Part shown: positions 1 to 46,717 of the stretch, piece by piece | Numbering within the stretch: the stretch's first letter is position 1 | How the letters are laid out: every line of letters begins with the position of its first letter | From: Thainema sp. | GTDB taxonomy: Bacteria > Cyanobacteriota > Cyanobacteriia > Phormidesmidales > Phormidesmidaceae | Assembly (NCBI GenBank): GCA_052168235.1 | Contig: JBQLZK010000038.1 | Coordinates: 1 to 46,717, forward strand | DNA: 46,717 nt | Direction of reading: 5' to 3' | Translations under genes and position numbers: made by a program | The notes under the pieces: generated by a model | Databases searched by the model: none | Told to the model about the DNA's origin: nothing | The model's input: only the letters and a program-made list of their open reading frames with translations

Positions 1-47
1 GACGTAATTGACCTCCTTTCGACTTGACTTTTAAGATAATCGCTCTC

Positions 48-77
48 GCCTCACTCCTCACTCCTCACTCCTCACCC
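48..77. repeat. Heptamer short tandem repeat (CCTCACT)n, STRR-like
   Basis: cctcact x3 followed by cctcacc; typical intergenic repeat of filamentous cyanobacteria. Confidence 0.8.
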
Positions 78-123
78 TTCCACCAGCTTCTGCAAAACCA
101 GATAACACCCAAGGACAAAACCC

Positions 124-1239
124 ATGAATATCGGACTACCCAAAGAAATTAAAGATCAAGAATTCCGGGTTGGCTTGACTCCGGCTAGCGTTCAGGCGCT
201 TTGTCGGCAGGGTCATCAGGTCGTGGTTGAGCGTGGTGCGGGTGTCGGTTCTGGTTTTACCGATCAGGAATACACCCAAGCTGGGGCAACGCTCGTGACT
301 GATCCTGCGATCGCATGGAGTCAGGCAATGGTCGTCAAGGTAAAGGAACCGCAGCCATCGGAATATCAGTACTTCCGTAAAGATTTAATTCTATTTACTT
401 ATCTACACCTAGCGGCTGAGCCGGAGCTGACTAAAGCTTTAATTGACAGCGGTGTAAGTGCGATCGCATATGAAACGGTGATGACCGCTGATGGCAAGCT
501 GCCGCTGCTGACGCCGATGAGTATTATTGCTGGCCGCTTGTCCGTTCAGTTTGGTGCGCGTTACTTAGAACGCCAGCAGGGTGGTCGCGGTGTGCTGCTA
601 GGCGGCGTTCCCGGTGTGGCTCCCGGTCGCGTGGTCATCCTGGGTGGCGGCGTGGTCGGCGCGGAAGCGGCTAGAATTGCCGTTGGCATGGGCGCTCAGG
701 TACAAATTATTGATTTGAATGTCGAGCGCCTATCTTATCTAGAAACGATATTTGGTTCTCGGATTGAACTGCTCTACAGCACGCAGGCTCAAATTGAGGC
801 ATCGGTGCCAAATGCGGATCTGCTGATTGGTGCGGTGCTCGTACCGGGACGCAAAGCTCCGACGCTGGTGAGTAAGGAACTGGTCGCGAAAATGAAGCCC
901 GGTTCTGTGATCATTGACGTAGCGGTGGATCAGGGTGGCTGTATCGAAACCCTGCGGCCCACGTCTCACAGCCAGCCGACCTATATTGAATCCGGTGTGG
1001 TTCACTTTGGCGTTCCCAACATGCCCGGAGCGGCACCCTGGACAGCAACGCAAGCGTTAAACAACGCCACGCTGCCCTACACGCTGAAGCTTGCCAATAG
1101 CGGTTTAGATGCGCTAGTCACTGACAGCGCACTACGCCAGGGACTCAATATTTCCAAAGGAGAAATTGTCCATCCAGCAATCCAAGCTGCTTTTCCCGAC
1201 TTAGCAGACCGCAAAGTAACGCAAAGTGCTCTGAATTAA
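124..1239 (+). CDS. ald: Alanine dehydrogenase
   Basis: N-terminal IGLPKEIKDQEFRVGLTP, KVKEP, FTYLHLA, GGGVVG Rossmann motif, DVAVDQGGCIET, VPNMPGA. Confidence 0.97.
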   Translation: MNIGLPKEIKDQEFRVGLTPASVQALCRQGHQVVVERGAGVGSGFTDQEYTQAGATLVTDPAIAWSQAMVVKVKEPQPSEYQYFRKDLILFTYLHLAAEPELTKALIDSGVSAIAYETVMTADGKLPLLTPMSIIAGRLSVQFGARYLERQQGGRGVLLGGVPGVAPGRVVILGGGVVGAEAARIAVGMGAQVQIIDLNVERLSYLETIFGSRIELLYSTQAQIEASVPNADLLIGAVLVPGRKAPTLVSKELVAKMKPGSVIIDVAVDQGGCIETLRPTSHSQPTYIESGVVHFGVPNMPGAAPWTATQALNNATLPYTLKLANSGLDALVTDSALRQGLNISKGEIVHPAIQAAFPDLADRKVTQSALN

Positions 1240-1343
1240 AGCTTTACACTAGCTAGCAACATCTCGTTTAACCCTTATATGACTATGCATGCGGCGGCAG
1301 GTCAGCCTTCTGCCGCATAGTTTTTCCAATAACAGCGGTTCAA

Positions 1344-1745
1344 CTAATCCCCACTGCTCGGTTCCCGCTGCACAACCGTCCCACTGTCGAACAATTCACC
1401 ATTGCGGGTTAGGGAGCATTGCGATGTTGTGTTGTTTGGCACAAACAGCGCCCATTGGTTTTCACCCCGCTCATTGCTGTAAGTATAGCCCTCTGGATTT
1501 GGTTCCCGGATAGCAGATGTGTCTAGGAACACTACATTGTCTGAGCGGTCATAGAGCCTAAGTTTGAGCGTACTATCTGGAGCCTCTGGATCACCACTGC
1601 GATAGACATTCATCGCCAGTTGGTCACCATCACAGTAGGCAATGGTGAAATCTGCATTGGCGCGATGAACAATCAGTACGCTGCCTGCCACTATTCCAGT
1701 TGCAGCAACTCCCAGACCAATAAAGCGTTTAGATAAATTGAACAT
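1344..1745 (-). CDS. Secreted hypothetical protein
   Basis: 133 aa; signal-peptide-like N-terminus ending ANA-D; two Cys. Confidence 0.75.
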   Translation of the reverse strand: MFNLSKRFIGLGVAATGIVAGSVLIVHRANADFTIAYCDGDQLAMNVYRSGDPEAPDSTLKLRLYDRSDNVVFLDTSAIREPNPEGYTYSNERGENQWALFVPNNTTSQCSLTRNGELFDSGTVVQREPSSGD

Positions 1746-2102
1746 AAAACTAACTGAATTCTGATGTGAAACAGGTATCTAAACCTCAGAATTGTTTAAG
1801 CCTGATGTTTGGATGAATCTACACATTACCTATTTTTCCGCCTAAAAATATTAAAAAAAGTAAATATGTTCGGATGAATCTATTTTTGTTGATGATGACG
1901 CAAATGGCTTGTCTGGAGAGGGTTTCAGCGTCCTTGTTAACTCCTCAGTTATCTTCTCGCTTAATAACCTAAACGTCGGTGGTTTAGTCCTAAACAAGTT
2001 GGCACACTGAGCATGTTCGAACAGATGGGTCGGTGATCAAGGTGTATTGTGCACCGACTCATTTTCCTAGCCCCCACTATGTTCGTTTAGGAGCTTAAAA
2101 TC

Positions 2103-2327
2103 ATGACTTTAACGTATCGCGGTTGTCGTTATCAGCCTCAAGTAGCCCCCCTGCCGATGGTTAAAAGCGAAACCGAAGTTGCGATCGCCTATCGCGGCAT
2201 CCCCTCTACTGTGAAGCAGTACGAGTTCCAAACGTCCAAGCTAACCAATCCAAACTGGCGCACTATGCGCTTTTTGGGCAAAGTATATCTGGCAGCACCA
2301 ACACAGATTATGGCGATCGCGCAGTAG
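2103..2327 (+). CDS. DUF4278-like small cyanobacterial protein
   Basis: Repeated LTYRG..Y / IAYRG / MRFLG..Y motifs; SD AGGAG upstream. Confidence 0.8.
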   Translation: MTLTYRGCRYQPQVAPLPMVKSETEVAIAYRGIPSTVKQYEFQTSKLTNPNWRTMRFLGKVYLAAPTQIMAIAQ

Positions 2328-2437
2328 CTGTTTTGGCATAAAAGATAGATAAGGTAAATCAGGTAAATCAGGTAGATAAAGAAGGTGCGATCGCGGCTTC
2401 TTTACCTGTTTACACAAAAACACCAAATCCAGAGTAG

Positions 2438-2471
2438 GCATGATGCCGCCGCAATTGCGGCGGCATCATGC
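2438..2471. terminator. GC-rich perfect inverted repeat between convergent genes
   Basis: GCATGATGCCGCCGCAATTGCGGCGGCATCATGC. Confidence 0.6.
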
Positions 2472-2516
2472 TCTGCCTGAGCTTTACCTAGAGGATAGCC
2501 GTTTTACAACTAGCGC

Positions 2517-3791
2517 TTAAGCAACTAATTGCATACCAGCATCAGCCATTGAGGGCGTCAGATCTCCAGCCTGGCCGACTGAAGGCTGACCAAGAATCGG
2601 ATCGGTGAGTTGGTCTCCTGTACCATTGCCATTGAAGCCACCTGTAGAGCCCAGATCCACATCAGGCACTGGAGTAGTAGGCGTAGTGGGTACAATATCC
2701 GGATCTAGATCAACTGAAGGCTGAGTAGGATCTTGACCGCCGATGATATCGCCACCAATATCGCCACCAACGTCAGGGTTAGTGATGATGTCGATATCTC
2801 CACCAACCACAGGCTGATTCGGATCTTGACCGCCGATGATGTCGCCACCAATGTCACCACCGTTATCACCACCGATGACACCGCCATCACCGTCGCCGCC
2901 CATATCAGGGTCAGTTACACCGGAAGCAAGCCCTTGATTCTCGTACCAAATCAAGGAATTATTACCAGCAACCAGCAGATCGGCATCGGTATCACCATCT
3001 ACATCGGCTGAAATGATGGAGGTTGCACCTGTAATCCCTGTCGAGAGCAAGTTTGCTTCAGAAAAGGTTCCAGTGCCGTCTTGATTTTCGTACCAGCTAA
3101 TCTCACCTGTGGTCGTGGATGCTGACAGCACATCTGCATCACCGTCGCCATCGATATCCGAAGTGAAAACGGTTTCAGGATTAACAGCCGTATTTGTAAT
3201 GACATTGGCAGTCCAGGTCGTACCATCGCCATTGGCATTTTCATACCAAGTAATGGTGTTGTTAGTTGGTGACGAAGAGAGGGCATCGGCATCACCATCA
3301 CCATCGATATCAGCAGCAAGAATAGAACTTGCACCAAAAGCGGTATCGGAAATCGTGGTTTGAGCGTCGGAGCTGAAGAAAACGTTTGCCATATCGTCGT
3401 TCAGAATGATTCCAGTTTGTTGTTCAGTTGCGATGATTGCTTCACTTGAAGAAGCGTTGGAAAGAGTGACGTTAAACAAATCCGCGTTTTGCAGTCCGGG
3501 TTGCTCAACTTCTGGGATTTCATCACCCGCCACCTCGACCGTAATTGTCTGGACTGCTTCTCCCGCAGCAAAGGTAACTGTTCCACTCGGAAATGTACCG
3601 CCAAAGTCGCTTTCATCTGCAGGCAGTTCCCCATCTACAACTGCCGTTAGCACCGGGCTATTGACCGTGTAGTCTACTGTTAACTCATTTGTCGTATCGC
3701 CAGTGCGTACAACCTGAAATGTAAACGGTGTAGTGCCGCTATCGCCTTCTAGTTGTACAGCGTTTTGGGCGAAAAGGTACACGTTAGACAT
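2517..3791 (-). CDS. Calx-beta plus FG-GAP-repeat Ca-binding protein with Gly/Asp-rich repetitive C-terminus
   Basis: EGDSGTT..F.V.R.G and G.I.NDD Calx-beta signature; three D[IV]DGDxDADxL FG-GAP repeats; GGDIGGDIIGGQDP repeated twice. Confidence 0.85.
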   Translation of the reverse strand: MSNVYLFAQNAVQLEGDSGTTPFTFQVVRTGDTTNELTVDYTVNSPVLTAVVDGELPADESDFGGTFPSGTVTFAAGEAVQTITVEVAGDEIPEVEQPGLQNADLFNVTLSNASSSEAIIATEQQTGIILNDDMANVFFSSDAQTTISDTAFGASSILAADIDGDGDADALSSSPTNNTITWYENANGDGTTWTANVITNTAVNPETVFTSDIDGDGDADVLSASTTTGEISWYENQDGTGTFSEANLLSTGITGATSIISADVDGDTDADLLVAGNNSLIWYENQGLASGVTDPDMGGDGDGGVIGGDNGGDIGGDIIGGQDPNQPVVGGDIDIITNPDVGGDIGGDIIGGQDPTQPSVDLDPDIVPTTPTTPVPDVDLGSTGGFNGNGTGDQLTDPILGQPSVGQAGDLTPSMADAGMQLVA

Positions 3792-4501
3792 TGCTTTTTT
3801 CCTTAATTAAGACAAATTTTGACAGCAATAATTTGACAGCCTGAAACAGGAGAAATAAGCGCTATTCCTCTGCGTTCAACCAATTCAAATTGGTTGAATC
3901 AAAATATTCCATGCTTGAAAAATACTGATTCTGGAAGCCAAATTAATTCAAGAAGATCACTTTCAGAATTTGGGACAGAGCGCAAGTGCCAAAGCAAAGA
4001 TTATGCAAAGGTTATTAGATTGATTTGAAACACCTGCAAAATTATCTGAAAGAGCGTTTTGGCTTTTAATTGTCATTCCGACATTGAAAACTGTTCATCA
4101 TGAGCACCCTAATGTCACTGGGGAAAAACTAACAGGTTGCTCCTGAGCCGTTCCTCTACCCAAAGGAGTAACGTAATCTTTATCGCGGCTGTCATGGTTC
4201 TACAGTGATGATGATTGAAATCGCCTGTAGAAACAGGGATTTAACAACACTAAGTATCATAGGCAATCTAACCAAAGTGACATATTGCAAATAAAAAATT
4301 AGGAGGAGTATTTCAGTCTTGAGACTGTAATTACTCCTCCTAATCTCTACACCCCAAAAGTGAAGAATTCGATTATAGCGCTCACGAAATTAGCTCTTAC
4401 ATATCAAAAGTAAAAAAGTCGATAATAGAGTTCTCAACTAATTTGCAAGACAAGCAATGAGAAACAAAGTATACACATCTACTTCATCTATCACTAAATT
4501 T

Positions 4502-4750
4502 TTAATGCTTTTCCTCCCAATCAATTACCAATTTGCCTTGCTGTATCTGATTCGTGATCAACTCGCGCACCAGACCCAGCTCTTCTACAGAGATTTGGTG
4601 ATCAGCACGGATCAGTTTCTGGATCGTTTCCGACTCAGCAGAGGTCAGCTTGCCATCAGCAGTTGCGCGTTCAATTACGGCCTTTAACTTATCAAGCTGT
4701 TCCTGTTCCTGTACCGTCAAAGCTGGAGCATTCGGATGTTCAATTTGCAT
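4502..4750 (-). CDS. Small hypothetical protein (TerB-like ADG.L/IS.EE motifs)
   Basis: 82 aa helical; ADGKLTSAE and ADHQISVEE duplicated motif. Confidence 0.7.
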   Translation of the reverse strand: MQIEHPNAPALTVQEQEQLDKLKAVIERATADGKLTSAESETIQKLIRADHQISVEELGLVRELITNQIQQGKLVIDWEEKH

Positions 4751-5047
4751 AAGACAACCTACCTTCAGTTATGGCTATCACACTGGTGATGATTACAATT
4801 TGTCAATTTGGCTTAATTGGTTCCGAAATGTTGGTCGTGATGGGTGAAGTGTATTGATGTATGACTGGTGTAATTGAGCACTCATTCAGTTGGGAACTCA
4901 TTGCGATCGCAGATTTTTATTTTTGACAAATCTCCAAGAGGCGTTCTCTACGTGGTATTGTCATCAACATAAGCACTGCATCATAAGCACTGCATCAATC
5001 AGTCATTGATCACGAATTAATCACCAAGTCAAGTATCAGGAGGACAT

Positions 5048-5095
5048 ATGGCTGAGTCGGTTTATATAGCTCAAATTTTCACGAGCAGGTCATAA
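5048..5095 (+). CDS. Putative 15-aa leader peptide MAESVYIAQIFTSRS upstream of rsgA
   Basis: Perfect SD AGGAGG followed after 4 nt by ATG; ORF too short for the supplied track. Confidence 0.35.
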   Translation: MAESVYIAQIFTSRS

Positions 5096-5496
5096 GCACA
5101 TTGACGGTATTAAAAGCTGTGGCAGCACCTCCTCTACTGAATGGACTGTGAAGCAGAATTCAATTCAGGGACGAAGCTGCAACGCGGTACGCTACAGGCT
5201 TTAGTACAGGGCACGTTTTAGTTGATCGACAGACAATCAAAGTCATCTACCACATTGTAGGAAAATTGGTATTTGGCTCTGTTTCTAGTGTCCTACTATC
5301 GTCTGTTAATGCAGCATTTTTAAGAGACTTCTTAACGATGTGTGTGTTCTCTCACATCTTGTACTCAAACTCAGAAGGGTTAAGTTTGCCGCTTCAGGTT
5401 TTGAAGTTACAAGATGAAAGGTATGTGTTCTATGACCTGCTGCACTTCAACATTTAGGTCAATTTTTAGAACATATTGCACAGGACACATCAAGTC

Positions 5497-6576
5497 ATGA
5501 ATTTATACCAGTTAGGCTGGAGCAAAACATTTGCTGCTGCTTTTGAATCCTTTAATGGTAAGGGATTTACCGTTGGGCGCGTTGCGTCCGAACACCGCGA
5601 TCGCTATCAGCTTTATACCGAACAGGGCGAGCTACCAGCGGAAATTACGGGCAAACTCCGCTATCAAGCCGAGGAATATCTGATCAGTGATGAACCTATG
5701 CGGCCTGCAGTCGGTGATTGGGTGGTGATTGAACTGCTCGATCAGGCGACTCACGCCATGATTCATCACGTTTTGCCGCGCCGCAGCCAGTTTTCTCGCA
5801 AAGCTGCCGGGCAGCGCACTGAAGAACAGGTGATTGCCGCTAATGTCGATACCATATTTCTAGTATCGGGATTAGACCATGACTTTAACCTGCGGCGAAT
5901 TGAGCGCTATCTGGTACTAACCTGGGAAAGCGGCGCAAATCCGGTGATTGTGCTGAATAAAGCCGATCTCTGTGTAGATCTACCCGCTCAGTTGCAGGCT
6001 GTATCTGCGATCGCACCTGGCGTCGAAATCATTACCCTGAGCGCCTTGACTTCCGAGGGACTTGAGGCGTTACAGCCCTACCTGCGACCCGGTCAAACCG
6101 TTGCCCTGCTTGGCTCATCGGGCGTTGGCAAGTCAACTCTGACTAATCAGCTCATGGGGCAAGTAACGCAAGAAACGCAAGCGGTGCGGTCAAGCGATAG
6201 TCGCGGGCGTCATACAACGACTCATCGGCAATTACTCTGCCTGCCGTCAGGCGGTTTGCTGATTGACACACCGGGAATGCGAGAGCTACAGATCTGGAGC
6301 GACGAGTCCAGCGTGCAGCAAACCTTCGAGGATATCGAGGAACTGGCAACGCAGTGTCGTTTTCGGAACTGTCAGCATCAGGATGAACCCGGTTGTGCTA
6401 TACAGGCAGCAATTTCAGAGGGCTGGCTAGACTGCGATCGCGTTGCGAGCTACCAAAAGCTAAGCCGTGAGCAAGCGTACCTCGAACGCAAGCAAGATCA
6501 ACGACTACGGGCCAACACCAAAGCCCGCTGGAAAAAGATCACCAAGCAAATGCGACAGCATTACAAGCAACGGTAA
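5497..6576 (+). CDS. rsgA: Ribosome small subunit-dependent GTPase RsgA (probably a secondary paralog)
   Basis: OB-fold [35 protein letters not shown], [14 protein letters not shown] Zn finger; ATG at 5497 preferred over TTG at 5476. Confidence 0.95.
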
Positions 6577-6587
6577 CTATCTAGAAA

Positions 6588-6626
6588 AAGTCATTAAGCT
6601 GCCGCATCGCGGCGGCTTAATGACTT
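6588..6626 (+). terminator. Inverted repeat after rsgA
   Basis: AAGTCATTAAGCTGCCGC-ATC-GCGGCGGCTTAATGACTT. Confidence 0.55.
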
Positions 6627-6823
6627 CCTTGAGTTTCGATACAAGATAAAACAAGGTAGAACCAGCGCAAAATCCCTGAACCATATCTAGTCCTCAGCCC
6701 TCATACTCATAACCCAACACCCAACACCCAACACCTAAAGCCTAAAACCCAATCCTCATTCCACCAATTCCTGCTAATTGCTCCCAAAATCGGCTAGATT
6801 TAATCTCATCACCGTTTCTTAAG

Positions 6824-7498
6824 GTGACAAAGGAGTGTTGTTATTCGTTGAATCATGATGTCAGTGCTTCTCTAACCCAGCTTTACCAGGACGTAAATGC
6901 TCAGATTGCTTCATTTCAGGCGGCAACTGGGCTGCAGTGTCCCCCCGGTTGTGGCCAATGTTGTGAAAATCCAGAGGTTGAATCCTCTCCCTTGGAGATG
7001 GTGCCGATGGCGCTAGAACTCATTCGGCGAGGTGACGCGGCGGCTTGGCTCGAACAGGCTGATATCGCAGGAGTTCCTAGCCGATGCGTGTTCTATCAGC
7101 CGGATGAACATGTGGCCGGTAACGGTCGCTGCCAGATGTATATGTGGCGACCCTCTATCTGTCGGTTGTTTGGCTTTGCAGCCGTCACCGACAAACTAGG
7201 TACGCCGAAATTAGCGGCCTGTTTCAAGCACAAGCAGGTGTATCCCGATCAGGTAGCAATGGCCCAGGTTGCGATCGCAAATGGTCTGCCAGTACCTCAG
7301 TTTGCCGACTGGCAAACGCAGATTGCCAATGTAGATCCGCACTGGGGCTATCAGCGGATGCCGATTAACCAAGCGCTGAAGATCGCGATTGAGCGGGTCA
7401 GCTTGAGCTTGGCCTACGAAACCCAAAGTCCGGCAAATGCCATGCCGTCAACTGAGTCAGAATCGGCTCCAGAATCGGCTTATGAAACCCTAGAATGA
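6824..7498 (+). CDS. YkgJ/UPF0153-family cysteine-cluster protein
   Basis: CxxGCxxCC ... CxF ... CxxYxxRPxICRxF; exact start uncertain. Confidence 0.85.
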   Translation: MTKECCYSLNHDVSASLTQLYQDVNAQIASFQAATGLQCPPGCGQCCENPEVESSPLEMVPMALELIRRGDAAAWLEQADIAGVPSRCVFYQPDEHVAGNGRCQMYMWRPSICRLFGFAAVTDKLGTPKLAACFKHKQVYPDQVAMAQVAIANGLPVPQFADWQTQIANVDPHWGYQRMPINQALKIAIERVSLSLAYETQSPANAMPSTESESAPESAYETLE

Positions 7499-7702
7499 GT
7501 GGTGTGAAAACTTACATAGGGGCTGGCCACTTGCCCCTACTAGGCTGATTGGACTGAGGGTAAACTGATTCCGTTATTTCGCTTCACTTCAAACGTACAG
7601 CGAAGTTCTTTGCGGTTGCCCTATTCACCTGCAAAGCGTTTGATTCGGCACAGGCTGTTATATCCAAGCCTGGTTGAAAACCCATAATTTAATGCCAATA
7701 GT

Positions 7703-8386
7703 ATGGAGAGCAACTTAATGCCGGATACTCAGCCGCCAGTTTTAGAAGATTTAAATGCGATCGCAACTCTCATCCACCAAAAACGCTCAGAAATACTCCC
7801 TTCTCAAAGCGTACTTGTGGCGATCAGCGGCATTGACGGTTCCGGCAAAGGCTACGTTACCGCACAATTAGTAGAAACTTTACAGGGTCAAGGAATCAAT
7901 GCTGTATCTATCAATCTGGATGCATGGCACACTCCTCTAAACATTCGCCACAATCCTGATGATCCAGCCGAGCACTTCTACCGTAACGCCTTCCAGTTGA
8001 ACGAGCTATTTGACTCTTTAGTCGAACCCCTGCGACAGCAGCGCTCCATTCAGCTCACCCAAACCCTGCATGGCGTTTCTGGTATTCCCTCTGAACAGAC
8101 CTATGAATTCCACAATGTCGATGTCGTGATTTTAGAAGGCATTTTCTTGCTAAAGCGGGAACTGCGTCACCACTACGACCTTGCCTTCTGGATCGACTGC
8201 ACCTTTGAAACCGCTCTAGAGCGAGCTTTACAGCGTAATCAAGAAGGTCTACCCCCAGATGGCATTATCCACGATTACCACACCATCTATTTTCCTGCTG
8301 AACAAATTCACCTTGCTCTAGACGCTCCCAATTTGACTGTCAACGGCATCTACACCAATGATCATCGACTAGCGACGAGAGGATAG
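7703..8386 (+). CDS. Uridine kinase-like P-loop kinase
   Basis: VAISGIDGSGKG Walker A; ILEGIFL; ALERALQRN. Confidence 0.8.
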   Translation: MESNLMPDTQPPVLEDLNAIATLIHQKRSEILPSQSVLVAISGIDGSGKGYVTAQLVETLQGQGINAVSINLDAWHTPLNIRHNPDDPAEHFYRNAFQLNELFDSLVEPLRQQRSIQLTQTLHGVSGIPSEQTYEFHNVDVVILEGIFLLKRELRHHYDLAFWIDCTFETALERALQRNQEGLPPDGIIHDYHTIYFPAEQIHLALDAPNLTVNGIYTNDHRLATRG

Positions 8387-8425
8387 AGTCCACACTATTC
8401 CTCACAATTCACCCACATGAGTCCT

Positions 8426-9199
8426 CTAATCGGTGCGCTCTAGAAACTGTTTGCCACAATCTTTGCATAAATAGCGTTGTCGATTGTAGCGATGCCCATT
8501 CTTCGACAAGCGGTCAGATTGGCAGTAATGACATTTCATTACTTTTGTTGCTTTTTCATCCATTGATGTTGGCTCTACATGGGGAGTCAAATAGGCAATT
8601 AGCAAAGCCTTAAGTTCTTCGCAGCGCAATCGCCGTTTATCCTCCTCTCCCCTCAAAGCTTGCAGCAGTAGGGCGTTGTAGCACTGATGAACCGTTTCGG
8701 CGAGGCGTTCACTCTTCTCAATCGGCAAGGCCGGATTCCACTGCCGTAAGAAGGTTGCATATTGCTCAATCAACTGATGATTGAAGGTCTCGTCAAACAG
8801 CATAAATAGCTGAGGTGCCACAAAATATTGAATATAGACGACCTGCGGAATCGGGTCTTGAAAATAGGCAACATGAGCTTCCACCATGCGATCGACAAAC
8901 TCAGCAAACGGTCGCTTTAGATCCGCAGACTGCAATAGTTCTCTATTTAGGGCCGTCACGTTTTCCATGTGACGGGCTTCTAAGGCATAGAAGATGGCGA
9001 GTTTATCAGGAAAAAATTGGTACAGTGAGCCGATCGCCGTTTTTGCCCTAGCCGCAATCATGTGAGTGGTTGCGGCTTCGTAGCCAACTTCCACAAACAC
9101 CTCGGCTGCGGAGCGCAGGATTTGCTCAACCCGCTGCTGGCTGCGTTTCTGCTTAGGTTGTCGTCTCAGAGGCATAGAGTGTGGTTGTGATTTGACCAT
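8426..9199 (-). CDS. TetR/AcrR regulator with C-terminal IS1 InsA-like Zn ribbon
   Basis: N-terminal HTH (IAARAKTAIGSLYQFF); C-terminal CxxC...KNG....QRYLCKDCGKQF. Confidence 0.9.
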   Translation of the reverse strand: MVKSQPHSMPLRRQPKQKRSQQRVEQILRSAAEVFVEVGYEAATTHMIAARAKTAIGSLYQFFPDKLAIFYALEARHMENVTALNRELLQSADLKRPFAEFVDRMVEAHVAYFQDPIPQVVYIQYFVAPQLFMLFDETFNHQLIEQYATFLRQWNPALPIEKSERLAETVHQCYNALLLQALRGEEDKRRLRCEELKALLIAYLTPHVEPTSMDEKATKVMKCHYCQSDRLSKNGHRYNRQRYLCKDCGKQFLERTD

Positions 9200-9281
9200 T
9201 GACTAAAAAACTTTCTTGACAAAAATGAATGATCCGTCGTATTTTTAGGATCAAACATGAAAGATTTGTCACAATTTTACT

Positions 9282-10235
9282 ATGTCACCTATCCTTGCTG
9301 GCGCACCCTGGCTGGTTGCTCATCGATCAATGTTGGGCACTAACCAGCCCTACAAAATTTCCTTGAATGGACAGGATTATGTCCTCTGGCAAAATGCTCA
9401 GGGAGAGGTTTTTGCCCTCAATAATGTGTGTCCCCATATGCAGGCTCCGCTATCGGATGGTTGGGTCTGTCAGGAACGAAATACCATTACTTGTCCGTTT
9501 CATGCGCTAGAGTTTGACGGGCAGGGACGGCTGCATCAAGCCGGAAAAGTGGGAGCGCAGCCGCTCATCACCCCACTGGAATTAGTAATCCAGGGTGATT
9601 GCATCTGGACGTACGGTGGCATGAGCGCCAAAATTCCGGTTCCTGACTTAATTGAACGAGTGAGTCAGGACATGACCTTTGTCGGCGTTGCTGGAGAAAA
9701 AAGCATCCGGGGCACCTTTCTACACAATCTGCTAATTAACTACGATTACAACCATCAGAACGGGACGCACCGAGAGCTATTTGGCATTAAAGCCAACCGC
9801 ATTCCTGTCTTTGAGCAAGATGGCTACTGGGCCAAGGTTGTCCAGGAACTGGAGCGCACTGATCCAACCTTTGCAGACATTTGCCGCAACCCGGTCATTC
9901 TCCTGGCACCTAAGACCTACACGGGCACACTGGAATATGCGTTTCCAGCGCTGACTACCTTTAAAACTCGCTTTCCATTGGGCGAAATTTTGCAGGTGCA
10001 TGTGCTGTATCCTGAAACCTCAACCCACACCAAAACCTTTGTCCTGGTTTTTGCTAAGTTCAATCATCCCCTACTGAAACCGCTGTTAAAACGATCGATG
10101 TTGAGTGCAGTGGCAAGCGTTGTGGAACAGGATACGCGAGCAATCGAAACATCCTATCCGCGTCAGCCTGCGAAGATTCGCCTACCCAACGAGGAGATCA
10201 TGGTTCATGCGGAAAAACTTTACCGAGAATGGTGA
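9282..10235 (+). CDS. Rieske 2Fe-2S non-heme iron oxygenase subunit
   Basis: CPH...CPFH Rieske ligands; DYNHQNGTH mononuclear Fe motif; divergent from TetR gene. Confidence 0.9.
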   Translation: MSPILAGAPWLVAHRSMLGTNQPYKISLNGQDYVLWQNAQGEVFALNNVCPHMQAPLSDGWVCQERNTITCPFHALEFDGQGRLHQAGKVGAQPLITPLELVIQGDCIWTYGGMSAKIPVPDLIERVSQDMTFVGVAGEKSIRGTFLHNLLINYDYNHQNGTHRELFGIKANRIPVFEQDGYWAKVVQELERTDPTFADICRNPVILLAPKTYTGTLEYAFPALTTFKTRFPLGEILQVHVLYPETSTHTKTFVLVFAKFNHPLLKPLLKRSMLSAVASVVEQDTRAIETSYPRQPAKIRLPNEEIMVHAEKLYREW

Positions 10236-10313
10236 GGTTAGGCATTGGGTAGCCGATTAGCCTAAATTATGTACGAAAAGTGAATAAAGATAGAGAAAAG
10301 AGCTTAAAACGCT

Positions 10314-10419
10314 TATATCAAGTTTGGCTGAAAACCCATGATTTATTTTTTGTGAAACGTTTGCGGAGCAAACGTTTCACAAAAAATAAATCGGGTTCTT
10401 ACACACAGGCTTGATATTA
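10314..10419. repeat. Palindromic MITE-like element (family copy 1)
   Basis: ATTTATTTTTTGTGAAACGTTTGC-GGA-GCAAACGTTTCACAAAAAATAAAT with TATATCAAG/CTTGATATT ends; related copies at 26172-26277, 14091-14133 (half) and 20172-20255. Confidence 0.75.
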
Positions 10420-10492
10420 GAATTAGGCTCTTTCAGCAGTAAGTTGTTCTAATTTGGCAAGGACAGAGCGCGAAAATGGAGTTGATATCCGA

Positions 10493-11014
10493 TTATGGAA
10501 AGCCCTCAAAAGAGGCTTCAAAGCCATTGCCGTCTGGGGACGCGCACATGATACCCGCTTGAATTGTATCGCCGAGTAGATAGGTTAACCGAAACAGCCT
10601 GTACTCTGACGTGCCGTCTTGGTAAGAGATATGGATGGCTTCCTGGCGACGTTCGACGCGCAGGTGGAGGACATCGGGCGGGTTGGGTAGCGGCATGATC
10701 GACCAGTCAGAGTAGTCGTGGGTAACGACAGCGCTCAGATTTTGCATCCCATCGACAAACTCAATGCCGGTTTTGATCCAATGGTTTTCGTCAGTCCGGA
10801 GCATGATCCCGGCCTGATCATAGAGATCTGTGTAGTTCCCGCGAATGCCAAACTCCAGCACAAAATCAGTGCTAAAGGTATCGAAGTAAAAATGGCCTGA
10901 GTCGCGAATGAAGCCATAGTGGGTTGTACGCCAAAAGTCCGTTTTGGAAGCGGTTTTAACGATTAGCCGATCACCTGAATAAGACCATTCAGGCGGTTCA
11001 TTGAGCCATTGCAT
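10493..11014 (-). CDS. DUF1349 family protein
   Basis: MQWLNEPPEW...TDFWRxTHYGF.RDSGHF...YDQAG...WIKTGIE...SDWS...CASP; likely start ATG at 11014. Confidence 0.88.
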   Translation of the reverse strand: MQWLNEPPEWSYSGDRLIVKTASKTDFWRTTHYGFIRDSGHFYFDTFSTDFVLEFGIRGNYTDLYDQAGIMLRTDENHWIKTGIEFVDGMQNLSAVVTHDYSDWSIMPLPNPPDVLHLRVERRQEAIHISYQDGTSEYRLFRLTYLLGDTIQAGIMCASPDGNGFEASFEGFP

Positions 11015-11199
11015 AGGGTATCTCAGATGTATTAAGTGTAATTGACTGTTCTCGTGAGCAATGCTGGCTGCCAATGTCCCAACTGCCGCCAGATGCTCTT
11101 TTTCGGCAAGCTGCCGTTGCAGAGATCGCACTTCCTTTGCATAACGAGCCACTTCCGCAGAGAGGGCCTGTTCACGTCGAGTCATCCATTGCACCGTCA

Positions 11200-11823
11200 C
11201 TACCAGATCTCCGCTAGCTCCATCAAACGTGCGATCGCAGTTTCGGTGGCCTGTTGCTGCATCTCGCCCCCCATGCCCTGGTAGGGAACCTCAACATAGT
11301 CCACAGCCTGAATGCCCAGAAAATTTAGGATGAACTGGAGATAGGGTACACAAAAATCCATTGCACCTGCTGGAGTGTCAGGAGCATAGCTGCCAGCCCG
11401 AGAACTAATAATGAGAGCTTTCTTGCCAGTGAGCAAACCCTGAAAGGTGACCGTATCGCGGTTGTACTCTACCGTATGACCGACGCGAATAACATTGTCA
11501 AAGTAGGCTTTCAAATGGGCGGGAATGCCAAAGTTATACATGGGTACCCCAAGCACAATGCGATCGCAATCAAACAGTTCTGCAATCAAGGCATCAGATT
11601 CCGCTAACTGTGCCTGGGTTTTGCCCGTTTGGTCTTGTGGTGGAGTCAGATTGGCGACAACCCAATCCGCCGTAATCAGCGCAGGAGGTTGTTGTCCTAG
11701 ATCGCGCAGTTGGTGTTGAGCGTCGGGATGAATCAACTGCCACTGATAAATGAACTTAGAAGCAAGGGTGCGAGAAACGGATCGATCGTGGCGAACACTA
11801 GTTTGAATTTCTAACAGTTTCAT
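11200..11823 (-). CDS. azoR: FMN-dependent NADH-azoreductase
   Basis: S.R...S.SR, PMYNFGIPAHLKAYFD, SSRAG, YL..IL.FLGI. Confidence 0.9.
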   Translation of the reverse strand: MKLLEIQTSVRHDRSVSRTLASKFIYQWQLIHPDAQHQLRDLGQQPPALITADWVVANLTPPQDQTGKTQAQLAESDALIAELFDCDRIVLGVPMYNFGIPAHLKAYFDNVIRVGHTVEYNRDTVTFQGLLTGKKALIISSRAGSYAPDTPAGAMDFCVPYLQFILNFLGIQAVDYVEVPYQGMGGEMQQQATETAIARLMELAEIW

Positions 11824-11875
11824 GCGGGTTTCTCCAATGACGTTAAGTGAACATAAACTGGCGAAGATTTGCGGT

Positions 11876-12337
11876 CTAATTAGAATGCTGTCGATCTAAC
11901 TGGGTAAGCGCAATCGCCACCATTAGCAGTGCGATCGCAACGACTCTAGAGACATTGAGCGGATGCGTCGGCACCCCCAACCAGCCAAATTGATCTACCA
12001 GCAAAGACATGATCATTTGGCTACAAACGACTGCTAAAGTCGCTGTTGTTAAGCCTAATTTTGGCACCGTTAATGTACTTAAACTGACAAACGTTGCGCC
12101 TAATAATCCACCTAAAAATGCCCACCAGGGAACGTCGGCAAACTGTTGAAAATTAGGCGATTTGAACAGCCCTGAGGCAATTAAAAGGGCCAAAATACTA
12201 AACCCAACCAGAAAATTAATGGCAGCCGCTGCGATCGCAGACTGCAACGTTTGCTTGAGGCGAGCATTGGCAGCCGAACCGATGGCTAAAAAGCTACCCG
12301 CTGAACCAGCCCCGACAATGGCGAATAAAAGATCCAT
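11876..12337 (-). CDS. DMT family transporter (YdcZ/DUF606-like)
   Basis: NARL, PWWAFLGGLLGA, SQ..MSLLVDQFGWLG; start at ATG 12337. Confidence 0.85.
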   Translation of the reverse strand: MDLLFAIVGAGSAGSFLAIGSAANARLKQTLQSAIAAAAINFLVGFSILALLIASGLFKSPNFQQFADVPWWAFLGGLLGATFVSLSTLTVPKLGLTTATLAVVCSQMIMSLLVDQFGWLGVPTHPLNVSRVVAIALLMVAIALTQLDRQHSN

Positions 12338-12354
12338 ATTGCATCCGGAATGAA

Positions 12355-12843
12355 CTACTGGATAAGAAAGAAAAGCGCGACCAGAAACAGGCCAATGGCA
12401 ACGCGACGATAGGTCGTGAGCCGATGCTGGGGCAGTCCCAGCCAACCAAAGTGATCGGCAATAATGCCTGCGATCGCTTGGCCAAACACAACAAATCCCA
12501 GCGTTAGCGTCGCACCCAGAGTTGAGATGAAATAAGCGCTGGAGGCAATGTACCAGGCCCCAAACACCCCTCCCGTCAAACTCCAGTGAGGCGCTTTCGG
12601 TAGCGCCAACCAATTGGGATGCTCAAACCGCCGCGTAAGCAGCAAAATCGCTAAAGCTAAGAAACCAACTAGATAAGAAACGTTAGCCGCCACAGGAGCA
12701 GAGGCCAGCGATCGCGCTAACTGAGCATTCATGCTGGCCTGAATCGGCAACAAAGCGCCGCTCAGCAGCGACAACAACAGATAAAGGCAAATTTGACAGC
12801 GGAACCAGAGACTCCGCGATCTCAACAGAGATAAGAAGCTCAT
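12355..12843 (-). CDS. DMT family transporter (YdcZ/DUF606-like), paired subunit
   Basis: QASMNAQL, W..TGGVFGA, GQ.....DHFGWLG; start uncertain. Confidence 0.85.
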   Translation of the reverse strand: MSFLSLLRSRSLWFRCQICLYLLLSLLSGALLPIQASMNAQLARSLASAPVAANVSYLVGFLALAILLLTRRFEHPNWLALPKAPHWSLTGGVFGAWYIASSAYFISTLGATLTLGFVVFGQAIAGIIADHFGWLGLPQHRLTTYRRVAIGLFLVALFFLIQ

Positions 12844-12998
12844 ACCTAAAAACCTTGGGTGAATGAGTTGTAGCGAGGAAAATCCTGAGATCTGTAGCGC
12901 TAACAAGCAGAAGATGTAGAACCAAATTCATCTTGACATCAAGATATTCGACATAAAGATAAAAGTCAAGAATCTCGACGTCAAGATATAATGACGAC

Positions 12999-13499
12999 AT
13001 GAACCCTGATCGCATCGATGACATTTTGGAACAGTGGCAGCACGAGTCGCCGCAGTTAGATCTCTCGGCTCTGGCGGTGACCGGGCGAGTCATGCGGACT
13101 GCTCGTTTACTGGAAAAGCACCGCGAATCTGTCCTGGCAGACTACGGCTTAGCCGTCTGGTCATTTGATATGTTGGCGACGCTGAGGCGGCAAGGGCCGC
13201 CCTATCAACTGAAGCCAACCGAGCTCTATGACTTATTAATGCTCTCATCGGGGGCGATGACCAACCGGATTGATCGCCTGGAGAAAGATGGCCTAGTTGC
13301 TCGCATCCGTGATCCCAATGATCGGCGCAGCGTCAGCGTGCAGCTAACCCCCAAAGGCATTGAGCTGATGGATGTCGTCATGCCAGCTTTGTTCGAACGG
13401 GAAAACCAGTTTCTGGAGCAGTTTACCCAGACGGAGACTCAAACGCTTACGAAATTACTGCGTCGATTTTTGTTAGTGTTTGACGCGAATGGTAAGTGA
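12999..13499 (+). CDS. MarR family transcriptional regulator
   Basis: PTEL...SSGAMTNRIDRLE..GLV.R..DPNDRRS..V.LT..G; divergent from the DMT/azoR operon. Confidence 0.93.
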   Translation: MNPDRIDDILEQWQHESPQLDLSALAVTGRVMRTARLLEKHRESVLADYGLAVWSFDMLATLRRQGPPYQLKPTELYDLLMLSSGAMTNRIDRLEKDGLVARIRDPNDRRSVSVQLTPKGIELMDVVMPALFERENQFLEQFTQTETQTLTKLLRRFLLVFDANGK

Positions 13500-13570
13500 C
13501 ACAATTCCTGGCTCTCGCTATTTTGCAGGGATGCACTCACACCAATCTTGTTCCAGCCGACTCGTCATGC

Positions 13571-14090
13571 TTAGGCCGAGATTGGCAAGCTTGACGCAAA
13601 ATGAGTCCACAGGACGGGGAGATAGGCTTGGCAGATCGCTTCTATGTGTCGATGATCAGTCCCGCAGCAACCACCTAGCAGATTCAAGTTCTTGAGTTTA
13701 CGTTTTAGGGCACGATACTGACGACCCAGTTCAATCGGCATTCCCATTATCTAAAGTCTCGGCTTCGTCTAACTCAGCATGACTCTTAGTAAAAACATTG
13801 GCTTGCACTCCCCGAATTCGCTTCCAACCAGGGTTCGCCTTCAGTGAACACGCTAGCAAAATGAGTGGGATGGGCGCAGTTAATCATGTAGTAAGCCGGA
13901 TAATTGTCTGTCGCTTGATCAACTTGTGCGATCGCAGATTTTAAACTTTGCCCGGTCGGCAAGTGGCCATCGGTTTCGACTGTGAATGAAATCACTACAG
14001 GCATATCTAACTGGTGTGCGGCACGGGTGATGCCAATCGCCTCTTCGGTATAGTTAATCGTAATCGCTGTAACGAAGTCAGCATCAGCAC
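13571..14090 (-). pseudogene. Homocysteine S-methyltransferase family pseudogene (3' half, frameshifted)
   Basis: Fragments ISFTVETDG, YMINCAHPTHF, SHAELDEAETLD and LLGGCCGTDHRHI are not in one continuous frame; 5' end cut at a MITE half-copy at 14091. Confidence 0.8.
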
Positions 14091-14198
14091 CACAAAAAAT
14101 AAATTGGCTTCTTATACACAGACTTGATATTAGCTACACCACCGACTATTTCAGCTCATCAGAGGTTAAGTATCGGGAATTCTAGCGCTCGTTCAGGC

Positions 14199-14510
14199 CT
14201 AAAGCTCTTGCGCGTCTGGCGGCTGAAACAGTTCAATCAGGGCTACCGTACCGACAAAAAAGGTATAAATGCTGTATTTCAGCGGCGACTGATTCCGGGG
14301 AGCCGCATAGAAAACTGCGATCGCAGCTTCAATACCGTGGCTAATTAGGGCAAATCGCTCAATGTAGAAGAGAATCGTCAGTCCCTGAATTGGAGCATAC
14401 AGATTCCACAGCTCTAGCCCCAAAGCGCTGGTAATCAGCACCGTTGAGAGCACTTTGATTAGGCTGCTAAAATTTTTATCGAGTTTAAACAGTGTCGGCA
14501 TCAGGGTCAC
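14199..14510 (-). CDS. Small membrane protein
   Basis: 103 aa with hydrophobic segments; HGIEA and FFVG...L.EL motifs. Confidence 0.7.
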   Translation of the reverse strand: MTLMPTLFKLDKNFSSLIKVLSTVLITSALGLELWNLYAPIQGLTILFYIERFALISHGIEAAIAVFYAAPRNQSPLKYSIYTFFVGTVALIELFQPPDAQEL

Positions 14511-14557
14511 ATTCCTTAGACTCTGTATTGGCTAACGCTTTCTACCTTACGTGTTTC

Positions 14558-15334
14558 ATGAATCAATGGCTACTGAAAAAACTGCTAGGCATTTGGCTGG
14601 GCTACGATAGGTTGGCTTGGTATAACCAGCTTGATTGGCATCAAGCCATTTCAACGTTTCAGCAGCCAGAGCTGAGTTATCCAGACTACTACAGTTCCCA
14701 GAACTTTCACGGTATTCGCGAGGGATATCTAAATCCAATCGCCGCCATTACCTACGATCCGGTGACGAAACTGGCCTCTCCTCCCCATGAAGGTTGGCTG
14801 CGGCGTCAGCTCCTCACTATGATTAAAGGTCAACCCCAGCAGATTCTAGATCTGGGCTGCGGCACAGGATCTTCAACGCTGTTGCTAAAGCAGGCTTTTC
14901 CAAATGCAGCGGTTGTGGGCCTTGACCTGTCTCCTTACATGCTGGTCATGGCAGACTATAAAGCGCAGCAAGCGGGGCTGGAGATTCAGTGGCAGCAGGG
15001 TTTGGCCGAAGCGAGTGGCTGGGAATCGACTCGGTTTGATCTGGTAACGGCTTCGTTCCTGTTTCACGAGATGCCGCCTGCTGCCAGTCAGGCCGTTTTG
15101 CGGGAGAGCTGGCGGTTGCTCAAACCGGGGGGACAAATCCTGATTCTAGATGGCAGTCAGCGGATACTGCGGCATCTAGGCTGGCTAATTGATTTATTTC
15201 GTGAACCTTATTCACGAGTGTACGCAGCGGAATGCGTACAGGGCTGGTTAAACGCAGCGGGATTTGCGACCGTGAGATCGCACCACCGAGGACTGATTCA
15301 CCAAATTACAACCGGCCATCGTCCACATCATTAG
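14558..15334 (+). CDS. Class I SAM-dependent methyltransferase
   Basis: ILDLGCGTG, GLDLSPYML, FDLV...FLFHE, LLKPGG; ATG at 14558. Confidence 0.9.
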   Translation: MNQWLLKKLLGIWLGYDRLAWYNQLDWHQAISTFQQPELSYPDYYSSQNFHGIREGYLNPIAAITYDPVTKLASPPHEGWLRRQLLTMIKGQPQQILDLGCGTGSSTLLLKQAFPNAAVVGLDLSPYMLVMADYKAQQAGLEIQWQQGLAEASGWESTRFDLVTASFLFHEMPPAASQAVLRESWRLLKPGGQILILDGSQRILRHLGWLIDLFREPYSRVYAAECVQGWLNAAGFATVRSHHRGLIHQITTGHRPHH

Positions 15335-15401
15335 TAGTGATATTCAGGTAATGATTTTGAGGACTACCCACATCATTAGCTGGCAAATAGTTGTAGTCCT
15401 T

Positions 15402-15503
15402 AGGAGCGTGAATTAAATAGCCTGTCAATCATTCCATCCGTAGGGACACGGCAATGCCGTGTCCCTACCCCAAATATTTCACCTTATTAAATTCACGCTC
15501 CTT
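15402..15503. repeat. GTAG-type REP hairpin nested in an outer inverted repeat
   Basis: GTAGGGACACGGCA-A-TGCCGTGTCCCTAC flanked by AGGAGCGTGAATT / AATTCACGCTCCT. Confidence 0.7.
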
Positions 15504-15718
15504 CGAGAGCCGTTATTGCAAATTATTATATTGCCACCGGACACGGTGCTAGCATACTCCCTGCAAGGGTTTCGTGCTTCAGATCACAGACCTGAGATTT
15601 CCTGAGTTTCCTCCCAAAAGCCTCGACAAAGACCATAGTTTTTCCGTAGTGACGGCTACAAAATCGATTGTTAGTTTGGAATCGTCCGATGTTAAAGCCC
15701 CCAACGGAGAAACAATCT

Positions 15719-17701
15719 ATGAACGGTAATCTCGAATTCTTGCTTAATCTCATTATCAGCAATCTGTTCCCTGATGCGCCCCCGATCGATAATTTAGGCG
15801 ACGTTTTCTTTGGTGATGACGGCAACGACCAGTTTGTTGGAGGAGATAAACAAGATATCTTCTTCGGAGGAAAAGGAAACGACAAAATTGAAGGCGGTGA
15901 CGAAACTGACGTAGCCTTCGGTGGTGCAGGTGACGACACTATCGTTGGTCAGCGCGGTGACGACGTTGTTGCAGCCGGTGCAGGTGATGACCGCGTGATC
16001 TGGAACAACGGCGACGGTAGCGACCTAATTGATGGTGGTTCTGGTTACGATGTCTCTGAAGTCAACGGTTCCAACAATAGTGGTGATGAATTCACTCTTC
16101 AGCAAAACGACAAGGGACAAGCCATTTTCGACCGCGTCAACCTCGGCCCCTTCACCCTGACTCAAGACAGCATTGAGCAGATGGAAGTCAATGGTCTAGG
16201 CGGTGACGATTCCTTTACCATCGGTGATTTGTCTAACACAACTATCAAACGCATTCTATTCTCGGGTGGAGACGGTAACGACGTCTTAGATGCACGGGAA
16301 AGTGCAACGCTGATTGAAGCCGATGGTGGTGCGGGTGATGACCTGCTGCAAAGCGGTTCCGCTGCTGACAACCTCAAAGGTGGAGACGGTAACGACACCA
16401 TCGTTGCTCAGCGGGGCGATGATGTGATTGATGCTGGTGACGGTGACGATCGCGTGATTTGGAACAATGGCGACGGTAGCGACCTGATTAATGGTGGCAT
16501 GGGCTTTGATGTCTCTGAAGTCAACGGTTCCAACAACAGCGGTGATGAATTCACCCTCCAGCAAAATGACCAGGGACAAGCCATTTTCGACCGCGTTAAT
16601 CTCGGCCCCTTCACATTAACTCAAGACAACATTGAGCAGATGGAAGTCAACGGCCAAGGTGGCGACGATTCCTTCACTATTGGTGACCTGTCGAAAACCA
16701 CGATTGAAAAGGTCGTATTCTCGGGTGGAGACGGGAACGACGTCTTAGATGCACGAGAAAGTGCAACACCGATTGAAGCCGATGGTGGTGCCGGGGATGA
16801 CCTGCTGCAAAGCGGTTCCGGTGCTGACAACCTCAAAGGTGGAGACGGTAATGACACCATCGTTGCTCAGCGGGGCGATGATGTGATTGATGCGGGTGAC
16901 GGTGACGATCGCGTGATTTGGAACAATGGCGACGGTAGCGACCTGATTAATGGTGGCATGGGCTTTGATGTCTCTGAAGTCAATGGTTCCAACGCTAGCG
17001 GTGATGAGTTCACCCTCCAGCAAAATGACCAAGGACAAGCCATTTTCGATCGCGTCAACCTCGGCCCCTTCACCCTGACTCAAGACAACATTGAGCAGAT
17101 GGAAGTCAACGGCCAAGGTGGTGACGATTCCTTCACCATTGATGACCTGTCGAATACTACGATTCAGAGCATCTTGTTCTCGGGTGGAGATGGCAACGAC
17201 ATCTTGGATGCCGGGAACACCGCAACGCCCATTGTAGCCGATGGTGGCGCGGGCGATGACATCCTGATCGGTGGTTCCGGTGACGATATTCTGATCGGTG
17301 GCGACGGTAGCGACCTGCTGATCGGTGGAGCTGGTAACGACATCCTGATTGGTGGCAACGGGCCGGACAGCTTCGGCTTTGACAGCGGAGCACTGTTCAA
17401 TCCTAGCGATATCGGTACTAACCAGATTCAAAACTTTGATGCGGCTACCGATAGCATCATCCTGGATCAGACGGTCTTCGCCGCCATTACTGGAGATAGC
17501 TTTAGCTCAGACTACTGTGGCATGGTTGCTACCGATGCTGAGGCTGCTTCGAGTGATGCGTTGATTGTCTACAGCATGGGTTCGGGTAACCTGTACTACA
17601 ACCCTAATGGTGCTGAAGATAGCTACGGTAACGGCGGACAGTTTGCCGTGCTTGAAGGTGCGCCAACTCTAACGGCTGATAACTTTGTTGTTCAACCGTA
17701 G
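15719..17701 (+). CDS. Hemolysin-type (RTX) Ca-binding repeat protein
   Basis: Many GGxGxDxL nonapeptides; three near-identical 153-aa (459-bp) modules; no N-terminal signal, consistent with type I secretion; ATG at 15719 with GGAG SD. Confidence 0.9.
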   Translation: MNGNLEFLLNLIISNLFPDAPPIDNLGDVFFGDDGNDQFVGGDKQDIFFGGKGNDKIEGGDETDVAFGGAGDDTIVGQRGDDVVAAGAGDDRVIWNNGDGSDLIDGGSGYDVSEVNGSNNSGDEFTLQQNDKGQAIFDRVNLGPFTLTQDSIEQMEVNGLGGDDSFTIGDLSNTTIKRILFSGGDGNDVLDARESATLIEADGGAGDDLLQSGSAADNLKGGDGNDTIVAQRGDDVIDAGDGDDRVIWNNGDGSDLINGGMGFDVSEVNGSNNSGDEFTLQQNDQGQAIFDRVNLGPFTLTQDNIEQMEVNGQGGDDSFTIGDLSKTTIEKVVFSGGDGNDVLDARESATPIEADGGAGDDLLQSGSGADNLKGGDGNDTIVAQRGDDVIDAGDGDDRVIWNNGDGSDLINGGMGFDVSEVNGSNASGDEFTLQQNDQGQAIFDRVNLGPFTLTQDNIEQMEVNGQGGDDSFTIDDLSNTTIQSILFSGGDGNDILDAGNTATPIVADGGAGDDILIGGSGDDILIGGDGSDLLIGGAGNDILIGGNGPDSFGFDSGALFNPSDIGTNQIQNFDAATDSIILDQTVFAAITGDSFSSDYCGMVATDAEAASSDALIVYSMGSGNLYYNPNGAEDSYGNGGQFAVLEGAPTLTADNFVVQP

Positions 17702-17772
17702 ATATCTAGCGATAAGTGTCTAACGAATCACTGTTTGCATGACTAATTTCCAAACTTCATCATGATGCAAGT

Positions 17773-17803
17773 GTGGACGACAGCAAAGCTGCCGTCCACT
17801 TTT
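17773..17803 (+). terminator. Intrinsic terminator after RTX gene
   Basis: GTGGACGACAGC-AAA-GCTGCCGTCCAC followed by TTTT. Confidence 0.65.
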
Positions 17804-18229
17804 CTATAGCTATAGCGGTTCTAGATAAGAACGAGAGAGGAGAGTGCCTCATCTTGATGCACTCTCCTCTCTCGTTTTCTCACTCTTAACTGGAATTACT
17901 ATGTAGCTATGTTGGTTGGACGTTTGTGTCCTAACAGAACTGACTACATCAAAACCTCGCGAAACGGTGCGTTACGGCTCCGCCTAACACACCCTACAGC
18001 TACAGCATCGTGTAATTTCAGTCATTTACTGACTCACAGATTGCACCTAATCAATGAGAAATCAAGTACACCGAAAGGTTATTTTGTTACCATCATACGG
18101 CAGCGAAATAACCTTTTGGGGTTCTAGTACAAGCTATGAGTTGACTTAATGAAAAATGCGATCGCACTTCTCCTAATAGGATTCGTAGGTGCGATCGCAC
18201 ATGGTCAACACTAAAGCCAGAGCGCCACT

Positions 18230-18868
18230 CTACAAATTGAGCGGTTGAACATTCAGATCCTTCAGCGTGATTGAAAAATGGCGCTGTTCACCTGTTGCAA
18301 TGAAGGAAACAATCACCTCACAGGCCACCGCAACCGTTAGCATCACCAAATTGCGAGCTAGCGGATAATCACAAATATCATCATTCACGTCCGAAGGTAC
18401 TCGGTAATCATCATTCCAAACCACTTCCGCGTAATCAGCCGCAAGTCCCGCGTGGAGACAAGAAATTCCAGCTTGATCGACGTAATTTTTCACTGCTCGA
18501 CGAGAAATGCTGTTATCAAAAACATCAATGATCAACTTGCTCCCATTAAGGAGTTGGGCAGCATTATCTACAGTTAATTTTTTAGTTTCAATTTCGACCT
18601 TTGTGCCAATTGCTCGATACAGATTATTTGCCAAAATTTTGGCCTTAAATGCACCGACATCGGAACGATAATACGGCTGAGTTGAAAGATTCCGTTCTTC
18701 AATGCGATCGCAGTCAATTACCTTGAGTTTGCCGAACCCAGCCCGAGCCAAATTCTCAGCTAGATTGGCACCCAAAGCCCCCACGCCACAAAGAGTTACG
18801 GGATAGTCCTTCAGCTTTGCCATCACCGCATCGGTTCGGTAAAGTTGTTCATGGAGAAAGATAGTCAT
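18230..18868 (-). CDS. ThiF/E1-like adenylyltransferase (ubiquitin-like activating enzyme)
   Basis: GVGALG nucleotide loop, DxDRIEERNLSTQ, GAFKA, IIDVFDN; no CxxC Zn pairs; Cys in DDICDYP; ATGA overlap with upstream gene. Confidence 0.9.
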   Translation of the reverse strand: MTIFLHEQLYRTDAVMAKLKDYPVTLCGVGALGANLAENLARAGFGKLKVIDCDRIEERNLSTQPYYRSDVGAFKAKILANNLYRAIGTKVEIETKKLTVDNAAQLLNGSKLIIDVFDNSISRRAVKNYVDQAGISCLHAGLAADYAEVVWNDDYRVPSDVNDDICDYPLARNLVMLTVAVACEVIVSFIATGEQRHFSITLKDLNVQPLNL

Positions 18869-19692
18869 AGTCCTTCCATCACACCCACTAAGGATTGCAG
18901 GTCAAAATCGCGATCGCGCCCGCTCAAGCAAATACCAGAGCTGACTACCGTTAAGTCATTTTTTGTGATCGCACTGGTATGGCGAGTGCCGTCAGCCATT
19001 GTCCAATCAACTGTCCAGTACTCACCCCGATCCCGGAACTGGTGCAGTTCGCCGCCGCCAAGTTTGAGCGCCTGCCGCAGTCGGCGCTCGTCGCGCTGCG
19101 GTTGGGCAAATCCGGCTGTGCGCTGCGTGACTAACTCATATAGCGATCGCATTTCGGGCGTCATGTCCTTAAACTGCAAGTCTTCAACCGGAGTGAGCTG
19201 CTTGAGATTAGCTTGCAGGGTTTCTGCGATCTCAGGATCAGCCCGCCGATCAACCTCTTCAAACCAGCAGGACTGACCGTTCCAGCGAGCTGTGATTTGC
19301 TCAAATGCTACGCCTTCGGTTATCAGATGCACCAGCACGGGCTTAACAACTTTGAACCGCTGTCGCATATCCGCTTCATTGACTGGATAAGCTAGCCAGG
19401 TTCGATTCTGTAAGCGATAGGCTAACCGCAAGCGAATCGATTGAAACTGCTGCAAGTATGCAGCAATCTGGAATAGATCAGCTTCTTCTACTAGCGTTAC
19501 GGTCTGCGCATCCACAGGCTGAAAAATCCCCCATCCCTCAAACTGCTCGGGTTTCGGAATAAAGGTGTAAACCATGCCTGCAACCCGCGTGCGGACTCGC
19601 CCAGCCTTGACGCAGGGGGCGAGGAATTGAGTTGTTTGCAGGTGTGCTTCAGCACTGGCAATCTGATTCAAAAGCTGGCGGATGTCAGTCAT
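18865..19692 (-). CDS. Hypothetical protein with candidate E2-like C-terminal domain (SSGICLSG)
   Basis: 275 aa; translationally coupled between NADAR and ThiF; E2 assignment is inferred from G-I-C-L followed by an aromatic residue and an amphipathic helix. Confidence 0.8.
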   Translation of the reverse strand: MTDIRQLLNQIASAEAHLQTTQFLAPCVKAGRVRTRVAGMVYTFIPKPEQFEGWGIFQPVDAQTVTLVEEADLFQIAAYLQQFQSIRLRLAYRLQNRTWLAYPVNEADMRQRFKVVKPVLVHLITEGVAFEQITARWNGQSCWFEEVDRRADPEIAETLQANLKQLTPVEDLQFKDMTPEMRSLYELVTQRTAGFAQPQRDERRLRQALKLGGGELHQFRDRGEYWTVDWTMADGTRHTSAITKNDLTVVSSGICLSGRDRDFDLQSLVGVMEGL

Positions 19693-20125
19693 AGCGCAAA
19701 ATTTCGCGAACTTCCATTAGAATTTGTCCCAGTTTGTTCTTGCCGCTGCCGTCTTTGCCACAGCCCCAGTAGTAGTCAATAGGGGAATTTTCGACGATTA
19801 GTTCATTCCCAGTACTGAGTAAAATTTCTTGAATATTGGCATGGGTGCTAAACTTTTGCAGCACAGCTTTATGCATCACTTCATCCTTGACTTGTTCCCA
19901 GTCGGAACGAAGTGGCAATGTGCGATCGCGCCCCATGTTGGCAGCCTGTTTTGGCGTTTTGGTTTGCCGTACCTTTTCTAGATAAGAAGTGCCGACAAAC
20001 TTTTGTGCCTGAAAGTAATGTTCACTGGTTGCCCAATACAGCTCATCGAGCATGAAGCCATGCGCTGAGAAATTGGAGAAGCAACCGTAGGGTTTCTCTC
20101 GTTCAACGTAGAAATAAATGGTCAT
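19685..20125 (-). CDS. NADAR (YbiA-like) family protein
   Basis: FSNF, TSEHYFQAQKF, R.DWE.VK..VM, KF, LL.TG...IVE.SP.D.YWG.G..G.G.N.LG.ILM.VR. Confidence 0.95.
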   Translation of the reverse strand: MTIYFYVEREKPYGCFSNFSAHGFMLDELYWATSEHYFQAQKFVGTSYLEKVRQTKTPKQAANMGRDRTLPLRSDWEQVKDEVMHKAVLQKFSTHANIQEILLSTGNELIVENSPIDYYWGCGKDGSGKNKLGQILMEVREILRYD

Positions 20126-20171
20126 GGTTGCTCCCTATCCTTATCTCTAGCTAAAACGGAATCTTATTAAA

Positions 20172-20255
20172 ACCCGACAATTGATTGTTTGAGAAGCTTG
20201 GCTTAGCCAAGCTTCTCAAACAATCAATTGGGTTCTTATACATGGACTCAAATCA
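20172..20255. repeat. Palindromic MITE-like element between RNA unit U1 and NADAR
   Basis: CAATTGATTGTTTGAGAAGCTTGGCT-T-AGCCAAGCTTCTCAAACAATCAATTG followed by GGGTTCTTATAC, as in the 10.3 kb and 26.2 kb elements. Confidence 0.7.
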
Positions 20256-20257
20256 TA

Positions 20258-20463
20258 CCTGCGTGCAAGTTTTTAGAGCATTGCGCGTTCTCAGTTACTT
20301 GGGGGACTCCGCTGGTGAGTTCTTACACACTCTTTCAAGGATGGCTACTTCTAAGCCCACCTCCCAGGTTCTTCGCACTCCCCGTTTACAAGCGCCCACT
20401 GCATGGCAGCGTCACGTTTCCTCTCGTACTCGTATGTAGGCTCCACAGTTTAGGGCACGCAGG
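20258..20463 (-). ncRNA. Y-RNA-like unit U1 carrying 23S sarcin-ricin loop and H42-H44 GTPase-associated-centre mimics
   Basis: Terminal stem CCUGCGUGC/GCACGCAGG; AGUACGAGAGGA at 20430-20419; CUGG-GAGGUGGGCUUAGAAGUAGCCAUCCUUGAAAGAGUGUGUAAGAACUCA-CCAG at 20367-20312. Confidence 0.85.
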
Positions 20464-20467
20464 ATAT

Positions 20468-20484
20468 ATACTACAAATACTACA
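20468..20484 (-). promoter_or_regulatory. Tandem TGTAGTAT boxes overlapping the predicted -10 of the U1-NADAR-E2like-ThiF unit
   Basis: ATACTACA at 20468-20475 and 20477-20484, 4 nt from the U1 5' end. Confidence 0.65.
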
Positions 20485-20698
20485 AGCAAAATAATCGCTT
20501 TCCGGATGATTGTTCAAGGGGATTTTGGTAAATGTTCAGTCCCAAATAGGACATGCGCCCTAATAAAGATTACTGGAGTCATTCCCGCCCCAAAGAGACT
20601 GTATAGCAGAAATACACGCGTACTAATCCTGTCTAGAGAGAGACGGCAACGCCCAATCAGATGCGTTACAAGGGAAATGGAAAGATGGGAGATTAAAC

Positions 20699-21082
20699 AT
20701 GCCTGTAAAAGAGCTACGTAAGAGCACCATGATGGCACATTTGCTAGATGCGTTGGATGCCGACCAGGATATTCAACATTATGGAAGACTTGTTTTTGCG
20801 ATGGTCGCGCACCATTTTATGGACGAGGAGGAACTAGTAAGCTATCTACAAAAAGGTGGCCATATCAGTGAAGCAGAGGCTCGATCGCTTTATCAGCAGG
20901 TGCAAGCAAAAGACTACAACCCACCCAAACGCGATCGCATTTTGGAGTGGCAGCAGCAGCAAGAGTTTACCATCTGTCCCAATGCCGATGATCCAGATGC
21001 GTGTAATGTTTACAAGGATCTACAGTTTCCAGATCAAGTGTATGAGCACATTTCAGAATATTATGAGCAGAAAGCAACCTAG
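20699..21082 (+). CDS. Hypothetical protein
   Basis: 127 aa with GGGAG SD; HYGRLVF, YNPP and ICP....D.CNVY motifs. Confidence 0.8.
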   Translation: MPVKELRKSTMMAHLLDALDADQDIQHYGRLVFAMVAHHFMDEEELVSYLQKGGHISEAEARSLYQQVQAKDYNPPKRDRILEWQQQQEFTICPNADDPDACNVYKDLQFPDQVYEHISEYYEQKAT

Positions 21083-21110
21083 TAAAAGCAGCTTGTTTGA
21101 TAGTTTGCCG

Positions 21111-21446
21111 TCATGAGAGAGAGGAGAGTTGCTGTAGGGGATACCTGGCTCTAGTTTTGAGGATATTCAAATTATCCACTTGTGCCAGTAAGCGGTCGAG
21201 TGTTGCAGTTTCGCTAGCGGACAACTGATCTTCTGTATTCTGAGCTAGTAGCGCGCCAAGTTGAGTTTGTTCAGCCGAAGCAAGCTGACTGTTGGCTAAT
21301 GCCTGTAATTCCTCCAAGCTTAAGCCTGTCAAAAGCTCCTCGTCAGATGTAGCAGGACTCACAAGACGGTGATGGGTTTCCAAATCAAGCAAAACCCCGA
21401 CTCGCTCTCCTTGTTGATTTGTTATGTACTGCACAGCTTCAGACAT
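21111..21446 (-). CDS. Hypothetical protein with antitoxin-like N-terminus
   Basis: VQYITNQQGERVGVLLDLE resembles N-termini of small antitoxin-like proteins; no adjacent toxin recognised. Confidence 0.65.
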   Translation of the reverse strand: MSEAVQYITNQQGERVGVLLDLETHHRLVSPATSDEELLTGLSLEELQALANSQLASAEQTQLGALLAQNTEDQLSASETATLDRLLAQVDNLNILKTRARYPLQQLSSLS

Positions 21447-21619
21447 GACTCTCTCTATTCAAGTTAGATTAATTCTGACAGGGTTGAGTAAAAATCACTG
21501 TCACTTCATGGACTTTCTTCATGTCGATTATTTACACAGTTTTTGAAGTGTGGTCGAATTTAGCGTCCCGTGCCAAAATAATACAGATGAATAATTTAGT
21601 TATTGTAAGAGGCTAAGGT

Positions 21620-22627
21620 ATGCGATATGCAGTTTGGAATAATAAAGGTGGAGTTGGTAAAACCTTTCTTTCATTTGTATTAAGCACAGAATTTTCTCAT
21701 GCCTTTCCCAGTAGAAATGTAATTTTAGTAGATATGTGTCCACAAGCCAATGTTTCAGAGATTATTCTCGGTGGCAATGGATCGGGTGGTGCTGAAAAGC
21801 TTAATCAGCTTATTGAAGATAGGAAAACAGTGGGAGGGTATTTTGATGAACGTATTAATTCACCACAAAAGCCTACTGAGACGGAAACAAACTATTTACT
21901 AAAAGTACAAGATTACAACTCTAATGTGCCTCCCAATTTGTGGTTGCTTGCTGGTGATCCAAGCCTCGAAATTCAAGCCCAAGTTATTAGCCAGATTAGT
22001 GCACAAACTTTGCCTGTAGAATCATGGAAGAATGTTCATAACTGGTTAAAAGATCTTGTATTAAGCTGTTCAGACAAATTAGGAGAAGATGTAACAGTTT
22101 TTATTGATTGCAATCCTAGTTTTTCAGCATATACGGAGCTTGCGCTTGCAGCAGCAGAACGAATTATTGTACCTTGTACAAGCGATGATTCTTCAGCTAG
22201 AGCTATCAATAATATCGGTGCACTAATATATGGAGTTGGTGTTGATTCCGCTTATAGTACCGTGAATTTTTCTGGTAAGGCAAAAGTATTTGATATGCCT
22301 TTGCCAGAGCTACATTGCGTTGTTTTAAATCGCTCAACTCAATACAATCAAAAAGCAAGTAAGGCTTTTGCTGCTATGTTTAAGGCTATTCAGGAAAGAG
22401 TGAATGATTTGGGGGAAAAAGAAACATTTGTTGCTTCAGGTGAAGAGGTTAGCTTTCAAGAGATCCCAGATAGTCATTCTGTTACGATTGTTTGTTCCCA
22501 TTTAGGAAAGCCTTTGTACAGTATTACACCAGGTAAATACGAGGTTTACGATACAAATCCTCAAGTGAATTCAGAGCCTATAGATCGATATAAAGAAGCA
22601 GTAGCTGCTTTGCTCTCAAAGATTTAA
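21620..22627 (+). CDS. ParA/Soj-family ATPase (orphan, AT-rich)
   Basis: NNKGGVGKT deviant Walker A, VDMCPQAN, FIDCNPS; no parB nearby. Confidence 0.88.
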   Translation: MRYAVWNNKGGVGKTFLSFVLSTEFSHAFPSRNVILVDMCPQANVSEIILGGNGSGGAEKLNQLIEDRKTVGGYFDERINSPQKPTETETNYLLKVQDYNSNVPPNLWLLAGDPSLEIQAQVISQISAQTLPVESWKNVHNWLKDLVLSCSDKLGEDVTVFIDCNPSFSAYTELALAAAERIIVPCTSDDSSARAINNIGALIYGVGVDSAYSTVNFSGKAKVFDMPLPELHCVVLNRSTQYNQKASKAFAAMFKAIQERVNDLGEKETFVASGEEVSFQEIPDSHSVTIVCSHLGKPLYSITPGKYEVYDTNPQVNSEPIDRYKEAVAALLSKI

Positions 22628-22637
22628 GTATATTCTA

Positions 22638-22676
22638 ATCAAGAGTGCGCTAAGGCAAATATTAGGCACTCTTGAT
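22638..22676. terminator. Hairpin between convergent parA-like and Ro-like genes
   Basis: ATCAAGAGTGC...GCACTCTTGAT. Confidence 0.55.
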
Positions 22677-22680
22677 ATAT

Positions 22681-24150
<1,470 letters not shown>

Positions 24151-24245
24151 CTAAGTTTTGAGTTAAAAATCAATTCAAGACTCAAAATTCATCATTCAAA
24201 ACCCTTAATAAGGAGGCAGATGCTGCACGCAGCGGTGATGAGTCA

Positions 24246-24433
24246 CCGCGCAAGTTACAGAAGCTAAGTCAGTACTGAGTTACAAGTGCTGAGCTGCTTG
24301 CTCAGTCCTCAGTCCTCATCCCTCAGTCCTAACCTTTTGCCTGCTATGGGTCTCAGGCTTGCAGCGTACACCCCAGTGTACGCACCAGTTTGTGTTTTGG
24401 TAGGGTATGTAAGCTTCTGCGATCGGGGCGCGG
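24246..24433 (-). ncRNA. Y-RNA-like unit U2 (three-hairpin cargo, unidentified; contains a heptamer-repeat insertion)
   Basis: 5' CCGCGC-CCCGAUCGCAGAAGCUUACAUAC ... AGCUUCUGUAACUU-GCGCGG 3'; same scaffold as U1, U3, U4 and U5. Confidence 0.75.
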
Positions 24434-24457
24434 CAACAACTGCCAGTACTAAAAGAT

Positions 24458-24604
24458 CACTTCGTGCAAGTCGAAAAAGCTGTTGTTTCATACACAGGAT
24501 TCGTAGCTTGCTTCCGCGAAGCGGTACCTATGACTGATCGATCCAAAATCGATTGCTCTACCACTGAGCCAGTATGTAAGCTTTTGGGGTTAGGGCACGA
24601 AGTG
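24458..24604 (-). ncRNA. Y-RNA-like unit U3 with embedded tRNA-like cloverleaf (anticodon UUG), T-loop interrupted
   Basis: Stem CACUUCGUGC/GCACGAAGUG; D arm UGGCUCAGUGGUAGAGC; anticodon arm AUCGA-UUUUGGA-UCGAU; T arm AUAGGU[22-nt insert]CGAAUCCUGU. Confidence 0.8.
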
Positions 24605-24608
24605 GGAA

Positions 24609-25340
24609 TTAATTAATTTGATTCAGTTTTTCTTGAATTATTTTGATTTCGCGCTTGTTGCACTGTCGCTTATGGGCAGCATAGAGTTGATTACTAGAAT
24701 GTTTAGATTCTGGTGTAACCGTAGCTCGATGTAGTACATCAAACACAATTTCAGTTGTTGGTACATCTTGATAGGTAATCAAGTACCAAATATCATCAAT
24801 TTTGCGATACTGATGATATGCATCTAGATTCAAACAATCCAACTGCCGATTTGGCTTGGAAGTTGAATCTACAAAAGATGTTGGATCAATATCCTTTACA
24901 TCACAGAGAATACCTGTTTCAGAATGAACATAGAGCTGTAATTGATAACTCCGTGTTAGCCGATATCCTCCATCTGATTTCCGATAAGGAATACCATCAA
25001 TTAGTTCAACATGTCGCTCAACGTAATGCCACACATGGCTCAGGATATGCTGTCCCGATAATGTACTGGTGTCTAGCTGCTGACATAGTTTGCTGTAGAC
25101 ATCGTTCCACGGTTGTCCAACCTGCGATCGCAAATATCGACGTAGGGGAGCAAGATGATCCGAGAAATACTTCGACTTATTTCTAGGTTTAATCAAATAA
25201 GGTCGGAGTAAACCATCTTCGCTTGCTTCTTCGGTTAGTTTATGTAATTGTTTCTTAAAGCCTTTCACTTTTCTCAGGCTTATTCGCATCCCATATCGAG
25301 GACGCTCAATCACAATTTCACTTAAACGATGTTCGCTCAT
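24609..25340 (-). CDS. Basic hypothetical protein (243 aa) within the RNA array
   Basis: MSEHRLSEIVIERPR...DHLAPLRRYLRSQVGQPWNDVYS...LYVH..TGIL; start at 25340 because the longer ORF runs into RNA U4. Confidence 0.8.
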   Translation of the reverse strand: MSEHRLSEIVIERPRYGMRISLRKVKGFKKQLHKLTEEASEDGLLRPYLIKPRNKSKYFSDHLAPLRRYLRSQVGQPWNDVYSKLCQQLDTSTLSGQHILSHVWHYVERHVELIDGIPYRKSDGGYRLTRSYQLQLYVHSETGILCDVKDIDPTSFVDSTSKPNRQLDCLNLDAYHQYRKIDDIWYLITYQDVPTTEIVFDVLHRATVTPESKHSSNQLYAAHKRQCNKREIKIIQEKLNQIN

Positions 25341-25427
25341 GGTTTGAAGTTTCCAACCTACAGACTGGTTTCCCAGTAGTGTGCAAGCTTTGCAAGTCAG
25401 AGTACGGAAATGATTAGTGATAAACGA

Positions 25428-25609
25428 TTTCATGCAAGTCAGCAAAAGCGATTGACAGCTTACGGTCGCTCTTACCAACAAAGTTGGCAGCGGGCACGTA
25501 TGCTAGATCTGCGAGAGACCTAGAATCACACTTCGCTGGTTCGATCGCTCGAACTTCGCTACCTTAGGACCGTTATTCGTGTGTATGCTTCTGCGGTCGG
25601 GGCACGAAA
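25428..25609 (-). ncRNA. Y-RNA-like unit U4 carrying a circularly permuted 23S domain IV (H67-H71) mimic
   Basis: Stem UUUCGUGC/GCAUGAAA; AUAACGGUCCUAAGGUAGCGAA at 25576-25555; UGCCCGCUGCC...GGUAAGAGCGACCGUAA at 25496-25460. Confidence 0.85.
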
Positions 25610-25618
25610 GAAATCTTC

Positions 25619-25834
<216 letters not shown>

Positions 25835-25845
25835 TCATCGAATAG

Positions 25846-25916
25846 GTGAGGCGTGAGGAGCGAGGCGTGAGGCGAGTTTCAGTAACTCAGCATTCAGCAC
25901 TTTCTACTCAGCACTA
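25846..25916. repeat. Heptamer-repeat (STRR-like) tract
   Basis: GTGAGGC-type x4 followed by ACTCAGC-type x4. Confidence 0.65.
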
Positions 25917-26008
25917 AATTTCTGGGTTGCTTCATCTGGGGATGAATTTGGATATAGGAGTGGTGCCCCTAAATCTCAGTTCATCCCTAAAATCAGCAAT
26001 GCCAAGTT

Positions 26009-26085
26009 TGGGGTGACTGACGAGAGTCGAACTCGCTAACACTGGTGTCACAAACCAGCCCCTCCACCGCTTCGGGTTCAGTCAC
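26009..26085 (-). tRNA. trnH: tRNA-His (GUG), CCA encoded, no genomic G-1
   Basis: GTGACTG/CAGTCAC acceptor, C73, CCA; CTGGT-TTGTGAC-ACCAG anticodon arm; GCGAG-TTCGACT-CTCGT T arm. Confidence 0.9.
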
Positions 26086-26087
26086 AG

Positions 26088-26161
26088 TGGATTCTGGTCG
26101 GATTTGAACCGACATCTTTCTGCTTGCAAGGCAGATGCTTTCCCAATTAAGCTACAGACCC
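26088..26161 (-). tRNA. trnA: tRNA-Ala (UGC) with 1-nt bulge in acceptor stem
   Basis: GGGTCTG...TAGCTTAATTGGGAAAGC; TCTGC-CTTGCAA-GCAGA; GTCGG-TTCAAAT-CCGAC; 3' CAGA(A)TCCA. Confidence 0.85.
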
Positions 26162-26171
26162 AAGATGAGGG

Positions 26172-26277
26172 TAATATCAATTCCGTGTATAAGAACCCTG
26201 TTTATTTTTTGTGAAATGCTTACTAAGCAAGCATTTCACAAAAAATAAACAATGGGTTTTTAACCGGATTTTATATA
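26172..26277. repeat. Palindromic MITE-like element (family copy 2, inverted relative to the 10314 copy)
   Basis: GTTTATTTTTTGTGAAATGCTT...AAGCATTTCACAAAAAATAAAC. Confidence 0.75.
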
Positions 26278-26280
26278 AAT

Positions 26281-26400
26281 GTCGTGCAAGTTGAAAAAGC
26301 TGTTGATTCATACACAGGACTTGAACCTGCAATCGACTGTTCTAGAGACAGTTGCCCTACCATTAGGCGAGTATGTAAGCTTTTTCGATCAGGGCACGAC
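26281..26400 (-). ncRNA. Y-RNA-like unit U5 with embedded tRNA-like cloverleaf (anticodon CUA)
   Basis: Stem GUCGUGC/GCACGAC and AAAAAGCU/AGCUUUUU; D arm GCCU-AAUGGU-AGGGC; ACUGU-CUCUAGA-ACAGU; GCAGG-UUCAAGU-CCUGU; acceptor CAUAC/GUAUG continues into the scaffold with no CCA. Confidence 0.85.
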
Positions 26401-26402
26401 AA

Positions 26403-26473
26403 CGCACAGACGAGGATTTGAACCTCGAACTACGGTTTTGGAGACCGTTGTGTTGCCGTTACACTATCCGTGC
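26403..26473 (-). tRNA. trnW: tRNA-Trp (CCA)
   Basis: GCACGGA/TCTGTGC acceptor, G73; ACGGT-CTCCAAA-ACCGT; CGAGG-TTCAAAT-CCTCG. Confidence 0.93.
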
Positions 26474-26556
26474 AAGAGAGGATTAAGTGCTGAGGGCTGA
26501 ACGCTGAGGGCCAAGTAAGAATTGTGAAATTGGCTTAGCTCCTTTGCGCTGTGTTG

Positions 26557-26603
26557 ATACTACAATAATACGTATACTACAAAACGTCAAGGGATATACT
26601 ACA
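26557..26603 (-). promoter_or_regulatory. Sigma70-type promoter of the tRNA/ncRNA/Ubl/Ro operon overlapped by three TGTAGTAT boxes
   Basis: -35 TTGACG (26590-26585), 17-nt spacer, -10 TATTGT (26567-26562); ATACTACA at 26557, 26574 and 26596. Confidence 0.75.
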
Positions 26604-26879
26604 ACTTTTTTGGAAGACGACCAGATCCTTATGAGGCAAGGATTTGAAGGTAGCATCTTGAGCTGATTATGATCTACTACAAATGTTTTTGTACAAATTT
26701 CTGCTGTGAGTAAAAAGTGCGATCGCACTATGCATCACACCTCGTAGAGGCAAGCAGCCATTTACCCAGTGCAGCATTGCCCCCATTTTTGCCCGCTTTG
26801 CAATCTCTATCTGCCATTTGATACGGTTAACTCAACCAAACCAAAGTAGTATGGTCGCAAGCAAGTACGGTGGTGAACA

Positions 26880-27341
26880 ATGGCAGACGAACTCAGGACA
26901 TTCAAGATTGATTCTGAGCAGTGGCAGGCGTTCGAAGAGAAGGCAACTGCTAACGGCACTACTGCATCAGAGCTGCTAGAGAGCTATGTACAGCAGTACA
27001 TAAGCGATGATCCAGATAGTAAGTCAGATAGGGTTGATCAGCGCATCAATGCCATTCTGGAACAGCGTTTGGAAGGCTTTGGCGCTCGCTTGTCACAGGT
27101 CGAACAACGCCTAAATGATGATGCAGCTCATCCAAGACAACACATCGGTGAAGGTCTGGGCAATATAGACAAGCATTTGGATCAGCATTTAGGTGATATA
27201 GATGAACACCTGGTCGCCTATCTCGATAATCCAAACGAAACAGAAAAGAAATCTCACCTGCCAAGACAGGCTGTAGAGATTCTAAAAGATCGCCAAGGCG
27301 AGCAGCGACCATCTCAACGCCAACGAGATAGTAACCGTTGA
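26880..27341 (+). CDS. Ribbon-helix-helix (CopG/Arc-like) protein with coiled-coil C-terminus
   Basis: LRTFKID strand, SEQWQAFEEKATANG helix, TASELLESYVQQYI helix. Confidence 0.7.
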   Translation: MADELRTFKIDSEQWQAFEEKATANGTTASELLESYVQQYISDDPDSKSDRVDQRINAILEQRLEGFGARLSQVEQRLNDDAAHPRQHIGEGLGNIDKHLDQHLGDIDEHLVAYLDNPNETEKKSHLPRQAVEILKDRQGEQRPSQRQRDSNR

Positions 27342-27523
27342 TCTCAATCAGCTTGAGTGACTGATATTTGTGCGATCGCGCTTCTCTACATGAAATTTCT
27401 CGATAGAGCTGCGGGTGCGATCGCACCCTATCAAACCTTGTAGGGGCAAATGGCCATTTGCCCAATGCAGCACCCACAACACAGAATAATCTAGCTAAAT
27501 TTCCAACCTTTCCGGAATCGCCG

Positions 27524-27553
27524 TTGACGCTATGTAGTACAAGAATGTAGTAT
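27524..27553 (+). promoter_or_regulatory. Promoter of the DIP1984-ncRNA-rtcB unit overlapped by two TGTAGTA(T/C) boxes
   Basis: -35 TTGACG 27524-27529, 18-nt spacer, -10 TAGTAT 27548-27553; TGTAGTAC at 27533 and TGTAGTAT at 27546. Confidence 0.75.
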
Positions 27554-27583
27554 AAACTCATCCGTAGAGAAGCGGTAAAGAAA

Positions 27584-28042
27584 ATGAAGCTAGCAGAAGC
27601 CCTGATTGTGCGGGCAGATTGTCAAAAGCGGATTGCTCAACTTCAGCAGCGCCTCATGCGGAGCGCCAAAGTGCAAGAAGGCGAGCAAGCGCCCGAAAAC
27701 CCACAGGAACTGCTGGCTGAGCTAGATGCAGCAATTGTTGAACTGACTCAACTCATCCAGCAAATTAATAAAACCAACGCTATTACCTCCTTGCAGGATC
27801 AGACTCTGTCTGAAGCCCTCGCCCAGCGGGACACCCTGCAAACGAAGCGCAATATTTACAGTCGCTTAATTGAAGCAGCAGCGATTCAGCCAACTCGCTA
27901 TAGTCAATCTGAAGTCCGCTTTGTCAGCACCGTCAACATCGCCGAACTTCAGCGCCAAGTGGATACACTGGCTCGCGACTATCGCGTTCTGGATTCTGCG
28001 ATTCAGGAGATCAACTGGCAAGTTGATTTACTCGATAATTAA
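27584..28042 (+). CDS. DIP1984-family coiled-coil protein
   Basis: MKLAEAL..RAD.QKRI.QL..R......VQEG..P.E.P..L...IN.TN...RYS.SE....S......LD..IQ..NW..DL. Confidence 0.88.
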   Translation: MKLAEALIVRADCQKRIAQLQQRLMRSAKVQEGEQAPENPQELLAELDAAIVELTQLIQQINKTNAITSLQDQTLSEALAQRDTLQTKRNIYSRLIEAAAIQPTRYSQSEVRFVSTVNIAELQRQVDTLARDYRVLDSAIQEINWQVDLLDN

Positions 28043-28574
28043 CGGAAACTGTATCGCCTCATACTAACCACATCCGGCTCTCCTCGCTCTATGGGCTACT
28101 GTTTATACATAAGTCTCCTAGACTTCGTTTCGACATTGAGATCCCCCCTAGCCCCCCTTAAAAAGGGGGGAATTGGCTCAAAGTTCCCCCTTTTTAAGGG
28201 GGATTTAGGGGGATCAGTCCGGGGTTTATAAAGACTATTCAGAAGTATATAAGCAGTAGCCCTATGGGCGAGGGGCTGGGGGTGAGAGCAACAGCAGGTA
28301 GCTCATTCATCACGAAGCGAACACAACCCGCCAACGGGGTTCAGTTGGAACTTACCAATCTAGAAAATTGGTCTTTGGTTGCACCGGGGCAGTGCGGTGG
28401 GTTCGATTCCCCTTACAACTGATGCCCAGCATTGTTACAGGCGTACTGTGCATTGTTATCGCGTACTACCACGTGTTGATCGAGATGAATGAGTGAGGGT
28501 GGGTTCGGGGTTTACGCTGTTGATCCGGTGAGCATCAACTCAAAATATTAGGTGGGGGCAGGTTGAGCCGTTAA
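28039..28574 (+). ncRNA. Candidate large structured RNA between the DIP1984 gene and rtcB with a tRNA-like subdomain
   Basis: Long-range pairs TTAACGG/CCGTTAA, CTCATTCATC/GATGAATGAG and TCAGTTG/CAACTGA; T-loop GGGTTCGATTCCC; anticodon-like ACCAAT-CTAGAAA-ATTGGT. Confidence 0.6.
28078..28288. repeat. Nested cyanobacterial palindromic repeats inserted in the DIP1984-rtcB spacer
   Basis: Inner ATCCCCCCTAGCCCCCCTTAAAAAGGGGGGA...TCCCCCTTTTTAAGGGGGATTTAGGGGGAT inside GGGCTACTG/CAGTAGCCC and CCTCGC/GCGAGG arms. Confidence 0.75.
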
Positions 28575-28655
28575 ATAATTGGTTTAGATCACAATTGATC
28601 AACGAAACCTGCTTCTACAGAAGGCACATCTTTCAATGGTTCAAGGAGAATCAAC

Positions 28656-29837
28656 ATGTCCTATCAACAACTCAAAATCTCTACACCAGCGCCTGTGTTC
28701 TCCTGGGCCAATCACGACCTGGGACACGCCGAAATCAGCATGGCGAAAAACGTTGCGTCCCTTCCCTTCGTGTTTAAGCATGTGGCGCTGATGCCCGATG
28801 TGCATCTGGGTAAAGGTGCGCTAGTTGGCTCCGTCATTGCTACCAAAGACGCCATTATTCCGGCAGCAGTCGGCGTAGACATCGGCTGCGGCATGTGCGC
28901 CATTCAAACGCCGTTTCAGGCCGACCAGCTTGACGGCAAGCTGAAGAAAATCCGCTCGGATATTGAAGCGGCGATTCCGACGGGCTTTGACCAGAATAAG
29001 GAGTCCGATAAGCAAGTCGATAACTGGCAGGGCTGGCAGCAGTTCAAAGAGCTGCATTCCGGCGTGCAGCACCTAGCGGGCAAAGCCCAAAAGCAAATGG
29101 GTTCGCTGGGTGGCGGCAACCACTTCATTGAGGTGTGTCTGGATACCAACGATCAGGTGTGGCTGATGCTGCATTCTGGTTCGCGCAATATCGGCAACAT
29201 GCTGGCTCAGAACCACATCAAGACGGCCAAAGAAGTGGCGAAGCTGGCCGAAATGAAGCTACCTGATCCCGATCTGTCCTACTTCGTAGCCGGAACGCCG
29301 GAGTTTGCCGCTTACTGGCGCGATTTGCAGTGGGCGCAGGACTATGCTCGGTTCAACCGTGAGGTGATGATGACTCGCTTCAAGCGAATTGTCGAAAAAC
29401 ACCTGGCAGGCGGCAAGCCAATCAAGCCACTGCTGTCGGTAAACTGCCACCACAACTACGCCGAGCAGGAAACTCACTTTGGCGAAGCGGTGTATGTCAC
29501 CCGCAAGGGAGCCGTGCGCGCTCAAACCAATGACTACGGGATTATTCCCGGTTCAATGGGCACCAAGTCCTACATTGTCAAGGGCAAGGGCCATGCCGAT
29601 AGCTACTGCTCATGCAGCCACGGTGCTGGCCGCACGATGTCCCGTAACCAAGCTAAGAAGCGCTTTTCACTGGATGATCTACTCCAGCAAACCGAAGGCG
29701 TGGAATGTCGTAAGGACAAGGGTGTCTTGGATGAAATTCCAGGTGCCTACAAGCCAATCGATGAGGTGATGGCTAGCCAGTCTGACCTGGTTGAGATCGT
29801 GGCAACCCTAAAGCAGGTCGTCTGCGTGAAAGGCTAG
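28656..29837 (+). CDS. rtcB: RNA-splicing/repair ligase RtcB
   Basis: MPDVH.G, VGVDIGCG, GSLGGGNHF.E, LHSGSR, NCHHNY, RKGA, IPGSMG, HGAGR, DEIP.AYK, KG. Confidence 0.98.
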   Translation: MSYQQLKISTPAPVFSWANHDLGHAEISMAKNVASLPFVFKHVALMPDVHLGKGALVGSVIATKDAIIPAAVGVDIGCGMCAIQTPFQADQLDGKLKKIRSDIEAAIPTGFDQNKESDKQVDNWQGWQQFKELHSGVQHLAGKAQKQMGSLGGGNHFIEVCLDTNDQVWLMLHSGSRNIGNMLAQNHIKTAKEVAKLAEMKLPDPDLSYFVAGTPEFAAYWRDLQWAQDYARFNREVMMTRFKRIVEKHLAGGKPIKPLLSVNCHHNYAEQETHFGEAVYVTRKGAVRAQTNDYGIIPGSMGTKSYIVKGKGHADSYCSCSHGAGRTMSRNQAKKRFSLDDLLQQTEGVECRKDKGVLDEIPGAYKPIDEVMASQSDLVEIVATLKQVVCVKG

Positions 29838-30482
29838 AACAGCTAGCTCTACTAAAGCTCGGATCTGCGATCGCACATCTCACTCCCCATATCCTGTACC
29901 GAAATAACCCGCATGGGTTCTAGCTTTGCTAGGTGCAAGATGTGAAACTTGCCACTGTGAGTGATTTGGGGAACATGTGCGATCGCGGATTATTGCTTTC
30001 CAAATCTCAATTGTTTTTATTTCGCAACATTCTCACTGTCCATTCTGGAATTCTACAGTCAAAAGCCGTATCCCTATCCAGGGAAATGCACTCTACATTT
30101 AAAAAGGATTAGCCCCCATGTTGATTCTCTACATTCGTTTACCTAGACCTCCGAAAAATTTATTTGCTCCGCCTCTGAACGATCAATCAGATAACCGTGA
30201 GGTTAAACCGCTTGATCGCCCGACCGAGGACGAAACGGATCATGAAATTGCTGAACATCCACGCAAGATCCACGTTGATAATTACAAGCGCAACGCTCAA
30301 TCGAACTATTCACTTGAGCGACGGATGTTCTGGTAACACGGTGCTAAAACTTAGTCAGTCATGCGATCGCACTTTCCTAAATAACTTCAGAAAAGTGCGA
30401 TCGCAGCAACAACGTTTAAAGTAAAGAAAGATTTTACTCATAAAAATCAAGCCCGTAATGATGCTGCACCCAATCGGCAAGC

Positions 30483-31160
30483 ATGAAGATTTTGTTGGTT
30501 GAAGATGATTCCCGAATTTCTAAGGCGATCGCAGAAGCGCTAACCGATCAGCGGCATATTGTGGAAACAGCAGACGATGGTGAATTGGGTTTGGCATTTG
30601 CTGAAACCAACACCTTTGACTTAATTGTGCTGGATTTGATGTTGCCGAAGCTTGATGGTATTACGCTCTGTCGTCAGATCCGGGAAGCCGGAGTAACAAC
30701 ACCAATTTTGATGCTGACGGCTCGCGACACCAGCAACGATAAAGTATTAGGGCTAGATGTGGGTGCGGATGACTATGTGGTGAAACCGTTTGACCTACCC
30801 GAACTGTTAGCCCGCATTCGTGCCCTCCTCCGGCGGAGCAGAGTTGCCGCCACCACCATTCTAGAATGGGAACAGCTTAGTCTCGATCCAGATCAGTGTC
30901 AGGTACAGTACTGCGATCGCAGCTTAAACCTAACGCCCAAAGAATATGCGCTCCTAGAGCTATTTCTGCGCAACGGCAGTCGAGTGCTGAGCCGCAGCGC
31001 TATTTTAGAGCGGGTTTGGGCTTTCGAAGATATGCCTGCGGAAGAAACCGTCAAAGTGCATTTACGCAGCCTTCGCCAAAAGCTGAAAGCAGCGGGTGCA
31101 CCCCCTAATTTTATTGAAAACGTCTATGGCTTGGGATATCGGCTCAACCCCAATCTCTAA
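30483..31160 (+). CDS. OmpR-family response regulator
   Basis: REC (LLVEDD, LDLMLP, KPF) plus winged helix (LTPKE, V.G.GY). Confidence 0.96.
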   Translation: MKILLVEDDSRISKAIAEALTDQRHIVETADDGELGLAFAETNTFDLIVLDLMLPKLDGITLCRQIREAGVTTPILMLTARDTSNDKVLGLDVGADDYVVKPFDLPELLARIRALLRRSRVAATTILEWEQLSLDPDQCQVQYCDRSLNLTPKEYALLELFLRNGSRVLSRSAILERVWAFEDMPAEETVKVHLRSLRQKLKAAGAPPNFIENVYGLGYRLNPNL

Positions 31161-32715
31161 TCAGCGGTTTGGTCAACTGCGCAATCGGCTGCTGCTGTCC
31201 TACCTAGCGGTGATTATGCTGATTGTCGGGGCGTTTTCAATAGCCGTGTATCTGCTCGTCGCCCGCGATCGCAATCAGCAGTTGGACATGCAACTACGCC
31301 AAGTTGCCAGTACAGCAGCCAGTAGTCTGGACATTCTGCGCCATGAACAGGCAGAATGGCAGGCCAGAAATCGGGCAGACGAAACCCACAACTCAAGCCA
31401 AGCAGGCAAAACACAATCCACCAATCCCTATCTAGAGCACAGGGATGCTGACGATGGTTGGGATGTAGACGACGAATACGCGGAGTTTCGATCTAGCAGC
31501 TCCAATCAACAGCAGCGGGACGAAGACCTAGACCATCAATCTTTCAACCCAGAGCAAAACCGACTGGCGAATGAGGATAGTCGAGTAGCGGATCGCTCTG
31601 CTCCAGCTCCGTTCTCTGACTCAATTGAGAACGACAGGGTTCACTCAATCACGAATCTGGCTGCTGATCCGCACATCCTGAATCATCAAGGGGTTGAGTG
31701 GTTTGATGATCGGCAACAATTGATTGTGCGGGAGGGTGATCTCTTTCCCTCCCAGTCTCTGCTATCTGACGATCTATCCACAGCGCAATGGATACAGCAG
31801 GGCGATATTCGCAGCTTTATCCTGCCTGTTTATCGCGATGCACCCTCGGGTCAATCCTATCTGCTGGGCTATGTGCGAGCGAGTGAATCAACTCGCCATC
31901 TTGATCGGGAACTAGCTCAGTTGCGGGAGGGGTTAGCGCTGGGCGCTTTCATTATTTCGGGACTCGTTACGCTGGGCGGAGTTTGGTTAACTCGCGAGGC
32001 GCTAAAACCTGTGTTGATCAGTTTTGATCAGCTCAAGCAGTTTACGGCAGATGCGTCCCACGAATTGCGCAATCCACTGACGGCTATTCGTGCCTCGATT
32101 GCCGTCATGCAAACCCATCCGGAACGGATTCATCCAGCCGATGCGGACAAGCTAAGTGCGATCGCAAGCGCCTCTGTTCAAATGAGCCAGTTAATCGATG
32201 ATTTATTGCTGCTGGCCCGCATGGATCGGCAAGCCCCAGATCGGCAGGCATGGCACCCGATTCCCCTGGATGAGCTACTAGAGGATCTGGTGAATGTGTA
32301 TCATGACCAGGCAGAACAGGCCAACATTGGGTTGAAGCTTCAGCTCACTGATGCCTTAGAAGTGGTAGGAGATGCGGCTCAGCTCCAGCGCTTATTTACC
32401 AATCTGCTCACCAATGCTCTACGCTATACGCCCACAGGTGGCACCGTCACGGTTTCACTCCAGCGCAGCGGTGGTCAAGCCGTAATCAATATTCAAGATA
32501 CTGGTATTGGTATCGCACCAGAACAACTGCCTCATATTTTTGATCGCTTCTGGCGAGCCGACTCCGCCCGTAGCCAGCATGATGGTGGCATCGGACTCGG
32601 ACTTGCGATCGCAAAAGCTGTCGTTCAGCGGCATGACGGCAGTATCACGGTACAAAGCAAACTGGGGGCTGGCAGTTGCTTCCAAGTCAAACTGCCATTA
32701 GCCGCAAAGACATGA
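31126..32715 (+). CDS. Sensor histidine kinase (two TM segments, HisKA, HATPase)
   Basis: FTADASHELRNPL, NLLTNALRY, DTGIGI, F.RF.R, G.GLGL; start overlaps the regulator and is uncertain. Confidence 0.93.
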   Translation: MAWDIGSTPISNQRFGQLRNRLLLSYLAVIMLIVGAFSIAVYLLVARDRNQQLDMQLRQVASTAASSLDILRHEQAEWQARNRADETHNSSQAGKTQSTNPYLEHRDADDGWDVDDEYAEFRSSSSNQQQRDEDLDHQSFNPEQNRLANEDSRVADRSAPAPFSDSIENDRVHSITNLAADPHILNHQGVEWFDDRQQLIVREGDLFPSQSLLSDDLSTAQWIQQGDIRSFILPVYRDAPSGQSYLLGYVRASESTRHLDRELAQLREGLALGAFIISGLVTLGGVWLTREALKPVLISFDQLKQFTADASHELRNPLTAIRASIAVMQTHPERIHPADADKLSAIASASVQMSQLIDDLLLLARMDRQAPDRQAWHPIPLDELLEDLVNVYHDQAEQANIGLKLQLTDALEVVGDAAQLQRLFTNLLTNALRYTPTGGTVTVSLQRSGGQAVINIQDTGIGIAPEQLPHIFDRFWRADSARSQHDGGIGLGLAIAKAVVQRHDGSITVQSKLGAGSCFQVKLPLAAKT

Positions 32716-32785
32716 GGTTAATCAATCTGATCTTTCCCGGATCTTTACTTTTTCAGCATTACCATCGCCTCAACTGATATGAGGT

Positions 32786-33367
32786 ATGTTGATGAACTTT
32801 CGCAAACTGCACCGCAAAATAGCGCCCATTCTCTTCCTTCCCCTACTGCTCACTGCTCTGACCGGAGTTGTTTATCGGCTTGGAAGAAACTGGTTTGGTC
32901 TACCCAATGCAGCAGCGGAATTCATGATGACAATCCATGAAGGTCGTTTTTTAGGGCAGGCACTTGTACCGATTTATGTCTTACTAATGGGTTTGGGCTT
33001 ACTTGGGCTGCTTGCAACGGGACTGGTGATGATCATCAAGCGTAAACCCAGCAAGGCCAAAGCCAGTTCTAAAAGAGATTGGCGATGGTATCATCGCTTC
33101 GTTGCACCAATTGCTTTACTACCTTTACTTGTCAGTGCGATAACCGGGATTGGTTATCGTTTGGGCAAAGCATGGTTTGGATTGTCGAACGAGCAAGCTG
33201 CAATCCTGTTAAGGCTACATCAGGGTTCATATTTAGGTGATGCACTTAAACCTGTTTATGTGCTGCTCGTTGGCATTGGATTAATTGTTCTTCTGGTTTC
33301 CGGTATTCAAATGACAGGCATTGTTCGCAAACGTCCTAGCTCTTTAGTTACTCGAAAAGGGAACTAA
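32786..33367 (+). CDS. PepSY-associated TM (His-containing) membrane protein, internally duplicated
   Basis: Two repeats of R..HR..AP...LPLL..A.TG..YRLG..WFG.......L..H.G..LG. Confidence 0.8.
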   Translation: MLMNFRKLHRKIAPILFLPLLLTALTGVVYRLGRNWFGLPNAAAEFMMTIHEGRFLGQALVPIYVLLMGLGLLGLLATGLVMIIKRKPSKAKASSKRDWRWYHRFVAPIALLPLLVSAITGIGYRLGKAWFGLSNEQAAILLRLHQGSYLGDALKPVYVLLVGIGLIVLLVSGIQMTGIVRKRPSSLVTRKGN

Positions 33368-33402
33368 CACTAAGCCCAGCTTAAACTCGTAGATTGTTAT
33401 TT

Positions 33403-33456
33403 AGACGTTATGATTTATAAGATCCGACAGGTAGGATCTCATAAATCATAACGTCT
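33403..33456. terminator. Long inverted repeat between convergent genes
   Basis: AGACGTTATGATTTAT.AGATCC...GGATCT.ATAAATCATAACGTCT. Confidence 0.6.
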
Positions 33457-33498
33457 TGTTTTAGTAGCAAATGTAAGAAATGTTGGACAAAATCCCTA

Positions 33499-34791
33499 CT
33501 ACTGGGCGATGGGCAATTGAATAATAAACTCCGTCCCGTGGCCCAGTTCAGATTTCACCTCTAGGGTGCCATTATGTTTTTCGGTGACAATTTGATGTGC
33601 GATCGCAAGTCCTAATCCAGTTCCTTTACCTACATCTTTTGTTGTAAACAGCTGATCGAAAATTCGAGCCTTCACATCTTCAGTCATGCCTTTGCCGTTG
33701 TCACGGATGCGAATTTCAACTAGCTTTCGTTCTGATACCGATCTGGTTTGAATCTCAATTTTTTGAGGCTTTGATTTCAACTCATCAAATGAATAGCTCT
33801 GAGCCGCTTCATCAAAAACATCGATTGCATTGGCCAGAATATTCATAAACACTTGGTTTATCTGTCCAGGGAAACATTCTACTTGAGGCAATTCACCGTA
33901 CTCTTGAATAATATCAATCGCAGGACGATGCTCATCCGCTTTAATCCGATATTTAAGCATCAGTAATGTACTATCAATTCCTTCATGAATGTCGGTACAG
34001 ACCTTGTATTCTGTATCAGCCCGCGAGAAAGTTCGTAGACTCGTGCTGATTGACTTGATACGGTCAGTTGCGCCCTGCATGGAGTCAAGCAGCTTGGGCA
34101 GATCTTCAGCTAAAAATTCAATATCAATCTCTTCAGCTTTTTTAACCACAGGATCAGCCTCATCCTGATGATGCTGTTGGCAGAGTTCAATATAGTCTAA
34201 TAAGTCTTGAACATACTCTTTAGCGTTGTTGATACTACCATTGAGAAAGCCAATAGGATTATTAACTTCATGGGCTACACCCGCAACTAAGCTACCCAAA
34301 GAAGCCATCTTTTCGCCTTGAATAAGCTGGAGCTGATAGCGAGAGAGCTGATCCAAAGCCGCTTGCAGCTCAGCCGTTCGTTCTGCAACTCGTTGTTCCA
34401 GCCGCTTTGTGAAAGAGTTTAACTGTAAATGGGTTTGTACCCGCATTAACAGCTCTGCCTCTTGAAACGGCTTTGTAATATAGTCAACTGCCCCCAACGA
34501 AAACCCCTTGATTTTACTATCTGCATCGGCAAGAGCCGTCATGAAAATAATCGGGATATCGGCAGTTTCTGCATCTAATTTAAGCTGTTGACAAGTTTCA
34601 AATCCATCCATCCCTGGCATTTGAATATCGAGCAAAATCAAATCTGGCCGACAGGTTTGAATGCGCTTTAACGCCCGATCGCCGCTGATAGAAGTTGAAA
34701 CTGTATATCCTGCTTGAGATAAGGTTTCTGTGGCTATTTCTAGGTTTGCAGGTTTGTCATCCACCACTAGGATCGTCGCGCTATTCGACAT
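33499..34791 (-). CDS. Hybrid receiver-histidine kinase
   Basis: N-terminal [36 protein letters not shown]. Confidence 0.95.
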
Positions 34792-37399
34792 GCGTTAGTC
34801 CTCCCTCTAAATACTGTTGCAGTAGCTCCTCAATTTCTTCGGCTTGAAACTGCTTGGCTAGCGAAAGAATCGGTTCAACAAAAGGGGCGTACTTCTGATC
34901 AGTATTCACAAGTTGCTCTAGCTGATTGCGCAGAGCGAAAAGATTAGCCTGCTGGGTAAGTTCTAGTAATTCTTTTAGGGTTTGATTTGGTGGTACAACT
35001 AATTCAGTCGGTGCCATAGTCTGCGCTAAATCTGTTTCTAAAGGCTCATAGAGCCAGTGAATGTTCAAATGATCAGACAGCAACTGAAATAGAACTTTGG
35101 CATCGACAGGTTTAGACAGGAAATCATCACCGCCGCTATCAAGTGCCATCTGTTGATCTAGTTGAGCAACCGAGGCAGAGGACACAATGACCTTACTTTG
35201 CTTGAGATCATAGCTGGTTCGAATGTGTTTCAAAAATTCAAACCCATCCATAACGGGCATTGCTAAATCCGTAATCACCAGATCAGGTTGCTCAGACCGC
35301 AGGCGCTCTAAACCCTCTTGACCGTTCTCAGCTTCGATAATTGTAAAGCCAAGGGGAGCGAGGAGATTCAGCAATACGGTGCGATTTTCCCAGCGATCAT
35401 CCACAACCAAAATAGTTTGTCGGTCTCCGGTATAGCCAATAATGCGATCGCACTTGTCAGAGTCATCTTGATGTCGTACCCAGTCCTCAACCAGCGGCAA
35501 ATTAATCGTAAAAAAGAACTCACTACCAGTCCCCAACTGACTTCTGACCTGGATTTCGCCGCCCATCAGTTGCACAATCCGCTGACTGATCGCGAGGCCA
35601 AGCCCTGTTCCTTCTGCCTGCTTTTTGCGATCGCCCACCTGCTCAAACGCTTGGAACAGCTTGGTACAGTCTGCCTCGGCAATTCCGACTCCCGTATCGA
35701 TCACCTGAAACAGCAACGATGCTTCCGTCTTGGAACAATCGAGCACGTCAACTCGTAGGGTCACGGAACCCTGATCGGTAAACTTAATTGCGTTGCCCAG
35801 TAAATTAATCAGAACCTGCCGCAGCCGCTTCTCATCAGCTTTGACCCCTTCCGGCAAACGAGAGCTGATCTGATAGACAAACTCAATCCCTTTTTGCTCT
35901 GCCCGAATTCGGCAAATTTCCACCACGCTTTGCAGCAGAGCAGGCAAATAGAGCGCTTTTGAGGTCAGTTCTAACTTGCGGGCTTCAATTTTAGACAGAT
36001 CCAAAATGTCGTTAATCAGCATCAGCAAATGGGAGCCACACTGGTGGATTACGTTTACTCCGTGCAGTTCCTTCTCGGGCAAGATTTTTGAGCGTTGCAA
36101 AATCTGGGCGTAGCCCAAAATTCCGTTGAGCGGTGTGCGTAACTCATGGCTCATATTGGCCAAGAAGTCGCTTTTTGCTTGGTTGGCCGCATCGGCCTGC
36201 TCTTTCGCCTGCGCCAGTTCAGCCGTCCGTTCGGCCACCCGATGCTCCAGGTTGGTGAATGAAGCCTTGAGCTGACTAGCCATCTGATTGAAGGTTTGGG
36301 CCAGCTTACCCACTTCATCCTCAGTTAGGACTGGCACGGTTTGCGTCAGATCACCTTCAGCCAACCGACTAGCGGCTATGCCAATCGCCACGATTGGCCG
36401 TGTAATCCGCCGGGAGAGAACATACACTCCAATCAGCAGCACACCCGATGACAGAAACCCAATCACAAGAATATTGCGAGCCAACTGTTGGGCGGGCAAA
36501 AAGGCTTGAGCCTGACTGATCTCTGCGATTAAGGCCAGGTTTTGTTCCGGAAGCCAGCGGTAGATGCCAACAACAGGAACTCCTTGATAGTTGTCGTAAT
36601 AGCCAAATCCACTTTGCTGAGCGATGGCTCGCTCAATGCCTTCGCTGCTAATGCTTTCGGTCGTAGAGTCGGTCTCATCAGCCTGATCCTGGTCAGTTTC
36701 CTGCTTAGAAACAAAGATAGTCTTGCCCTTGGCCCGACCCACTAAATAGGTTTCTGCCGTTTTGCCCAAGCCTGTATTGTCCCGAATGAGCGTATCCACT
36801 TCATCCAGGTCGAAATCGGCAACCAGAGCGGCCATTCGCTCATTCTGATCGTCCATAATTGGCGTGGCTACGGTAATTGCAGCTTTCTGAGTGGCAGGCG
36901 AAATATAGAAATTCGGCACCACCACATCAACGCGATCGCGAGTAAAATAGGTGGCCGGATCACCCAAAGGACGATATTGGCCTTCTAGATTCGGATCATC
37001 GGACGCAAAAACCACAAAGCCGCTATTCCGGGTAATCCGAATACTGCGTAGGTTGGGTTTAATTTCAGTCAGTTCAGCCACGTGCTGAGTGAGAGCAGCG
37101 TGAGCCGCTTGATAGGCTGGCTGAGCGGGATCGGTTGTGAGCAGAGTTGCAACAGTGGCTTGAATTTCGCCTTCCTGGCTGACGATCAGGATGTCGCGCA
37201 GTTGGTCTTCGACCCACTTATCGAGCTGATAGCCCTTGAGCTGAGCGGCAACCGTGAGTCGGTTAATCACCTCGGTTTCTAACGAACTGCGAGCCTGAAA
37301 ATAGGAGCCAACGGCAACGGCACTGACGGTAATAATAGAAAGTACCGAAAAATAGCTGACCAATTGAGTCAGCAAGCTTTTATTCAACCAACTTTTCAT
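34781..37399 (-). CDS. Hybrid sensor kinase (Cache-like, HAMP, HisKA, HATPase, REC)
   Basis: Two TM segments, [42 protein letters not shown] at 37399 overlaps the upstream stop (ATGA). Confidence 0.95.
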
Positions 37400-38844
37400 G
37401 CGGTTTGCTCCCATTCCGTCCAGATATTCTTCATTTGCTCGATGCCCCAATCCGTAGCTTCTGTAGCAGAGGCTTTATCTTTCAAAACCTTGAGTACGGT
37501 TTTGGCCCAAAGCTGCTGGCTTTGCACTTCGCTAAACGCCGAATGCGTTACCTCGTAAGGCGTCAGGCTGGGCAGGTCGTAAATCTTGAGGGCAGTGGCC
37601 AGATGCGGATCGGTCGTGTCGCTCCACAGCGAGTTCTCCAAAAGCTGCGGCATTACTGGCATCACCCGCCCCTTAAAGCCGGTAATCAACTGATTCAAGT
37701 TTTGCGGCTCGATCAGATAAGCTAGAAAATCCTTAGCGGCATCAGGATGGGGACAAGCTTTGGGCACAATAGCCTGCTTAATTCCTTTGCGAGTAAATAA
37801 ATCAGTACCGTCGGGCTTTTGCGGTCGCCCTATCGTGACCATCTGCTTATAGCGCGTATCCGCATCTTGGTTGTACTGATTGAGCGGCAGTTTCTGTGTC
37901 AGCGGAATCGATAAGGTAAGGTTCTGCGTCATCAAGATGCCGCCATCAATGAAGCTGCTGTTGTTGCCGCCGCCCGTCCAGTCCAATGCTGCAGGCGGCA
38001 CATAGCCATCCAAGAAGAAGCGAGTATATTCGTCAACTGCGATCGCCATCCGCTGCCGATTTTCCGGTGTTTCCAGCAAAAAGTCACCCTCGGCATTTAC
38101 CACTTCCACGTTGTAGGCATCAAGGAACATCATCAGGCAGGTGTAGGTGTCAAAGCCAATGTCCGACATGCATAAGCCCACGCTATAGATATCGGGATGG
38201 TCTTGCGATCGCAACTTTGCCTGCGCATCCCGCCAAAACGCCCAAAAGGGTTCCCAAGCCATCGGCACGTCAGGCCCCAGGTCAATGGCTTCCAGCAGAT
38301 TGCCCCAATAGTGAATGTAATCTTCTGCCTGCCACAGCGGTAAAGCGTAGTAGCTGCGTTCTCCCTGCACCTTGTTTTGATAGTTCACTTGGGCAAGAGC
38401 AACGTCAGTGTAGCGATTTTTAATTGGTGAAATAACATCTGACAAATCCAGTAGCTGATCCCGCCAAGCCAGTCTGGGGGCCAGTCCTGCATCCACGCCA
38501 ACCGAGTAAACAATATCCGGCATTTGGGAATTATCCGGTTCCATGACTAACCGAGAAAGCTGCTGATCAATCAAGTCAATGGGAAGCAGCTTTAAGTTCA
38601 CGGTCATGCCCGTCTGTTGTTCCCAAGCCCGCACAACTTGGGCCACCTGCTCATTTTCTTCCGGTAGGAATCCTTGCTCCCACCAAATGGTTAAATCGGT
38701 ATCCGAACTTGAGTTGGACGCATAGATTGTAGACGTTGAACTAGAGGTTGAACTAAGTGGAGTTTGAGACTGTGCTGTGCAGTTAGCTAATCCAAGTCCT
38801 AAGCTAAACAGGGACAGCCGCGTAAAGTTGCGCCGGGTGAGCAT
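37396..38844 (-). CDS. ABC-type extracellular solute-binding lipoprotein (Tat signal)
   Basis: TRRNF Tat motif, LANC lipobox, LTIWW..G..PEE, sugar-binding-family features. Confidence 0.85.
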
Positions 38845-38994
38845 AGTAGTTAGTCGTAAATGTAGCCAATAGGATCACTATATGGTTATGCAGAATTGTC
38901 ATAACATTACATATAGTATTCACTCTTTCTAGAGAGAAATAACATTTGATGCCCTAGTCAGGCAAGAAAATAATGCTCGATGCCTTTTCCCCCC

Positions 38995-39025
38995 TTGCAC
39001 CTCACGTAGCGTCAGGTTCTAGGAT
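38995..39025 (+). promoter_or_regulatory. MerR/TipA-type promoter with 19-bp spacer and dyad
   Basis: TTGCAC-N19-TAGGAT; dyad ACCTCACG-TAG-CGTCAGGT. Confidence 0.8.
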
Positions 39026-39071
39026 GCAGATATCAACCGCATTCATTCGGTCATCAGCGACCGAAGCAATC

Positions 39072-40274
39072 ATGTCAAACCTGATGAAAATTGGTGAACT
39101 GGCCCAGCAGACCGGACTCACTATCCGCACCCTGCATCACTATGACGATATTGGCTTACTCTCTCCGTCCCGTCGCAGTGAGGCTGGCCATCGGCTTTAC
39201 AGCGATCAGGACATCATGCGTCTACAGCAAATTTTGTCGCTGCGACAGCTTGGTTTTTCACTGGATGAAATCCGCCAGTGTCTCGAAAACCCAGACTATG
39301 CCCTGCCGCAGGTGATTGATCTGCATTGCGATCGCATTCGCCAGCAGATCCAACTGTCTCATACCTTACTGGAACGGTTGAACAGCATTGCTCAAGAGCT
39401 GGAAACTACCAAATCGGTTGCGGTTGAAAACCTGATTCAAGCAATGGAGACGATTACTATGTCTGAGCACTATTTTACGCCGGAGCAACAAGTTGTTCTC
39501 GATCATCGCTTTCAGGCAATACAAGCCAACTGGCAGGAAATGCTCGGTTTGGCTCACGATGTCATGCGGGACGGTACAAAGCTGAGCAGTGTTAAGGTTC
39601 ATGCCCTGGCTGGCTACTGGCAGCAGATGATGAAGTCGCTGATTGGTGGCAATGCTCAACTGTACGAGTCGTTCACCAAGCTCTATCAGCACGAGGGAGC
39701 AGAAGCGATTAGTCGGGGCGATTTAGACGCAGCGACATTCGAATATATTCTCAAAGCGGTTGCCTTTGCATCGCTAACGGAAGATCTAAAGCTGCACTTT
39801 TCGGAGCAAAACTATACGCCCGAAGCACTACAGGTGATGCAATTGGGAGATGAGGCTGTCTTCGCACTGAATCTTGATGTGTTGGGCACAGAAGGAATAC
39901 TGCTCGGTCTGCTGGCAGAGGGTGCTAATCTTGCTGCACAGGTGCTTACAGCCGCAGGTGTGACTTTTGATGCTGCTCAGCATGAGATTGTACAGCTCCT
40001 GGGAGAACGCCCCGATCCACCGTCCGATATGCCTAGACCGGATCAGCTACCGTTAGCACCCAGAGCGAAACGGGTGCTGGAGCTGGCTCGTGAGCAGGCA
40101 GAGGTATACCATCAATCACATATCGCTCCAGAGCATTTATTACTGGGCATTTTGCAAGAAGATGCAGAAACGCCTGAGCAGTATACGGGAGTGGCTGTTC
40201 GAATCCTTAAAGATCGATTTGCGATTAATCTGGCCCAGATGGAGCAGCAGATCAAAGCCGCAATCATGCAGTAG
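39072..40274 (+). CDS. MerR (TipA-like) regulator fused to a C-terminal Clp N-terminal repeat domain
   Basis: IGELA...GLTIRTLHHYD..GLL.P.R...G.R.Y; middle TipAS-like region; two Clp_N repeats (GTEGILLGLL, PRAKRVLELA..EHLLLGIL). Confidence 0.88.
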   Translation: MSNLMKIGELAQQTGLTIRTLHHYDDIGLLSPSRRSEAGHRLYSDQDIMRLQQILSLRQLGFSLDEIRQCLENPDYALPQVIDLHCDRIRQQIQLSHTLLERLNSIAQELETTKSVAVENLIQAMETITMSEHYFTPEQQVVLDHRFQAIQANWQEMLGLAHDVMRDGTKLSSVKVHALAGYWQQMMKSLIGGNAQLYESFTKLYQHEGAEAISRGDLDAATFEYILKAVAFASLTEDLKLHFSEQNYTPEALQVMQLGDEAVFALNLDVLGTEGILLGLLAEGANLAAQVLTAAGVTFDAAQHEIVQLLGERPDPPSDMPRPDQLPLAPRAKRVLELAREQAEVYHQSHIAPEHLLLGILQEDAETPEQYTGVAVRILKDRFAINLAQMEQQIKAAIMQ

Positions 40275-40674
40275 GGCTATGCTAAACACGTTTTGATGGT
40301 TGGTGTGTTGTGCGAAGCACAACACACCAACCATCGAAATTCATATCAAAACTTATTGCAGCAAACGAGATGGTTGAGTAGGAGGCCATTCTTGAAACCC
40401 CTGCACAGCAAGAATTTCAAAAATAGCTGATGTCCTAACTAACCCTTCCAGCGCAATATATCAAAACTCAGCAGAATAAAGGTGGTAGACGAGTAGCAAT
40501 TCAGCCCTAAGCCAGAGTATAAAATGAGTTCAGCATATTGAACGAAACGCCACTAACACGATTTATGGTTTCGCTGCCCGCCACTTTAACAAAGCCCATC
40601 CGCTGATAGAGATTGAGCGCTGGATTTATCGGCTGCGATTAAGGCGCGTACAGTGTAATTCATCATTCAGCTCG

Positions 40675-41493
40675 CTACCAGCCTAAAACCACGCCCCAGA
40701 AGGCATCTTCGAATGGGCCTTCGTCGGCCTCAATAGTGACACGCTTGGCCCAGGTAAACACATCGAAGCTGACATGACCGCTGTCGTGGCGGCCAAAGGT
40801 GCCCTTTTGAATGTTGATATTGCCCACAATCGTAATCCAGTGATCCGGAGCCGTAATTCGAGGTGGATCATCGCTGAGCAAGGCGCGAGCCGTAATCAAG
40901 CCAAATGCTACACCGCCCTGATCAAGGACGGTCTGGGCTTTTTTTAACGCCGTTAAATCTCGCAGCACATAGGTGTGCATGTAGTCCACATGGTCATACC
41001 CTAGGATTTCTCGAACCCAGCCTTTCATCTCCCAGGATTTGGTCATACCTGCCAAGTTGCGAACTACCGTCGGCGCGTTTGGCTCAACCGGAAAGATCAG
41101 ATTCTCCGATTCCCGTAGAGTTGCCAATACCATCCAGTCCGCTGGCCCCATCCGCAAGTTGCCTTGGCTGGCATCTCGCAGTTTTGCGGATGTTTGAATT
41201 CGACGGCTCTGGGCCTGAAACCCTCCAGTTTCCAACAGATCCCGGCACAGTTCAACATAGCGTAGCGGAAATTTGTCAATCAGCTCGAACAAAATGGACG
41301 CGGGGCCGCAGAACGGCTGCTGTCCCTGGTTGACGCTGAAGGGATTCTGCAACCGAGCGCGCATGTCCTTAATAATTTTGTCTTTGTTGAGGTGGGGCCA
41401 AACTCCCGGCTGATCAGAGGCTTGAAACTGATTTAGCGCCAGTATGGCCTGCTGCTGGGTTTCTTCAGAAGCAACGTGATTGGGGGCAGACAT
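40675..41493 (-). CDS. Hypothetical protein, possible papain-like cysteine peptidase
   Basis: NQG...FCGPAS ... DHWI ... FTW; SD AGGAG. Confidence 0.7.
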   Translation of the reverse strand: MSAPNHVASEETQQQAILALNQFQASDQPGVWPHLNKDKIIKDMRARLQNPFSVNQGQQPFCGPASILFELIDKFPLRYVELCRDLLETGGFQAQSRRIQTSAKLRDASQGNLRMGPADWMVLATLRESENLIFPVEPNAPTVVRNLAGMTKSWEMKGWVREILGYDHVDYMHTYVLRDLTALKKAQTVLDQGGVAFGLITARALLSDDPPRITAPDHWITIVGNINIQKGTFGRHDSGHVSFDVFTWAKRVTIEADEGPFEDAFWGVVLGW

Positions 41494-41643
41494 GGTGAGA
41501 CTCCTAAATAAAAAGCGCTAGTCAAAAGCGCGATCGCATTTATTGCACTTATTGCACTTTTACTGCATTTTCTAGTATGCAGTAAAGATCCGAAAAAGAT
41601 ACGTTGATGAGAACAGGATTAAGCAGTAGCTTAGTCCAACTCA

Positions 41644-41679
41644 AGCTAAAAGCCTGGAGAGACTTCCAGGCTTTTGCTT
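41644..41679 (-). terminator. Intrinsic terminator downstream of the DUF1353 gene
   Basis: AAAAGCCTGGA...TCCAGGCTTTT. Confidence 0.6.
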
Positions 41680-41684
41680 TAGAT

Positions 41685-42527
41685 TTAACTCTGCTCAGCT
41701 TTAGGAGCTGTTAGTTTTAGCAATAAGAAGATAAATGCATAGAAAGGAAAGACCGCGACATAAAGTCCGAAAACGATATAAGCAGTCATCTTAAATCCTA
41801 GAGTAGCAACCGAAGTGGCTAGCAATGCAAATAACGTAGCAATCACAGCAACCAATATGGAAAAAGCTCGAAGTGGAAACTTTCCTGTCCGATATTGACC
41901 GTTGTATTTTACTCCAAACCAACCCAGCCTAACGGCTAGCCAAGCAATTATTGCTGTACGAGGCATTTTGTTGACGGTTTTAATAATATCGTAGAAGAGC
42001 TGATCTGCATGATGCCTTTCTACTGGACGAAACTCTGTCTTTCCAGACTCATCACGATATAGCAATCCACCATACTCGAAGGCAAAATCATGGACTAGAG
42101 ATGCAGTTAACATCACGCCAATGGGTCGCAGGATACCAAAGCTCAAAAAGCTAATCAACCAAGGATAAGGAACAGATGCGCCATCAAACTGAGTTTTTTG
42201 ACCAGATTTTTCTGGATGATTAGTAGGGATGATAACCGTTCCAGAAAAGTCTTGGCCATCATAGTTATCTGTTTCGTACGTGTCGATTCTTATTTCCCAA
42301 TCGCGATCAAGATTGAACAGTCGGGGAGCACTAGCACCTCTAAAAGCCTCAAGTAACCCACCAATATCTGTCTTTAACGGTACGGGAATGAGGCAGGGAA
42401 AATCATTCAACTTTACGGAAAATGGGGCAAAAGAATCTGGCCCTTTTGGGTATTGATACTTGTATTCTTTCTGTAGATGGATCTCGGCAGAGATTTTATT
42501 GGAAATCAGTGGTTTCTGAACATTCAT
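41685..42527 (-). CDS. DUF1353 family protein with C-terminal TM helices
   Basis: FDGASVP, ASLVHD..F, ADQLF, AVRLG. Confidence 0.8.
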   Translation of the reverse strand: MNVQKPLISNKISAEIHLQKEYKYQYPKGPDSFAPFSVKLNDFPCLIPVPLKTDIGGLLEAFRGASAPRLFNLDRDWEIRIDTYETDNYDGQDFSGTVIIPTNHPEKSGQKTQFDGASVPYPWLISFLSFGILRPIGVMLTASLVHDFAFEYGGLLYRDESGKTEFRPVERHHADQLFYDIIKTVNKMPRTAIIAWLAVRLGWFGVKYNGQYRTGKFPLRAFSILVAVIATLFALLATSVATLGFKMTAYIVFGLYVAVFPFYAFIFLLLKLTAPKAEQS

Positions 42528-42761
42528 GGTGTTTGACTCTATTTCAATTAAGCCACCTTAATTGTTGATGCCTTCGCTCATTTCCAAGGCACCCTAGAGG
42601 GTGATTTTGCTCTTTGATTCAACTGTATAGCAGTTGTCACATTGGTGAGGACGTTGGGAAACTCTAAAAACGTTTGAATGTTTAAACGGTTAGACTTCGT
42701 AAATGTTTCGACCAAAGTGGCAACGGCTACAATATCAGTTCTACGAATTCTACAAAGTCGC

Positions 42762-45700
42762 TTAAGACACTGCTACAACGCGATCGCGGCCTGCGGCTTT
42801 GGCTTGATAGAGCGCGAGGTCAGCCGACTGCAGCAACAGTTCGCTGGTTGATCCATGATCGGGAAAACAGGCGATCCCAACTGAAACCGTGATGGAACCC
42901 AGTTGCTGTTGATATTCAATCGCTAAATGCTTGACTCCCTGCCGGATTTGCTCCGCCCGCTGGTGTGCAATGTCCAACGATACTTCCGGTAAAATCAGCA
43001 CCATTTCTTCACCGCCATAGCGACAGGCAATATCTGAACCCCGCACCTGCGCTTGCAAAAACTGGCTGAGGTGGCGCAGTACAGCGTCGCCTGCATCGTG
43101 GCCGTAGGTGTCATTAAACTGCTTAAAGTGATCGACATCCAGCAGCAGCACGCTGAGGGGATGCTGATTGCGCTCTGCTCGCCGCAGCTCTCGTTCTAAA
43201 AATTCACCCAGATAGCGGCGATTAAATAGGCCCGTCAGCGGATCGCGCGTGCTTTGATTTTGCAGCGTGGCGTAAAGCTTGAGGTTTGCGATCGCAAGGG
43301 CAACCTGGCGGGCTACGGTGGTGGCTAACTGCTGCTTGGCTTGGGTGAGGGGCTGATCAGGGGAACTGATGTATAACACGCCAGAGGCTGTACCCTGTGC
43401 CACCATTGGCACACAGAAGTAGGATTGGGGCAAGGGGGCAAGTAAGTGCGGGCAGCACAACCCCCGATGCGTGTCCTCCACGTAGTGCGGTTGCCCCCGC
43501 CGCAGCGCCAAGCACTGATCCGACGTAAATAGAAACTGACTTGCGATCGCGGCTTCGCCATCCCCATCCGCTTGCTCACCCCAAATCGTCGCGGCTTCAA
43601 CGAGCTGCTTCGACTCACTAATGGCGTATACCGCGCCACCACAGCCAGGAAACAGGTGCGGCATTAGTTGAGCAATCACAATGTAAGCCTCATCCACCGT
43701 CAAGCAAGCCTGCATCAGGTCGCTCATTTCGTTCAGCAGGGTGATTTCTTGGTGCCGCTGTTCCAAATCATCAACCCACTGAGTCAGCTTGGCGTGGGCA
43801 TCTTGCAGCGCCGCTTCGGTTTGCTGACGCTGTAGGATCTCTTGCTGGAGCTGTGCGATCGCGTGGTTCAGTTCGGCTGTACGTTCAGCCACCTTAATAT
43901 CCAGTTCTTCATTGGCCTGCTGCAAAAAGGCTTCAAACTGCTTGCGATCGGTAATATCAATGGAAATACCCAGAATTCGAACCGCGCTCCCGTCCTCGTC
44001 ATAGAAGATCTGCCCTCGTTCTAGTACCCAATGAACGCTGCCATCTGGATGAACGATCCGAAATTCATGGCTGAGTTCCGTATCCTGCTGAGTCACCTGG
44101 GCCAAGTACTGCTGCACAAATTCCAGATCGTCCGGATGAACCTGGCGGAGAAATGCAGCCTGTGTACCCTCAAAGCTACCCGGTGCTAAGCCATAGAGAA
44201 CTTCACAACTTTCCGACCAGGTCGATTGCTTGGTCAAGAGGTCGAGTTCCCAAATGCCCATTTGGGTGGCATCCAGTGCTAACTTTAAGCGCCCCTCACT
44301 TTCCCGCAGCGAAATCTCTGCCTGTTTGCGATCGCTAATCAAGGCCAGGTAGTTCGCTAAGCTCGACAGCCACTGGAGACTGCGCTCGTCGGTCGGTACG
44401 TCCTCCGGATGCCCCAGGCTCAATGCCCCAATCGTTTTTTGATTGACGGTCATCGGCAGACAAATAAAGGTTTGAATGCCCAAGCGCTTCAATATGTCAT
44501 TTGCACCGCAGAGCTTCGCTTCTTGCTGCACCAGATGCCGAATCACCGCCTGTCCCGTTAGCGCTACCTGTCCCGACAGCGTTTGGTCAATTGGCACTTC
44601 TAAGCGATCGCAACCGGGCGGCAGCGCGATGCCTTGCATCCCTTCAAAAACCATTAACTGACGAATGGGGTCGTACAGTTCAATCGCCACAATCGGAAAA
44701 CCAGTAGCGCTGCTAATTTCTTCGACAATGCCCTGAAACGCAGCCTTCAGCGATTGGCTTCTGAGCGTGATTTCAGAAATGTTGTGCAGGGTTAGCAACT
44801 CTTGATTACGGGAGCGCAGCGATTCCTCTGCCAGCTTACTGGCCGTAATGTCTTCAATTGTGCCCAGAATGCCAATCACATTGCCCTGCTCATCGGGAAT
44901 CGGCACCTTGTTGACGCGAGTCCACAGCCACTGACCATTGGCGTGCTGCTTATATTCAACTGCTTGAATGACAGGCTGCTCCGTTTCAATAATCGTGCGG
45001 TCTTCTTGCCTGTAGTCATCTGCAAAGCCAGGATTCCACGGCAGATCATAGTCAGTTTTCCCCACGACATCCTCGGTGCTGTCCAAGCCTACCATCTCGG
45101 CCCAGAGCTGATTGCCGCCCAAATAGGTGGACTCTCGATCTTTCCAGAAGATTTGCTCAGGAATATTGTCTAAAACGAGCTGTAAAAACTGCTCTTTTTG
45201 CTGTAGCGCGCGCTCGGCCTGTTTGCGATCGCTAATGTCGGTGATGCGCACCCAAATCAGCGATTTATTCGCAATCGAGAATAGTTTGTTTGAAATGCTG
45301 CCCCAAAACACGTTGTCCTTGCAGGTGCAATATTCAATTTCGCTGTTCCAGACGCCGTTGGCCTGTAGCTCTTGATTAACCGCCGCCATTATTTCTGGAG
45401 TCCAGGGCGTCTTATGAAAGGAGGTTCCCTGTTTGCCCAGCAGTTCTTCTTTATGATCCGCCTCAAACAGTTCCAGTGACCGCTGATTGCAGTCCAGAAT
45501 CAGACCAGTTTGACCATCGACGACAAAAATGGCATCAGTGGACTCATTAAACGTGGCGCTGAACAAATCGCGACTTTCCTGAAGGGCTAGTTCGGCGCGT
45601 TGACGTTCGGCATCTAGCCTGGCCCGTTCACTCACATCGCGCACGATGGCAACCACCTCATCTTCTCCACATACGACGATACGGGCCTCATGGGTGCGAA

Positions 45701-46508
45701 TTTTGCCTTCAATTGGCAGCTGTAGCTCATAAACTTGCGTCGTTTCCGTTTGCAGGGCGCGTTCGATATACATCATCCGTTCCTGAGCCAGATTGGGCGG
45801 AAAGACTTCATAGAGCGACTTACCGATGGCTGCTTGGGTTAAATACGCCTTGAAATCTGGCGATGGCTTGTAGTCCAAAATGGTGCCATCACGATGCAGG
45901 CGAATCATCAAGTCGGGGATAGCATTCAATACCGCTCGGTGTTGAATTTCGCTCTGGCGCAGGGCTGCTTCTGCCTTCTTTTGCTCCGTGATATCAATAC
46001 TGACCCCCACATAGCCCTGTACCACTCCATCTCGGCGAGTGGGAGCCAAAATCGTGAAAAAGGTTTGCTGGATTTCGTCTATTTTGTGGTGAGTTTCAGC
46101 TTGAACCACCTCGCCTGCCAAGACTTGCTGTCGATAAGGAATCCACTCCGACACGATACTAGCGGGCAGATCGCTGTCTTCGTACCGTAACCCGATTAAA
46201 TTGCCCCACCGCTGAGCATCGACGGCATTTTGCAAGAGGTGTCTGCCCTCAGCATCACAAATCCAGCAGCTAAAGGGTAGATTATTTACCAAGGTATTGA
46301 GCCGAGCTTCATTTTCAAAGGCTCGTTTGGCTGCCTGAGCATCATCGAGTAATGTTCGGATGCGTCGCCGATTTAGGCGCTCTCGATAGATCAAAATCGC
46401 GATCGCAATCAGCGCGATCGCAATTCCTCCCCATGACTGAACTAAGTTCCAACCAGCAGTATCATTTGCCCCGGTGAGCACGTTGGCAACCCAGTCCATA
46501 CCCTGCAT
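42762..46508 (-). CDS. Diguanylate cyclase with multiple PAS/PAC and GAF domains
   Basis: DPLTGLFNRRY, DVDHFK..NDTYGH..GD, RxxD I-site, RYGGEEM, ADLALY.AK..GRD. Confidence 0.95.
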   Translation of the reverse strand: MQGMDWVANVLTGANDTAGWNLVQSWGGIAIALIAIAILIYRERLNRRRIRTLLDDAQAAKRAFENEARLNTLVNNLPFSCWICDAEGRHLLQNAVDAQRWGNLIGLRYEDSDLPASIVSEWIPYRQQVLAGEVVQAETHHKIDEIQQTFFTILAPTRRDGVVQGYVGVSIDITEQKKAEAALRQSEIQHRAVLNAIPDLMIRLHRDGTILDYKPSPDFKAYLTQAAIGKSLYEVFPPNLAQERMMYIERALQTETTQVYELQLPIEGKIRTHEARIVVCGEDEVVAIVRDVSERARLDAERQRAELALQESRDLFSATFNESTDAIFVVDGQTGLILDCNQRSLELFEADHKEELLGKQGTSFHKTPWTPEIMAAVNQELQANGVWNSEIEYCTCKDNVFWGSISNKLFSIANKSLIWVRITDISDRKQAERALQQKEQFLQLVLDNIPEQIFWKDRESTYLGGNQLWAEMVGLDSTEDVVGKTDYDLPWNPGFADDYRQEDRTIIETEQPVIQAVEYKQHANGQWLWTRVNKVPIPDEQGNVIGILGTIEDITASKLAEESLRSRNQELLTLHNISEITLRSQSLKAAFQGIVEEISSATGFPIVAIELYDPIRQLMVFEGMQGIALPPGCDRLEVPIDQTLSGQVALTGQAVIRHLVQQEAKLCGANDILKRLGIQTFICLPMTVNQKTIGALSLGHPEDVPTDERSLQWLSSLANYLALISDRKQAEISLRESEGRLKLALDATQMGIWELDLLTKQSTWSESCEVLYGLAPGSFEGTQAAFLRQVHPDDLEFVQQYLAQVTQQDTELSHEFRIVHPDGSVHWVLERGQIFYDEDGSAVRILGISIDITDRKQFEAFLQQANEELDIKVAERTAELNHAIAQLQQEILQRQQTEAALQDAHAKLTQWVDDLEQRHQEITLLNEMSDLMQACLTVDEAYIVIAQLMPHLFPGCGGAVYAISESKQLVEAATIWGEQADGDGEAAIASQFLFTSDQCLALRRGQPHYVEDTHRGLCCPHLLAPLPQSYFCVPMVAQGTASGVLYISSPDQPLTQAKQQLATTVARQVALAIANLKLYATLQNQSTRDPLTGLFNRRYLGEFLERELRRAERNQHPLSVLLLDVDHFKQFNDTYGHDAGDAVLRHLSQFLQAQVRGSDIACRYGGEEMVLILPEVSLDIAHQRAEQIRQGVKHLAIEYQQQLGSITVSVGIACFPDHGSTSELLLQSADLALYQAKAAGRDRVVAVS

Positions 46509-46650
46509 AGTCGATTTCTTAGAATGCTTTATTTGATTTAACCCAATTTTAGGGGTTCATGCATCAGGGGAATGGGCCTTAATTTCTGCAACTTGTAGCG
46601 ATAGTCATCTTGATTTGGAGGTTTTTGTGCGTCGCCGCATTACAAAAACC

Positions 46651-46717
46651 TCCAAATCTCAATCCAAATCTCAATCCAAATCTCAATCCAAATCTCAATC
46701 CAAATCTCAATCCAAAT
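46651..46717. repeat. 12-bp tandem repeat (TCCAAATCTCAA)n running off the window end
   Basis: At least 5.5 perfect copies. Confidence 0.9.

Follow-up and report, generated by a model that had tools for sequence, protein, structure and literature searches.

The closest described systems of the Ro type are those of bacterial Rsr with YrlA and YrlB, namely, the rsr-yrlBA-rtcBA operon of Salmonella and the Rsr/Y RNA/PNPase machine of Deinococcus. Bacterial ubiquitin-like conjugation operons include the Cap2 E2-E1 fusions of CBASS and the Bil/Bub-type operons, and tmRNA and the leaders of ribosomal protein operons, such as the L10 leader, are known mimics of rRNA or tRNA. Y RNAs are reported to contact Ro through the 5'-strand motifs GGUCCGA and GNCGAAN0-1G, and YrlA mimics tRNA with the order T arm, closed acceptor stem, and D arm (PMC4201824). 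In Anabaena sp. PCC 7120, TrcR is the repressor that ties the trn tRNA operon and rtcB, the latter being a proven target, to translation stress, and the TrcR stress regulon also holds rsgA and rimK; the TrcR operator footprinted on the trn promoter is TGTAGTAT (PMC10272220).

Here, we describe a cyanobacterial locus that shares features with each of these systems. We tentatively favor, with a probability of about 0.4, a bait or decoy role for this Ro-RNA cassette in response to damage to the translation apparatus.

A conserved cassette around a divergent Ro60 homolog

The window, i.e., the whole stretch analyzed, covers 46,717 nucleotides of Thainema sp. contig JBQLZK010000038.1, and the island studied spans positions 18230 to 29837. 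Comparison of 80 homologous cyanobacterial loci shows that Ubl66, p243, a Ro60-like ring/vWA protein, p275, and a ThiF-type E1 form a conserved cassette. In a count that reached 10 kb to either side of the Ro-like gene (80 of 80), we found Ubl66 in 74 loci, p243 in 54, p275 in 62, and ThiF in 60, in agreement with the initial annotation, which had placed Ubl66, ThiF, and p275 (as a GICL-motif protein) with the Ro-like gene. The cassette is interleaved with a modular family of small RNAs built on one Y-RNA-like closing stem, whose apical modules copy parts of the apparatus of translation, namely, complete tRNA bodies, the sarcin-ricin loop (SRL) with H42-44, and the H69-71 region. We found no prior description in the literature of a Ro/Ubl/E1 cassette or of Y-like RNAs that mimic rRNA. 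Plasmid copies of the cassette were found, as were two copies per genome.

The 477-amino-acid protein encoded at 22681-24114 (minus strand) is a true but divergent Ro60 homolog, which bears out its earlier reading as a TROVE-like/vWA protein. In Pfam it yields only vWA matches below threshold, but PDB profile searches matched human Ro60 (E 6e-16), phage TROVE (9e-15), and Rsr (4e-8), and Ro60/TROVE entries made up all of the top 12 Foldseek matches (TM 0.62-0.71) of an AF2 model with a pLDDT of 90.2. The MIDAS motif is intact, and D300, S302, S304, T362, and D386 are invariant in the family. Pfam vWA_Ro60 is matched by 9 of 42 relatives. Unlike Rsr, however, the family escapes Pfam TROVE (0/42), and this counts against the bait or decoy role.

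Like the Rsr/Y RNA systems, the locus thus combines a Ro60-fold ring and a vWA domain with a thematic tie to RtcB and tRNA damage. Unlike Rsr operons, it adds Ubl66, ThiF, p275, p243, and often a paralog of the stalk protein bL12 (L7/L12). RtcB and NADAR, which the initial annotation had counted among the system's parts, did not prove to be conserved partners (1/80 and 6/80 loci, respectively, within ±10 kb); they are RNA-repair accessories of a kind that varies between loci, outside the core. Genes for RtcB, NADAR, Tpt1, a CCA-type nucleotidyltransferase, and EndoV sit inside some cassettes. In the window, the NADAR-domain protein is encoded at 19685-20125 (minus strand; Pfam NADAR E 1.7e-43). 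The DUF6847/DIP1984-family protein (27584-28042, plus strand; Pfam and NCBIfam) and the RtcB RNA ligase (28656-29837, plus strand; Pfam RtcB E 1.9e-130, NCBIfam) are accessory neighbors in the same regulon, each present at 10 kb or less from the Ro-like gene in a single locus of the 80.

Core proteins are 80 to 96% identical across orders, and purifying selection is strong on all of them. Judged from the sequences, conservation this high is more suggestive of a module that serves housekeeping or has spread recently than of an arms-race gene, and it counts against the bait or decoy role.

Scaffolded RNAs and their cargos

Five RNAs, all on the minus strand between 20258 and 26402, carry a common two-helix terminal scaffold, in which a terminal helix of 8 to 9 bp is separated by an asymmetric loop, with 7 nt in its 5' strand and about 5 nt in its 3' strand, from a second helix of 6 to 8 bp. 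The terminal helix had been recognized in the initial annotation as shared by the five RNAs; the second helix adds to it. The 5' strand of the common stem bears the conserved motif GYGCCCYRA. In homologous loci, the RNAs are conserved and covarying, and the scaffold lies on the strand of the Ro-like gene (179 instances versus 0 on the opposite strand; 176 versus 2 with looser patterns). The cassette RNAs resemble Y RNAs in being adjacent to the Ro-like gene, closed by a 5'/3' stem, and marked by a conserved 5'-strand motif. Moreover, their apical domains are modular and tRNA mimicking, and in related loci 42 RNAs show the arm order reported for YrlA. They differ in number, with up to five or more per locus, and in their modules, which include rRNA functional centers (SRL plus GTPase-associated center [GAC], and H69-71) and complete tRNA cloverleafs joined via the acceptor stem. 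They also match no Rfam Y RNA family: none was found within E≤1 between positions 17500 and 30500 or at the gathering score in six loci.

The RNA at 20258-20463 (minus strand) joins the SRL core to H42-H44, the GAC, and here the earlier proposal of mimicry was supported. Its GAC cargo matches Rfam LSU model positions 1093-1148 (53.1 bits, E 4e-13), agreeing with the bacterial LSU consensus at 47 of 56 positions, and its SRL cargo matches Escherichia coli 23S at 12 of 12 nt. We take these to be the two parts that rRNA contributes to the site at which factors bind the ribosome. The RNA holds a fixed position, with 56 copies in 54 of the 80 loci; 96.6% of cells are paired, with 12 compensatory pairs, a number reached by none of 500 shuffles. 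Across 54 aligned copies, this chimera is conserved and shows compensatory changes, which excludes decaying pseudogenes. A bL12 paralog is added in 26 of 80 loci, 20 of which also hold the SRL+GAC RNA; such a paralog would suit an RNA that mimics the factor-binding site of the ribosome. Just 3' of the RNA lies a perfect long hairpin (20178-20230, minus strand), a possible terminator or processing site that the terminator scan, which asks for a T tail, did not call.

The RNA at 25424-25610 (minus strand) carries a cargo that copies 23S positions ~1916-1941, a segment that begins in the 3' strand of H69 and reaches the H70/H71 junction; it differs from E. coli at a single one of 26 nt. It is present in 35 of 80 loci, always between Ubl66 and p243, and 98.7% of its cells are paired, with 6 compensatory pairs, in a structure derived from the same alignment. 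Of the H67-H71 mimicry first suggested, this segment stood, whereas the rest aligns weakly, 2.8% of shuffles scoring as high.

Two further RNAs contain tRNA-like cargos, which had been described as anticodon arms but turned out to be complete cloverleaf-like bodies attached by way of the acceptor stem and called as tRNAs by ARAGORN and Rfam. One, at 24459-24603 (minus strand), was found by a relaxed scaffold scan and has a UUG anticodon loop and an extra arm (ARAGORN tRNA-Gln, 24485-24578); the other, at 26280-26402 (minus strand), has a CUA loop and is detected by ARAGORN, by Rfam tRNA (50.6 bits), and by scaffold model R1 (49.5 bits, E 4e-10). Anticodon loops of the tRNA-like RNAs include GAA, CUA, UGA, UAA, and others; presumably, they offer no obvious match to known anticodon-nuclease targets, which counts against the bait or decoy role. 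The fifth RNA, immediately upstream of the Ro-like gene (24243-24436, minus strand), has an unassigned cargo with no rRNA site match above shuffles. At this position, most loci hold a 76-nt hairpin version (a cluster of 14; about 50 short versions).

Like tmRNA and the L10 leader, these would be cellular RNAs that copy a binding site of the translation machinery to bind protein partners. Unlike them, the cassette copies are near exact, join SRL and GAC in a single RNA, and sit on a common, putatively protein-binding scaffold rather than heading ribosomal protein genes.

TrcR boxes and the neighboring tRNA genes

The promoter box first seen at three predicted promoters is real: TGTAGTAT occurs six times in the window, in three clusters, against 0.74 expected, and none of 100 shuffles reached six. 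Two boxes at 20468-20484 (minus strand), a TrcR operator with a TAGTAT -10, lie directly upstream of the SRL+GAC RNA; three at 26557-26603 (minus strand) precede the tRNA/Y-like RNA/Ubl operon; and a sigma-70-like promoter at 27524-27553 (plus strand), with its -10 inside a box, is divergent, toward DUF6847 and RtcB. Across loci, the boxes are biased by strand (185 versus 46) and cluster 2.5 to 3 kb upstream of the Ro-like gene. The first gene after the promoter boxes is tRNA-Trp(CCA) (26403-26473, minus strand), and a free tRNA-Ala(UGC) gene (26089-26161, minus strand) and a free tRNA-like gene seen by Rfam only (26012-26085, minus strand) follow.

Could the stems merely serve a tRNA operon in processing or regulation, either as leader-trailer pairings or as rRNA-like sites for autoregulating ribosomal proteins, with the Ro-like gene a neighbor by chance and the rRNA-like pieces relics? 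We consider this very improbable. It would agree with the genuine tRNAs in the operon (at least one free tRNA in 53 of 81 sequences), with generic promoter and terminator scans that were not above chance, and with the established principle that leaders of ribosomal protein operons mimic rRNA. However, tRNA-like and rRNA-like modules as well as plain hairpins are mounted in one and the same scaffold, and a copy always lies directly upstream of the Ro-like gene in related loci. In addition, 40 of the 56 copies of the SRL+GAC RNA have a TrcR-box promoter of their own, the box lying no more than 120 nt upstream, and the compensatory changes of this RNA, together with the 42 RNAs of YrlA-like arm order, argue against this explanation.

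With TGTAGTAT identical to the TrcR operator, the island falls within a translation-stress regulon that has already been described. As in Anabaena, the operator/-10 box is identical and rtcB stands under the same box (PMC10272220, PMC8421152), and, like the long trn array, the cassette adjoins same-strand tRNA genes, with arrays of 25 to 32 tRNAs in 7 of 81 sequences. This control differs from that of Rsr operons, which involves RtcR/sigma-54. Neither paper mentions Ro60, vWA, or Y RNA, and PMC8421152 does not mention ThiF, 23S, ubiquitin, von Willebrand, or tRNA-like; the cassette with its mimic RNAs therefore appears to be an undescribed part or neighbor of the TrcR regulon.

Candidate conjugation proteins and a proposed bait or decoy mechanism

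The ThiF-like adenylating enzyme of the E1 superfamily (212 amino acids; 18230-18868, minus strand; Pfam ThiF E 1.4e-25) has a start that overlaps the stop of p275. PADLOC E1-E2 models match it in their E1 part, and its PDB profile matches include ThiF-type proteins, TcdA, MccB, Uba6, and Cap2. The 275-residue protein p275 (18865-19692, minus strand) has an invariant H238 and the motif SSGICLSG with C255, and its 1392 homologs are all named hypothetical. It has no match in Pfam, in the PDB, or among E2 models, and its poor AF2 model (pLDDT 40.7) gave nothing significant in Foldseek. We regard p275 as a candidate E2 by this short motif only, its fold being unproven. Ubl66 (25619-25819, minus strand) is a candidate ubiquitin-like or carrier protein ending in AVYG; all 60 distinct variants have 66 residues, and 59 end in YG before the stop, rather than in GG. 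It has no Pfam or PDB relative, and a beta-grasp fold is a candidate only.

This arrangement is reminiscent of Cap2 operons in its E1 domain, in the small protein with a C-terminal Gly, and in the position of p275 directly upstream of ThiF, where the E2 part sits in E2-E1 fusions. Unlike in Cap2/Bil operons, p275 matches no E2 model, a JAB or other deconjugating peptidase is absent from the conserved gene set, and the partner is a Ro-RNA particle rather than a cyclase or phage-tail target.

Alternatively, Ubl66 and ThiF could form a sulfur-carrier pair modeled on ThiS/ThiF and TtuB/TtuC, in which a Ubl66 thiocarboxylate thiolates tRNAs or mimic RNAs and no protein is tagged, or ThiF could act directly on RNA, as TcdA does. 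The small stand-alone ThiF, whose closest named NCBIfam families are ThiF/MoeB and whose PDB matches include the tRNA-modifying E1-like TcdA, the carrier size and exposed C-terminal Gly of Ubl66, the RNA-rich operon, and the lack of a recognizable E2 or deubiquitinase would suit this role. It is nevertheless distinctly unlikely: the YG terminus, NCBIfam scores all far under cut-offs, the absence of rhodanese, cysteine desulfurase, and PP-loop thiolase from the conserved gene set, and the invariant Cys of p275 in an E2-like motif argue against it.

For the favored bait or decoy role, we propose that translation stress would lift TrcR repression, so that the operon would be transcribed together with the neighboring tRNAs. 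Processing of the transcript would release the RNAs, whose common stem the Ro-like protein would bind via GYGCCCYRA. Each module, as a molecular mimic, may then dock the usual ligand of that ribosomal or tRNA site, for instance, translational GTPases, stalk proteins, and modification enzymes, or site-attacking nucleases, ADP-ribosyltransferases, and antibiotics, thereby tethering the ligand to the ring of the Ro-like protein and to the vWA domain with its MIDAS. ThiF could adenylate the C-terminal Gly of Ubl66, which would pass, possibly via p275 Cys255, to either the docked ligand or the RNP and so mark or regulate its target. RtcB, NADAR, Tpt1, the CCA-type nucleotidyltransferase, and EndoV would be interchangeable add-ons. 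In favor of this role we count the Ro60 homology, the strand bias, fixed positions, and compensatory changes of the RNAs, their identity to rRNA, the co-occurrence of the core genes, the bL12 paralog, the C-terminal Gly of Ubl66, the E1 domain, the enrichment of the TrcR operator, the Ro-contact motifs and tRNA mimicry reported for Y RNAs, and the RNA-repair genes within some cassettes. Besides the points already named, it is weakened by the lack of a match to Rfam Y RNA families, by the short motif, poor model, and empty fold search behind the E2 candidacy of p275, by the YG end of Ubl66, by the missing deconjugating peptidase, and by the rarity of RtcB and NADAR near the Ro-like gene.

It is also conceivable, if rather doubtful, that the modules are not decoys and act in quality control, like the Deinococcus Rsr/Y RNA/PNPase machine, recruiting the Ro-like ring to stalk proteins, GTPases, or tRNA/rRNA processing or modifying enzymes; damaged rRNA or tRNA would then be degraded or repaired under translation stress, the Ubl/E1 pair only regulating the RNP. 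Strong purifying selection on all core proteins, a bL12 paralog suggestive of a stalk-like particle assembly, and a stress regulon shared with rtcB, rsgA, and rimK are consistent with such a tether. However, the cassette encodes no PNPase-like nuclease, the dedicated Ubl/E1 pair would be left without a reason, and the changing complement of RNA-repair accessories, the presence on plasmids, and the occurrence of two copies in a genome resemble conflict systems.

The remaining core protein, p243, is encoded at 24609-25340 (minus strand) and has 243 residues from the ATG at 25340; a mechanical 290-amino-acid ORF, within which the 3' half of one scaffolded RNA falls, was rejected as the gene. Its 493 homologs (240 to 243 amino acids) are nearly all named hypothetical, two records bearing the name "Transposase"; none contains a Pfam domain, and no PDB match was found. 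In 4 of 47 full-length loci, an Endonuclease V gene occupies the position of p243.

Modular RNAs closed by a common stem

Sequence reading and folding of the island (18230-29837) place the same two-helix closure on five minus-strand RNAs, in line with the initial annotation, which had described five RNAs sharing one terminal helix. The terminal helix spans 8-9 bp and ends in GYGC/GCRC. It is followed by an asymmetric internal loop (7 nt on the 5' side, CCYRAYC; about 5 nt on the 3' side, AACUU), a second helix of 6-8 bp, a UACAYAC motif and then a variable module, the cargo. In the cargo of the RNA at 20258-20463(-), a closed stem holds the sarcin-ricin loop (SRL) core AGUACGAGAGGA; a variable hairpin and a domain resembling H42-H44, the GTPase-associated centre (GAC), complete the module. 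Rfam recognizes a bacterial large-subunit rRNA fragment within it, at 20312-20367 (model positions 1093-1148, 53.1 bits against a gathering score of 50, E 4e-13). The RNA at 25424-25610(-) reproduces 25 of 26 nt of the H69-71 region in a BLAST comparison with E. coli 23S rRNA (~1916-1941; the numbering is approximate, calibrated on the position of the SRL). The whole cargo scores 64 against rRNA (null, 42 +/- 4), the part outside the 26-nt match aligning weakly to neighbouring rRNA, with 2.8% of shuffles equal or better, and the RNA alone has no Rfam match. Thus, the SRL core and the GAC proposed initially are borne out, while the proposed H67-H71 mimicry holds for ~1916-1941 and the remainder aligns weakly. 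The 3' half of the same RNA falls within a mechanical 290-aa ORF (24609-25481(-)) containing p243, a 243-aa protein whose true start is the ATG at 25340 and whose 493 homologs are 240-243 aa long.

Two further cargos are tRNA-like, as had been claimed, but they are complete cloverleafs joined through the acceptor stem and not anticodon arms alone: one at 26280-26402(-) with a CUA anticodon loop and one at 24459-24603(-) with a UUG anticodon loop. ARAGORN and Rfam find tRNA-Trp and tRNA-Ala in the island, and two more of their "tRNAs" sit within larger structured RNAs. A tRNA-like gene at 26012-26085(-), 3 nt past tRNA-Ala, scores 47.6 bits in Rfam, has an anticodon loop that would read GUG and is not called by ARAGORN; possibly this tRNA is defective or unusual. 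The fifth RNA (24243-24436(-)) carries an unassigned module with no match above shuffles in a comparison with E. coli 23S rRNA alone. Its long variable arm (24270-24340(-)) is made of short GGACUGAG-type repeats and differs in length among loci (RNAs of 147 to 194 nt), and most Nostoc loci have a small hairpin in place of the entire module. The first tRNA-like RNA and the SRL+GAC RNA are each followed by a long, near-perfect hairpin of ~20 bp (26200-26250 and 20178-20230, respectively); the terminator scan calls neither, and Rfam returns chance microRNA-like matches for them.

The RNAs were compared across 80 homologous loci with 10-kb flanks, all cyanobacterial by title. A covariance model of the scaffold was convincing only for the RNA with the shortest cargo, because its window was too short for long cargos, and it was replaced by pattern-plus-pairing scans and BLAST of the cargos. 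The scans found 179 scaffolded RNAs on the strand of the Ro-like gene, which encodes the 477-aa vWA protein discussed below, versus none on the other (176 versus 2 with looser patterns). Cargo clustering yielded full tRNA-like (n=47), permuted tRNA-like (T arm, closed acceptor stem, D arm; n=42) and unassigned (n=14) classes, together with about 50 short hairpin RNAs of 70-88 nt, of which nearly all sit immediately ahead of the Ro-like gene. By BLAST, 54 of the 80 loci have SRL+GAC RNAs; all 56 copies share the strand of the cassette and are flanked by the Ro-like gene and p275, which encodes a 275-aa protein with a GICL motif; H69-71 RNAs occur in 35, always between p243 and the gene for Ubl66, a 66-aa candidate ubiquitin-like protein.

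Both conservation and compensatory change are evident, as the initial proposal of a shared scaffold called for. In 54 aligned SRL+GAC RNAs, the structure formed by scaffold, SRL stem and H42-H44 is 96.6% paired, compared with 34-51% when slid. Twelve pairs changed on both sides, a number reached by none of 500 shuffles, and there are 80 both-side-changed cells versus 20 +/- 4.5 in shuffles; within the H43 mimic, for example, GC becomes AU in 18 sequences. The H69-71 class is 98.7% paired with six compensatory pairs, against a structure derived from the same alignment. An origin of the cargos as rRNA pseudogenes is ruled out by this conservation and covariation. The scaffolded RNAs might also be mere processing or regulatory structures, which we consider very unlikely. 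A single scaffold, predicted to bind protein, here displays near-exact copies of the ribosomal sites that are attacked most and contacted most by factors.

A Ro60-like protein and its gene cassette

The 477-aa vWA protein (22681-24114(-)) has sub-threshold Pfam vWA matches only, and a single-sequence search of the PDB reached a phage TROVE protein at no better than E 0.018. A profile built from 42 diverse relatives (30-65% identity) matched human Ro60 (E 6e-16), a Thermus-phage Ro60/TROVE protein (9e-15), Xenopus Ro (4e-12) and Deinococcus Rsr (4e-8). The 12 best Foldseek matches of its AlphaFold2 model (pLDDT 90.2) are all Ro60/TROVE proteins, matched over the full length (TM 0.62-0.71, E 1e-10 to 1e-12), and the DxSxS, T and D of the MIDAS motif are invariant. 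By profile and model, the protein is thus a Ro60-fold ring of helical repeats with a vWA domain bearing a MIDAS motif, which upholds its initial description as TROVE-like. Pfam TROVE matches neither this protein nor any of the 42 relatives at E<=0.01, and vWA_Ro60 matches nine of them; surveys based on TROVE would therefore miss the family. It has escaped them so far despite its size: at least 3096 proteins at E<=1e-3 among 8000 candidates scored, 1020 representative clusters at 50% identity, and 478 places across 185,579 species, each represented by a single genome.

Y RNAs are tethers that supply Ro60 with partners, and to our knowledge the only mimicry so far shown for them is that of tRNA. 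Like the bacterial Y RNAs YrlA and YrlB, the scaffolded RNAs are encoded near a Ro homolog, one copy directly upstream of it, and their 5' and 3' ends pair in a stem. The 5'-strand consensus of the scaffold, GYGCCCYRA, has the same position in the stem as the Ro-contact motifs given in PMC4201824 (GGUCCGA-like; GNCGAAN0-1G); it is partly similar in sequence and is not the published motif. The YrlA architecture described there, T arm, closed acceptor stem and D arm, is shared by the 42 permuted RNAs of related loci, whereas the tRNA-like RNAs of the window differ from this topology in being full cloverleafs joined through the acceptor stem. Few YrlA RNAs have been found in cyanobacteria (Chen et al. 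2014). Rfam Y RNA families gave no match at E<=1 in window positions 17500-30500 and none at gathering score in six loci. Full-text literature searches turned up no description of rRNA-mimicking Y RNAs or of a Ro/Ubl/E1 cassette; Burroughs and Aravind 2016, reportedly a survey of Ro/TROVE RNA-repair operons, may mention related operons. As a rival to the bait or decoy role that we favour, the particles might act as quality-control tethers, a model that we judge somewhat unlikely.

The genes around the Ro-like gene form a recurrent cassette. Besides the Ro-like gene (80 of 80 loci), tBLASTn detected Ubl66 in 74, p275 in 62, ThiF in 60 and p243 in 54. Many of these loci end early at contig ends; in the 47 full-length ones, ORF clustering counted 47 Ro-like, 45 Ubl66, 42 ThiF, 41 p275 and 39 p243 genes. 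On a single strand, the order is Ubl66, the H69-71 RNA, p243, the tRNA-like and short RNAs, the Ro-like gene, the SRL+GAC RNA, p275 and ThiF. The partnership originally proposed between the Ro-like gene and Ubl66, the GICL-motif protein and ThiF is therefore recovered (74/80, 62/80 and 60/80). RtcB and NADAR, proposed as well, were detected in 1 and 6 of the 80 loci, which rules them out as core components; DUF6847 was found in one. In the window, NADAR lies at 19685-20125(-) (Pfam), and RtcB lies on the plus strand in one promoter unit with a DUF6847/DIP1984-family gene, the first of that unit (27584-28042(+)).

Some cassettes carry variable RNA-end enzymes, namely a Tpt1/KptA RNA 2'-phosphotransferase, a nucleotidyltransferase of the poly(A)-polymerase-head/CCA type, Endonuclease V (at the site otherwise held by p243), a PIN protein and an HNH endonuclease, and some have a GNAT protein. 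Any one of these genes is present in 3-4 full-length loci out of 47, inside or beside the cassette (L007:11512-12240, L007:13439-14014, L004:8579-9418 and L009:14674-15534 on the plus strand; L052:11813-12217 and L064:16845-17414 on the minus strand). The NADAR and RtcB genes of the window fit this pattern, as members of a set of interchangeable add-ons.

ThiF (18230-18868(-); Pfam ThiF, E 1.4e-25) is matched by the PADLOC E1-E2 models at 1.5e-15 and by E1 proteins in the PDB, and these matches identify an E1 adenylation domain. Ubl66 (25619-25819(-)) is 66 aa long in all 60 distinct variants, 59 of which end in YG-stop; it has no PDB relative. In p275 (18865-19692(-)), an invariant cysteine (C255) lies in SSGICLSG with an invariant H238 upstream, an arrangement that we take to resemble the active-site motif of UBC E2 enzymes. 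No match to p275 was found in Pfam, NCBIfam, PADLOC, the PDB profile search or the protein atlas, and its AlphaFold2 model, built from a shallow alignment, has a pLDDT of 40.7, at which the list of weak RWD-type Foldseek matches (probability <0.3) is not meaningful. For p243, Pfam and NCBIfam gave no family and the PDB no match. A small glycine-ending protein in one cassette with an E1 domain could also belong to a sulfur-carrier or RNA-modification pathway. We regard this as quite unlikely: Ubl66 lacks a Gly-Gly end, the conserved gene set includes no rhodanese or PP-loop enzyme, and ThiF scores far below the cut-offs of the NCBIfam ThiF/MoeB models. A dedicated deconjugating peptidase (JAB or similar), an enzyme that bears on the conjugation reading, is likewise absent from the ORF clusters conserved among the 47 full-length loci.

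Translation-stress boxes and a candidate function

The box TGTAGTAT occurs six times in the window against 0.74 expected, a count reached by none of 100 shuffles, and lies in all three promoter regions, as the claim of a shared promoter box had it. One cluster is upstream of the tRNA/Y-like RNA/Ubl operon (26557-26603), one directly upstream of the SRL+GAC RNA (20468-20484), and one within a sigma-70-like promoter for DUF6847 and RtcB (27524-27553). Across the loci, 185 boxes are on the cassette strand versus 46 on the other (about 22 expected per strand); they are position-specific, lying <=120 nt upstream of 40 of the 56 SRL+GAC RNAs. According to Wang et al. 2023 (PMC10272220), TGTAGTAT overlapping a TAGTAT -10 box is the operator on the trn tRNA operon, by EMSA and footprinting, of TrcR, an RHH repressor that also represses rtcB, rsgA and rimK and whose repression is relieved by translation stress. 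By sequence, the cassette promoters thus carry the TrcR operator motif overlapping the -10 box. Generic sigma-70 and terminator scans performed no better than shuffles.

Same-strand arrays of 25-32 tRNA genes immediately precede the cassette in 7 of 81 sequences (L004:4680-7666, L011:4195-8139, L007:4519-8218 and four others); of 310 free tRNAs, 307 are on the cassette strand. The arrays resemble the long tRNA arrays of Santamaria-Gomez et al. 2021 (PMC8421152) and the TrcR-controlled trn long array of Anabaena. Neither PMC10272220 nor PMC8421152 contained Ro60, vWA or Y RNA in term searches, the latter paper also lacked ThiF, 23S, ubiquitin, von Willebrand and tRNA-like, and the supplements of the TrcR paper have no entry named vWA or ThiF.

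We favour a role of the RNAs as baits or decoys in a response to damage of the translation machinery, and give the whole chain of steps set out next a probability of roughly 40%. Stress would induce transcription of the RNAs, followed by their processing. The Ro-like protein is predicted to bind the common stem; GYGCCCYRA is placed like the Ro-contact motifs of known Y RNAs (PMC4201824). The mimic modules would dock site-specific ligands, ThiF would activate Ubl66, and Ubl66 would be passed, possibly via p275, either to the RNP or to the ligand captured on it. Mimic RNA genes are interleaved with a candidate ubiquitin-like protein, an E1 and often a ribosomal stalk paralog, all under the boxes of a translation-stress-sensing repressor. 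Should expression and binding of the RNAs follow these predictions, Ro/Y RNPs would extend their repertoire from tRNA to ribosome mimicry, the TrcR translation-stress response would gain a concrete effector, and bacterial ubiquitin-like chemistry would be tied to RNA-protein particles. What such RNPs bind would also become directly testable, since the modules name likely ligands.

The stalk paralog is a bL12 (L7/L12) paralog of 126-130 aa. Twenty-six of the 80 loci, but not the window, encode it, with p243 on one side and the Ro-like gene on the other (L064:9383-9763, L058:9079-9471 and L051:9365-9757, all on the plus strand, and 23 further loci). It matches Pfam Ribosomal_L12 (about 1e-24) and Ribosomal_L12_N, both above cut-offs, and the SRL+GAC RNA is also present in 20 of these 26 loci. 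On the ribosome, bL12 sits via L10 on H42-44, and translational GTPases dock at the site that it forms together with the SRL. Pairing of such a paralog with the SRL+GAC RNA in one cassette argues for an RNA made to be recognized as that docking site. We also speculate, as a doubtful further step, that the particle is a free-standing miniature of the ribosomal factor-binding site on a Ro60 platform, acting as a decoy-guard immune sensor. The miniature site would consist of the SRL+GAC RNA and, in many strains, the bL12 paralog, with tRNA and H69-71 baits beside it. Attackers of these sites, whether toxins, phage factors or antibiotics, would be caught on the baits, and the Ubl system would tag them or signal that they are there. 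In bacteria, such a sensor would parallel decoy-based effector-triggered immunity and echo the Ro60-Ro52 pairing of eukaryotes.

Possible spread and surroundings of the cassette

Several genomes hold two Ro-like cassettes (L006/L007, L009/L013, L011/L031, L012/L067), and in one genome a copy is on a 288-kb plasmid and the other on the chromosome. Across cyanobacterial orders, the core proteins keep 80-96% identity. Together, the paired copies, one of them plasmid-borne, and this identity hint at horizontal spread; a plasmid search returned only two records.

In the window, three extra ORFs (20699-22627) separate the SRL+GAC RNA from the Ro-like gene, encoding a ParA-like ATPase (21620-22627(+)) and proteins of 111 aa (21111-21446(-)) and 127 aa (20699-21082(+)). 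Because tBLASTn found a counterpart of these in none of the 80 loci, they look like a window-specific insertion. Farther out, 12 kb off the island, lies a gene for the ribosome-assembly GTPase RsgA (5476-6576(+)), a TrcR target in Anabaena, near which an exact TGTAGTAT box was not found. Just beyond the island, a 677-aa protein (15668-17701(+)) has eight RTX calcium-binding repeat matches.

Follow-up and report, generated by a model that had tools for sequence, protein, structure and literature searches.

The window, by which we mean the whole 46,717-nucleotide stretch of Thainema sp. DNA analysed, carries a 206-nucleotide (nt) structured RNA on its minus strand, with nt 1 at position 20463 and nt 206 at position 20258. 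The RNA sits between a gene for a Ro60-like protein and a two-gene module that encodes a multi-OB-fold protein, here called P275, and a ThiF/E1-like enzyme. The features of this neighbourhood are given below, where counts refer to 83 loci of the RNA family among the matches listed, and the Ro-like gene was scored within 10 kb.

18230..18868, minus strand: ThiF/E1-like adenylyltransferase gene, 212 aa (Pfam ThiF, E 1.4e-25; 54 of 83 loci)
18865..19692, minus strand: gene for P275, a conserved protein of no named family (62 of 83 loci)
19685..20125, minus strand: NADAR-domain gene, 146 aa (Pfam PF08719, E 1.7e-43)
20178..20230, minus strand: long perfect hairpin and following U run, located between RNA and NADAR gene; resembles a terminator or may be a palindromic insertion
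20258..20463, minus strand: the whole 206-nt RNA (family alignment A2, 108 copies; nhmmer family profile at 20462-20259, E 2.5e-65)
20468..20484, minus strand: two tandem TGTAGTAT boxes, the second containing a TAGTAT -10-like hexamer, which end 5 nt before nt 1 of the RNA
22681..24114, minus strand: gene for the Ro60-like protein (predicted TROVE + vWA), 477 aa (64 of 83 loci, mostly directly upstream)
26012..26474, minus strand: four tRNA-like genes (one with anticodon CUA), with three TGTAGTAT boxes at 26557-26603
27546..29837, plus strand: TGTAGTAT box (27546-27553), DUF6847 gene (27584-28042) and RtcB RNA ligase gene (28656-29837)

Within the RNA, copies of two 23S rRNA elements, the sarcin-ricin loop (SRL) and the GTPase-associated centre (GAC), are held by a set of helices. 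From 5' to 3', its parts are:

20455..20463, minus strand: P1 5' strand (nt 1-9), pairing with 20258-20266 (nt 198-206)
20440..20445, minus strand: P2 5' strand (nt 19-24), pairing with 20274-20279 (nt 185-190)
20413..20434, minus strand: SRL-like hairpin (nt 30-51), a UACG/CGUG stem around AGUACGAGAGGA (20419-20430)
20397..20411, minus strand: P4 hairpin (nt 53-67), immediately 3' of the SRL arm
20390..20395, minus strand: P5 5' strand (nt 69-74), a long-range helix with 20283-20288 (nt 176-181)
20301..20383, minus strand: H42-like helix (nt 81-89 with 154-163), which encloses the GAC copy; register uncertain
20312..20367, minus strand: GAC copy (nt 97-152), closing helix + H43 + H44 (Rfam RF02541 positions 1093-1148)
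20289..20300, minus strand: invariant single-stranded 3' motif AAGUAACUGAGA (nt 164-175)

The SRL copy is exact at its core. The first-pass annotation had placed the universal SRL 12-mer on the minus strand within a UACG/CGUG stem, and there it lies: AGUACGAGAGGA, at 20430-20419, is the sole match in the window with at most one mismatch (0.09 expected; at least one match in 9 of 100 shuffled windows). The GAGA tetraloop, its C-G closing pair and the bulged-G motif sequence of the SRL (H95) are all present exactly. Across the family the 12-mer has a mean identity of 98.9%. Among the 116 listed copies over which it was counted, 109 carry it exactly, two have one substitution and five are 5'-truncated remnants (L004, L015, L028, L106 and L114). 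The C-G closing pair of the tetraloop is found in all 107 counted cells of alignment A2, which comprises 108 of the matches listed, the remaining row (L015) being gapped there. Stem pair 73:88 varies as UG (66), UA (29), GC (8) and GU (1). The flank of the loop is A·A in the RNA versus A·C in 23S, the base after the 12-mer being A and not C.

The GAC copy is longer and less literal. As proposed earlier, the H43/H44 sequence aligns without gaps: 20367-20312 on the minus strand matches positions 1093-1148 of Rfam LSU_rRNA_bacteria at 53.1 bits (gathering score 50; E 4e-13), a score that drops to 47.9 bits when a 241-nt stretch is searched alone. Its 56 bases agree with the Rfam consensus at 46 positions and with a real cyanobacterial 23S (L005 positions 1075-1130) at 45. 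Family members differ from true cyanobacterial 23S at 10–17 of these positions, with the pairs nonetheless kept. The closing helix reads CUGG/CCAG where the consensus has CcaG/CugG, an exchange that the covariance model scores as compensatory and that, with the covariation seen in the family, bears out the earlier view of a swap under structural selection. GAC helices 8-13 are 97–100% paired, with compensatory changes at 141:196 (the closing pair; UA 71, CG 34), 143:193 and 146:169 (in H43; GC 84, AU 22). Both adenines in the loops that we take to correspond to A1067 and A1095 of E. coli 23S are kept as well, at 97 and 105 of 107 family members respectively.

Not every position that matters in real ribosomes is conserved in the copy. 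At the equivalents of positions 1072, 1092 and 1099, the family has U (104/107), U (107/107) and A (103/107), where host-type 23S has C, C and G; U/U/A is an isosteric natural variant of the GAC triple. The family retains the equivalent of G1071 and the G1091-C1100 pair, and 84 of 107 copies have A at the position of G1068. Because of the U/U/A triple, the G1068-to-A change and the A that follows the SRL 12-mer, binding of L11, thiostrepton or translation factors may differ from that of rRNA. The C1072/C1092/G1099 base triple itself is described in passages of PMC8614978.

The proposed H42-like element stood up in part. Its sequence is present, the 5' strand having GGGAGUGC in common with real 23S H42, but its pairing contains mismatches and lacks covariation: the helix is 91.5% paired with zero compensatory change, and 34 of 108 copies do not form pair 125:207. 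In L049, L102 and L109 the helix accommodates hairpin insertions of 24–64 nt.

The helices around these copies are better supported by covariation. P1, the CCUGCGUGC/GCACGCAGG closing helix whose two strands are the RNA ends at 20463 and 20258, comprises nine pairs, five of them with compensatory change, and is paired in 90.9% of cells. P2 is 97.5% paired with compensatory change in two pairs, and is also predicted by RNAalifold. The two stack as closing helices on a junction, closed by P2, from which the SRL hairpin, P4 and P5 branch off. In P4 (helix 5), three pairs show compensatory change, including 94:108 (AU 67, GC 35, GU 4). P5 (helix 6) is 99.1% paired, with 115:223 split between UA (53) and GC (51) and 114:224 among UA (91), CG (11) and UG (6), and it bears the H42-like stem topped by the H43/H44 copy. 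An SRL arm and a second hairpin within one closing helix may parallel 23S domain VI, in which H95 and H96 lie within H94. The 3' motif AAGUAACUGAGA has 99.1% mean identity over 107 copies, a figure partly due to ascertainment, since the scan's search pattern and the motif overlap; plasmid copies identified by BLAST have the motif too. The invariant 3' motif and the long-range helix argue for a scaffolded multi-helix RNA and not two consecutive hairpins.

Over the 108 copies, the 53-pair model is paired in 95.7% of cells, and 16 pairs (268 cells) show compensatory changes. Its covariation score of 0.167 compares with 0.106 for shuffles, none of 500 reaching 0.167, and with at most 0.067 for slid controls. 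By folding energy, the window copy is not stabler than its shuffles (z -1.41; 17 of 200 fold equally well). We consider the region best explained as encoding a non-coding RNA, about 206 nt long, that would be stable and fold independently. Since the scaffold joins the SRL and GAC copies, one RNA presents both elements of the translational-GTPase docking site. The central claim of the first-pass annotation, that one small RNA unites SRL and H42-44 copies, is thus upheld by sequence, secondary structure and conservation, with the structure under selection.

In 23S rRNA the same two elements are arranged otherwise, as had also been pointed out: in the L005 23S the order is reversed, with the SRL at 2646, 1571 nt beyond the GAC, whereas in the RNA they are 61 nt apart. 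What the RNA shares with H42-44 and H95 is the identical SRL 12-mer, the gapless 56-nt H43/H44 junction and the A1067/A1095-equivalent adenines. It differs in copying only about 80 nt of the 2.9-kb rRNA, in its swapped closing helix, U/U/A triple and 4-bp SRL stem, and in lying outside any rRNA operon. No other free small RNA is known to us in which the two parts of the large subunit's factor-binding site are reassembled.

The region belongs to a family of conserved structured RNAs that recurs, with covariation, in more than 100 genomes. One genome scan with the 3' motif pattern as query found at least 112 cyanobacterial loci, a lower bound; among the matches listed, the family is distributed in filamentous cyanobacteria, and homologous loci keep both the SRL and the GAC motifs. 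Rfam 15 contains no such family. Searched alone, the 241-nt stretch with the RNA has no Rfam match besides LSU at E≤10, and the Dolichospermum and Planktothrix loci have no Rfam match at E≤0.1. No prior description of the cyanobacterial RNA was found in the literature searched.

Could the region instead hold no functional RNA, as would be so for a fragment of an rRNA pseudogene, a chimeric assembly or a piece of some mobile repeat? The existence of the 5'-truncated remnants and of 3'-truncated duplicates (L011, L014, L031 and L045) would fit such an origin, as would the fact that the island with the RNA is often plasmid-borne. We nevertheless find this reading scarcely credible. More than 100 genomes carry the two rRNA elements on a conserved scaffold, arranged in an order foreign to rRNA, and the number of loci (at least 112), the conserved 12-mer and the compensatory changes in 16 pairs contradict it. 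The RNA is not a dispersed repeat, because there is one full copy per locus. The chimera that the first-pass annotation had named as a danger is likewise discounted by more than 100 independent loci and by a window in which an Rfam search found no other LSU, SSU or 5S match; with no second rRNA match, a full-length rRNA gene or operon is ruled out too. Short word matches between the RNA and 16S or other 23S regions (E 3-49) are not collinear and are attributed to chance. True rRNA operons among the plasmid hits (L003, L005 and L006) score 1741–2760 bits and were kept as reference 23S only, and the family profile aligns to real 23S genes in its GAC part alone.

The first-pass annotation had overlooked, besides the 3' motif and the long-range helix, the genomic context by which the function is constrained: the Ro60-like neighbour, the OB-fold/E1-like module, tRNA arrays and a TrcR-type promoter. 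The island's gene set consists of Ro60-like, multi-OB-fold and E1-like genes with tRNA-like genes or tRNA arrays, and sometimes RtcB or NADAR. We assign the upstream neighbour to Ro60 with moderate confidence, from sequence comparison and a predicted structure. Residues 35-394 match the phage TROVE structures 9l5y/9kop in phmmer (E 0.018), and the top 12 Foldseek matches of an AF2 model are all Ro60/TROVE (E 3e-7 to 2e-5), a result that is supportive only, because of the low quality of the model (pLDDT 55.6). Searched against the PDB, a profile built from 18 close homologues matched no sequence, and the protein is too divergent for a Pfam TROVE match.

A Ro gene followed by a Y RNA is the layout of rsr-Y RNA-rtcB operons, which raises the idea that the RNA serves the Ro60-like protein as a Y-RNA-like partner. 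The Ro-like ring would then be bound by the P1/P2 stem together with the invariant 3' motif, while the rRNA-like module would tether Ro (and P275/ThiF) to SRL/GAC-recognising proteins in the way of the YrlA tRNA-like module, or alternatively gate Ro's access to damaged 23S rRNA. The RNA gene does lie on the same strand as, and downstream of, the Ro-like gene in most loci, at a distance of merely ~150–200 nt in L062, L070, L026 and L015, and its 5' and 3' ends pair into a long stem. Ro60 binds misfolded rRNA, as the titles of PDB entries 9nfa and 9nep have it. Passages of PMC4201824 describe the same layout for rsr-Y RNA-rtcB operons, with Y RNAs (YrlA/Yrn1) that are small, lie beside a Ro60-like gene near RtcB, have paired ends and carry one module that imitates a component of the translation machinery. 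The same source reports few YrlA RNAs in cyanobacteria, which leaves the cyanobacterial Ro partner an open slot.

Several features nonetheless set the RNA apart from known Y RNAs. It imitates rRNA and not tRNA, a search of 20240-20480 at E≤10 having matched no tRNA that would indicate a tRNA-like domain, and it measures 206 nt against 80–130 nt. The Ro-binding motif GNCGAAN0-1G, as given in passages of PMC4201824, is not conserved in alignment A2, P1/P2 included; neither it nor GGUCCGA occurs in the 5' strand of the terminal stem P1/P2, and the nearest stretch (UGCGAAG, nt 87-93) is variable in the family. The absence of this motif rules out a canonical Y RNA. Moreover, the Ro assignment rests on the E-value of 0.018 and a low-confidence model, the profile search of the PDB having been empty; the neighbour has diverged too far to match Pfam TROVE, and in Microcoleus-type loci it is 5–9 kb distant. 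We therefore consider a Y-RNA-like role possible but rather unlikely. It overlaps with the explanation we prefer, set out below, and differs in the primary partner.

On its other side, the RNA adjoins the module of P275 and the ThiF-like enzyme, whose gene start overlaps the P275 stop. The AF2 model of P275 (pLDDT 95.4) consists of several small beta-barrels, and its Foldseek matches, all weak, are to OB/S1/CSD RNA-binding folds (best E 1.3e-3); family searches of Pfam, NCBIfam, PADLOC and the ESM Atlas returned nothing. The position of the RNA relative to this module varies with the type of locus. In Nostoc- and Leptolyngbya-type loci it occupies a 5'-leader position before P275 or NADAR, and in L002 and L038 a Shine-Dalgarno-like GGAG abuts the 3' strand of P1, with the start codon within ~10–20 nt. 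By contrast, in 12 of 12 Microcoleus-type loci scanned it lies on the same strand within an array of 23–33 tRNA genes, between two of them, with no protein gene next after it.

The leader-position copies may have a role in cis. Ribosomal-protein leaders are known to imitate rRNA, the L10 leader mimicking the H42-44 region. By analogy, the P275, ThiF-like or NADAR product would bind the SRL/GAC of the 50S subunit and, when in excess, the look-alike in its own 5' untranslated region, shutting off translation or transcription. The RNA resembles such leaders in being an rRNA look-alike upstream of protein genes in many loci, an obvious terminator between RNA and gene was seen in none of 16 such loci inspected, and the folds of P275 are of RNA-binding type. 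It differs from them in that its downstream genes are not rplK or rplJ, in being a far more literal copy to which the SRL is added, and in occurring also inside tRNA arrays. There, 34–40 listed copies have no protein gene after them, and nhmmer found no second RNA copy before the Microcoleus P275 gene. The gap between RNA and P275 ranges from ~10 nt to more than 1 kb, and in the window a hairpin and U run part the RNA from the NADAR gene, which has its own ribosome-binding site. As an account of the family, cis autoregulation thus seems improbable to us. The hairpin is specific to the window and is not found at the corresponding place in other loci; its matches to miRNA models are spurious.

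The presence of RNA-repair and reversal enzymes nearby points in another direction: the RNA might serve a defence or repair system as its bait or sensor. If the mimic were cleaved, depurinated or ADP-ribosylated at its SRL or GAC, Ro, P275 or the E1-like enzyme would read the damage, and the reading would trigger a response or direct repair by RtcB or NADAR. RtcB occurs in the window and in L038, and NADAR in the window and in 6 of 83 loci, where it lies between the RNA and P275. E1-like domains are known in anti-phage systems (partial PADLOC and NCBIfam matches), and according to PMC11833690, NADARs reverse guanine ADP-ribosylation of RNA. Yet both enzymes are rare near the family (RtcB at 1 of 83 loci, NADAR at 6), PADLOC recognised no system for P275 or Ro, and no conserved effector (nuclease, pore or NADase) adjoins the module. 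We give this reading little credence.

The promoter of the RNA suggests when it may be made. The octamer TGTAGTAT occurs six times in the window (0.74 expected), in every case at one of three promoters: those of this RNA, of the tRNA-like cluster and of DUF6847-RtcB. Ahead of the RNA, the predicted operator of this type overlaps the -10 box. An exact TGTAGTAT box lies within 45 nt upstream of 53 of the 65 Nostoc-type copies listed, and is absent upstream of all 34 Microcoleus-type and 11 Leptolyngbya-type copies listed. Passages of PMC10272220 give the same octamer as the footprinted TrcR site in the Anabaena promoter of trn, a tRNA-array operon; the boxes in the window, spaced with a 9–10-nt period, depart from the repeat pattern as published. 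Both trn and rtcB are repressed by TrcR and induced by translation inhibitors (passages of PMC10272220 and PMC8421152). The latter also links a TrcR-type gene, all4315, to tRNA arrays, and its authors speculate that array tRNAs are sponges for toxin RNases. Neither 23S, Ro60, TROVE nor ThiF is mentioned in the main-text passages of these two papers that we consulted. The RNA shares with the TrcR system its embedding in arrays (in Microcoleus-type loci), the TGTAGTAT box over the -10 element and the linked RtcB, and differs from the array products in not being a tRNA.

Combining these observations, we favour, though short of even confidence, a trans-acting SRL/GAC mimic or decoy whose expression would accompany that of spare tRNAs and RNA-repair genes when translation is under stress. 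The near-exact SRL and GAC copies and the spare-tRNA, Ro-like and RNA-repair neighbours point to a probable stand-in under such stress, and the 12 of 12 Microcoleus-type loci scanned, with the RNA inside tRNA arrays and no protein gene after it, argue for action in trans. On this explanation, the RNA would be silent in normal growth and, once translation is impaired, be made alongside spare tRNAs and RtcB. It would then replace the SRL/GAC site as a decoy or adaptor, a putative role that we propose from sequence. Candidate ligands are SRL- or GAC-directed nucleases, modifying toxins, thiopeptide-type drugs with L11, free L11/L10 and GTPases. The RNA would probably work as an RNP with the Ro-like protein, the OB-fold protein or both.

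Known RNA imitators of the translation machinery include tmRNA, tRNA-like Y RNAs and ribosomal-protein leaders. If the RNA binds the ligands of the ribosomal site, it would provide a natural minimal SRL/GAC model for structural and drug-binding work and a candidate RNA partner for cyanobacterial Ro60-like proteins that earlier surveys missed. It would also allow the 'sponge' role proposed for stress-induced tRNA arrays to be put to a direct test through an rRNA counterpart.

Large phages carry a parallel element. H43/H44-like RNAs, for which we met no description in literature searches aimed at the cyanobacterial RNA, are embedded in tRNA arrays of the Pseudomonas phages UNO-G1W1 and pf16. Aeromonas phage 4_4572 has one immediately upstream of a tRNA gene, and in Xanthomonas phage XacN1 the neighbour is a 2'-5' RNA ligase gene. 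These GAC-like RNAs suggest that the principle extends past cyanobacteria, into phage-host conflict over the ribosome. One may speculate, as a possibility we hold doubtful, about a hitherto unrecognised class of ribosome-site decoy RNPs in which an SRL/GAC replica is mounted on a Ro-like ring and an OB-fold/E1-like module. Made with spare tRNAs under attack, it would intercept toxins or drugs or sequester GTPases and so spare ribosomes, and large phages would have independently taken a simpler, GAC-only version into their tRNA arrays as counter-defence. The phage RNAs share with the cyanobacterial family a helix-closed H43 copy and an H44-loop copy, set among tRNA genes or by an RNA ligase gene. 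They differ in being without the SRL 12-mer, in a 115–240-nt insert that splits H43 from H44, and in a similarity to the cyanobacterial scaffold that is limited to the GAC part.

A structured, conserved 206-nt RNA on the minus strand of the window (20463-20258) copies both the sarcin-ricin loop (SRL, H95) and the GTPase-associated centre (GAC, H42-44) of 23S rRNA. It opens with CCUGCGUGC and ends with GCACGCAGG. The SRL 12-mer, AGUACGAGAGGA, lies at 20430-20419 (-) within the UACG/CGUG stem described in the first-pass annotation, and is unique in the window even at one mismatch (0.09 expected; a match in 9 of 100 shuffles). The GAC match begins 61 bases further on along the minus strand. As claimed, H43/H44 aligns without gaps: 20367-20312 corresponds, closing helix included, to positions 1093-1148 of the bacterial LSU rRNA covariance model (53.1 bits, gathering score 50; E 4e-13). 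The same model confirms a compensatory swap in the closing helix, both sides of which differ from the consensus with pairing kept, and one H44 pair is also changed on both sides and still paired. Compared with a genuine cyanobacterial 23S gene from an Allocoleopsis plasmid operon (L005), 45 of the 56 GAC bases are identical; there the SRL lies 1571 nt downstream of the GAC, consistent with the reversed order and spacing of about 1500 nt noted earlier. A check for an assembly chimera with an rRNA operon found no further rRNA match anywhere in the window.

BLAST identified full-length plasmid relatives in Kovacikia minuta (91%) and Dolichospermum flos-aquae (85.5%), and a scan of species-representative genomes with the invariant 3' motif as query matched at least 112 loci. 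The loci listed are nearly all cyanobacterial by title (Nostoc, Microcoleus, Calothrix, Tolypothrix, Anabaena, Scytonema, Pantanalinema, Crinalium and others); L038 is titled merely 'uncultured bacterium'. With the 3' motif as its anchor, the scan could find only copies that have this motif. Together with three plasmid loci and the window, 116 copies were examined. Homologous loci do keep the SRL: the exact 12-mer occurs at the same distance in 109 of 116, with one substitution in two (L027, L038), and five copies are 5'-truncated remnants (L004, L015, L028, L106, L114).

Covariation supports a defined fold. RNAalifold on an alignment of 108 copies (without four remnants, three insertion-bearing copies and one truncated at a contig end) gave 41 pairs, of which 14 show compensatory changes. 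A 53-pair model, built from the RNAalifold helices, the Rfam GAC structure and the SRL stem, has standard pairs in 95.7% of 5701 cells of this alignment and two-sided changes in 16 pairs (268 cells). The covariation score was 0.167, against a mean of 0.106 for column shuffles (observed value reached by 0 of 500), and at most 0.067 when partners were slid by 1–3 columns. Compensatory changes are present in helix P1, which pairs the RNA ends, in P2 and in the P4 hairpin. Covariation extends to the inner pair of the SRL stem (UG 66, UA 29, GC 8, GU 1), the GAC closing helix (UA 71, CG 34), H43 (GC 84, AU 22) and the long-range helix P5, whose two variable pairs coincide with both N positions of the search pattern and switch UA/GC 53:51. 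The proposed H42-like stem stood only in part: it is 91.5% paired, with zero covariation, one pair broken in 34 copies and an uncertain register. Three copies carry an extra 24–64-nt hairpin exactly there. The folding stability of the window copy is not outstanding against shuffles (z -1.41), and its centroid fold recovers P1, P2, P4 and the GAC.

Mean column identity across 107 full-length copies is 98.9% for the SRL 12-mer, 91.8% for the GAC 56-mer and 91.2% overall. The two GAC loop positions that we take as equivalents of A1067 and A1095 (E. coli numbering) were said to be kept, and are: A in 97 and 105 of 107 copies, respectively. Just 39–46 of 56 GAC positions are held in common with true cyanobacterial 23S across copies, so the family is not being homogenised by host rRNA. 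These differences are structured. U·(U-A) is a natural isosteric alternative for the 1072/1092/1099 base triple, and the equivalent family positions are U (104/107), U (107/107) and A (103/107), against C, C and G in the reference 23S. In the GAC this triple joins C1072 to the C1092-G1099 pair, according to the accessible part of PMC8614978. The G1068 equivalent is A in 84 of 107 copies, and the SRL 12-mer is followed on its 3' side by A in the family, not C. The flanks of the SRL arm, GGAGCC before and GACGC after, are common to the RNA and real 23S. Short matches and topology suggest that the RNA parallels the H94/H95/H96/H97 layout of 23S domain VI (Rfam structure line), with a closing helix, the SRL hairpin, an immediately adjoining hairpin and a third arm, where the H42-44 arm replaces H97.

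Linked to the RNA are tRNA arrays and genes for Ro-like, OB-fold and E1-like proteins, and it also has a TrcR-type operator. Its surroundings in the window are as follows.

Divergent from the upstream genes: DUF6847 and RtcB genes
Upstream of the RNA, same strand, moving away from it: a gene for a 477-aa vWA protein, a tRNA-like gene, a gene for P290 (290 aa, uncharacterised), four tRNA-like genes
20463-20258 (-): the RNA
20178-20230: long hairpin, directly after the RNA and before NADAR
3' of the RNA: NADAR gene (Pfam E 1.7e-43)
After NADAR: gene for P275 (275 aa, no named family)
Overlapping P275: ThiF/E1-like gene (E 1.4e-25)

Searching 83 loci of at least 3 kb with the window proteins (tblastn) found the vWA protein in 64, P275 in 62, ThiF-like in 54, P290 in 39, NADAR in six, DUF6847 in two and RtcB in one. 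The usual one-strand order is P290, vWA protein, RNA, P275, ThiF. We consider the 477-aa protein, whose database name is only 'vWA domain-containing', to be Ro60-like with moderate confidence. Its residues 35-394, including a DxSGS MIDAS motif, align with phage TROVE-domain structures (E 0.018), and the best 12 Foldseek matches of its AF2 model (pLDDT 55.6, low confidence) are Ro60/TROVE (E 3e-7 to 2e-5), with unrelated folds from 3e-3 on. Pfam gives no TROVE call for it, and a profile of its close homologues matched no PDB sequence. A Y-RNA-like tether for the Ro-like protein is one rival reading of the RNA. P275 has 1392 relatives in a word-indexed search and 735 representative clusters at E<=1e-3, with no named protein among them; its confident structure model (pLDDT 95.4) has no strong Foldseek match, and the weak ones (E >=1.3e-3) are all OB/S1/cold-shock RNA-binding folds.

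tRNA genes were called with ARAGORN on 60 loci. In 12 of 12 loci scanned of the Microcoleus-type layout, the RNA lies inside a 23–33-gene tRNA array on the same strand, flanked on either side by tRNA genes, typically tRNA-Arg(UCG) and tRNA-Arg(UCU). Arrays of 22–33 tRNA genes within a few kb also occur in Kovacikia, L049 and L053; Nostoc-type loci show isolated tRNA-like genes, one or two each. Microcoleus-type copies (34–40 of the family, by the rule used) have no protein gene behind the RNA and no second copy before P275 (nhmmer), which speaks for an RNA that acts in trans after release from a tRNA precursor. The rival reading here is a cis-acting autoregulatory leader; this and the Y-RNA-like tether may well both be partly true simultaneously.

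In Anabaena, the footprinted trn site of the tRNA-array repressor TrcR, TGTAGTAT, overlaps the -10 TAGTAT (PMC10272220, accessible part). The window holds six exact copies against 0.74 expected, a number reached by no shuffle.

Ending 5 nt before RNA nt 1: two boxes in tandem
26557-26603 (-): three boxes, upstream of the tRNA-like cluster
27546-27553 (+): one box, before the DUF6847-RtcB operon

All six exact matches in 46.7 kb therefore sit at three promoters within a single island. Of 65 Nostoc-type copies, 58 carry one or more TGTANTA[TC] boxes in the 45 nt upstream and 53 carry two; exact TGTAGTAT is upstream in 53. No upstream box was found in Microcoleus-type (0/34) or Leptolyngbya-type (0/11) copies, the former presumably using the promoter of the array. 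Because TrcR-type boxes precede the copy in the window and most Nostoc-type copies, the RNA is probably a member of the TrcR translational-stress regulon. An RsgA-type ribosome-assembly GTPase gene lies at 5476-6576 (+), 14 kb from the RNA; the accessible part of PMC10272220 lists Anabaena rsgA as a TrcR target, and no TGTAGTAT box lies near the window gene.

Large phages carry GAC-like RNA elements of their own. A BLAST match of 38 nt (92%) in Pseudomonas phage UNO-G1W1 led to an element (L119:2984-3196) flanked by tRNA-Trp and tRNA-Arg within an array of 21 tRNA genes. It combines a perfect H43 copy with an H44-loop copy some 130 nt beyond, is closed by a 9-bp helix and matches the archaeal LSU model at E 5e-4. 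Three more elements were located.

L122:1454-1706: phage pf16, in a tRNA array
L121:1421-1806: Aeromonas phage 4_4572, before tRNA-Met
L120:1480-1840: jumbo Xanthomonas phage XacN1, after a 2'-5' RNA ligase gene

Further matches came from phages Astolliot, Milchi and XaC1. The SRL 12-mer is in none of the four elements, which look like a separate, apparently undescribed family of GAC mimics. Staphylococcus and Acinetobacter records and Paenibacillus phage Pd_22F were set aside as plain 23S sequence by appearance.

Rfam 15 has no family for the cyanobacterial RNA, and no description of it was found in full-text literature (subscription journals lie outside that coverage). On 23S, TROVE, Ro60, ThiF, LSU and similar terms, nothing relevant turned up in the accessible text of a 2026 survey covering RNA structures across 202 cyanobacterial genomes or of two tRNA-array papers. 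From genomic sequence, we favour a decoy or adaptor role: the RNA would be induced under translational stress and stand in for the factor-binding site in trans. A fragment of 200 nt cannot take over the function of 23S rRNA, the RNA is co-packaged with spare tRNAs, for which the array authors propose a sponge role (PMC8421152, accessible part), and phages appear to have reached the same idea. A damage sensor is a further rival to the decoy or adaptor.

Several minor features accompany the island. A tRNA-like gene with the amber-reading anticodon CUA (26305-26377 (-); ARAGORN label 'Pyl') is conserved in 25 of 60 loci scanned, where it precedes P290 and the Ro-like gene; the equivalent place holds UUA in L011 and UCA in L062, and suppressor-like tRNAs therefore seem a regular island component. 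Between P290 and the Ro-like gene, a 94-nt tRNA-like gene (24485-24578 (-)) is tRNA-Gln by ARAGORN and only a partial Rfam tRNA match (24.8 bits), with a 73-nt counterpart in L038; a degenerate tRNA and a Y-RNA-like mimic of tRNA are its candidate identities. Near-perfect long palindromic hairpins (20178-20230, 26179-26270, 17816-17899) produced spurious miRNA-model matches. The first parts the RNA from NADAR in the window only, which suggests a small mobile palindromic repeat. Four 3'-truncated duplicates found by nhmmer (L011:8116-8282, L014:11697-11864, L031:8120-8284, L045:7091-7256; family profile positions 1-168) sit about 1.7 kb upstream of the full copy, and P275 is likewise displaced by about 1 kb in L011 and L045, a pattern that points to a recurrent insertion or duplication event. 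On Planktothrix pseudagardhii plasmid p1 (L004:6001-6049), the last ~50 nt of the RNA alone survive, at 94% identity and directly upstream of an endonuclease/exonuclease/phosphatase-family gene, as either a remnant or a re-used 3' module.

Follow-up and report, generated by a model that had tools for sequence, protein, structure and literature searches.

The minus strand of positions 20258-20463 of the window (the whole 46,717-nt stretch of Thainema sp. DNA analysed here) carries a conserved non-coding RNA of about 206 nt that fuses the sarcin-ricin loop (SRL) of 23S rRNA with a copy of the kink-turn and helices H43/H44 of the GTPase-associated centre (GAC). This SRL-GAC RNA is modular, with a carrier stem bearing the SRL and the kink-turn/H43/H44 arm as cargo. 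A Ro60-fold gene and genes for RNA and ADP-ribose repair are linked to it, and it lies either behind TrcR-type boxes or in tRNA arrays. The finding is real and is a form of Ro60/Y-RNA system whose cargo mimics rRNA; for such a cargo no precedent was found in the literature searched. The best explanation, to which we give a probability of about one half, is a Y-RNA-like ribonucleoprotein decoy of the ribosomal factor-binding centre, which would be tethered to Ro60 and act against ribosome-damaging toxins within an RNA-repair regulon.

Table 1. Coordinates of the SRL-GAC RNA, its parts, its sibling carriers and neighbouring genes in the window
Feature	Position	Strand	Remarks
SRL-GAC carrier RNA, whole predicted ncRNA of ~206 nt	20258..20463	(-)	Covariance model R1, 234.8 bits; sequence in training set
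P1 5' arm of shared carrier stem, candidate Ro60-binding module	20455..20463	(-)	
P2 5' arm and near-invariant CUACAUAC, common to sibling carriers	20432..20444	(-)	
SRL hairpin, UACG/CGUG stem round the 12-mer (20430-20419)	20413..20434	(-)	
P3, short covarying hairpin	20397..20412	(-)	Two-sided changes in 5/6 pairs
P4 helix (20395-20390 with 20288-20283) and internal loop bearing the H42-44 arm	20283..20395	(-)	
H42-like arm bearing, in the place of Kt-42, a kink-turn consensus (3-nt bulge, tandem G.A/A.G)	20302..20383	(-)	
H43/H44 GAC copy	20312..20367	(-)	Rfam LSU 1093-1148
P2 3' arm and P1 3' arm of carrier	20258..20279	(-)	
Tandem TGTAGTAT TrcR-type box over TAGTAT -10 element	20468..20484	(-)	Predicted start 20470-20462
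NADAR gene, downstream	19685..20125	(-)	14/128 loci
275-aa protein without a known family, most frequent neighbour	18865..19692	(-)	32/128 loci
ThiF/E1-like gene	18230..18868	(-)	30/128 loci
477-aa divergent Ro60/Rsr protein (TROVE fold and vWA), predicted partner	22681..24114	(-)	
Sibling carrier, conserved two-hairpin cargo	24247..24432	(-)	
Sibling carrier, tRNA-like cargo with insertion	24463..24599	(-)	ARAGORN: tRNA-Gln, 24485-24578
Sibling carrier, 23S H69/H71-like cargo	25431..25606	(-)	
Sibling carrier, tRNA-like cargo	26283..26398	(-)	ARAGORN: tRNA-Pyl, 26305-26377
RtcB RNA ligase	28656..29837	(+)	Behind DUF6847 gene (27584-28042)

Two rRNA elements in one RNA

An earlier note on this DNA had proposed that the SRL and the GAC are joined in one 206-nt RNA, and both elements are indeed present. 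The SRL 12-mer occurs once in the window and in none of 100 shuffles, and it is also single in the 7.5-Mb assembly. As no 23S is assembled there, the 23S of relatives served as the reference. Positions 32-54 of the covariance model match the genuine 23S SRL (E 0.04-0.055). Derivation of the 12-mer from the H39/H40 junction was rejected, as the model matches the true SRL; a few real 23S sequences do carry a similar word at H39/H40 and gave false matches (L096, L113, L116, L121, L153, L174 and L176), and one further match arose by chance (L166). The 12-mer, with its bulged-G motif and GAGA tetraloop on a closing stem, is predicted to form an SRL, although the bases beneath the motif are unlike those of rRNA and include one extra 3' base.

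The GAC copy aligns without gaps to Rfam LSU_rRNA_bacteria (53.1 bits, gathering score 50, E 4e-13), as the note had expected of H43/H44, and by manual count 46 of its 56 positions are identical to the consensus letters. The match with a related cyanobacterial 23S reaches into H42 (56/68 identical with one gap; score 83 against a shuffle maximum of 38), which bears out the H42-like part as well. The kink-turn was assigned from the general consensus of this motif. In a relative's rRNA operon the GAC precedes the SRL by 1,491-1,550 nt, in agreement with the spacing of about 1500 nt and the opposite order stated in the note. Beyond 1093-1148 nothing in the RNA matches 23S in Rfam, and its flanks are mRNA genes or tRNA arrays rather than an rRNA operon. 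Because the P2 5' arm and CUACAUAC are common to the sibling carriers, they are not rRNA-derived. An origin of P2, P3 and P4 from H94, H96 and H97 was also rejected: P2 belongs to the carrier, and the P3 and P4 alignments score at or below shuffle level. BLAST of the RNA against E. coli genomes gave no match.

Two short plus-strand ORFs overlap the RNA, and the host genome contains many GCGATCGC repeats. Outside the RNA, a palindromic, MITE/REP-like element occupies 20178-20230 and recurs at 10312-10420 and 26174-26276, with about 40 relatives in the genome.

Structure and covariation

The UACG/CGUG stem claimed for the SRL forms in the local fold, but that fold is not significant by itself (z +0.99) and the whole RNA folded on its own gives z -1.41, so the support for the structure comes from covariation. 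In a MAFFT alignment of 29 copies, two-sided changes occur in 18 of 50 hand-assigned pairs, a count reached in 0 of 500 shuffles; slid pairing registers give 0-5 such pairs. In a set of 43 copies with greater diversity they occur in 33/50 pairs, a figure that is biased because this alignment was fitted to the model. The note had read the CUGG/CCAG closing helix, swapped relative to rRNA, as a sign of selection. This swap proves nothing by itself, since it also occurs in a genuine 23S (L096), but covariation within the family (U-A in 16 and C-G in 13 of 29 copies at the closing helix) does show selection.

The tertiary contacts of the GAC were followed through 186 distinct cores, numbered as in E. 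coli on the assumption that the H43 loop anchors the register. Since the pattern that selected these cores included the SRL and H43, invariance in those two elements is partly ascertainment, and since the copies are related, counts across them are not independent events. The 1060/1088 pair, a tertiary contact in rRNA, is kept as U1060/A1088 in 184/186. The 1072/1092/1099 triple is UUA in 170 cores, CCG in 7 and other or mixed in 9, against CCG in 14/14 fetched cyanobacterial 23S stretches; the 1082/1086 pair is UA in 177, CG in 7 and other in 2. Both are rRNA tertiary contacts in the accessible text of PMC2952862. Cores compatible with the GAC fold number 185 at 1071/1091/1100, 177 at 1072/1092/1099, 184 at 1082-1086 and 184 at 1060-1088, from which an rRNA-like GAC fold is predicted to be conserved in the SRL-GAC RNA.

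The bases A1067 and A1095, which are factor contacts, behave otherwise. The equivalent of A1067 is A in 148 of the 186 cores (38 lack it) and that of A1095 in 167 (19 lack it), so the invariance expected of a GAC does not extend across the family, yet both are A in 14/14 cyanobacterial 23S stretches. The statement that these loops are kept holds for the window copy, in which both bases are A, and not for its relatives. The idea of a factor-site mimic is accordingly sustained as regards a selected structural mimic and weakened as regards thiostrepton binding or exact EF-G docking.

The SRL and GAC do not touch in the 50S subunit and are joined through H97-H42 (PMC2330231, accessible text). P4 may covalently replace this link.

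A carrier stem with varied cargo

Two features escaped the earlier note: the TrcR box in the promoter, and the nature of the 5'/3' stem as a carrier that recurs in tRNA-like and H69-like siblings and is associated with a Ro60-fold gene. Weak end-to-end model matches appear beside a vWA gene in genomes without the SRL-GAC RNA, and their source is P1, P2 and CUACAUAC, which recur round different cargo. A regular expression finds the carrier module five times in 7.5 Mb, always in the window and within about 4 kb of the Ro60-like gene, and the same five carriers are the top matches of a covariance-model search. The ARAGORN calls of tRNA-Pyl and tRNA-Gln (Table 1) are probably carrier cargo and not true tRNAs; some of the tRNA calls in these arrays are carriers.

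The cargo of the H69/H71 sibling is identical to 23S at 25 of 26 nt (score 48 against a shuffle maximum of 33). Its H69 stem is circularly permuted and opened at the loop, with compensatory changes seen by eye in 12 aligned copies, and it occurs in 13/401 genomes, always within about 3.5 kb upstream of the Ro60-like gene. Readings of sibling cargos as 16S-like were rejected, their similarity not exceeding that of shuffles, and the same holds for the 24247-24432 cargo against 16S or 23S. Outside the window, carriers enclose tRNAs permuted in the order of YrlA, short hairpins resembling anticodon arms, or the SRL without the GAC.

Carriers of about 109 nt with an SRL hairpin, one other hairpin and no GAC were found at L308, L314, L326, L343, L345, L382, L409 and L411, of which L314 adjoins a NADAR gene. 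In a viral contig (L240:3892-4550), a Ro60-like gene is preceded by four carriers in tandem, three of them, by eye, in T-arm/closed-acceptor/D-arm order, the topology of YrlA in the accessible text of PMC4201824. At L218:648-731, upstream of carriers and a Ro60-like gene, lies a short match to the tmRNA tRNA-like domain of 42.8 bits (gathering score 47).

A divergent Ro60-like protein as predicted partner

The 477-aa protein is predicted to have the Ro60 fold, a helical ring with a vWA domain. Its model (pLDDT 93) superposes over the full length on Ro60/Rsr chains with TM 0.62-0.70. A profile of 73 relatives (A2) matches Ro60 9NEN (E 1.5e-17), 1YVP (2e-12) and Rsr 2NVO (4e-9); the single protein matches among PDB sequences only the Ro60 of Thermus phage phiLo (E 0.018). 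The Pfam TROVE search did not match it and found no canonical TROVE gene in the host genome. The wider clade of Ro60-like proteins numbers 1,020 representatives.

The Ro60-like gene is present in 39 of 40 RNA-positive genomes among the 401 sampled, a count that includes partial protein matches, one of just 59 aa, and in 8 of 361 RNA-negative ones; in 5 of these 8, other carriers lie beside the gene. Fifteen of the 40 RNA-positive genomes belong to one genus, and because the genomes are related, a Fisher p-value overstates the co-occurrence, which could also reflect a co-transferred stress island. Where RNA and gene share a contig (23 genomes), 20 of the pairs are separated by no more than 13 kb, always with both members on one strand, and 10/23 by no more than 2.7 kb; in the window the RNA is 2.2 kb downstream of the gene, on the same strand. 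One genome (G233) has a full SRL-GAC RNA (155 bits), and two queries found no Ro60-like gene there. Four of five family-level genomes tested had no Ro60-like gene by this query, and the SRL or the 3' part of their RNA copies is mutated or cut short. Around metagenome loci, whose flanks extend no further than 2.5 kb on either side, the gene occurs at 5/33 SRL-GAC loci and 0/6 SRL-only loci.

Promoter and genomic context

The tandem TGTAGTAT lies just before P1, and a TGTAGTAT box over a -10 element is the TrcR site of Anabaena in the accessible text of PMC10272220 and PMC8421152. Its repeats abut here and are 2-3 nt apart in the site shown in the accessible text of PMC8421152. A generic scan of the locus for sigma-70 promoters and terminators found nothing. 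Across the family, the box precedes 45/64 copies without an upstream tRNA, where 0.0006 would be expected per 60 nt, and 0/54 array copies. Array copies, 54 of 118, stand just 3' of a tRNA-like gene, many of them between tRNAs; stand-alone copies sit between a promoter and same-strand ORFs.

The annotated neighbour clusters, to which these counts are confined, are led over 128 loci by the 275-aa protein (32), ThiF (30), a Ro60-like protein (26), NADAR (14) and PARG (12), followed by RNA ligase (8), GNAT (7), Tpt1 (4) and DUF6847 (4). No family was found for the 275-aa protein, and its model has a pLDDT of 49. TGTAGTA boxes at about 27534-27555 precede the DUF6847 gene and rtcB, and the window also contains rsgA, a member of the TrcR regulon in the accessible text of PMC10272220. 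Near the ThiF/E1 gene, a 66-aa ORF ending in Gly (25619-25819, minus strand) has no Pfam match; one might guess at a ubiquitin-like protein.

Distribution

BLAST found non-rRNA copies of the RNA in 6/150 other genomes of the order. Of 36 loci found by BLAST, 31 have the exact SRL 12-mer. Over the phylum, the RNA occurs in 40/401 sampled genomes; 41 had matched, and the covariance model confirmed one weak match and rejected another. A pattern scan of species genomes gave at least 113 stretches, and the 45 inspected comprised 7 genuine rRNAs, 1 chance match and otherwise family members, among them records labelled Acidobacteriota, Planctomycetaceae and Ca. Thiomargarita (labels of MAGs, which may be misbinned). 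A metagenome scan gave at least 120 stretches, with the GAC motif in 70 of 108 distinct matches. Viral contigs gave no match to the SRL+GAC pattern and two to a carrier+SRL pattern, neither of which has a carrier by eye. In three copies (L321:2469-2611, L383 and L312), a palindromic element has inserted itself behind the 5' strand of P4 and interrupts the RNA.

Copies are present in complete chromosomes and two plasmids, which excludes a chimera; the note had named a chimera with an rRNA operon as its own possible refutation. Together with the rRNA tertiary contacts kept through compensatory changes, these copies show that the RNA is neither chimera nor pseudogene.

Relation to known systems

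The bacterial Y RNAs (YrlA, RF02553; YrlB; Yrn1) resemble the SRL-GAC RNA in their long bulged 5'/3' stem bearing an effector module, in the Ro60-fold gene adjoining on the same strand (within about 4 kb) and in the RtcB-type repair context, and some siblings share the permuted tRNA topology of YrlA (L220, 33.6 bits, below the RF02553 gathering score of 69). The cargo here is, however, a mimic of the 23S SRL and H42-44 and not of tRNA; the length is 206 nt against 80-130; GNCGAAN0-1G is absent from the window copy and from 303/306 carriers; and the partner belongs to a divergent clade missed by Pfam TROVE. Rfam RF02553 does not match at the SRL-GAC RNA. From the shared carrier, the siblings with tRNA-like or YrlA-type cargo, the Ro60-like gene and the TrcR-box or tRNA-array setting, it would seem to function as a Y RNA with an rRNA mimic for its effector module, yet it is not a YrlA member, lacking the motif and a tRNA domain and being 206 nt long. 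Thermus phage phiLo likewise has a divergent Ro60 with several RNAs upstream, but its Yrl1 and Yrl2 use a CGAA bulge, and rRNA mimicry is not seen in the accessible text (PMC12135203).

The likeness to H95 and H42-H44 of 23S extends over the 12-mer, the H43/H44 fold, the base triples, the 1082-1086 pair and the kink-turn position. The order is nevertheless reversed, about 1,500 nt are removed, the triple is mostly U.U-A instead of C.C-G, and A1067 and A1095 are relaxed. Leaders of ribosomal-protein mRNAs, such as the L10 leader, also mimic a protein-binding rRNA site, kink-turn included. They act in cis on ribosomal-protein operons with little sequence identity, whereas the SRL-GAC RNA is free-standing, keeps the rRNA sequence and includes the SRL, and it does not lie in the 5' UTR of a ribosomal-protein operon. 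The cyanobacterial tRNA L-arrays and TrcR regulon offer the same promoter box and location, with rtcB and rsgA nearby (PMC8421152 and PMC10272220), and the accessible main texts of these papers mention no 23S-like, ncRNA or TROVE element. GOLLD and ROOL are structured ncRNAs within tRNA arrays too; the SRL-GAC RNA as a whole differs in having no Rfam match, and the accessible part of PMC12286853 reports for them no similarity to the SRL or the L11 site of rRNA. SRL or carrier words were not found in the searched text of PMC4201824. No prior description of such an RNA was found in the openly accessible literature searched.

The Y RNAs described so far mimic tRNA, and the known mimics of rRNA act in cis as leaders. 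An SRL and GAC RNA that stands free on a Ro60-linked carrier would, if true, extend Y-RNA mimicry to the ribosome. It would allow a direct test of the role of bacterial Ro60 and Y RNA in repair operons, decoy or tether. It would also provide a 200-nt version of the factor-binding site, already tested by evolution, in which the cooperation of SRL and GAC could be studied.

Function

Two rRNA sites attacked by factors and toxins, on a stem shared with tRNA-mimic RNAs beside a Ro60-type gene, make a stress-induced ribosome decoy possible. The RNA would quite likely be transcribed when translation is impaired, like the Anabaena trn operon and rtcB, and the divergent Ro60 would with similar likelihood bind the carrier stem and present or stabilise the cargo. 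The GAC arm would fold like rRNA and probably load uL11 and uL10. P4 would place the H42 arm where the H97-H42 contact keeps it near the SRL in the 50S, a proposal that is geometrical and not drawn from sequence. In the least certain step, the particle would compete as a substrate for nucleases, glycosidases or modifying toxins directed at the SRL and GAC, and would thereby protect ribosomes. Meanwhile RtcB, Tpt1, NADAR/PARG and PNPase would repair or clear damaged RNA, and the sibling carriers would cover tRNA, anticodon loops and H69/H71. The decoy is favoured because the cargos are known toxin targets, the SRL can stand alone, repair enzymes are neighbours and the bases for factors and thiostrepton are relaxed. 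YrlA has been proposed as a competitive nuclease inhibitor (PMC7790460, accessible text). No matching toxin was found. A wider reading, about as likely as not, takes the carriers as a modular library of RNA mimics that spans the translation apparatus as a whole and is served by a divergent Ro60 clade of cyanobacteria, some other bacteria and phages. On a single interchangeable carrier stem this library would hold mimics of tRNA, permuted tRNA, the anticodon loop, 23S H69/H71, the SRL alone and the SRL with GAC. The last of these would be a factor-binding centre reduced by nature to its minimum, on which uL10/uL11 assemble and which recruits GTPases or ribotoxins in trans.

Among the rival explanations, a Ro60-tethered particle that serves host factors as a sponge or scaffold, keeping or titrating uL10/uL11/bL12 or binding translational GTPases or RelA, is possible but rather doubtful, and this includes the variant in which Ro60 and repair or decay enzymes are tethered to host factors, as Y RNA tethers Rsr to PNPase. 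Tethering is a demonstrated Y RNA function, the GAC tertiary core and kink-turn are conserved, rsgA lies both in the window and in the TrcR regulon, and an SRL with a GAC suits a factor touching both (PMC2330231, accessible text). The relaxation of A1067 and A1095 speaks against it, as do the SRL-only, anticodon-only and H69 cargos, which have no single common host partner. It is unlikely that the mimic is a bait whose attack is sensed on Ro60 and triggers its neighbours (the 275-aa protein, ThiF/E1, the small Gly-ending protein and NADAR) as a defence or signalling system. The 275-aa and ThiF genes do follow the RNA at the frequencies given above, also on a plasmid, and repair operons are known to respond to damaged tRNA ends, but array copies between tRNA genes lack these neighbours and the 275-aa protein has neither a family nor a confident model.

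A sponge for thiopeptide antibiotics would fit the window copy, with A1067 and A1095 both in place, and a regulon induced by ribosome-targeting antibiotics (PMC8421152, accessible text); the cores lacking either base, and an SRL and carrier that would be needless, make it very improbable. Slightly more improbable still is a cis-acting rRNA-mimic leader that regulates the downstream operon as ribosomal-protein leaders do. Stand-alone copies are suitably placed for this, but array copies are not, the downstream genes vary, the closed 5'/3' stem is common to tRNA-like siblings, and there are no ribosomal-protein genes among the annotated neighbour clusters. The assembly without its own 23S and the overlapping plus-strand ORFs might suggest rRNA pseudogene debris, an assembly chimera or coding sequence, to which we attach a negligible probability given the copies in complete genomes and plasmids, the covariation and the concerted change of the triple away from rRNA; the coding reading is further weakened because 1-2 nt indels break any frame.

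Other elements

Sixty-two viral stretches (L076-L078 and L245-L306) carry H43 and the start of H44, with a long insert before the 3' half of H44 in the three examined in full, and many lie in tRNA arrays. An SRL-like word lies within 400-500 nt in 2 of the 62; 3/3 records tested had no Ro60-like gene, and 20 loci scanned at the gathering score showed only tRNAs and one neighbouring GOLLD. They are apparently a separate phage family of GAC mimics. Unrelated genes in the window encode an RTX calcium-binding repeat protein (15668-17701, plus strand) with 459-nt repeats and an FG-GAP repeat protein (2517-3791, minus strand).

Follow-up and report, generated by a model that had tools for sequence, protein, structure and literature searches.

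The window, by which we mean the whole 46,717-nt stretch of DNA analysed here, is one contig of a 7.5-Mb cyanobacterial assembly. It contains a minus-strand operon in which small RNA units lie among protein-coding genes. The features of the operon are listed below, and the gene-content counts are taken from the best 80 of 298 Ro loci.

26557-26603, minus strand: three TrcR-type boxes, TGTAGTAT, at the probable promoter of the operon (promoter-like site 26590-26562)
26012-26473, minus strand: three ordinary tRNA-like genes at the operon head (26403-26473, 26089-26161 and 26012-26085)
26282-26399, minus strand: sister unit with the same scaffold as U4 and a tRNA-like cargo
25619-25819, minus strand: 66-aa ORF ending in an invariant Tyr-Gly (70/80 loci)
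25428-25609, minus strand: U4, an ncRNA gene of Y-RNA-like form that carries a permuted miniature of 23S H67-H71 (23S match and covariation)
24609-25340, minus strand: conserved 243-aa ORF with no family match (56/80 loci)
24462-24600, minus strand: sister unit with the same scaffold and a tRNA-like cargo with an inserted hairpin
24246-24433, minus strand: sister unit with the same scaffold and a three-hairpin cargo
22681-24114, minus strand: 477-aa Ro60/TROVE-vWA-fold protein (profile and predicted structure)
20468-20484, minus strand: two more TGTAGTAT boxes, immediately before the SRL/L11-site unit
20261-20460, minus strand: sister unit with the same scaffold, carrying the sarcin-ricin loop (SRL) and the H42-H44 L11 site (Rfam LSU match 20312-20367)
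19685-20125, minus strand: NADAR-family hydrolase (Pfam E 1.7e-43; 7/80 loci)
18865-19692, minus strand: conserved ORF of 275 aa in which a Cys motif is invariant (65/80 loci)
18230-18868, minus strand: ThiF/E1-like adenylyltransferase (Pfam E 1.4e-25; 62/80 loci)

A profile of 89 relatives of the 477-aa protein matched human RO60 (E 1.9e-17) and the Rsr of D. radiodurans (E 3.2e-8). The alignment-based model of the protein, which replaced a single-sequence fold with a pLDDT of 44.6, reached a pLDDT of 95.6, and the first 12 Foldseek rows for this model were all Ro60 proteins (best E 6.9e-12, TM 0.72). Pfam gave a weak vWA domain only, and TROVE gave no match. The 66-aa ORF, whose C-terminus is invariant in 32/32, had no Pfam or NCBIfam match and is probably ubiquitin-like. 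The 275-aa ORF had no database or structure match; its Cys motif is possibly E2-like. An E1-like enzyme and a small Gly-terminal protein, the latter with a putative beta-grasp fold, are both present, as in ubiquitin-like conjugation systems. The interval from the Ro gene to the SRL unit holds an insertion of a ParA-like ATPase and two small ORFs (20699-22627), and the ATPase and a 111-aa ORF were found in 0/80 related loci (best 80 of 298). The window also holds a family of long inverted repeats (10312-10420, 14091-14133, 20178-20257 and 26172-26279), one copy of which lies inside the tRNA cluster, and a plus-strand 677-aa ORF (15668-17701) with 459-nt and 27-nt Gly-rich repeats that is RTX-like by appearance.

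The first-pass annotation had described the cargo of U4 as a circularly permuted miniature of 23S domain IV, and every string it quoted was found where it had been placed. The parts of U4 are, in the order of transcription:

25597-25609, minus strand: 5′ arm of the terminal bulged stem, which would bind Ro; paired with 25428-25437
25587-25592, minus strand: 5′ arm of the second scaffold stem, paired with 25444-25449 (90.4% paired; 3/6 pairs with two-sided change)
25551-25576, minus strand: equivalent of 23S 1916-1941, comprising the 3′ strand of H69 and the 1925-1937 core (25/26 nt)
25535-25559, minus strand: two pairs enclosing the H71-position hairpin (25558-25559 with 25535-25536), presumably the equivalent of 23S pair 1933-1967 and its neighbour (base counts)
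25539-25554, minus strand: hairpin in the H71 position (96% paired; 4/5 pairs with two-sided change)
25498-25531, minus strand: H67-position helix (25527-25531 with 25498-25502) with a new cap hairpin (25503-25523)
25460-25496, minus strand: truncated H68, made of the 1834-1844 equivalent, a short cap and the 1896-1913 equivalent
25462-25467, minus strand: 5′ strand of H69, the 1906-1911 equivalent, paired with 25568-25573 in permuted order
25428-25437, minus strand: 3′ arm of the terminal bulged stem

Numbered by E. coli rrlB from NC_000913.3, the 22-mer at 25576-25555 is identical to 23S 1916-1937, and extension to 1941 gives the 25/26 nt listed above. The segment 25496-25486 is identical to 23S 1834-1844 at 10/11 positions, and 25476-25460 matches 1896-1913 at 14/18 with one gap. 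Both segments sit downstream of the 1916-1937 equivalent in U4, which is the permuted order that the first-pass annotation had proposed. Aligned jointly, the downstream segment of the window copy beat 1491 and 1494 of 1500 shuffles against two 23S references (9 and 6 shuffles reached its score), and it outscored all 520 and all 433 other windows of these references. The family profiles of the two downstream segments ranked first over the whole 23S at 1834 and 1896 (E. coli and two cyanobacteria), although each profile taken singly scored no higher than about the shuffled maximum. The downstream half of two relatives (L344 and L345, among eight rows tested) had no significant match to either 23S. 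The 22-mer region was the only domain-IV 23S match in the assembly, and no assembled 23S gene was found in it. No family matching U4 was found in Rfam 15, and a search with RF02541 does not detect U4.

The hairpin in the H71 position and the helix in the H67 position had been read as counterparts of the 23S helices. Their position bears this out; their sequence does not, since in the window copy it matched 23S no better than 1259/1500 shuffles, which scored equally or higher. The 5′ arm of the H71-position hairpin doubles as the continuation 1938-1941. A relative (L371) carries what is by sequence a shortened true H71 (4/1500 shuffles), and a sequence match to H71 was limited to the L371 group. 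We also considered H64/H66 as the source of the cap hairpin, and the 23S profile comparison gave no support for this. The U4 family comprises 62 rows and 61 distinct copies from at least five cyanobacterial families. Seven positions (1919, 1926-1928 and 1930-1932) are invariant in 62/62 rows, as is 1936.

The fold of U4 is supported by covariation across homologous loci, which the first-pass annotation had suggested looking for. In the 33 closest rows, 97.4% of the cells are paired, and 16/50 pairs show two-sided change. In a set of 40 of the 61 rows, with Nostocales thinned and two broken-end rows and one later-found row left out, 91.1% are paired and 29/47 pairs changed on both sides, a number reached by 0/500 shuffles. 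Slid controls for this set were 30-41% paired. A count of further pair types was not above shuffles (114/500 were as high). All four inner H69 pairs show two-sided changes, and 1836-1904 and 1843-1897 covary too. Among the 40 rows, pair 1836-1904 is UA in 25 and CG in 15, pair 1843-1897 is CG in 31 and UA in 8, and the 1933-1967 equivalent is G-C in 26, C-G in 7, G-U in 4 and other in 3. Pair 1840-1902 is C-G in U4 and G-C in 23S. The H67-position helix is 86.6% paired and its cap hairpin 77.1%. Mapped on a tree, the flips of 1836-1904 amount to five changes, and the U-A versions of 1906-1924 and 1907-1923 each require six changes for six rows and are therefore recurrent. Other flips involve few events, with one change each for 1843-1897 and 1908-1922 and two for 1933-1967. 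The letters of the H69 stem are free to vary while pairing is kept. The helices are kept by compensatory change, as in a structural mimic of 23S H67-H71. Thus, U4 is a permuted, structurally constrained miniature of 23S H67-H71 with an rRNA origin.

These data bear on two readings in which the RNA plays no part. According to the first, suggested in the first-pass annotation, the DNA is a target or decoy for the homing endonucleases of 23S group I introns. The window copy holds 22 exact bases of a conserved segment that we take to be most of the I-CeuI site. However, the exact 22-mer is present in 1/62 rows, which is this window only; the median row has 3 mismatches, and 48/62 rows have at least 3. 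Changes in the H69 stem mostly keep RNA pairs, no intron-sized insertion occurs in the aligned copies, and the H68 half and the scaffold are left unexplained. Because the 22-mer is peculiar to the window and stem changes mostly keep RNA pairs, what selection preserves is the structure of the RNA, not a site in the DNA, and we find the endonuclease proposal hardly tenable. The second reading is that U4 is passive rRNA debris or an assembly artefact. In its favour, the genome's own 23S is unassembled and the window copy is the closest to real 23S among all 62 rows. Against this stand the 61 distinct copies, some of them in complete or nearly complete genomes, and the place of the U4 core, which starts 48-117 nt after the 66-aa ORF in 31/31 loci with both (within the best 80 of 298). 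The copies are permuted instead of collinear with 23S, and their compensatory changes move away from the 23S sequence. The chance of debris or artefact is next to negligible, in agreement with the first-pass annotation, which had argued that passive debris would not show such an arrangement.

The energy model gives a different picture of the window copy. Its MFE structure, in the nearest-neighbour model, forms neither the permuted H69 nor the H68 base. Relative to the MFE, the rRNA-like fold costs 9.1 kcal/mol, and its pair probabilities are 0.27 for H69 and 0.00-0.02 for H68. The core without the scaffold gives 1.0 for H69 and 0.01-0.06 for the H68 base. The family median for H69 is 0.11, calculated with a column-based constraint that puts intact-loop rows at a disadvantage. 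In the E. coli controls, real as well as permuted, H69 and the H68 base do form (0.87/0.83/0.66 for the permuted control). The re-formed, permuted H69 of the first-pass annotation is thus upheld by the covariation of its inner pairs and is lacking from the MFE of the window copy. The rRNA-like fold may depend on Ro, magnesium or tertiary contacts, or the window copy may be partly decayed.

The first-pass annotation had also described the H69 loop as opened into the scaffold, and as a defining trait this did not hold for the family. The scaffold enters via the H69 loop in 48/61 copies, including the window copy, and 13/61 keep a complete loop hairpin on the 5′ arm. Of these 13 copies, 6 close the loop with G-C at 1910-1920 and 7 with C-G, and 9/13 keep the adjoining pair. 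The 13 do not form one clade, since a single origin was rejected for them (p-AU 0.0004). A single origin of the 11 stem-permuted copies had a p-AU of 0.19 and was hence not rejected. Since the permutation point moves among copies, the constant element is the H69 stem and junction and not a pre-cut loop. In L384 and L392, the intact H69 loop takes the form of a 5-nt insertion within a split-loop lineage, which suggests repeated regain.

The scaffold, whose nature the first-pass annotation had not given, is a Y-RNA-like stem beside a gene with the Ro60 fold. The 5′ and 3′ ends of U4 pair into a long bulged stem, as in Y RNAs; this terminal stem is 99.6% paired, and 5/6 pairs show two-sided change. 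The Ro60-fold gene lies 1.3 kb downstream of U4 on the same strand, within the approximately 4 kb expected of Y RNA genes. In Y RNAs, according to the accessible text of one study, the terminal stem binds Ro and tethers an effector, and Rsr acts in 23S maturation (PMC4201824). By this likeness, the terminal stem of U4 is a putative Ro-binding stem. Four sister units, all on the strand of U4, have the same ends as U4, and the scaffold is therefore present five times in the operon. U4 itself lacks other traits of the YrlA type. A tRNA-like domain with its D and T arms is found in sister units, and no tRNA was called on U4. The literal YrlA motif GNCGAAN0-1G is not in U4, whose 5′ arm reads GUGCCCCGACC, and its length of 182 nt is outside the 80-130 nt given for YrlA-type RNAs in the accessible text of PMC4201824. 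Because the tRNA domain, motif and length all differ, we do not regard U4 as a YrlA member and prefer to call it a Y-RNA-like RNA with an rRNA-mimic module, with Ro binding putative.

One scaffold carries interchangeable cargos. Sorted by cargo motif, 459 scaffold units comprise 258 tRNA-like, 55 H69, 40 SRL, 64 short and 42 other units. The SRL unit is as striking as U4. Its sarcin-ricin 12-mer (20419-20430) equals 23S 2654-2665, and its L11-site part of 69 nt has 81% identity to cyanobacterial 23S H42-H44 (E 2e-13). The unit also includes a short capped helix. It fuses two 23S sites 1,500 nt apart that together form the factor-binding centre, as far as the accessible text of PMC8661411 describes it. 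It was found in 54/80 loci (best 80 of 298 Ro loci) and is commoner than U4. The three-hairpin cargo matched none of 16S, 23S and 5S; it is conserved directly upstream of the Ro gene and occurs in at least 13 loci (L004:1812, L034:7799 and L042:7800 among them).

Several smaller or rearranged units were seen in related loci. Mini-units of approximately 97 nt lie near U4 in L374, L375, L379 and L393, and their cargo is only the H71-position hairpin and its enclosing pairs; these are perhaps mimics of H70-H71 only. Permuted tRNA cargos, with the T arm before the D arm as in the YrlA topology, occur on the same scaffold beside normal-order ones (L026:6140-6290, L033:5981 and L005:6645). Units of approximately 70 nt carry only a small hairpin, in some cases anticodon-arm-like (L034:5840, L041:6307, L348 and L369). 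In the window, ARAGORN calls a tRNA-Pyl with a CUA anticodon at 26305-26377 (minus strand). This is a scaffold-bound mimic and the call is misleading for annotation.

Both U4 and the Ro cassette are sporadic. Using a covariance model, we found full-length U4 copies in 5/151 genomes of the phylum, 4/52 and 22/121 genomes of two families, 1/151 in the window's own order and 1/151 in a class sample. The Ro subfamily was found in 46/401 phylum genomes and in 3/151 of the window's own order, and the cassette is thus patchy. U4 is present in 32/80 Ro loci (best 80 of 298). Within the same best 80, it occurs in 31/66 loci with more than 3.5 kb upstream and is missing from 35/66, and U4 is therefore dispensable. 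A Ro-like gene was found in 5/5 divergent U4 genomes tested. A plasmid search gave two records, both cyanobacterial. The Ro locus is also plasmid-borne (L042; NZ_CP083583.1), which fits a patchy spread. In viral sequences, a scan based on a distant homologue gave no relative. A scan of metagenome and viral contigs for the permuted-order pattern gave 120 and 119 matches, of which 0/239 were matched by the U4 core profile; the pattern was too loose.

The five TGTAGTAT boxes at two promoters compare with 0.34 expected per window (55 in the genome), as would be found in a set of TrcR-box promoters. This sequence was footprinted by TrcR, a repressor released under translational stress, in the main text of PMC10272220, and rtcB is there under TrcR control in Anabaena. 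The main texts of PMC10272220 and PMC8421152 describe TrcR targets as induced by translation antibiotics, and in the second of these papers it was speculated that the Anabaena trn operon serves as a tRNA sponge (PMC8421152). The boxes suggest that the U4 locus may be under TrcR control. On the plus strand, a DUF6847/DIP1984 gene and rtcB lie at 27584-29837, with a TGTAGTAT box at 27546. A divergent 153-aa ORF (26880-27341, plus strand) has a weak RelB-type match (E 0.087) and is absent from 80 related loci; it is a possible repressor or an insertion.

The combination of an H69 stem with an L11 site under such promoters could be read as a small-molecule sponge that absorbs ribosome-binding antibiotics. 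The H69 stem holds an aminoglycoside site. H43-44 is the thiostrepton loop (accessible text of PMC8661411), and the induction of TrcR targets by translation antibiotics would also suit a sponge (PMC10272220, PMC8421152, main texts). However, the letters of the H69 stem vary freely while its pairs are kept, the titration of a drug at 1:1 is inefficient, and the tRNA units and the ThiF module are left unexplained. We think a sponge very unlikely.

A Y-RNA-like scaffold beside a Ro60-fold gene supplies both a precedent, the permuted tRNA mimic of YrlA, and a mechanism. Our leading proposal, which we hold with middling confidence, is a stress-induced Ro RNP whose rRNA and tRNA mimics bait enzymes that attack the ribosome. 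In translational stress, the operon would be derepressed through its TrcR-type boxes, and the transcript would be processed and loaded onto Ro. The terminal bulged stem of U4 would place the RNA on the neighbouring Ro60-fold protein. The cargo would fold like the H67-H71 junction of the 50S subunit face, and both chain ends appear, by covariation, to have been moved into H69 so that the domain hangs on the stem. The Ro particles would present mimics of H67-H71, of the SRL/L11 factor-binding centre and of tRNAs, and this panel would lure ribonucleases or RNA-modifying toxins away from the ribosome proper and keep them at the particle. Captured enzymes would perhaps be tagged by the co-encoded ubiquitin-like protein and ThiF enzyme. 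Tagging is the least certain and boldest step, since it draws on the gene neighbourhood and on a possibly E2-like Cys motif that has no database match. A stronger form of the proposal, in which one Ro60-binding scaffold with exchangeable ribosome and tRNA parts hands baited toxins to the co-encoded ubiquitin-like conjugation, with the RNA as the substrate adaptor of a ligase, would be an undescribed defence system; we regard this form as speculative and rather unlikely.

We favour the bait because the cargos match listed targets of ribosome-attacking toxins. The SRL and anticodon loops are named as the main ribotoxin targets in the accessible text of PMC9304027, H44 is the target of Tre23 (accessible text of PMC8661411), and Ribocin cuts H69 in animal ribosomes (accessible text of PMC13189344). 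No bacterial toxin acting on H69 in bacteria was found in the literature searched, which was in part abstracts. As the tip of the H69 loop is split in 48/61 copies, a nuclease that cuts the loop would hardly suit the family as a whole. Also counted against the bait are the rarity of two enzymes, RtcB (within 8 kb in 1/80 loci) and NADAR (7/80 loci) among the best 80 of 298, and E2 and ubiquitin-like labels that lack a database match. The predicted fold of the window copy, the dispensability of U4, the absence of the YrlA motif and the single-event flips weigh against it as well. The idea of a decoy for factors, modifying enzymes or toxins acting at H69-H71, raised in the first-pass annotation, plausibly fits the locus context.

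The main rival to the bait is a tether to host machinery, in which the mimic docks Ro on the 30S, or binds factors that read H67-H71 in recycling, splitting or modifying, to park, repair or degrade damaged ribosomes. The surface formed by H67, the H68 base, H69 and H71 is the subunit-bridge face, and it is what U4 retains. Residues 1919 and 1926-1936 are the invariant ones, and the loop tip is not among them. Y RNAs link Ro to effectors, as Rsr to PNPase, and Rsr acts in 23S maturation (accessible text of PMC4201824); RtcB lies near the window locus and is TrcR-controlled in Anabaena (main text of PMC10272220). A tether is less easily squared with the loop residues that contact h44 and the release and recycling factors, which are split in 48/61 copies, and a patchy, dispensable cassette would be odd for a housekeeping role. 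On balance, the tether is possible and somewhat doubtful. A further proposal keeps the toxins and changes the role of the RNA to that of a sentinel substrate, which a toxin cuts or modifies first, so that the damaged RNA on Ro triggers the ubiquitin-like/ThiF pathway or lifts repression. A panel of toxin-target mimics and a conjugation-like module do lie in one locus, and damaged tRNA induces rtcB in Salmonella (cited in the main text of PMC10272220). The boxes imply, however, that the RNAs are made after the stress and not before it, and database domain searches found no sensor domain among the locus proteins. We consider the sentinel improbable.

U4 is real, conserved and, it seems, undescribed, an RNA that copies large rRNA on the Ro/Y-RNA mimic design. 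An rRNA-mimicking Y RNA was not found in the literature searched, which was mostly at the level of abstracts and main texts without supplements and covered subscription journals thinly, and a prior mention is possible. The mimic-bearing bacterial Y RNAs known so far copy tRNA. Here, large-rRNA centres are copied, in one case with permutation and in the other by fusion of two distant domains. Each cargo names a likely class of partner, so that the binding targets of Ro/Y-RNA effector modules become directly testable. U4 and the SRL unit can serve as they stand as minimal models, the one of H67-H71 and the other of the factor-binding centre, and the conserved positions of the mimics reveal which part of the 50S face is read.

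Compared with known systems, U4 has partial likenesses to four. With 23S domain IV (RF02541) it shares the H69 stem, the 1925-1937 core, the H68 base and the order of helices at the junction. It differs in being permuted, in having lost the distal H68 and in having the sequences of H67 and H71 mostly replaced. With the Anabaena TrcR regulon and trn operon, the locus shares TGTAGTAT promoter boxes, extra tRNA genes, a nearby rtcB and a proposed toxin-sponge role; Ro60, TROVE and Y RNA are absent from the main text of both studies (PMC10272220, PMC8421152). The D. radiodurans Rsr/Yrn1 system (RYPER) has the Ro60 fold and, in the accessible accounts, a link between Ro and 23S rRNA metabolism, whereas Yrn1 tethers PNPase and is not described there as a copy of rRNA. 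The closest likeness in the design is to YrlA, whose effector module is a permuted tRNA placed on a Ro-binding module (accessible text of bioRxiv 10.1101/312249). As far as the accessible texts go (PMC4201824; bioRxiv 10.1101/312249), both RNAs consist of two modules, a terminal stem and a permuted mimic of a translation RNA, and both genes share their strand with a Ro60 ortholog that is less than 4 kb away. The cyanobacterial loci contain permuted units of the tRNA type as well, and the cyanobacterial YrlA candidates in the supplements of PMC4201824 may overlap the tRNA-type sister units. The differences from YrlA in those texts are that the cargo of U4 is 23S H67-H71 instead of a tRNA, that U4 has 182 nt and no GNCGAAN0-1G, and that its partner would be a divergent Ro subfamily invisible to Pfam TROVE, in a locus that adds a probably ubiquitin-like ORF and a ThiF enzyme.

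Follow-up and report, generated by a model that had tools for sequence, protein, structure and literature searches.

A conserved cyanobacterial RNA unit with a segment of 23S rRNA beside a divergent Ro60-like gene, probably a Y-RNA-type RNA with an rRNA-mimic module

The window analyzed here, that is the whole stretch of 46,717 nucleotides of contig JBQLZK010000038.1 from the cyanobacterium Thainema sp., harbors on its minus strand a unit termed U4, several sister units sharing its ends and a set of protein genes. The features relevant for the following are:

18230..19692, minus: genes of a 275-aa protein and a short ThiF/E1-like adenylyltransferase (tblastn, 65/81 and 62/81 loci)
20261..20460, minus: sister unit SRL+GAC (R1 20.0 bits; Rfam LSU 53.1 bits, gathering score 50)
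22681..24114, minus: divergent Ro60-like protein of 477 aa, predicted TROVE ring and vWA domain with MIDAS (profile and fold searches)
24246..24433, minus: sister unit with a CUGCAAGCCUGAGACC-class insert of unknown kind (R1 25.5 bits; clusters 4 and 11)
24462..24600, minus: sister unit with a tRNA-like insert and an extra arm (R1 31.3 bits; families D17 and D18)
25430..25607, minus: U4, 178 nt, consisting of the scaffold and an rRNA-like module
25619..25819, minus: conserved 66-aa ORF, its stop 12 nt before U4 (tblastn, 71/81 loci)
26282..26399, minus: sister unit with a tRNA-like insert directly after tRNA-Trp (R1 37.0 bits; Rfam tRNA 50.6 bits)

Within U4, the following parts are present, in the direction of the RNA:

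25577..25607, minus: 5' scaffold strand UCGUGC-CCCGAC...GAAGC-AUACACACGA, repeat family D9, common to other units
25555..25576, minus: 22-mer ATAACGGTCCTAAGGTAGCGAA, identical to 23S rRNA, covering the 3' strand of H69 and the junction after it
25539..25554, minus: GNRA-capped hairpin GUUCGA-GCGA-UCGAAC at the H71 position (A1 pairs 60-64/69-73)
25498..25531, minus: GUGUG/CAUAC helix at the H67 position, its cap hairpin bearing the conserved loop UCUCGCA
25475..25497, minus: GUGCCCGCUGCC and the short hairpin CCAAC-UUU-GUUGG, a stump at the H68 position (10/11 versus E. coli UGCCCGGUGCC)
25460..25476, minus: GGUAAGAGC followed by GACCGUAA, 5' strand of an H69-like stem (A1 pairs 40-45/160-165)
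25430..25459, minus: 3' scaffold strand GCUGU...GCUUUU...GACUUGCAUGA (300-unit consensus RAACUUGYRYGR)

A preliminary description of this DNA had listed the rRNA-like elements of U4, and reading of the sequence finds all of them in place, including the ACGGUC/GACCGU pairing and the segment GGUAAGAGCGACCGUAA. A scan for promoters and terminators around U4 gave background values (6 versus 4.6 expected and 2 versus 1.9 expected, respectively).

The gene of the 477-aa protein lies 1.3 kb downstream of U4 on the same strand. For this protein, Pfam reports a weak vWA domain only and does not detect TROVE, its relatives are named 'vWA domain-containing' or 'hypothetical' in the databases, and neither NCBIfam nor PADLOC holds a family for it. 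A profile built from 47 diverse relatives out of 1020 clusters (E<=1e-3) matched human RO60 (1.2e-16), a phage TROVE protein (3.2e-15), Xenopus Ro (1.8e-13) and Deinococcus Rsr (2.8e-7), and for ten of the 47, Pfam reports vWA_Ro60. Across the family, the MIDAS residues do not vary. The AF2 model has a pLDDT of 90.8, and its top 11 PDB neighbours in Foldseek are all Ro60/Rsr/TROVE structures, aligned over approximately 500 columns with TM values of 0.57-0.69. As judged from these profiles and the predicted fold, the neighbour of U4 is a Ro60 homologue, namely a divergent paralogue. The canonical cyanobacterial Ro60 proteins listed in the survey of bacterial Y RNAs comprise 531-534 aa and their YrlA RNAs bear a different motif (PMC4201824), in contrast to the 477-aa, Pfam TROVE-negative partner candidate of U4. 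Therefore, both the size and the motif suggest a second Ro60 lineage, lying outside the TROVE-annotated genes to which that survey is restricted.

A search of species-representative genomes via the 477-aa protein gave 298 related places, of which the best 80 were examined. Full-length copies of U4 number 34, namely the one in the window, one on a plasmid and those at 32 of the 80 cyanobacterial loci (best 80 of 298). The plasmid, pAfl69 of Dolichospermum flos-aquae, carries the one homologue found by blastn of U4 against plasmids (76% identity), and a blastn search against phage genomes gave no match. After blastn, the 34 aligned copies, which are mostly from Nostocales and have a mean column identity of 84%, were used to build a covariance model called R1. 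The copies score 116-218 bits with R1 (the window unit 155.6 bits, E 2.3e-34), and the next match scores 42.8 bits. Every copy lies upstream of the 477-aa protein gene on the same strand, at a distance of 1.5-2.4 kb for the U4-type units in 32/80 loci (best 80 of 298); here, the loci were chosen through the Ro60-like gene, and units remote from such genes would be missed. Along the 22-mer, six copies keep 18 positions, 20 copies keep 19, seven copies keep 20 and one, the window copy, keeps all 22 (n=34). The exact match is thus peculiar to the window, while the remaining copies, drifted Nostocales ones among them, retain 18-20 of the 22 bases. Fifteen of the 22 rRNA positions are invariant across all 34 copies, unpaired ones included. 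From this genome comparison, U4 appears to be a conserved RNA gene that is selected and structured.

The ends of U4 are not restricted to U4. The ends of R1 alone match 325 units in 82 sources (154 + 171), all on the strand of the Ro60-like gene, and 79 of the 80 genome loci (best 80 of 298) contain at least one such unit, with a median of four among the 300 units that were aligned. The consensus of these 300 units reads YYGYGCCCYRAY at the 5' end and RAACUUGYRYGR at the 3' end. The closing stem covaries, in that position 4 (U189/C111) stands opposite position -4 (A186/G114), giving U-A in approximately 187 units versus C-G in 112, and position 1 (U142/C139/G18) opposite A135/G145/C16. The layout comprises a stem, bulged C residues and RA opposite UU (5' GYGC-CC-YRA, 3' ACUU-GCRC). 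The repeat analysis of the window likewise places the ends of U4 in other stretches (families D9, D17 and D18).

In vertebrate Y RNAs, the 3' strand of the Ro60 helix presents UU opposite GA, and both strands of this bulged helix (stem, bulged C, GA opposite UU) are apparently kept in U4. Of this helix, Ro60 contacts the sequence GGUCCGA (PMC4201824). The motif of the scaffold (GYGCCCYRA...ACUUGCRC) resembles GGUCCGA but is no literal match to the motif GNCGAAN0-1G described there for YrlA (PMC4201824). Judged from sequence, the scaffold is similar to the bulged helix by which Y RNAs bind Ro60. In sequence, size and module, metazoan Y RNAs differ from U4. Neither the Ro60-like gene nor the Y-RNA-type scaffold had been part of the preliminary description.

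Clustering of the 300 units yielded several sister classes. At least 114 units carry tRNA-like inserts of approximately 116-120 nt, and in 49 units the insert is ordered as T arm, capped stem and D arm, which corresponds to the permuted design described for YrlA (PMC4201824). Further classes are the 34 U4-type units, minimal units of approximately 70 nt just before the gene and a class of approximately 200 nt after the gene. To this last class belongs the SRL+GAC unit of the window, located downstream of the Ro60-like gene, which contains the 12-mer AGUACGAGAGGA at 20419-20430, presumably the sarcin-ricin loop, and at 20312-20367 a mimic of the GTPase centre. Its Rfam LSU match spans model positions 1093-1148, which we take to be the L11/GTPase-centre helices H43/H44. 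The same 12-mer occurs once in E. coli 23S rRNA and, in 50 of the 80 genome loci (best 80 of 298), once downstream of the gene and on its strand. Folded to its MFE structure, the SRL+GAC unit does not outperform shuffled sequences (z -0.35). Taken together, the SRL+GAC unit, U4 and the tRNA-like modules point to a system that copies tRNA as well as three or more regions of ribosomal RNA.

The segment shared with 23S rRNA is genuine, as had been claimed, and far beyond chance. ATAACGGTCCTAAGGTAGCGAA has a single match in the window even if up to three mismatches are allowed, with 0.00 expected from 100 shuffles, and in local alignments against E. coli 23S, 16S and 5S rRNA the 22-mer outscores 200 of 200 shuffles. 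Among complete E. coli genomes, it matches annotated 23S rRNA in 5426 of 5426, and the match reaches 25/26 bases. We take it to represent 23S positions 1916-1937 in the conventional E. coli numbering, and the helix names used here are likewise assumed to be the conventional ones. In E. coli 23S copy L002, annotated with 2899 nt and having one extra A in the H69 loop, it is located at 1911-1932.

For the other segments the resemblance is weaker. Here, UGCCCGCUGCC of U4 equals E. coli UGCCCGGUGCC at 10 of 11 bases, and the E. coli counterpart of GGUAAGAGCGACCGUAA is GGUAAACGGCGGCCGUAA. By sequence, the first segment does not exceed chance, since 51 of 200 shuffles score equally well, and neither does the GGUAAG...CCGUAA segment (168 of 200 shuffles). 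Nevertheless, both in the window copy and in locus L039, the UGCCCGCUGCC segment finds its best rRNA match exactly at the predicted site. The similarity of the 5' strand of H69 is not independent of the 22-mer, because both strands pair. Of the segments aligned individually, the 22-mer stands out from shuffled controls and the others do not. The longest match to 23S comprises 26-30 nt, and colinear similarity beyond the short motif, by which a 23S fragment or pseudogene would be recognized, was not found in U4. Similarly, the Rfam LSU model gave no alignment on U4 (0 matches, E<=10).

Two further similarities were seen in U4. CCUAAGGUAGCG resembles the D-loop of the tRNA-like sister unit, a likeness judged incidental because of the 22-nt identity to rRNA. 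CUCUCG in the conserved loop is, by eye, complementary to CGAGAG of the sarcin-ricin loop, which is a probable coincidence because CUCUCG lies partly inside a stem.

The shared scaffold, the Ro60-like neighbour and the 23S segment together make U4 best read as a Y-RNA-type molecule. We consider it probable, with considerable room for doubt, that U4 is the gene of a Y-RNA-type non-coding RNA belonging to a divergent-Ro60 ribonucleoprotein and carrying an rRNA-mimic module. A close known counterpart is YrlA (PMC4201824). Both RNAs are encoded beside a Ro60-family gene on the same strand, often with several per locus, both combine a terminal stem with a conserved bulged motif and a module imitating an RNA of translation, and both YrlA (PMC4201824) and units with the U4 scaffold are present in phages. 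In both, the mimic is entered via a non-native helix and its 'acceptor' stem is capped, so that the mimic is permuted (PMC4201824). Such an entry helix and capped ends are known from the YrlA RNAs (PMC4201824) and recur in the permuted tRNA-like sister units, which makes the permuted and capped design of U4 credible. A difference lies in the imitated molecule, which is tRNA for YrlA (PMC4201824) and 23S rRNA for the module of U4. Consistently, the tRNA model did not match the U4 module, which thus shows no T and D arms of the YrlA type. In addition, the loci differ in their genes, as RtcB/RtcR accompany YrlA-type RNAs, whereas U4 is accompanied by the 66-aa ORF, the 275-aa protein and the E1-like ThiF protein. 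An Rfam search of U4 alone (E<=10) gave 0 matches, none of the Rfam Y RNA families matched U4 or the tRNA-like sister unit, and for the latter nothing except the tRNA model rose above noise. Membership in a curated Y RNA family is therefore not supported.

How far the imitation of the ribosome reaches in U4 depends on its fold. The preliminary description had seen in U4 a circularly permuted miniature of 23S domain IV. U4 and domain IV indeed share the 22-nt strand, the pairs of the H69 stem and hairpins at the places of H71, H67 and H68. On the other hand, U4 has a permuted order, retains only 4-5 pairs of H68, carries a GNRA hairpin instead of H71 and lacks the H69 loop as well as bases 1938-1944, a stretch of H70.

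On the alignment A1, the rRNA-like model pairs 95.4% of the cells and contains 17 pairs with double changes, compared to a mean of 5.3 in 500 shuffles, none of which reached 17, and to 1-5 with slid partners; these numbers rest on few independent events, given that the copies are mostly from Nostocales and 84% identical. Covariation across homologous loci, proposed earlier as a check, is observed. The H69-like stem, which is re-formed across U4 as had been described, covaries at 44:161 (CG13/UG6/UA5) and 45:160 (CG21/UA5/UG5). The helix at the H67 position and its cap hairpin (pairs 83-87/114-118 and 93-100/106-112 in A1) show double changes at 84:117, 87:114 and 95:110. In the divergent copy L039, the GNRA hairpin is kept via two double changes, and the H68 stump is kept, by eye, with the different stem CUUGG/CCAAG.

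The RNAalifold consensus contains the closing stem, the two scaffold helices, the H69-like stem, the GNRA hairpin and, at the H67 position, a helix with its cap hairpin. In addition, CUAAGGUAGY is paired with RCUGCC...UUGG, in a helix absent from rRNA. The two folds differ in the pairing of UAAGGUAG, which would be exposed in the rRNA-like junction and part of the GGUAGY:RCUGCC helix in the competing fold. A hybrid model pairs 94.7% of the cells with 15 double-change pairs. The mean nearest-neighbour energies are -27.0 kcal/mol for the rRNA-like, -30.3 for the hybrid and -33.7 for the alifold model, and -46.7 for the MFE fold, and the rRNA-like model exceeds the hybrid in stability in only 2 of the 34 copies. 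The covariation fits the rRNA-like and the competing fold alike and the thermodynamics favours the competitor.

On these data, the reading of U4 as a faithful circularly permuted miniature of the five-way junction of domain IV (H67-H71), acting as a decoy for enzymes, factors or toxins at H69-H71, is doubtful. In its favour, the helices appear in the right order and position, double changes are seen at the rRNA-type pairs 46:50 (CG31/UA1) and 122:158 (CG29/UA3), pairing is always possible at 54:79 and 55:78, the UGCCCGCUGCC segment has its best rRNA match where predicted, and the SRL+GAC sister unit shows that the system copies functional centres of the ribosome. Against it stand the pair 56:76, unpaired in 20 of 32 distinct copies, the dependence on helices of 1-3 bp, the lower stability compared to the alternatives in 32/34 copies and the similarity outside of the 22-mer, which does not exceed that of shuffles. 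Several known target sites of enzymes and toxins lie in the H69 loop and in the H70 stretch 1938-1944, both of which are absent from U4. Owing to the mixed pair counts, the energies and the fact that only the 22-mer rises above shuffles, a mini-domain-IV fold is possible and not established. Of the permuted miniature described earlier, the hairpins at the places of H71, H67 and the H68 stump and the double changes at 46:50 and 122:158 stand, while the more stable competing fold speaks against it.

Unlikely, in our estimation, is the view of the rRNA segment as an evolutionary relic without ribosome mimicry. According to this, U4 would adopt its own fold with GGUAGY/RCUGCC and GCG/UGC helices, and the loops UCUCGCA, AGCGAAG and GUAAGA would be the functional parts. 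The competing helix is the one picked by RNAalifold, it covaries at 55:130 (UA26/CG2/other4), the fold is the more stable one in 32/34 copies, and Nostocales copies are down to 18-20/22 of the rRNA bases. However, 55:130 is broken in 4 of the 32 distinct copies and 56:129 is formed in only 4 of these 32. The competing pair 78:122 shows GC29/GU3 only, whereas 122:158 has double changes. Where column 122 turns from C to U, the compensating change is found in column 158 and not in column 78. Furthermore, the 15 invariant rRNA positions, unpaired ones included, speak against a relic.

A cis-acting function has also to be considered, since U4 begins 12 nt past the stop of the 66-aa ORF and a promoter of its own was not seen. 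U4 would then be part of the 3' UTR of this ORF or of the leader of the 243-aa ORF downstream, comparable to the leaders of ribosomal-protein operons, which are likewise short RNAs copying a protein-binding piece of rRNA. The order of ORF and U4 is kept in 30 of 71 loci, where a U4-type unit is found within 60 nt after the 66-aa ORF, and two further U4-type units lie 70-80 nt after it. In 22/71 loci, however, the slot is occupied by a unit of a different class, and in 17/71 nothing is found there. The same ORFs also exist in loci that lack U4, among them L003, the closest relative (96% protein identity), and the U4 scaffold is common to units that do not adjoin ORFs. The varied slot content and the U4-less L003 fit exchangeable cassettes. 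In addition, neither flanking ORF is a ribosomal protein according to Pfam and NCBIfam, no family was found for the 66-aa ORF in Pfam, NCBIfam or PADLOC and none for the 243-aa ORF in NCBIfam or PADLOC. Unlike the ribosomal-protein leaders, U4 is not located in a ribosomal-protein 5' UTR, has its own scaffold and is part of a multi-module array, and we regard a cis-acting element as highly unlikely. Passive 23S debris, or a DNA-level target or decoy for the homing endonuclease of a 23S intron as had been suggested, is very improbable, for although the window copy holds 22 bases of what we take to be the I-CeuI site region, the 34 copies occupy a fixed genomic slot with compensatory changes at the RNA level and lack colinear 23S similarity beyond 26 nt, the copies other than that of the window drift from rRNA at 2-4 of the 22 positions while the RNA pairings are kept, arguing against selection of a DNA site, and no intron or endonuclease gene was seen nearby by Pfam.

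Returning to the Y-RNA-type reading, the genes linked to U4 give some hints on its surroundings. The ThiF protein is matched by Pfam with an E value of 1.4e-25, while no family was found for the 275-aa protein in Pfam, NCBIfam or PADLOC and the ESM Atlas gave no usable match. In 27 of 81 loci, the array encloses the gene of an L7/L12 paralogue (Pfam 1.4e-23); by tblastn, NADAR was found in 7/81 and DUF6847 in 2/81. The Ro60-like gene and scaffold units were also found amid tRNA arrays on a 1.2-Mb plasmid of Kovacikia and in a 595-kb uncultured phage, in neither of which a U4-type unit was present. RtcB is encoded near U4 in this window, but of the 81 loci only one has RtcB within 7 kb; as a core partner it was rejected, so that a link to RNA repair is weak.

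Mechanistically, the 5' and 3' ends of U4 would pair to form the conserved bulged stem GYGC-CC-YRA/ACUU-GCRC, the presumed docking site for the Ro60-like ring, from which the exchangeable module would project. The U4 module may derive from, or imitate, the 23S rRNA surrounding the H69 base and the junction of H70/H71, with the H69 stem re-created between the module ends and the other helices converted to short capped hairpins. By analogy to the YrlA-type Y RNAs, the module would be the effector end, offering an rRNA-like surface to a protein of the 50S interface, for example a factor of assembly or modification, a ligand of the interface or a toxin directed at ribosomes. A protein captured in this way could be tethered to, or titrated by, the Ro60-like particle. 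The mimic modules, the L7/L12 paralogue, the tRNA arrays and the carriage on plasmid and phage point to an interaction with proteins that recognize the translation machinery. The RNAs may accordingly act as toxin baits, as factor tethers or as regulators of the Ro60-like ring.

A wider proposal, which we put forward tentatively and rate as rather unlikely, would be a second kind of Ro60 particle in cyanobacteria, at least one megaphage and megaplasmids. Here, interchangeable Y RNAs would imitate tRNAs, H69-H71 and the sarcin-ricin loop combined with the L11/GTPase centre, and together with the L7/L12 paralogue encoded in a third of the loci would form a 'pseudo-ribosome' bait that captures, senses or neutralizes ribosome- or tRNA-targeting toxins or factors in conflicts, with U4 as the bait for the 50S interface.

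A full-text literature search retrieved no paper on Y RNAs with rRNA-like modules or on this Ro60-like family. The known bacterial Y RNAs imitate tRNA. The units analyzed here suggest a Y-RNA-like family that imitates centres of rRNA too, namely H69-H71 in U4 and the sarcin-ricin loop plus the GTPase centre in its sister. The genes of this RNA family occur alongside an L7/L12 paralogue and tRNA arrays and are found on chromosomes, on plasmids and in a huge phage. Furthermore, a large family of Ro60-like proteins unannotated in the databases has been identified. The modules would provide several defined baits for the fishing of partners, by which the function of Y RNAs becomes directly testable. 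If the reading is true, mimicry of the translation apparatus would be a general design rule of Ro60 particles.

The case for rRNA mimicry may be stronger for a second scaffold unit, the SRL+GAC unit, than for U4, the RNA unit with a 22-mer identical to 23S rRNA. Both share the scaffold, i.e., conserved 5' and 3' ends enclosing an exchangeable insert.

Window 20261-20460, minus strand: SRL+GAC scaffold unit, about 200 nt
Window 20419-20430, minus strand: 12-mer of this unit, assigned to the sarcin-ricin loop (SRL)
Window 20312-20367, minus strand: H43/H44 (L11/GTPase centre) mimic, above the LSU gathering score of Rfam

Here, the 12-mer is presumably the sarcin-ricin loop, and we take the LSU-matching stretch to be the L11/GTPase-centre helices H43/H44. 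The 12-mer occurs exactly once in each of 50 loci among the best 80 of 298 related places.

By eye only, a complementarity was seen in the conserved loop region of the cap hairpin, located inside the U4 helix in H67 position.

Window 25509-25515, minus strand: cap-hairpin loop of U4, GUCUCUCGCAG

Within GUCUCUCGCAG, CUCUCG is the complement of CGAGAG, which is present in the SRL of the sister unit as well as of 23S; this may be a coincidence.

Further units of the window carry inserts of other kinds.

Window 24246-24433, minus strand: scaffold unit, 188 nt, insert GGUGCGUACACUGGGGUGUACGCUGCAAGCCUGAGACC...
Window 26012-26474 and 24485-24578, minus strand: tRNA-Trp and tRNA-Ala genes with scaffold units
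Window 26012-26085, minus strand: further tRNA-like sequence

The insert GGUGCGUACACUGGGGUGUACGCUGCAAGCCUGAGACC... belongs to a conserved insert class, and the unit gave no Rfam match and no significant match to the E. coli rRNAs. Scaffold units and the tRNA-like sequence directly adjoin the tRNA-Trp and tRNA-Ala genes. ARAGORN labels tRNA-like inserts as 'tRNA-Pyl (CUA)' and a 94-nt 'tRNA-Gln'; they are modules of scaffold units rather than ordinary tRNA genes, and could be wrongly annotated as suppressor tRNAs.

Scaffold units together with the Ro60-like gene, encoding a divergent TROVE+vWA protein, are also found on a phage and a plasmid, where the units lie amid tRNA arrays.

L084 (from LR756511.1), 7653-11425: uncultured phage, 595-kb genome
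L085 (from Kovacikia plasmid pA), 3450-11401: 1.2-Mb plasmid

The plasmid stretch holds about 30 tRNA genes and also the SRL+GAC unit.

Several repeats were observed in the window.

Window 26201-26249, 10342-10390 and 20178-20230: long perfect AT-rich palindromes, e.g., TTTATTTTTTGTGAAATGCTT...AAGCATTTCACAAAAAATAAA
Window 15668-17701, plus strand: 677-aa RTX-repeat (HemolysinCabind) protein
Window 46639-46717: 12-nt tandem repeat array at the window end

The palindromes recur between RNA units and elsewhere; they could act as terminators or represent a repeat element. The RTX-repeat gene contains three 459-nt internal DNA repeats.

Three genes bordering the window locus are rarely linked in other loci, and three others are conserved partners of the Ro60-like gene.

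Window 28656-29837, plus strand: RtcB ligase (1/81 loci)
Window 27584-28042, plus strand: DIP1984/DUF6847 protein (2/81)
Window 19685-20125, minus strand: NADAR-domain protein (7/81)
Window 25619-25819, minus strand: 66-aa ORF, C-terminal Gly (71/81)
Window 18865-19692, minus strand: 275-aa protein without known family (65/81)
Window 18230-18868, minus strand: short ThiF/E1-like enzyme (62/81)
L039:1189-1578, plus strand: ribosomal protein L7/L12 paralogue (Pfam Ribosomal_L12, 1.4e-23)

The L7/L12 paralogue is absent from the window. Among the 81 loci, 27 encode it within the RNA array, upstream of the gene for the Ro60-like protein: L039 and 26 others, in which similar ORFs lie at about 6100-6850. 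The 66-aa ORF, the 275-aa protein and the ThiF/E1-like enzyme could form a ubiquitin-like conjugation or adenylation module.

Follow-up and report, generated by a model that had tools for sequence, protein, structure and literature searches.

A probable tRNA mimic sealed into a Y-RNA-like scaffold belongs to a panel of handle RNAs linked to a divergent Ro60-like gene in cyanobacteria and phages

Y RNAs are described as modular tethers in which a Ro-binding stem is joined to an effector module (10.1101/312249). In Deinococcus radiodurans the RNAs Yrn1 and Yrn2 accompany Rsr (RYPER) and consist of a terminal stem and a tRNA-like module with a 5-bp 'anticodon arm'. They are encoded upstream of the Ro60 gene on the same strand, and Yrn2 is co-transcribed with a tRNA (PMC4201824). 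The YrlA and YrlB RNAs, also found with Rsr, join a tRNA mimic to a Ro-binding stem beside the Ro60 gene. The module of YrlA is permuted (T-acceptor-D) and has no anticodon loop (10.1101/312249). In Mycobacterium smegmatis, RNase P cleaves YrlA, and CCA is added to the RNA (PMC4201824). Thermus phage phiLo carries a Ro60 gene with two RNAs, Yrl1 and Yrl2, upstream, which are presented as simple CGAA hairpins (PMC12135203). What a bacterial Y RNA's tRNA-like module binds is treated as an open question in the field (PMC4201824, 10.1101/312249).

The DNA studied (the window) is a contig of 46,717 nucleotides (C38) from the 7.5 Mb genome of a Thainema species. It encodes an RNA, named U5, that resembles the systems above in carrying a tRNA-like module on a stem formed by its ends. 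U5 had been noticed as a tRNA cloverleaf with an amber anticodon, and the original prediction read it as an anticodon bait that cannot be charged. The features of the locus are listed in Table 1.

Table 1. Features of the U5 locus. Positions refer to the window; counts of loci are based on 80 loci, with full flanks in 47.
Feature	Position	Strand	Basis or remark
U5, 120-nt handle RNA with normal-order tRNA cloverleaf	26281..26400	-	fold and covariation; model R1, 131 bits (U5 is itself among the building sequences of R1)
U5, 5' half of handle, with outer stem, a bulge and an inner stem rich in A; predicted site of Ro60-like binding	26378..26400	-	
U5, tRNA body, positions 1-73; acceptor 6/7, A2-A71 mismatch, U73	26306..26377	-	Rfam tRNA, 50.6 bits, and register
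U5, 7-nt anticodon loop, CUA anticodon at 26345-26343	26341..26347	-	
U5, CAA at tRNA positions 74-76, degenerate buried CCA	26303..26305	-	
U5, 3' half of handle	26281..26302	-	fold and alignment covariation
tRNA-Trp(CCA), second copy in the genome, ends 2 nt before U5	26403..26473	-	ARAGORN, Rfam
Three TrcR-type 8-nt boxes over likely promoter	26557..26603	-	exact copies of the footprinted box described in PMC10272220
tRNA-Ala(UGC)	26089..26161	-	ARAGORN, Rfam
tRNA-His(GUG)-like gene, missed by ARAGORN	26012..26085	-	Rfam, 47.6 bits; anticodon read from the sequence
66-aa protein, invariant C-terminal Gly; ubiquitin-like by inference	25619..25819	-	70/80 loci
U4, handle RNA with 23S helix-69 copy	25430..25608	-	25/26 nt identical to 23S of a relative; score 47, shuffle maximum 27
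243-aa uncharacterised protein	24609..25340	-	56/80 loci; no Pfam or NCBIfam match
U3, handle RNA, normal-order tRNA (UUG), T-loop insertion	24460..24601	-	
U2, handle RNA whose insert weakly resembles a helix of 16S rRNA	24245..24434	-	score 26, shuffle maximum 25, one of 25 comparisons
477-aa divergent Ro60 (HEAT ring and vWA)	22681..24114	-	profile to human Ro60, E=2.3e-17; model pLDDT 93.1
U1, handle RNA, 23S GTPase-associated centre and sarcin-ricin-loop 12-mer	20259..20461	-	score 74, shuffle maximum 32; Rfam LSU, 53.1 bits
NADAR hydrolase, not conserved at the locus	19685..20125	-	7/80 loci
275-aa protein, invariant Cys255 in G-I-C-L motif	18865..19692	-	65/80 loci, 8/8 phage loci
ThiF/E1-like enzyme	18230..18868	-	PF00899, E=1.4e-25; 62/80 loci

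The minimum free energy structure of U5 is a cloverleaf inside two outer stems of 9 bp and 7 bp (-34.2 kcal/mol, z -2.54; 3 of 200 shuffled sequences were as good). In this fold the D arm, the anticodon arm (loop CUCUAGA) and the T arm follow each other in normal order, as predicted. The prediction gave no strand. On the plus strand the folding energy is even lower (-40.7, z -4.25), and energy alone therefore cannot assign the strand. The element is located on the minus strand, reading from 26400 to 26281, on account of the ARAGORN and Rfam tRNA calls and of an excess of G-U over A-C combinations (124 versus 23 cells) when the alignment of U5 homologues is read on this strand. The acceptor is sealed into the scaffold as predicted, whereas the supposed lack of a discriminator and a CCA end needs correction: U73 and the near-CCA triplet CAA exist and are buried in an internal loop of the handle.

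Homologues were collected as set 1, which comprises 123 normal-order units from 75 of 81 sources (strict parse). An alignment of 48 distinct homologues was built from 41 units of set 1 that remained after de-duplication at 92%, U5 and six phage units. In it 93.8% of the cells are paired, and of the 37 pairs 23 show changes on both sides; none of 500 shuffles was as high, in a test that is inflated by relatedness, a concern lessened by the phage rows and by slid-register controls (29-47% paired). Changes on both sides affect 6 of the 7 pairs of the outer handle stem and all five pairs of the anticodon stem, and compensatory changes are present in every helix of the normal-order units. The structure of U5 is real, conserved and under selection.

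A search of the whole genome for the handle motif gave five matches, all in this locus, and the 5' half of the handle is common to all five units. In total, 362 handle units were found in 80 cyanobacterial loci. Sibling units in other loci include a permuted T-acceptor-D class. Insertions of about 20 nt or more at one spot of the T loop are found in U3 (24460-24601) and in the loci L006, L008, L012, L024, L025, L029, L041 and L061. The U3 orthologue in L001 lacks the insertion. Both U5 and U1 are followed by a long AT-rich hairpin (26174-26276 and 20178-20246, respectively); the hairpins have flanks in common and are possibly terminators, processing sites or small mobile repeats.

Two of the sibling units carry copies of 23S rRNA, as judged by comparison with the rRNA of a relative (G004). 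The Rfam match of U1 corresponds to positions 1093-1148 of the LSU model. The 12-mer of U1 matches at 12 of 12 positions, which by itself is not significant (p=0.13), and 49 of 51 homologous units contain it unchanged. The inserts of U1 and U4 contain what we take to be the GTPase-associated centre and the sarcin-ricin loop, and helix 69, respectively. Helix 44 of the GTPase centre is a known toxin target (PMC8661411). An assignment of U4 by eye to the 530 loop or helix 44 of 16S rRNA found no support (best 16S score 23, p=0.06). The case for U2 as a mimic of 16S rRNA is weak (Table 1). The genome assembly (G000) contains no full 23S gene, and its sole Rfam LSU match is U1.

The Ro60-like gene is located 2.2 kb downstream of U5 on the same strand. 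Pfam TROVE does not match its 477-aa product. A profile of 67 sequences finds human, Xenopus and phage Ro60 as well as Rsr ahead of all else, including the Ro60 of phiLo (E=8.6e-13 over positions 24-394). Among the Foldseek matches listed for the predicted model, the first 11 are all Ro60 or Rsr, with TM-scores of 0.62-0.69 over its length. The neighbour of U5 has the Ro60 fold. Its family is large, with 473 representatives at E<=1e-30. Longer homologues (640-900 aa) with additional N- or C-terminal parts are present as well (P0003, P0010, P0022, P0028, P0042 and others).

Two properties of Y RNAs are readily seen in U5. A Ro60 gene on the same strand within about 4 kb serves as a criterion (PMC4201824), and the distance given above is well inside it. 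A long stem is formed by the 5' and 3' ends, and helices 1 and 3 covary. The Ro60-binding motif GNCGAA of the 5' strand, on the other hand, is only approximated in U5, by a sequence that is one base longer, and the respective columns vary in the 48 homologues. None of the units matches the families RF00019, RF02553 or RF01053 at E<=10, and Rfam searches at gathering thresholds of the window and six loci revealed no dedicated family for the units. U5 is Y-RNA-like yet lacks two marks of a Y RNA, the motif and a match to the Rfam models.

Yrn1 has a loop of 6 nt and lacks a V arm as well as a full D arm (PMC4201824), while U5 forms a complete cloverleaf in register 1-76 with a 7-nt loop. Both have a loop between the D and T arms at the position of the anticodon; the 6-nt loop, the incomplete D arm and the metazoan-like Ro helix were not found in U5. 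Yrn1-type RF01053 does not match U5, and the partner encoded here belongs to a 477-aa clade that Pfam TROVE misses. The cyanobacterial YrlA partners given in the supplement of PMC4201824 have 531-534 aa, RF02553 misses the units and U5 is in normal order instead of permuted. The original prediction had contrasted the exposed anticodon loop of U5 with YrlA. This is correct and at the same time incomplete, as Yrn1 has been modelled with an exposed 'anticodon arm' bearing a 6-nt loop (PMC4201824, Fig. 2E). In phiLo the Ro60 gene is phage-borne and the RNAs lie upstream; its two hairpins differ from arrays that reach 17 units and carry inserts of tRNA and rRNA type.

An alternative is an ordinary Y RNA function, in which the tRNA fold would serve merely as a stable platform, either tethering the ring to a housekeeping RNA enzyme such as PNPase or gating it, for the clearance of damaged RNA in stress and without any decoy. 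Such a function is established for Yrn1 (PMC4201824) and was observed in vitro for a phage Ro60 (PMC12135203), and near-neutral anticodons (see below) would fit it. It leaves unexplained the exact 12-mer in 49 of 51 units, the GTPase centre, helix 69, the fixed U33 and purine-37, and 17 different inserts in one phage. We consider it possible but rather unlikely.

With regard to charging, none of 121 units of set 1 has a 7/7 acceptor and 23 have an in-register CCA (two units without the 3' motif were left out of this count, and units with a 10-nt tail are out of register). In a second set the 7/7 acceptor is present in 4 of 33 homologues, the in-register CCA in 11 and both in 3 (L117, L118 and L150). 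Irrespective of the anticodon, the 5' acceptor strand hardly changes, and rRNA-type and short units begin with it as well; it therefore looks like a part of the handle. The cloverleaf body of U5 is nearest to tRNA-Thr of the genome's own trn operon (score 78 compared to 62 for the next), and the units likely arose by the capture of whole tRNA genes.

The units could accordingly be stored tRNAs whose handle is a removable cap, with RNase P and 3' trimming releasing a tRNA in stress to supplement the trn operon. The complete 1-76 register, the CCA ends and the three homologues just mentioned are compatible with this, as are the similarity to tRNA-Thr, the units inside full trn operons (L004) and the precedent of M. 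smegmatis YrlA (PMC4201824). Anticodons drift without matching changes of the acceptor, though, while the 5' acceptor strand hardly varies and is shared with units that are no tRNAs. U5 itself has the A2-A71 mismatch and CAA, and many units have stop or unusual anticodons. Storage is improbable on balance. U5 is probably a sealed, uncharged tRNA mimic on a Y-RNA-like scaffold, judging from its register and those of its homologues. Of the original proposal, the sealed mimic is supported, also by the Ro60 fold of the neighbouring protein; a defining role of the amber triplet is not.

The amber anticodon had been given prominence in U5, and there is no support for it as the defining feature. The U5 orthologue of the nearest relative, with 96% identity across 200 nt, carries CCU instead of CUA. 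The anticodons of the homologous units were tabulated, a check that had been proposed with the prediction. In set 1 a 7-nt loop is present in 118 of 123 units, and these loops contain 27 anticodons, many of them stop or unusual triplets. U33 and purine-37 are each conserved in 117 of the 118. CUA is the commonest single anticodon (33/118). Most cases belong to one Nostocales unit type, two other types have it as well, and its distribution extends across several Nostocales lineages. A diverse set of 46 model hits, which includes one ordinary tRNA, two repeated set-1 loci and six model-building units, has 24 anticodons in 44 seven-nucleotide loops, three of them CUA. In disjoint closest pairs, the differences at positions 34-36 amount to 17 in 75 sites and 13 in 63 sites (0.21-0.23 per site), while the four-fold sites of the Ro60-like partner gene give 0.191 and 0.171 in the same comparison. 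When the amber label is placed on the partner-gene tree (73 loci), it has to change 13 times, and no fewer than 10 of these changes are forced. Divergence close to the synonymous rate, the many triplets and the changes on the tree argue that the triplet is nearly neutral. Diversifying selection on the anticodon was rejected, as the disjoint pairs show no clear excess over synonymous sites. The stop-codon anticodon of U5 is likely incidental. A fixed loop geometry with drifting positions 34-36 would fit shape mimicry rather than decoding.

A specific amber function, either as a stress-induced UAG suppressor or as a bait for a factor acting at UAG, would have to explain why the orthologue reads CCU, why CUA is rare in the diverse set and why the label changes so often on the tree. 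The frequency of CUA in set 1 and its recurrence across lineages and unit types speak against full neutrality and for such a function, as do the tails of the amber units of set 1, 28 of 33 of which end in CCA; none of the 33 has a 7/7 acceptor. We regard this function of U5 and the Nostocales amber units as very unlikely; the units may have a mild preference for amber. ARAGORN labels U5 as tRNA-Pyl(cta). U5 shares the CUA anticodon and the 7-nt loop with tRNA-Pyl and amber suppressor tRNAs; it differs from them in its sealed ends, in an anticodon that is not conserved in orthologues and in the lack of PylS in the genome. A pyrrolysine system was rejected, as the best PylS score in the genome is 21.6 bits (cut-off 178.15). 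The arms of U5 are canonical and not of the tRNA-Pyl kind. The expectation that tRNA scanners would miscall U5 as a suppressor tRNA proved correct, and 32 of 118 calls within units are of the same kind.

U5 begins 2 nt past the discriminator of tRNA-Trp, and the coordinates bear out what had been predicted here. The additional proposal that processing of tRNA-Trp could generate the 5' end is plausible for U5; it is not general, as a tRNA ends 15 nt or less ahead of only one of the 119 normal-order units. Among all units this applies to 9 of 362, seven of which follow tRNA-Trp. In tRNA-Ala (26089-26161) G3-U70 of the acceptor seems to be retained only if an A is bulged out, and Rfam indicates one non-standard pair. 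The trn operon of the genome (G000:C99:12246-15023) comprises 22 tRNAs called by ARAGORN, none of them for Trp, Ala or His; the U5 locus holds exactly those three. It is as if one operon had been split, with the same boxes ahead of both parts.

The genome has 55 TrcR-type boxes, and another triple precedes its trn operon. In 53 of 75 loci a box is found no more than 400 nt upstream of the first unit (0.187 per kb, compared to 0.0073 per kb genome-wide) and for 38 of 51 U1-type units a box is found within 60 nt. In L004 handle units are interleaved with a full trn operon. A gene of the DIP1984/DUF6847 family (27584-28042) has an upstream TrcR-type box (27546), with RtcB encoded nearby (28656-29837). 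RtcB is a known TrcR target in Anabaena. The identical 8-nt box and the interleaving connect the units with the cyanobacterial trn operons and the TrcR regulon, which PMC10272220, as far as its description goes, presents for tRNA genes and proteins such as RtcB, not for handle RNAs or a Ro60-like gene.

Several protein genes are conserved beside the units (Table 1). An E1/ThiF enzyme and a small protein with a C-terminal Gly, two elements of ubiquitin-like conjugation (Ubl-E1-E2), are both present. The G-I-C-L motif around Cys255 of the 275-aa protein resembles, as we take it, an E2 active site. For this protein no family match was found in Pfam or NCBIfam, and its profile shows no likeness to the Ro60-like protein; the 66-aa protein has no sequence match in the PDB. 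An Atlas search returned only clusters without a name, or nothing. Other neighbours are local only: among the 80 loci (full flanks in 47), NADAR is present in 7, DUF6847 in 2 and RtcB in 1. NADAR as a repair enzyme matched to the GTPase-centre unit U1 and RtcB as a linked repair partner were discarded because of these counts. A 153-aa ORF (26880-27341) runs divergently from the operon and has, by eye, a ribbon-helix-helix-like start; it has no family match and is not conserved in the loci.

The Ro60-like gene is found in 33 of 301 genomes of the phylum. The strict handle pattern occurs in 12 of the 301, all of which are among the 33, and misses the other 21; a reversed control of the pattern gave one match in the same genomes. 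The gene is furthermore present on seven viral contigs and in one 595-kb phage record. Handle units accompany it in L113, L114, L116, L117 (17 units), L118 and L138 and are absent in L112 and L115. The pattern matches 19 viral stretches. Those with multiple hits come from four contigs, three of which have a Ro60-like gene nearby. Units without such a gene within 7 kb are present in L127/L128 (multiple hits) and L131 (a single hit that is a real unit); the remaining single-hit stretches look like chance matches. A metagenome scan yielded one locus. The loci L117:1580-5800 and L138:4100-7300 of huge phages contain many units, including helix-69-like, T-arm-only and anticodon-arm-only inserts and several that are unassigned. 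In G230, handle matches are located on the contigs C5, C14, C23 and C30 with a Ro60-like gene on only one of them, and the dispersed units may share one ring in trans.

Short terminal inverted ends, the near-neutral anticodon and the patchy range could also indicate non-functional relics, that is, decayed tRNA genes within a small mobile repeat. The compensatory changes in every helix, the strand bias of G-U pairs, the confinement of the handle to one locus of the genome and its maintenance in unrelated phages make this highly improbable.

The best reading, to which we give about an even chance, is a Ro60-anchored, stress-induced panel of baits made of tRNA and ribosome parts. Translational stress would lift TrcR repression and the operon would be transcribed. 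Processing at tRNA-Trp would free the 5' end of U5, and the Ro60-like ring would bind and protect the handle. The 9-bp inner stem pairs leader with trailer, which would hinder RNase P and 3' trimming, and U5 would stay uncharged. The sealed tRNA body would be displayed with its anticodon loop outward as a generic bait for tRNA-recognising proteins. U5 and its siblings would offer copies of sites on which ribotoxins and translation factors act, namely the anticodon loop, helix 69, the GTPase centre and the sarcin-ricin loop, and such proteins may be titrated by the units or tethered to the ring. More speculatively, the Gly-ended protein, the E1 enzyme and the Cys-motif protein might tag the catch.

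A bait panel is suggested by the single handle with interchangeable inserts (up to 17 in one phage locus), by the occurrence of the strict handle pattern only in those of the 301 genomes with the Ro60-like gene, by the copies of rRNA sites in the siblings, by the TrcR-type boxes and by the kept loop geometry. Several observations argue against it. GNCGAA is not conserved and the Rfam Y RNA models do not match. The anticodon is near-neutral without the clear excess expected of an arms race, and a link with damage repair, as RtcB and NADAR would provide, is only local. Viral units exist without a Ro60-like gene within 7 kb, and 3 of 33 homologues have both the 7/7 acceptor and the in-register CCA of a releasable tRNA.

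A further-reaching version of the bait panel, which we regard as doubtful, is an RNA-baited ubiquitin-like ligase. In this ligase the Ro60 ring would swap handle RNAs that copy vulnerable translation sites, including the tRNA elbow, and RNA would replace the substrate receptor of an E3. Proteins that bite would be tagged via the Ubl, E1 and Cys-motif proteins, in cyanobacteria under translational stress and in huge phages, with expanded panels, against host defences that shut down translation. Full-text literature searches listed no description of the Ro60 clade, the handle or rRNA-mimic Y RNAs. The panel of handles and inserts, together with its divergent Ro60 and the linked genes of a putative Ubl and E1, is provisionally considered new.

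The locus accounts for recurrent false calls of tRNA-Pyl or suppressor tRNAs in cyanobacterial genomes (32 in 80 loci) and for stray 23S fragments. The amber anticodon is the least informative part of U5, and the panel of handles and inserts is the finding. As whole tRNAs, permuted tRNAs and ribosome fragments are all borne by one handle, each insert gives a specific, testable prediction of its partner. If the units are indeed baits, they would constitute a natural modular platform for decoy or display and add a new level to the defence of translation and to the counter-defence of phages.
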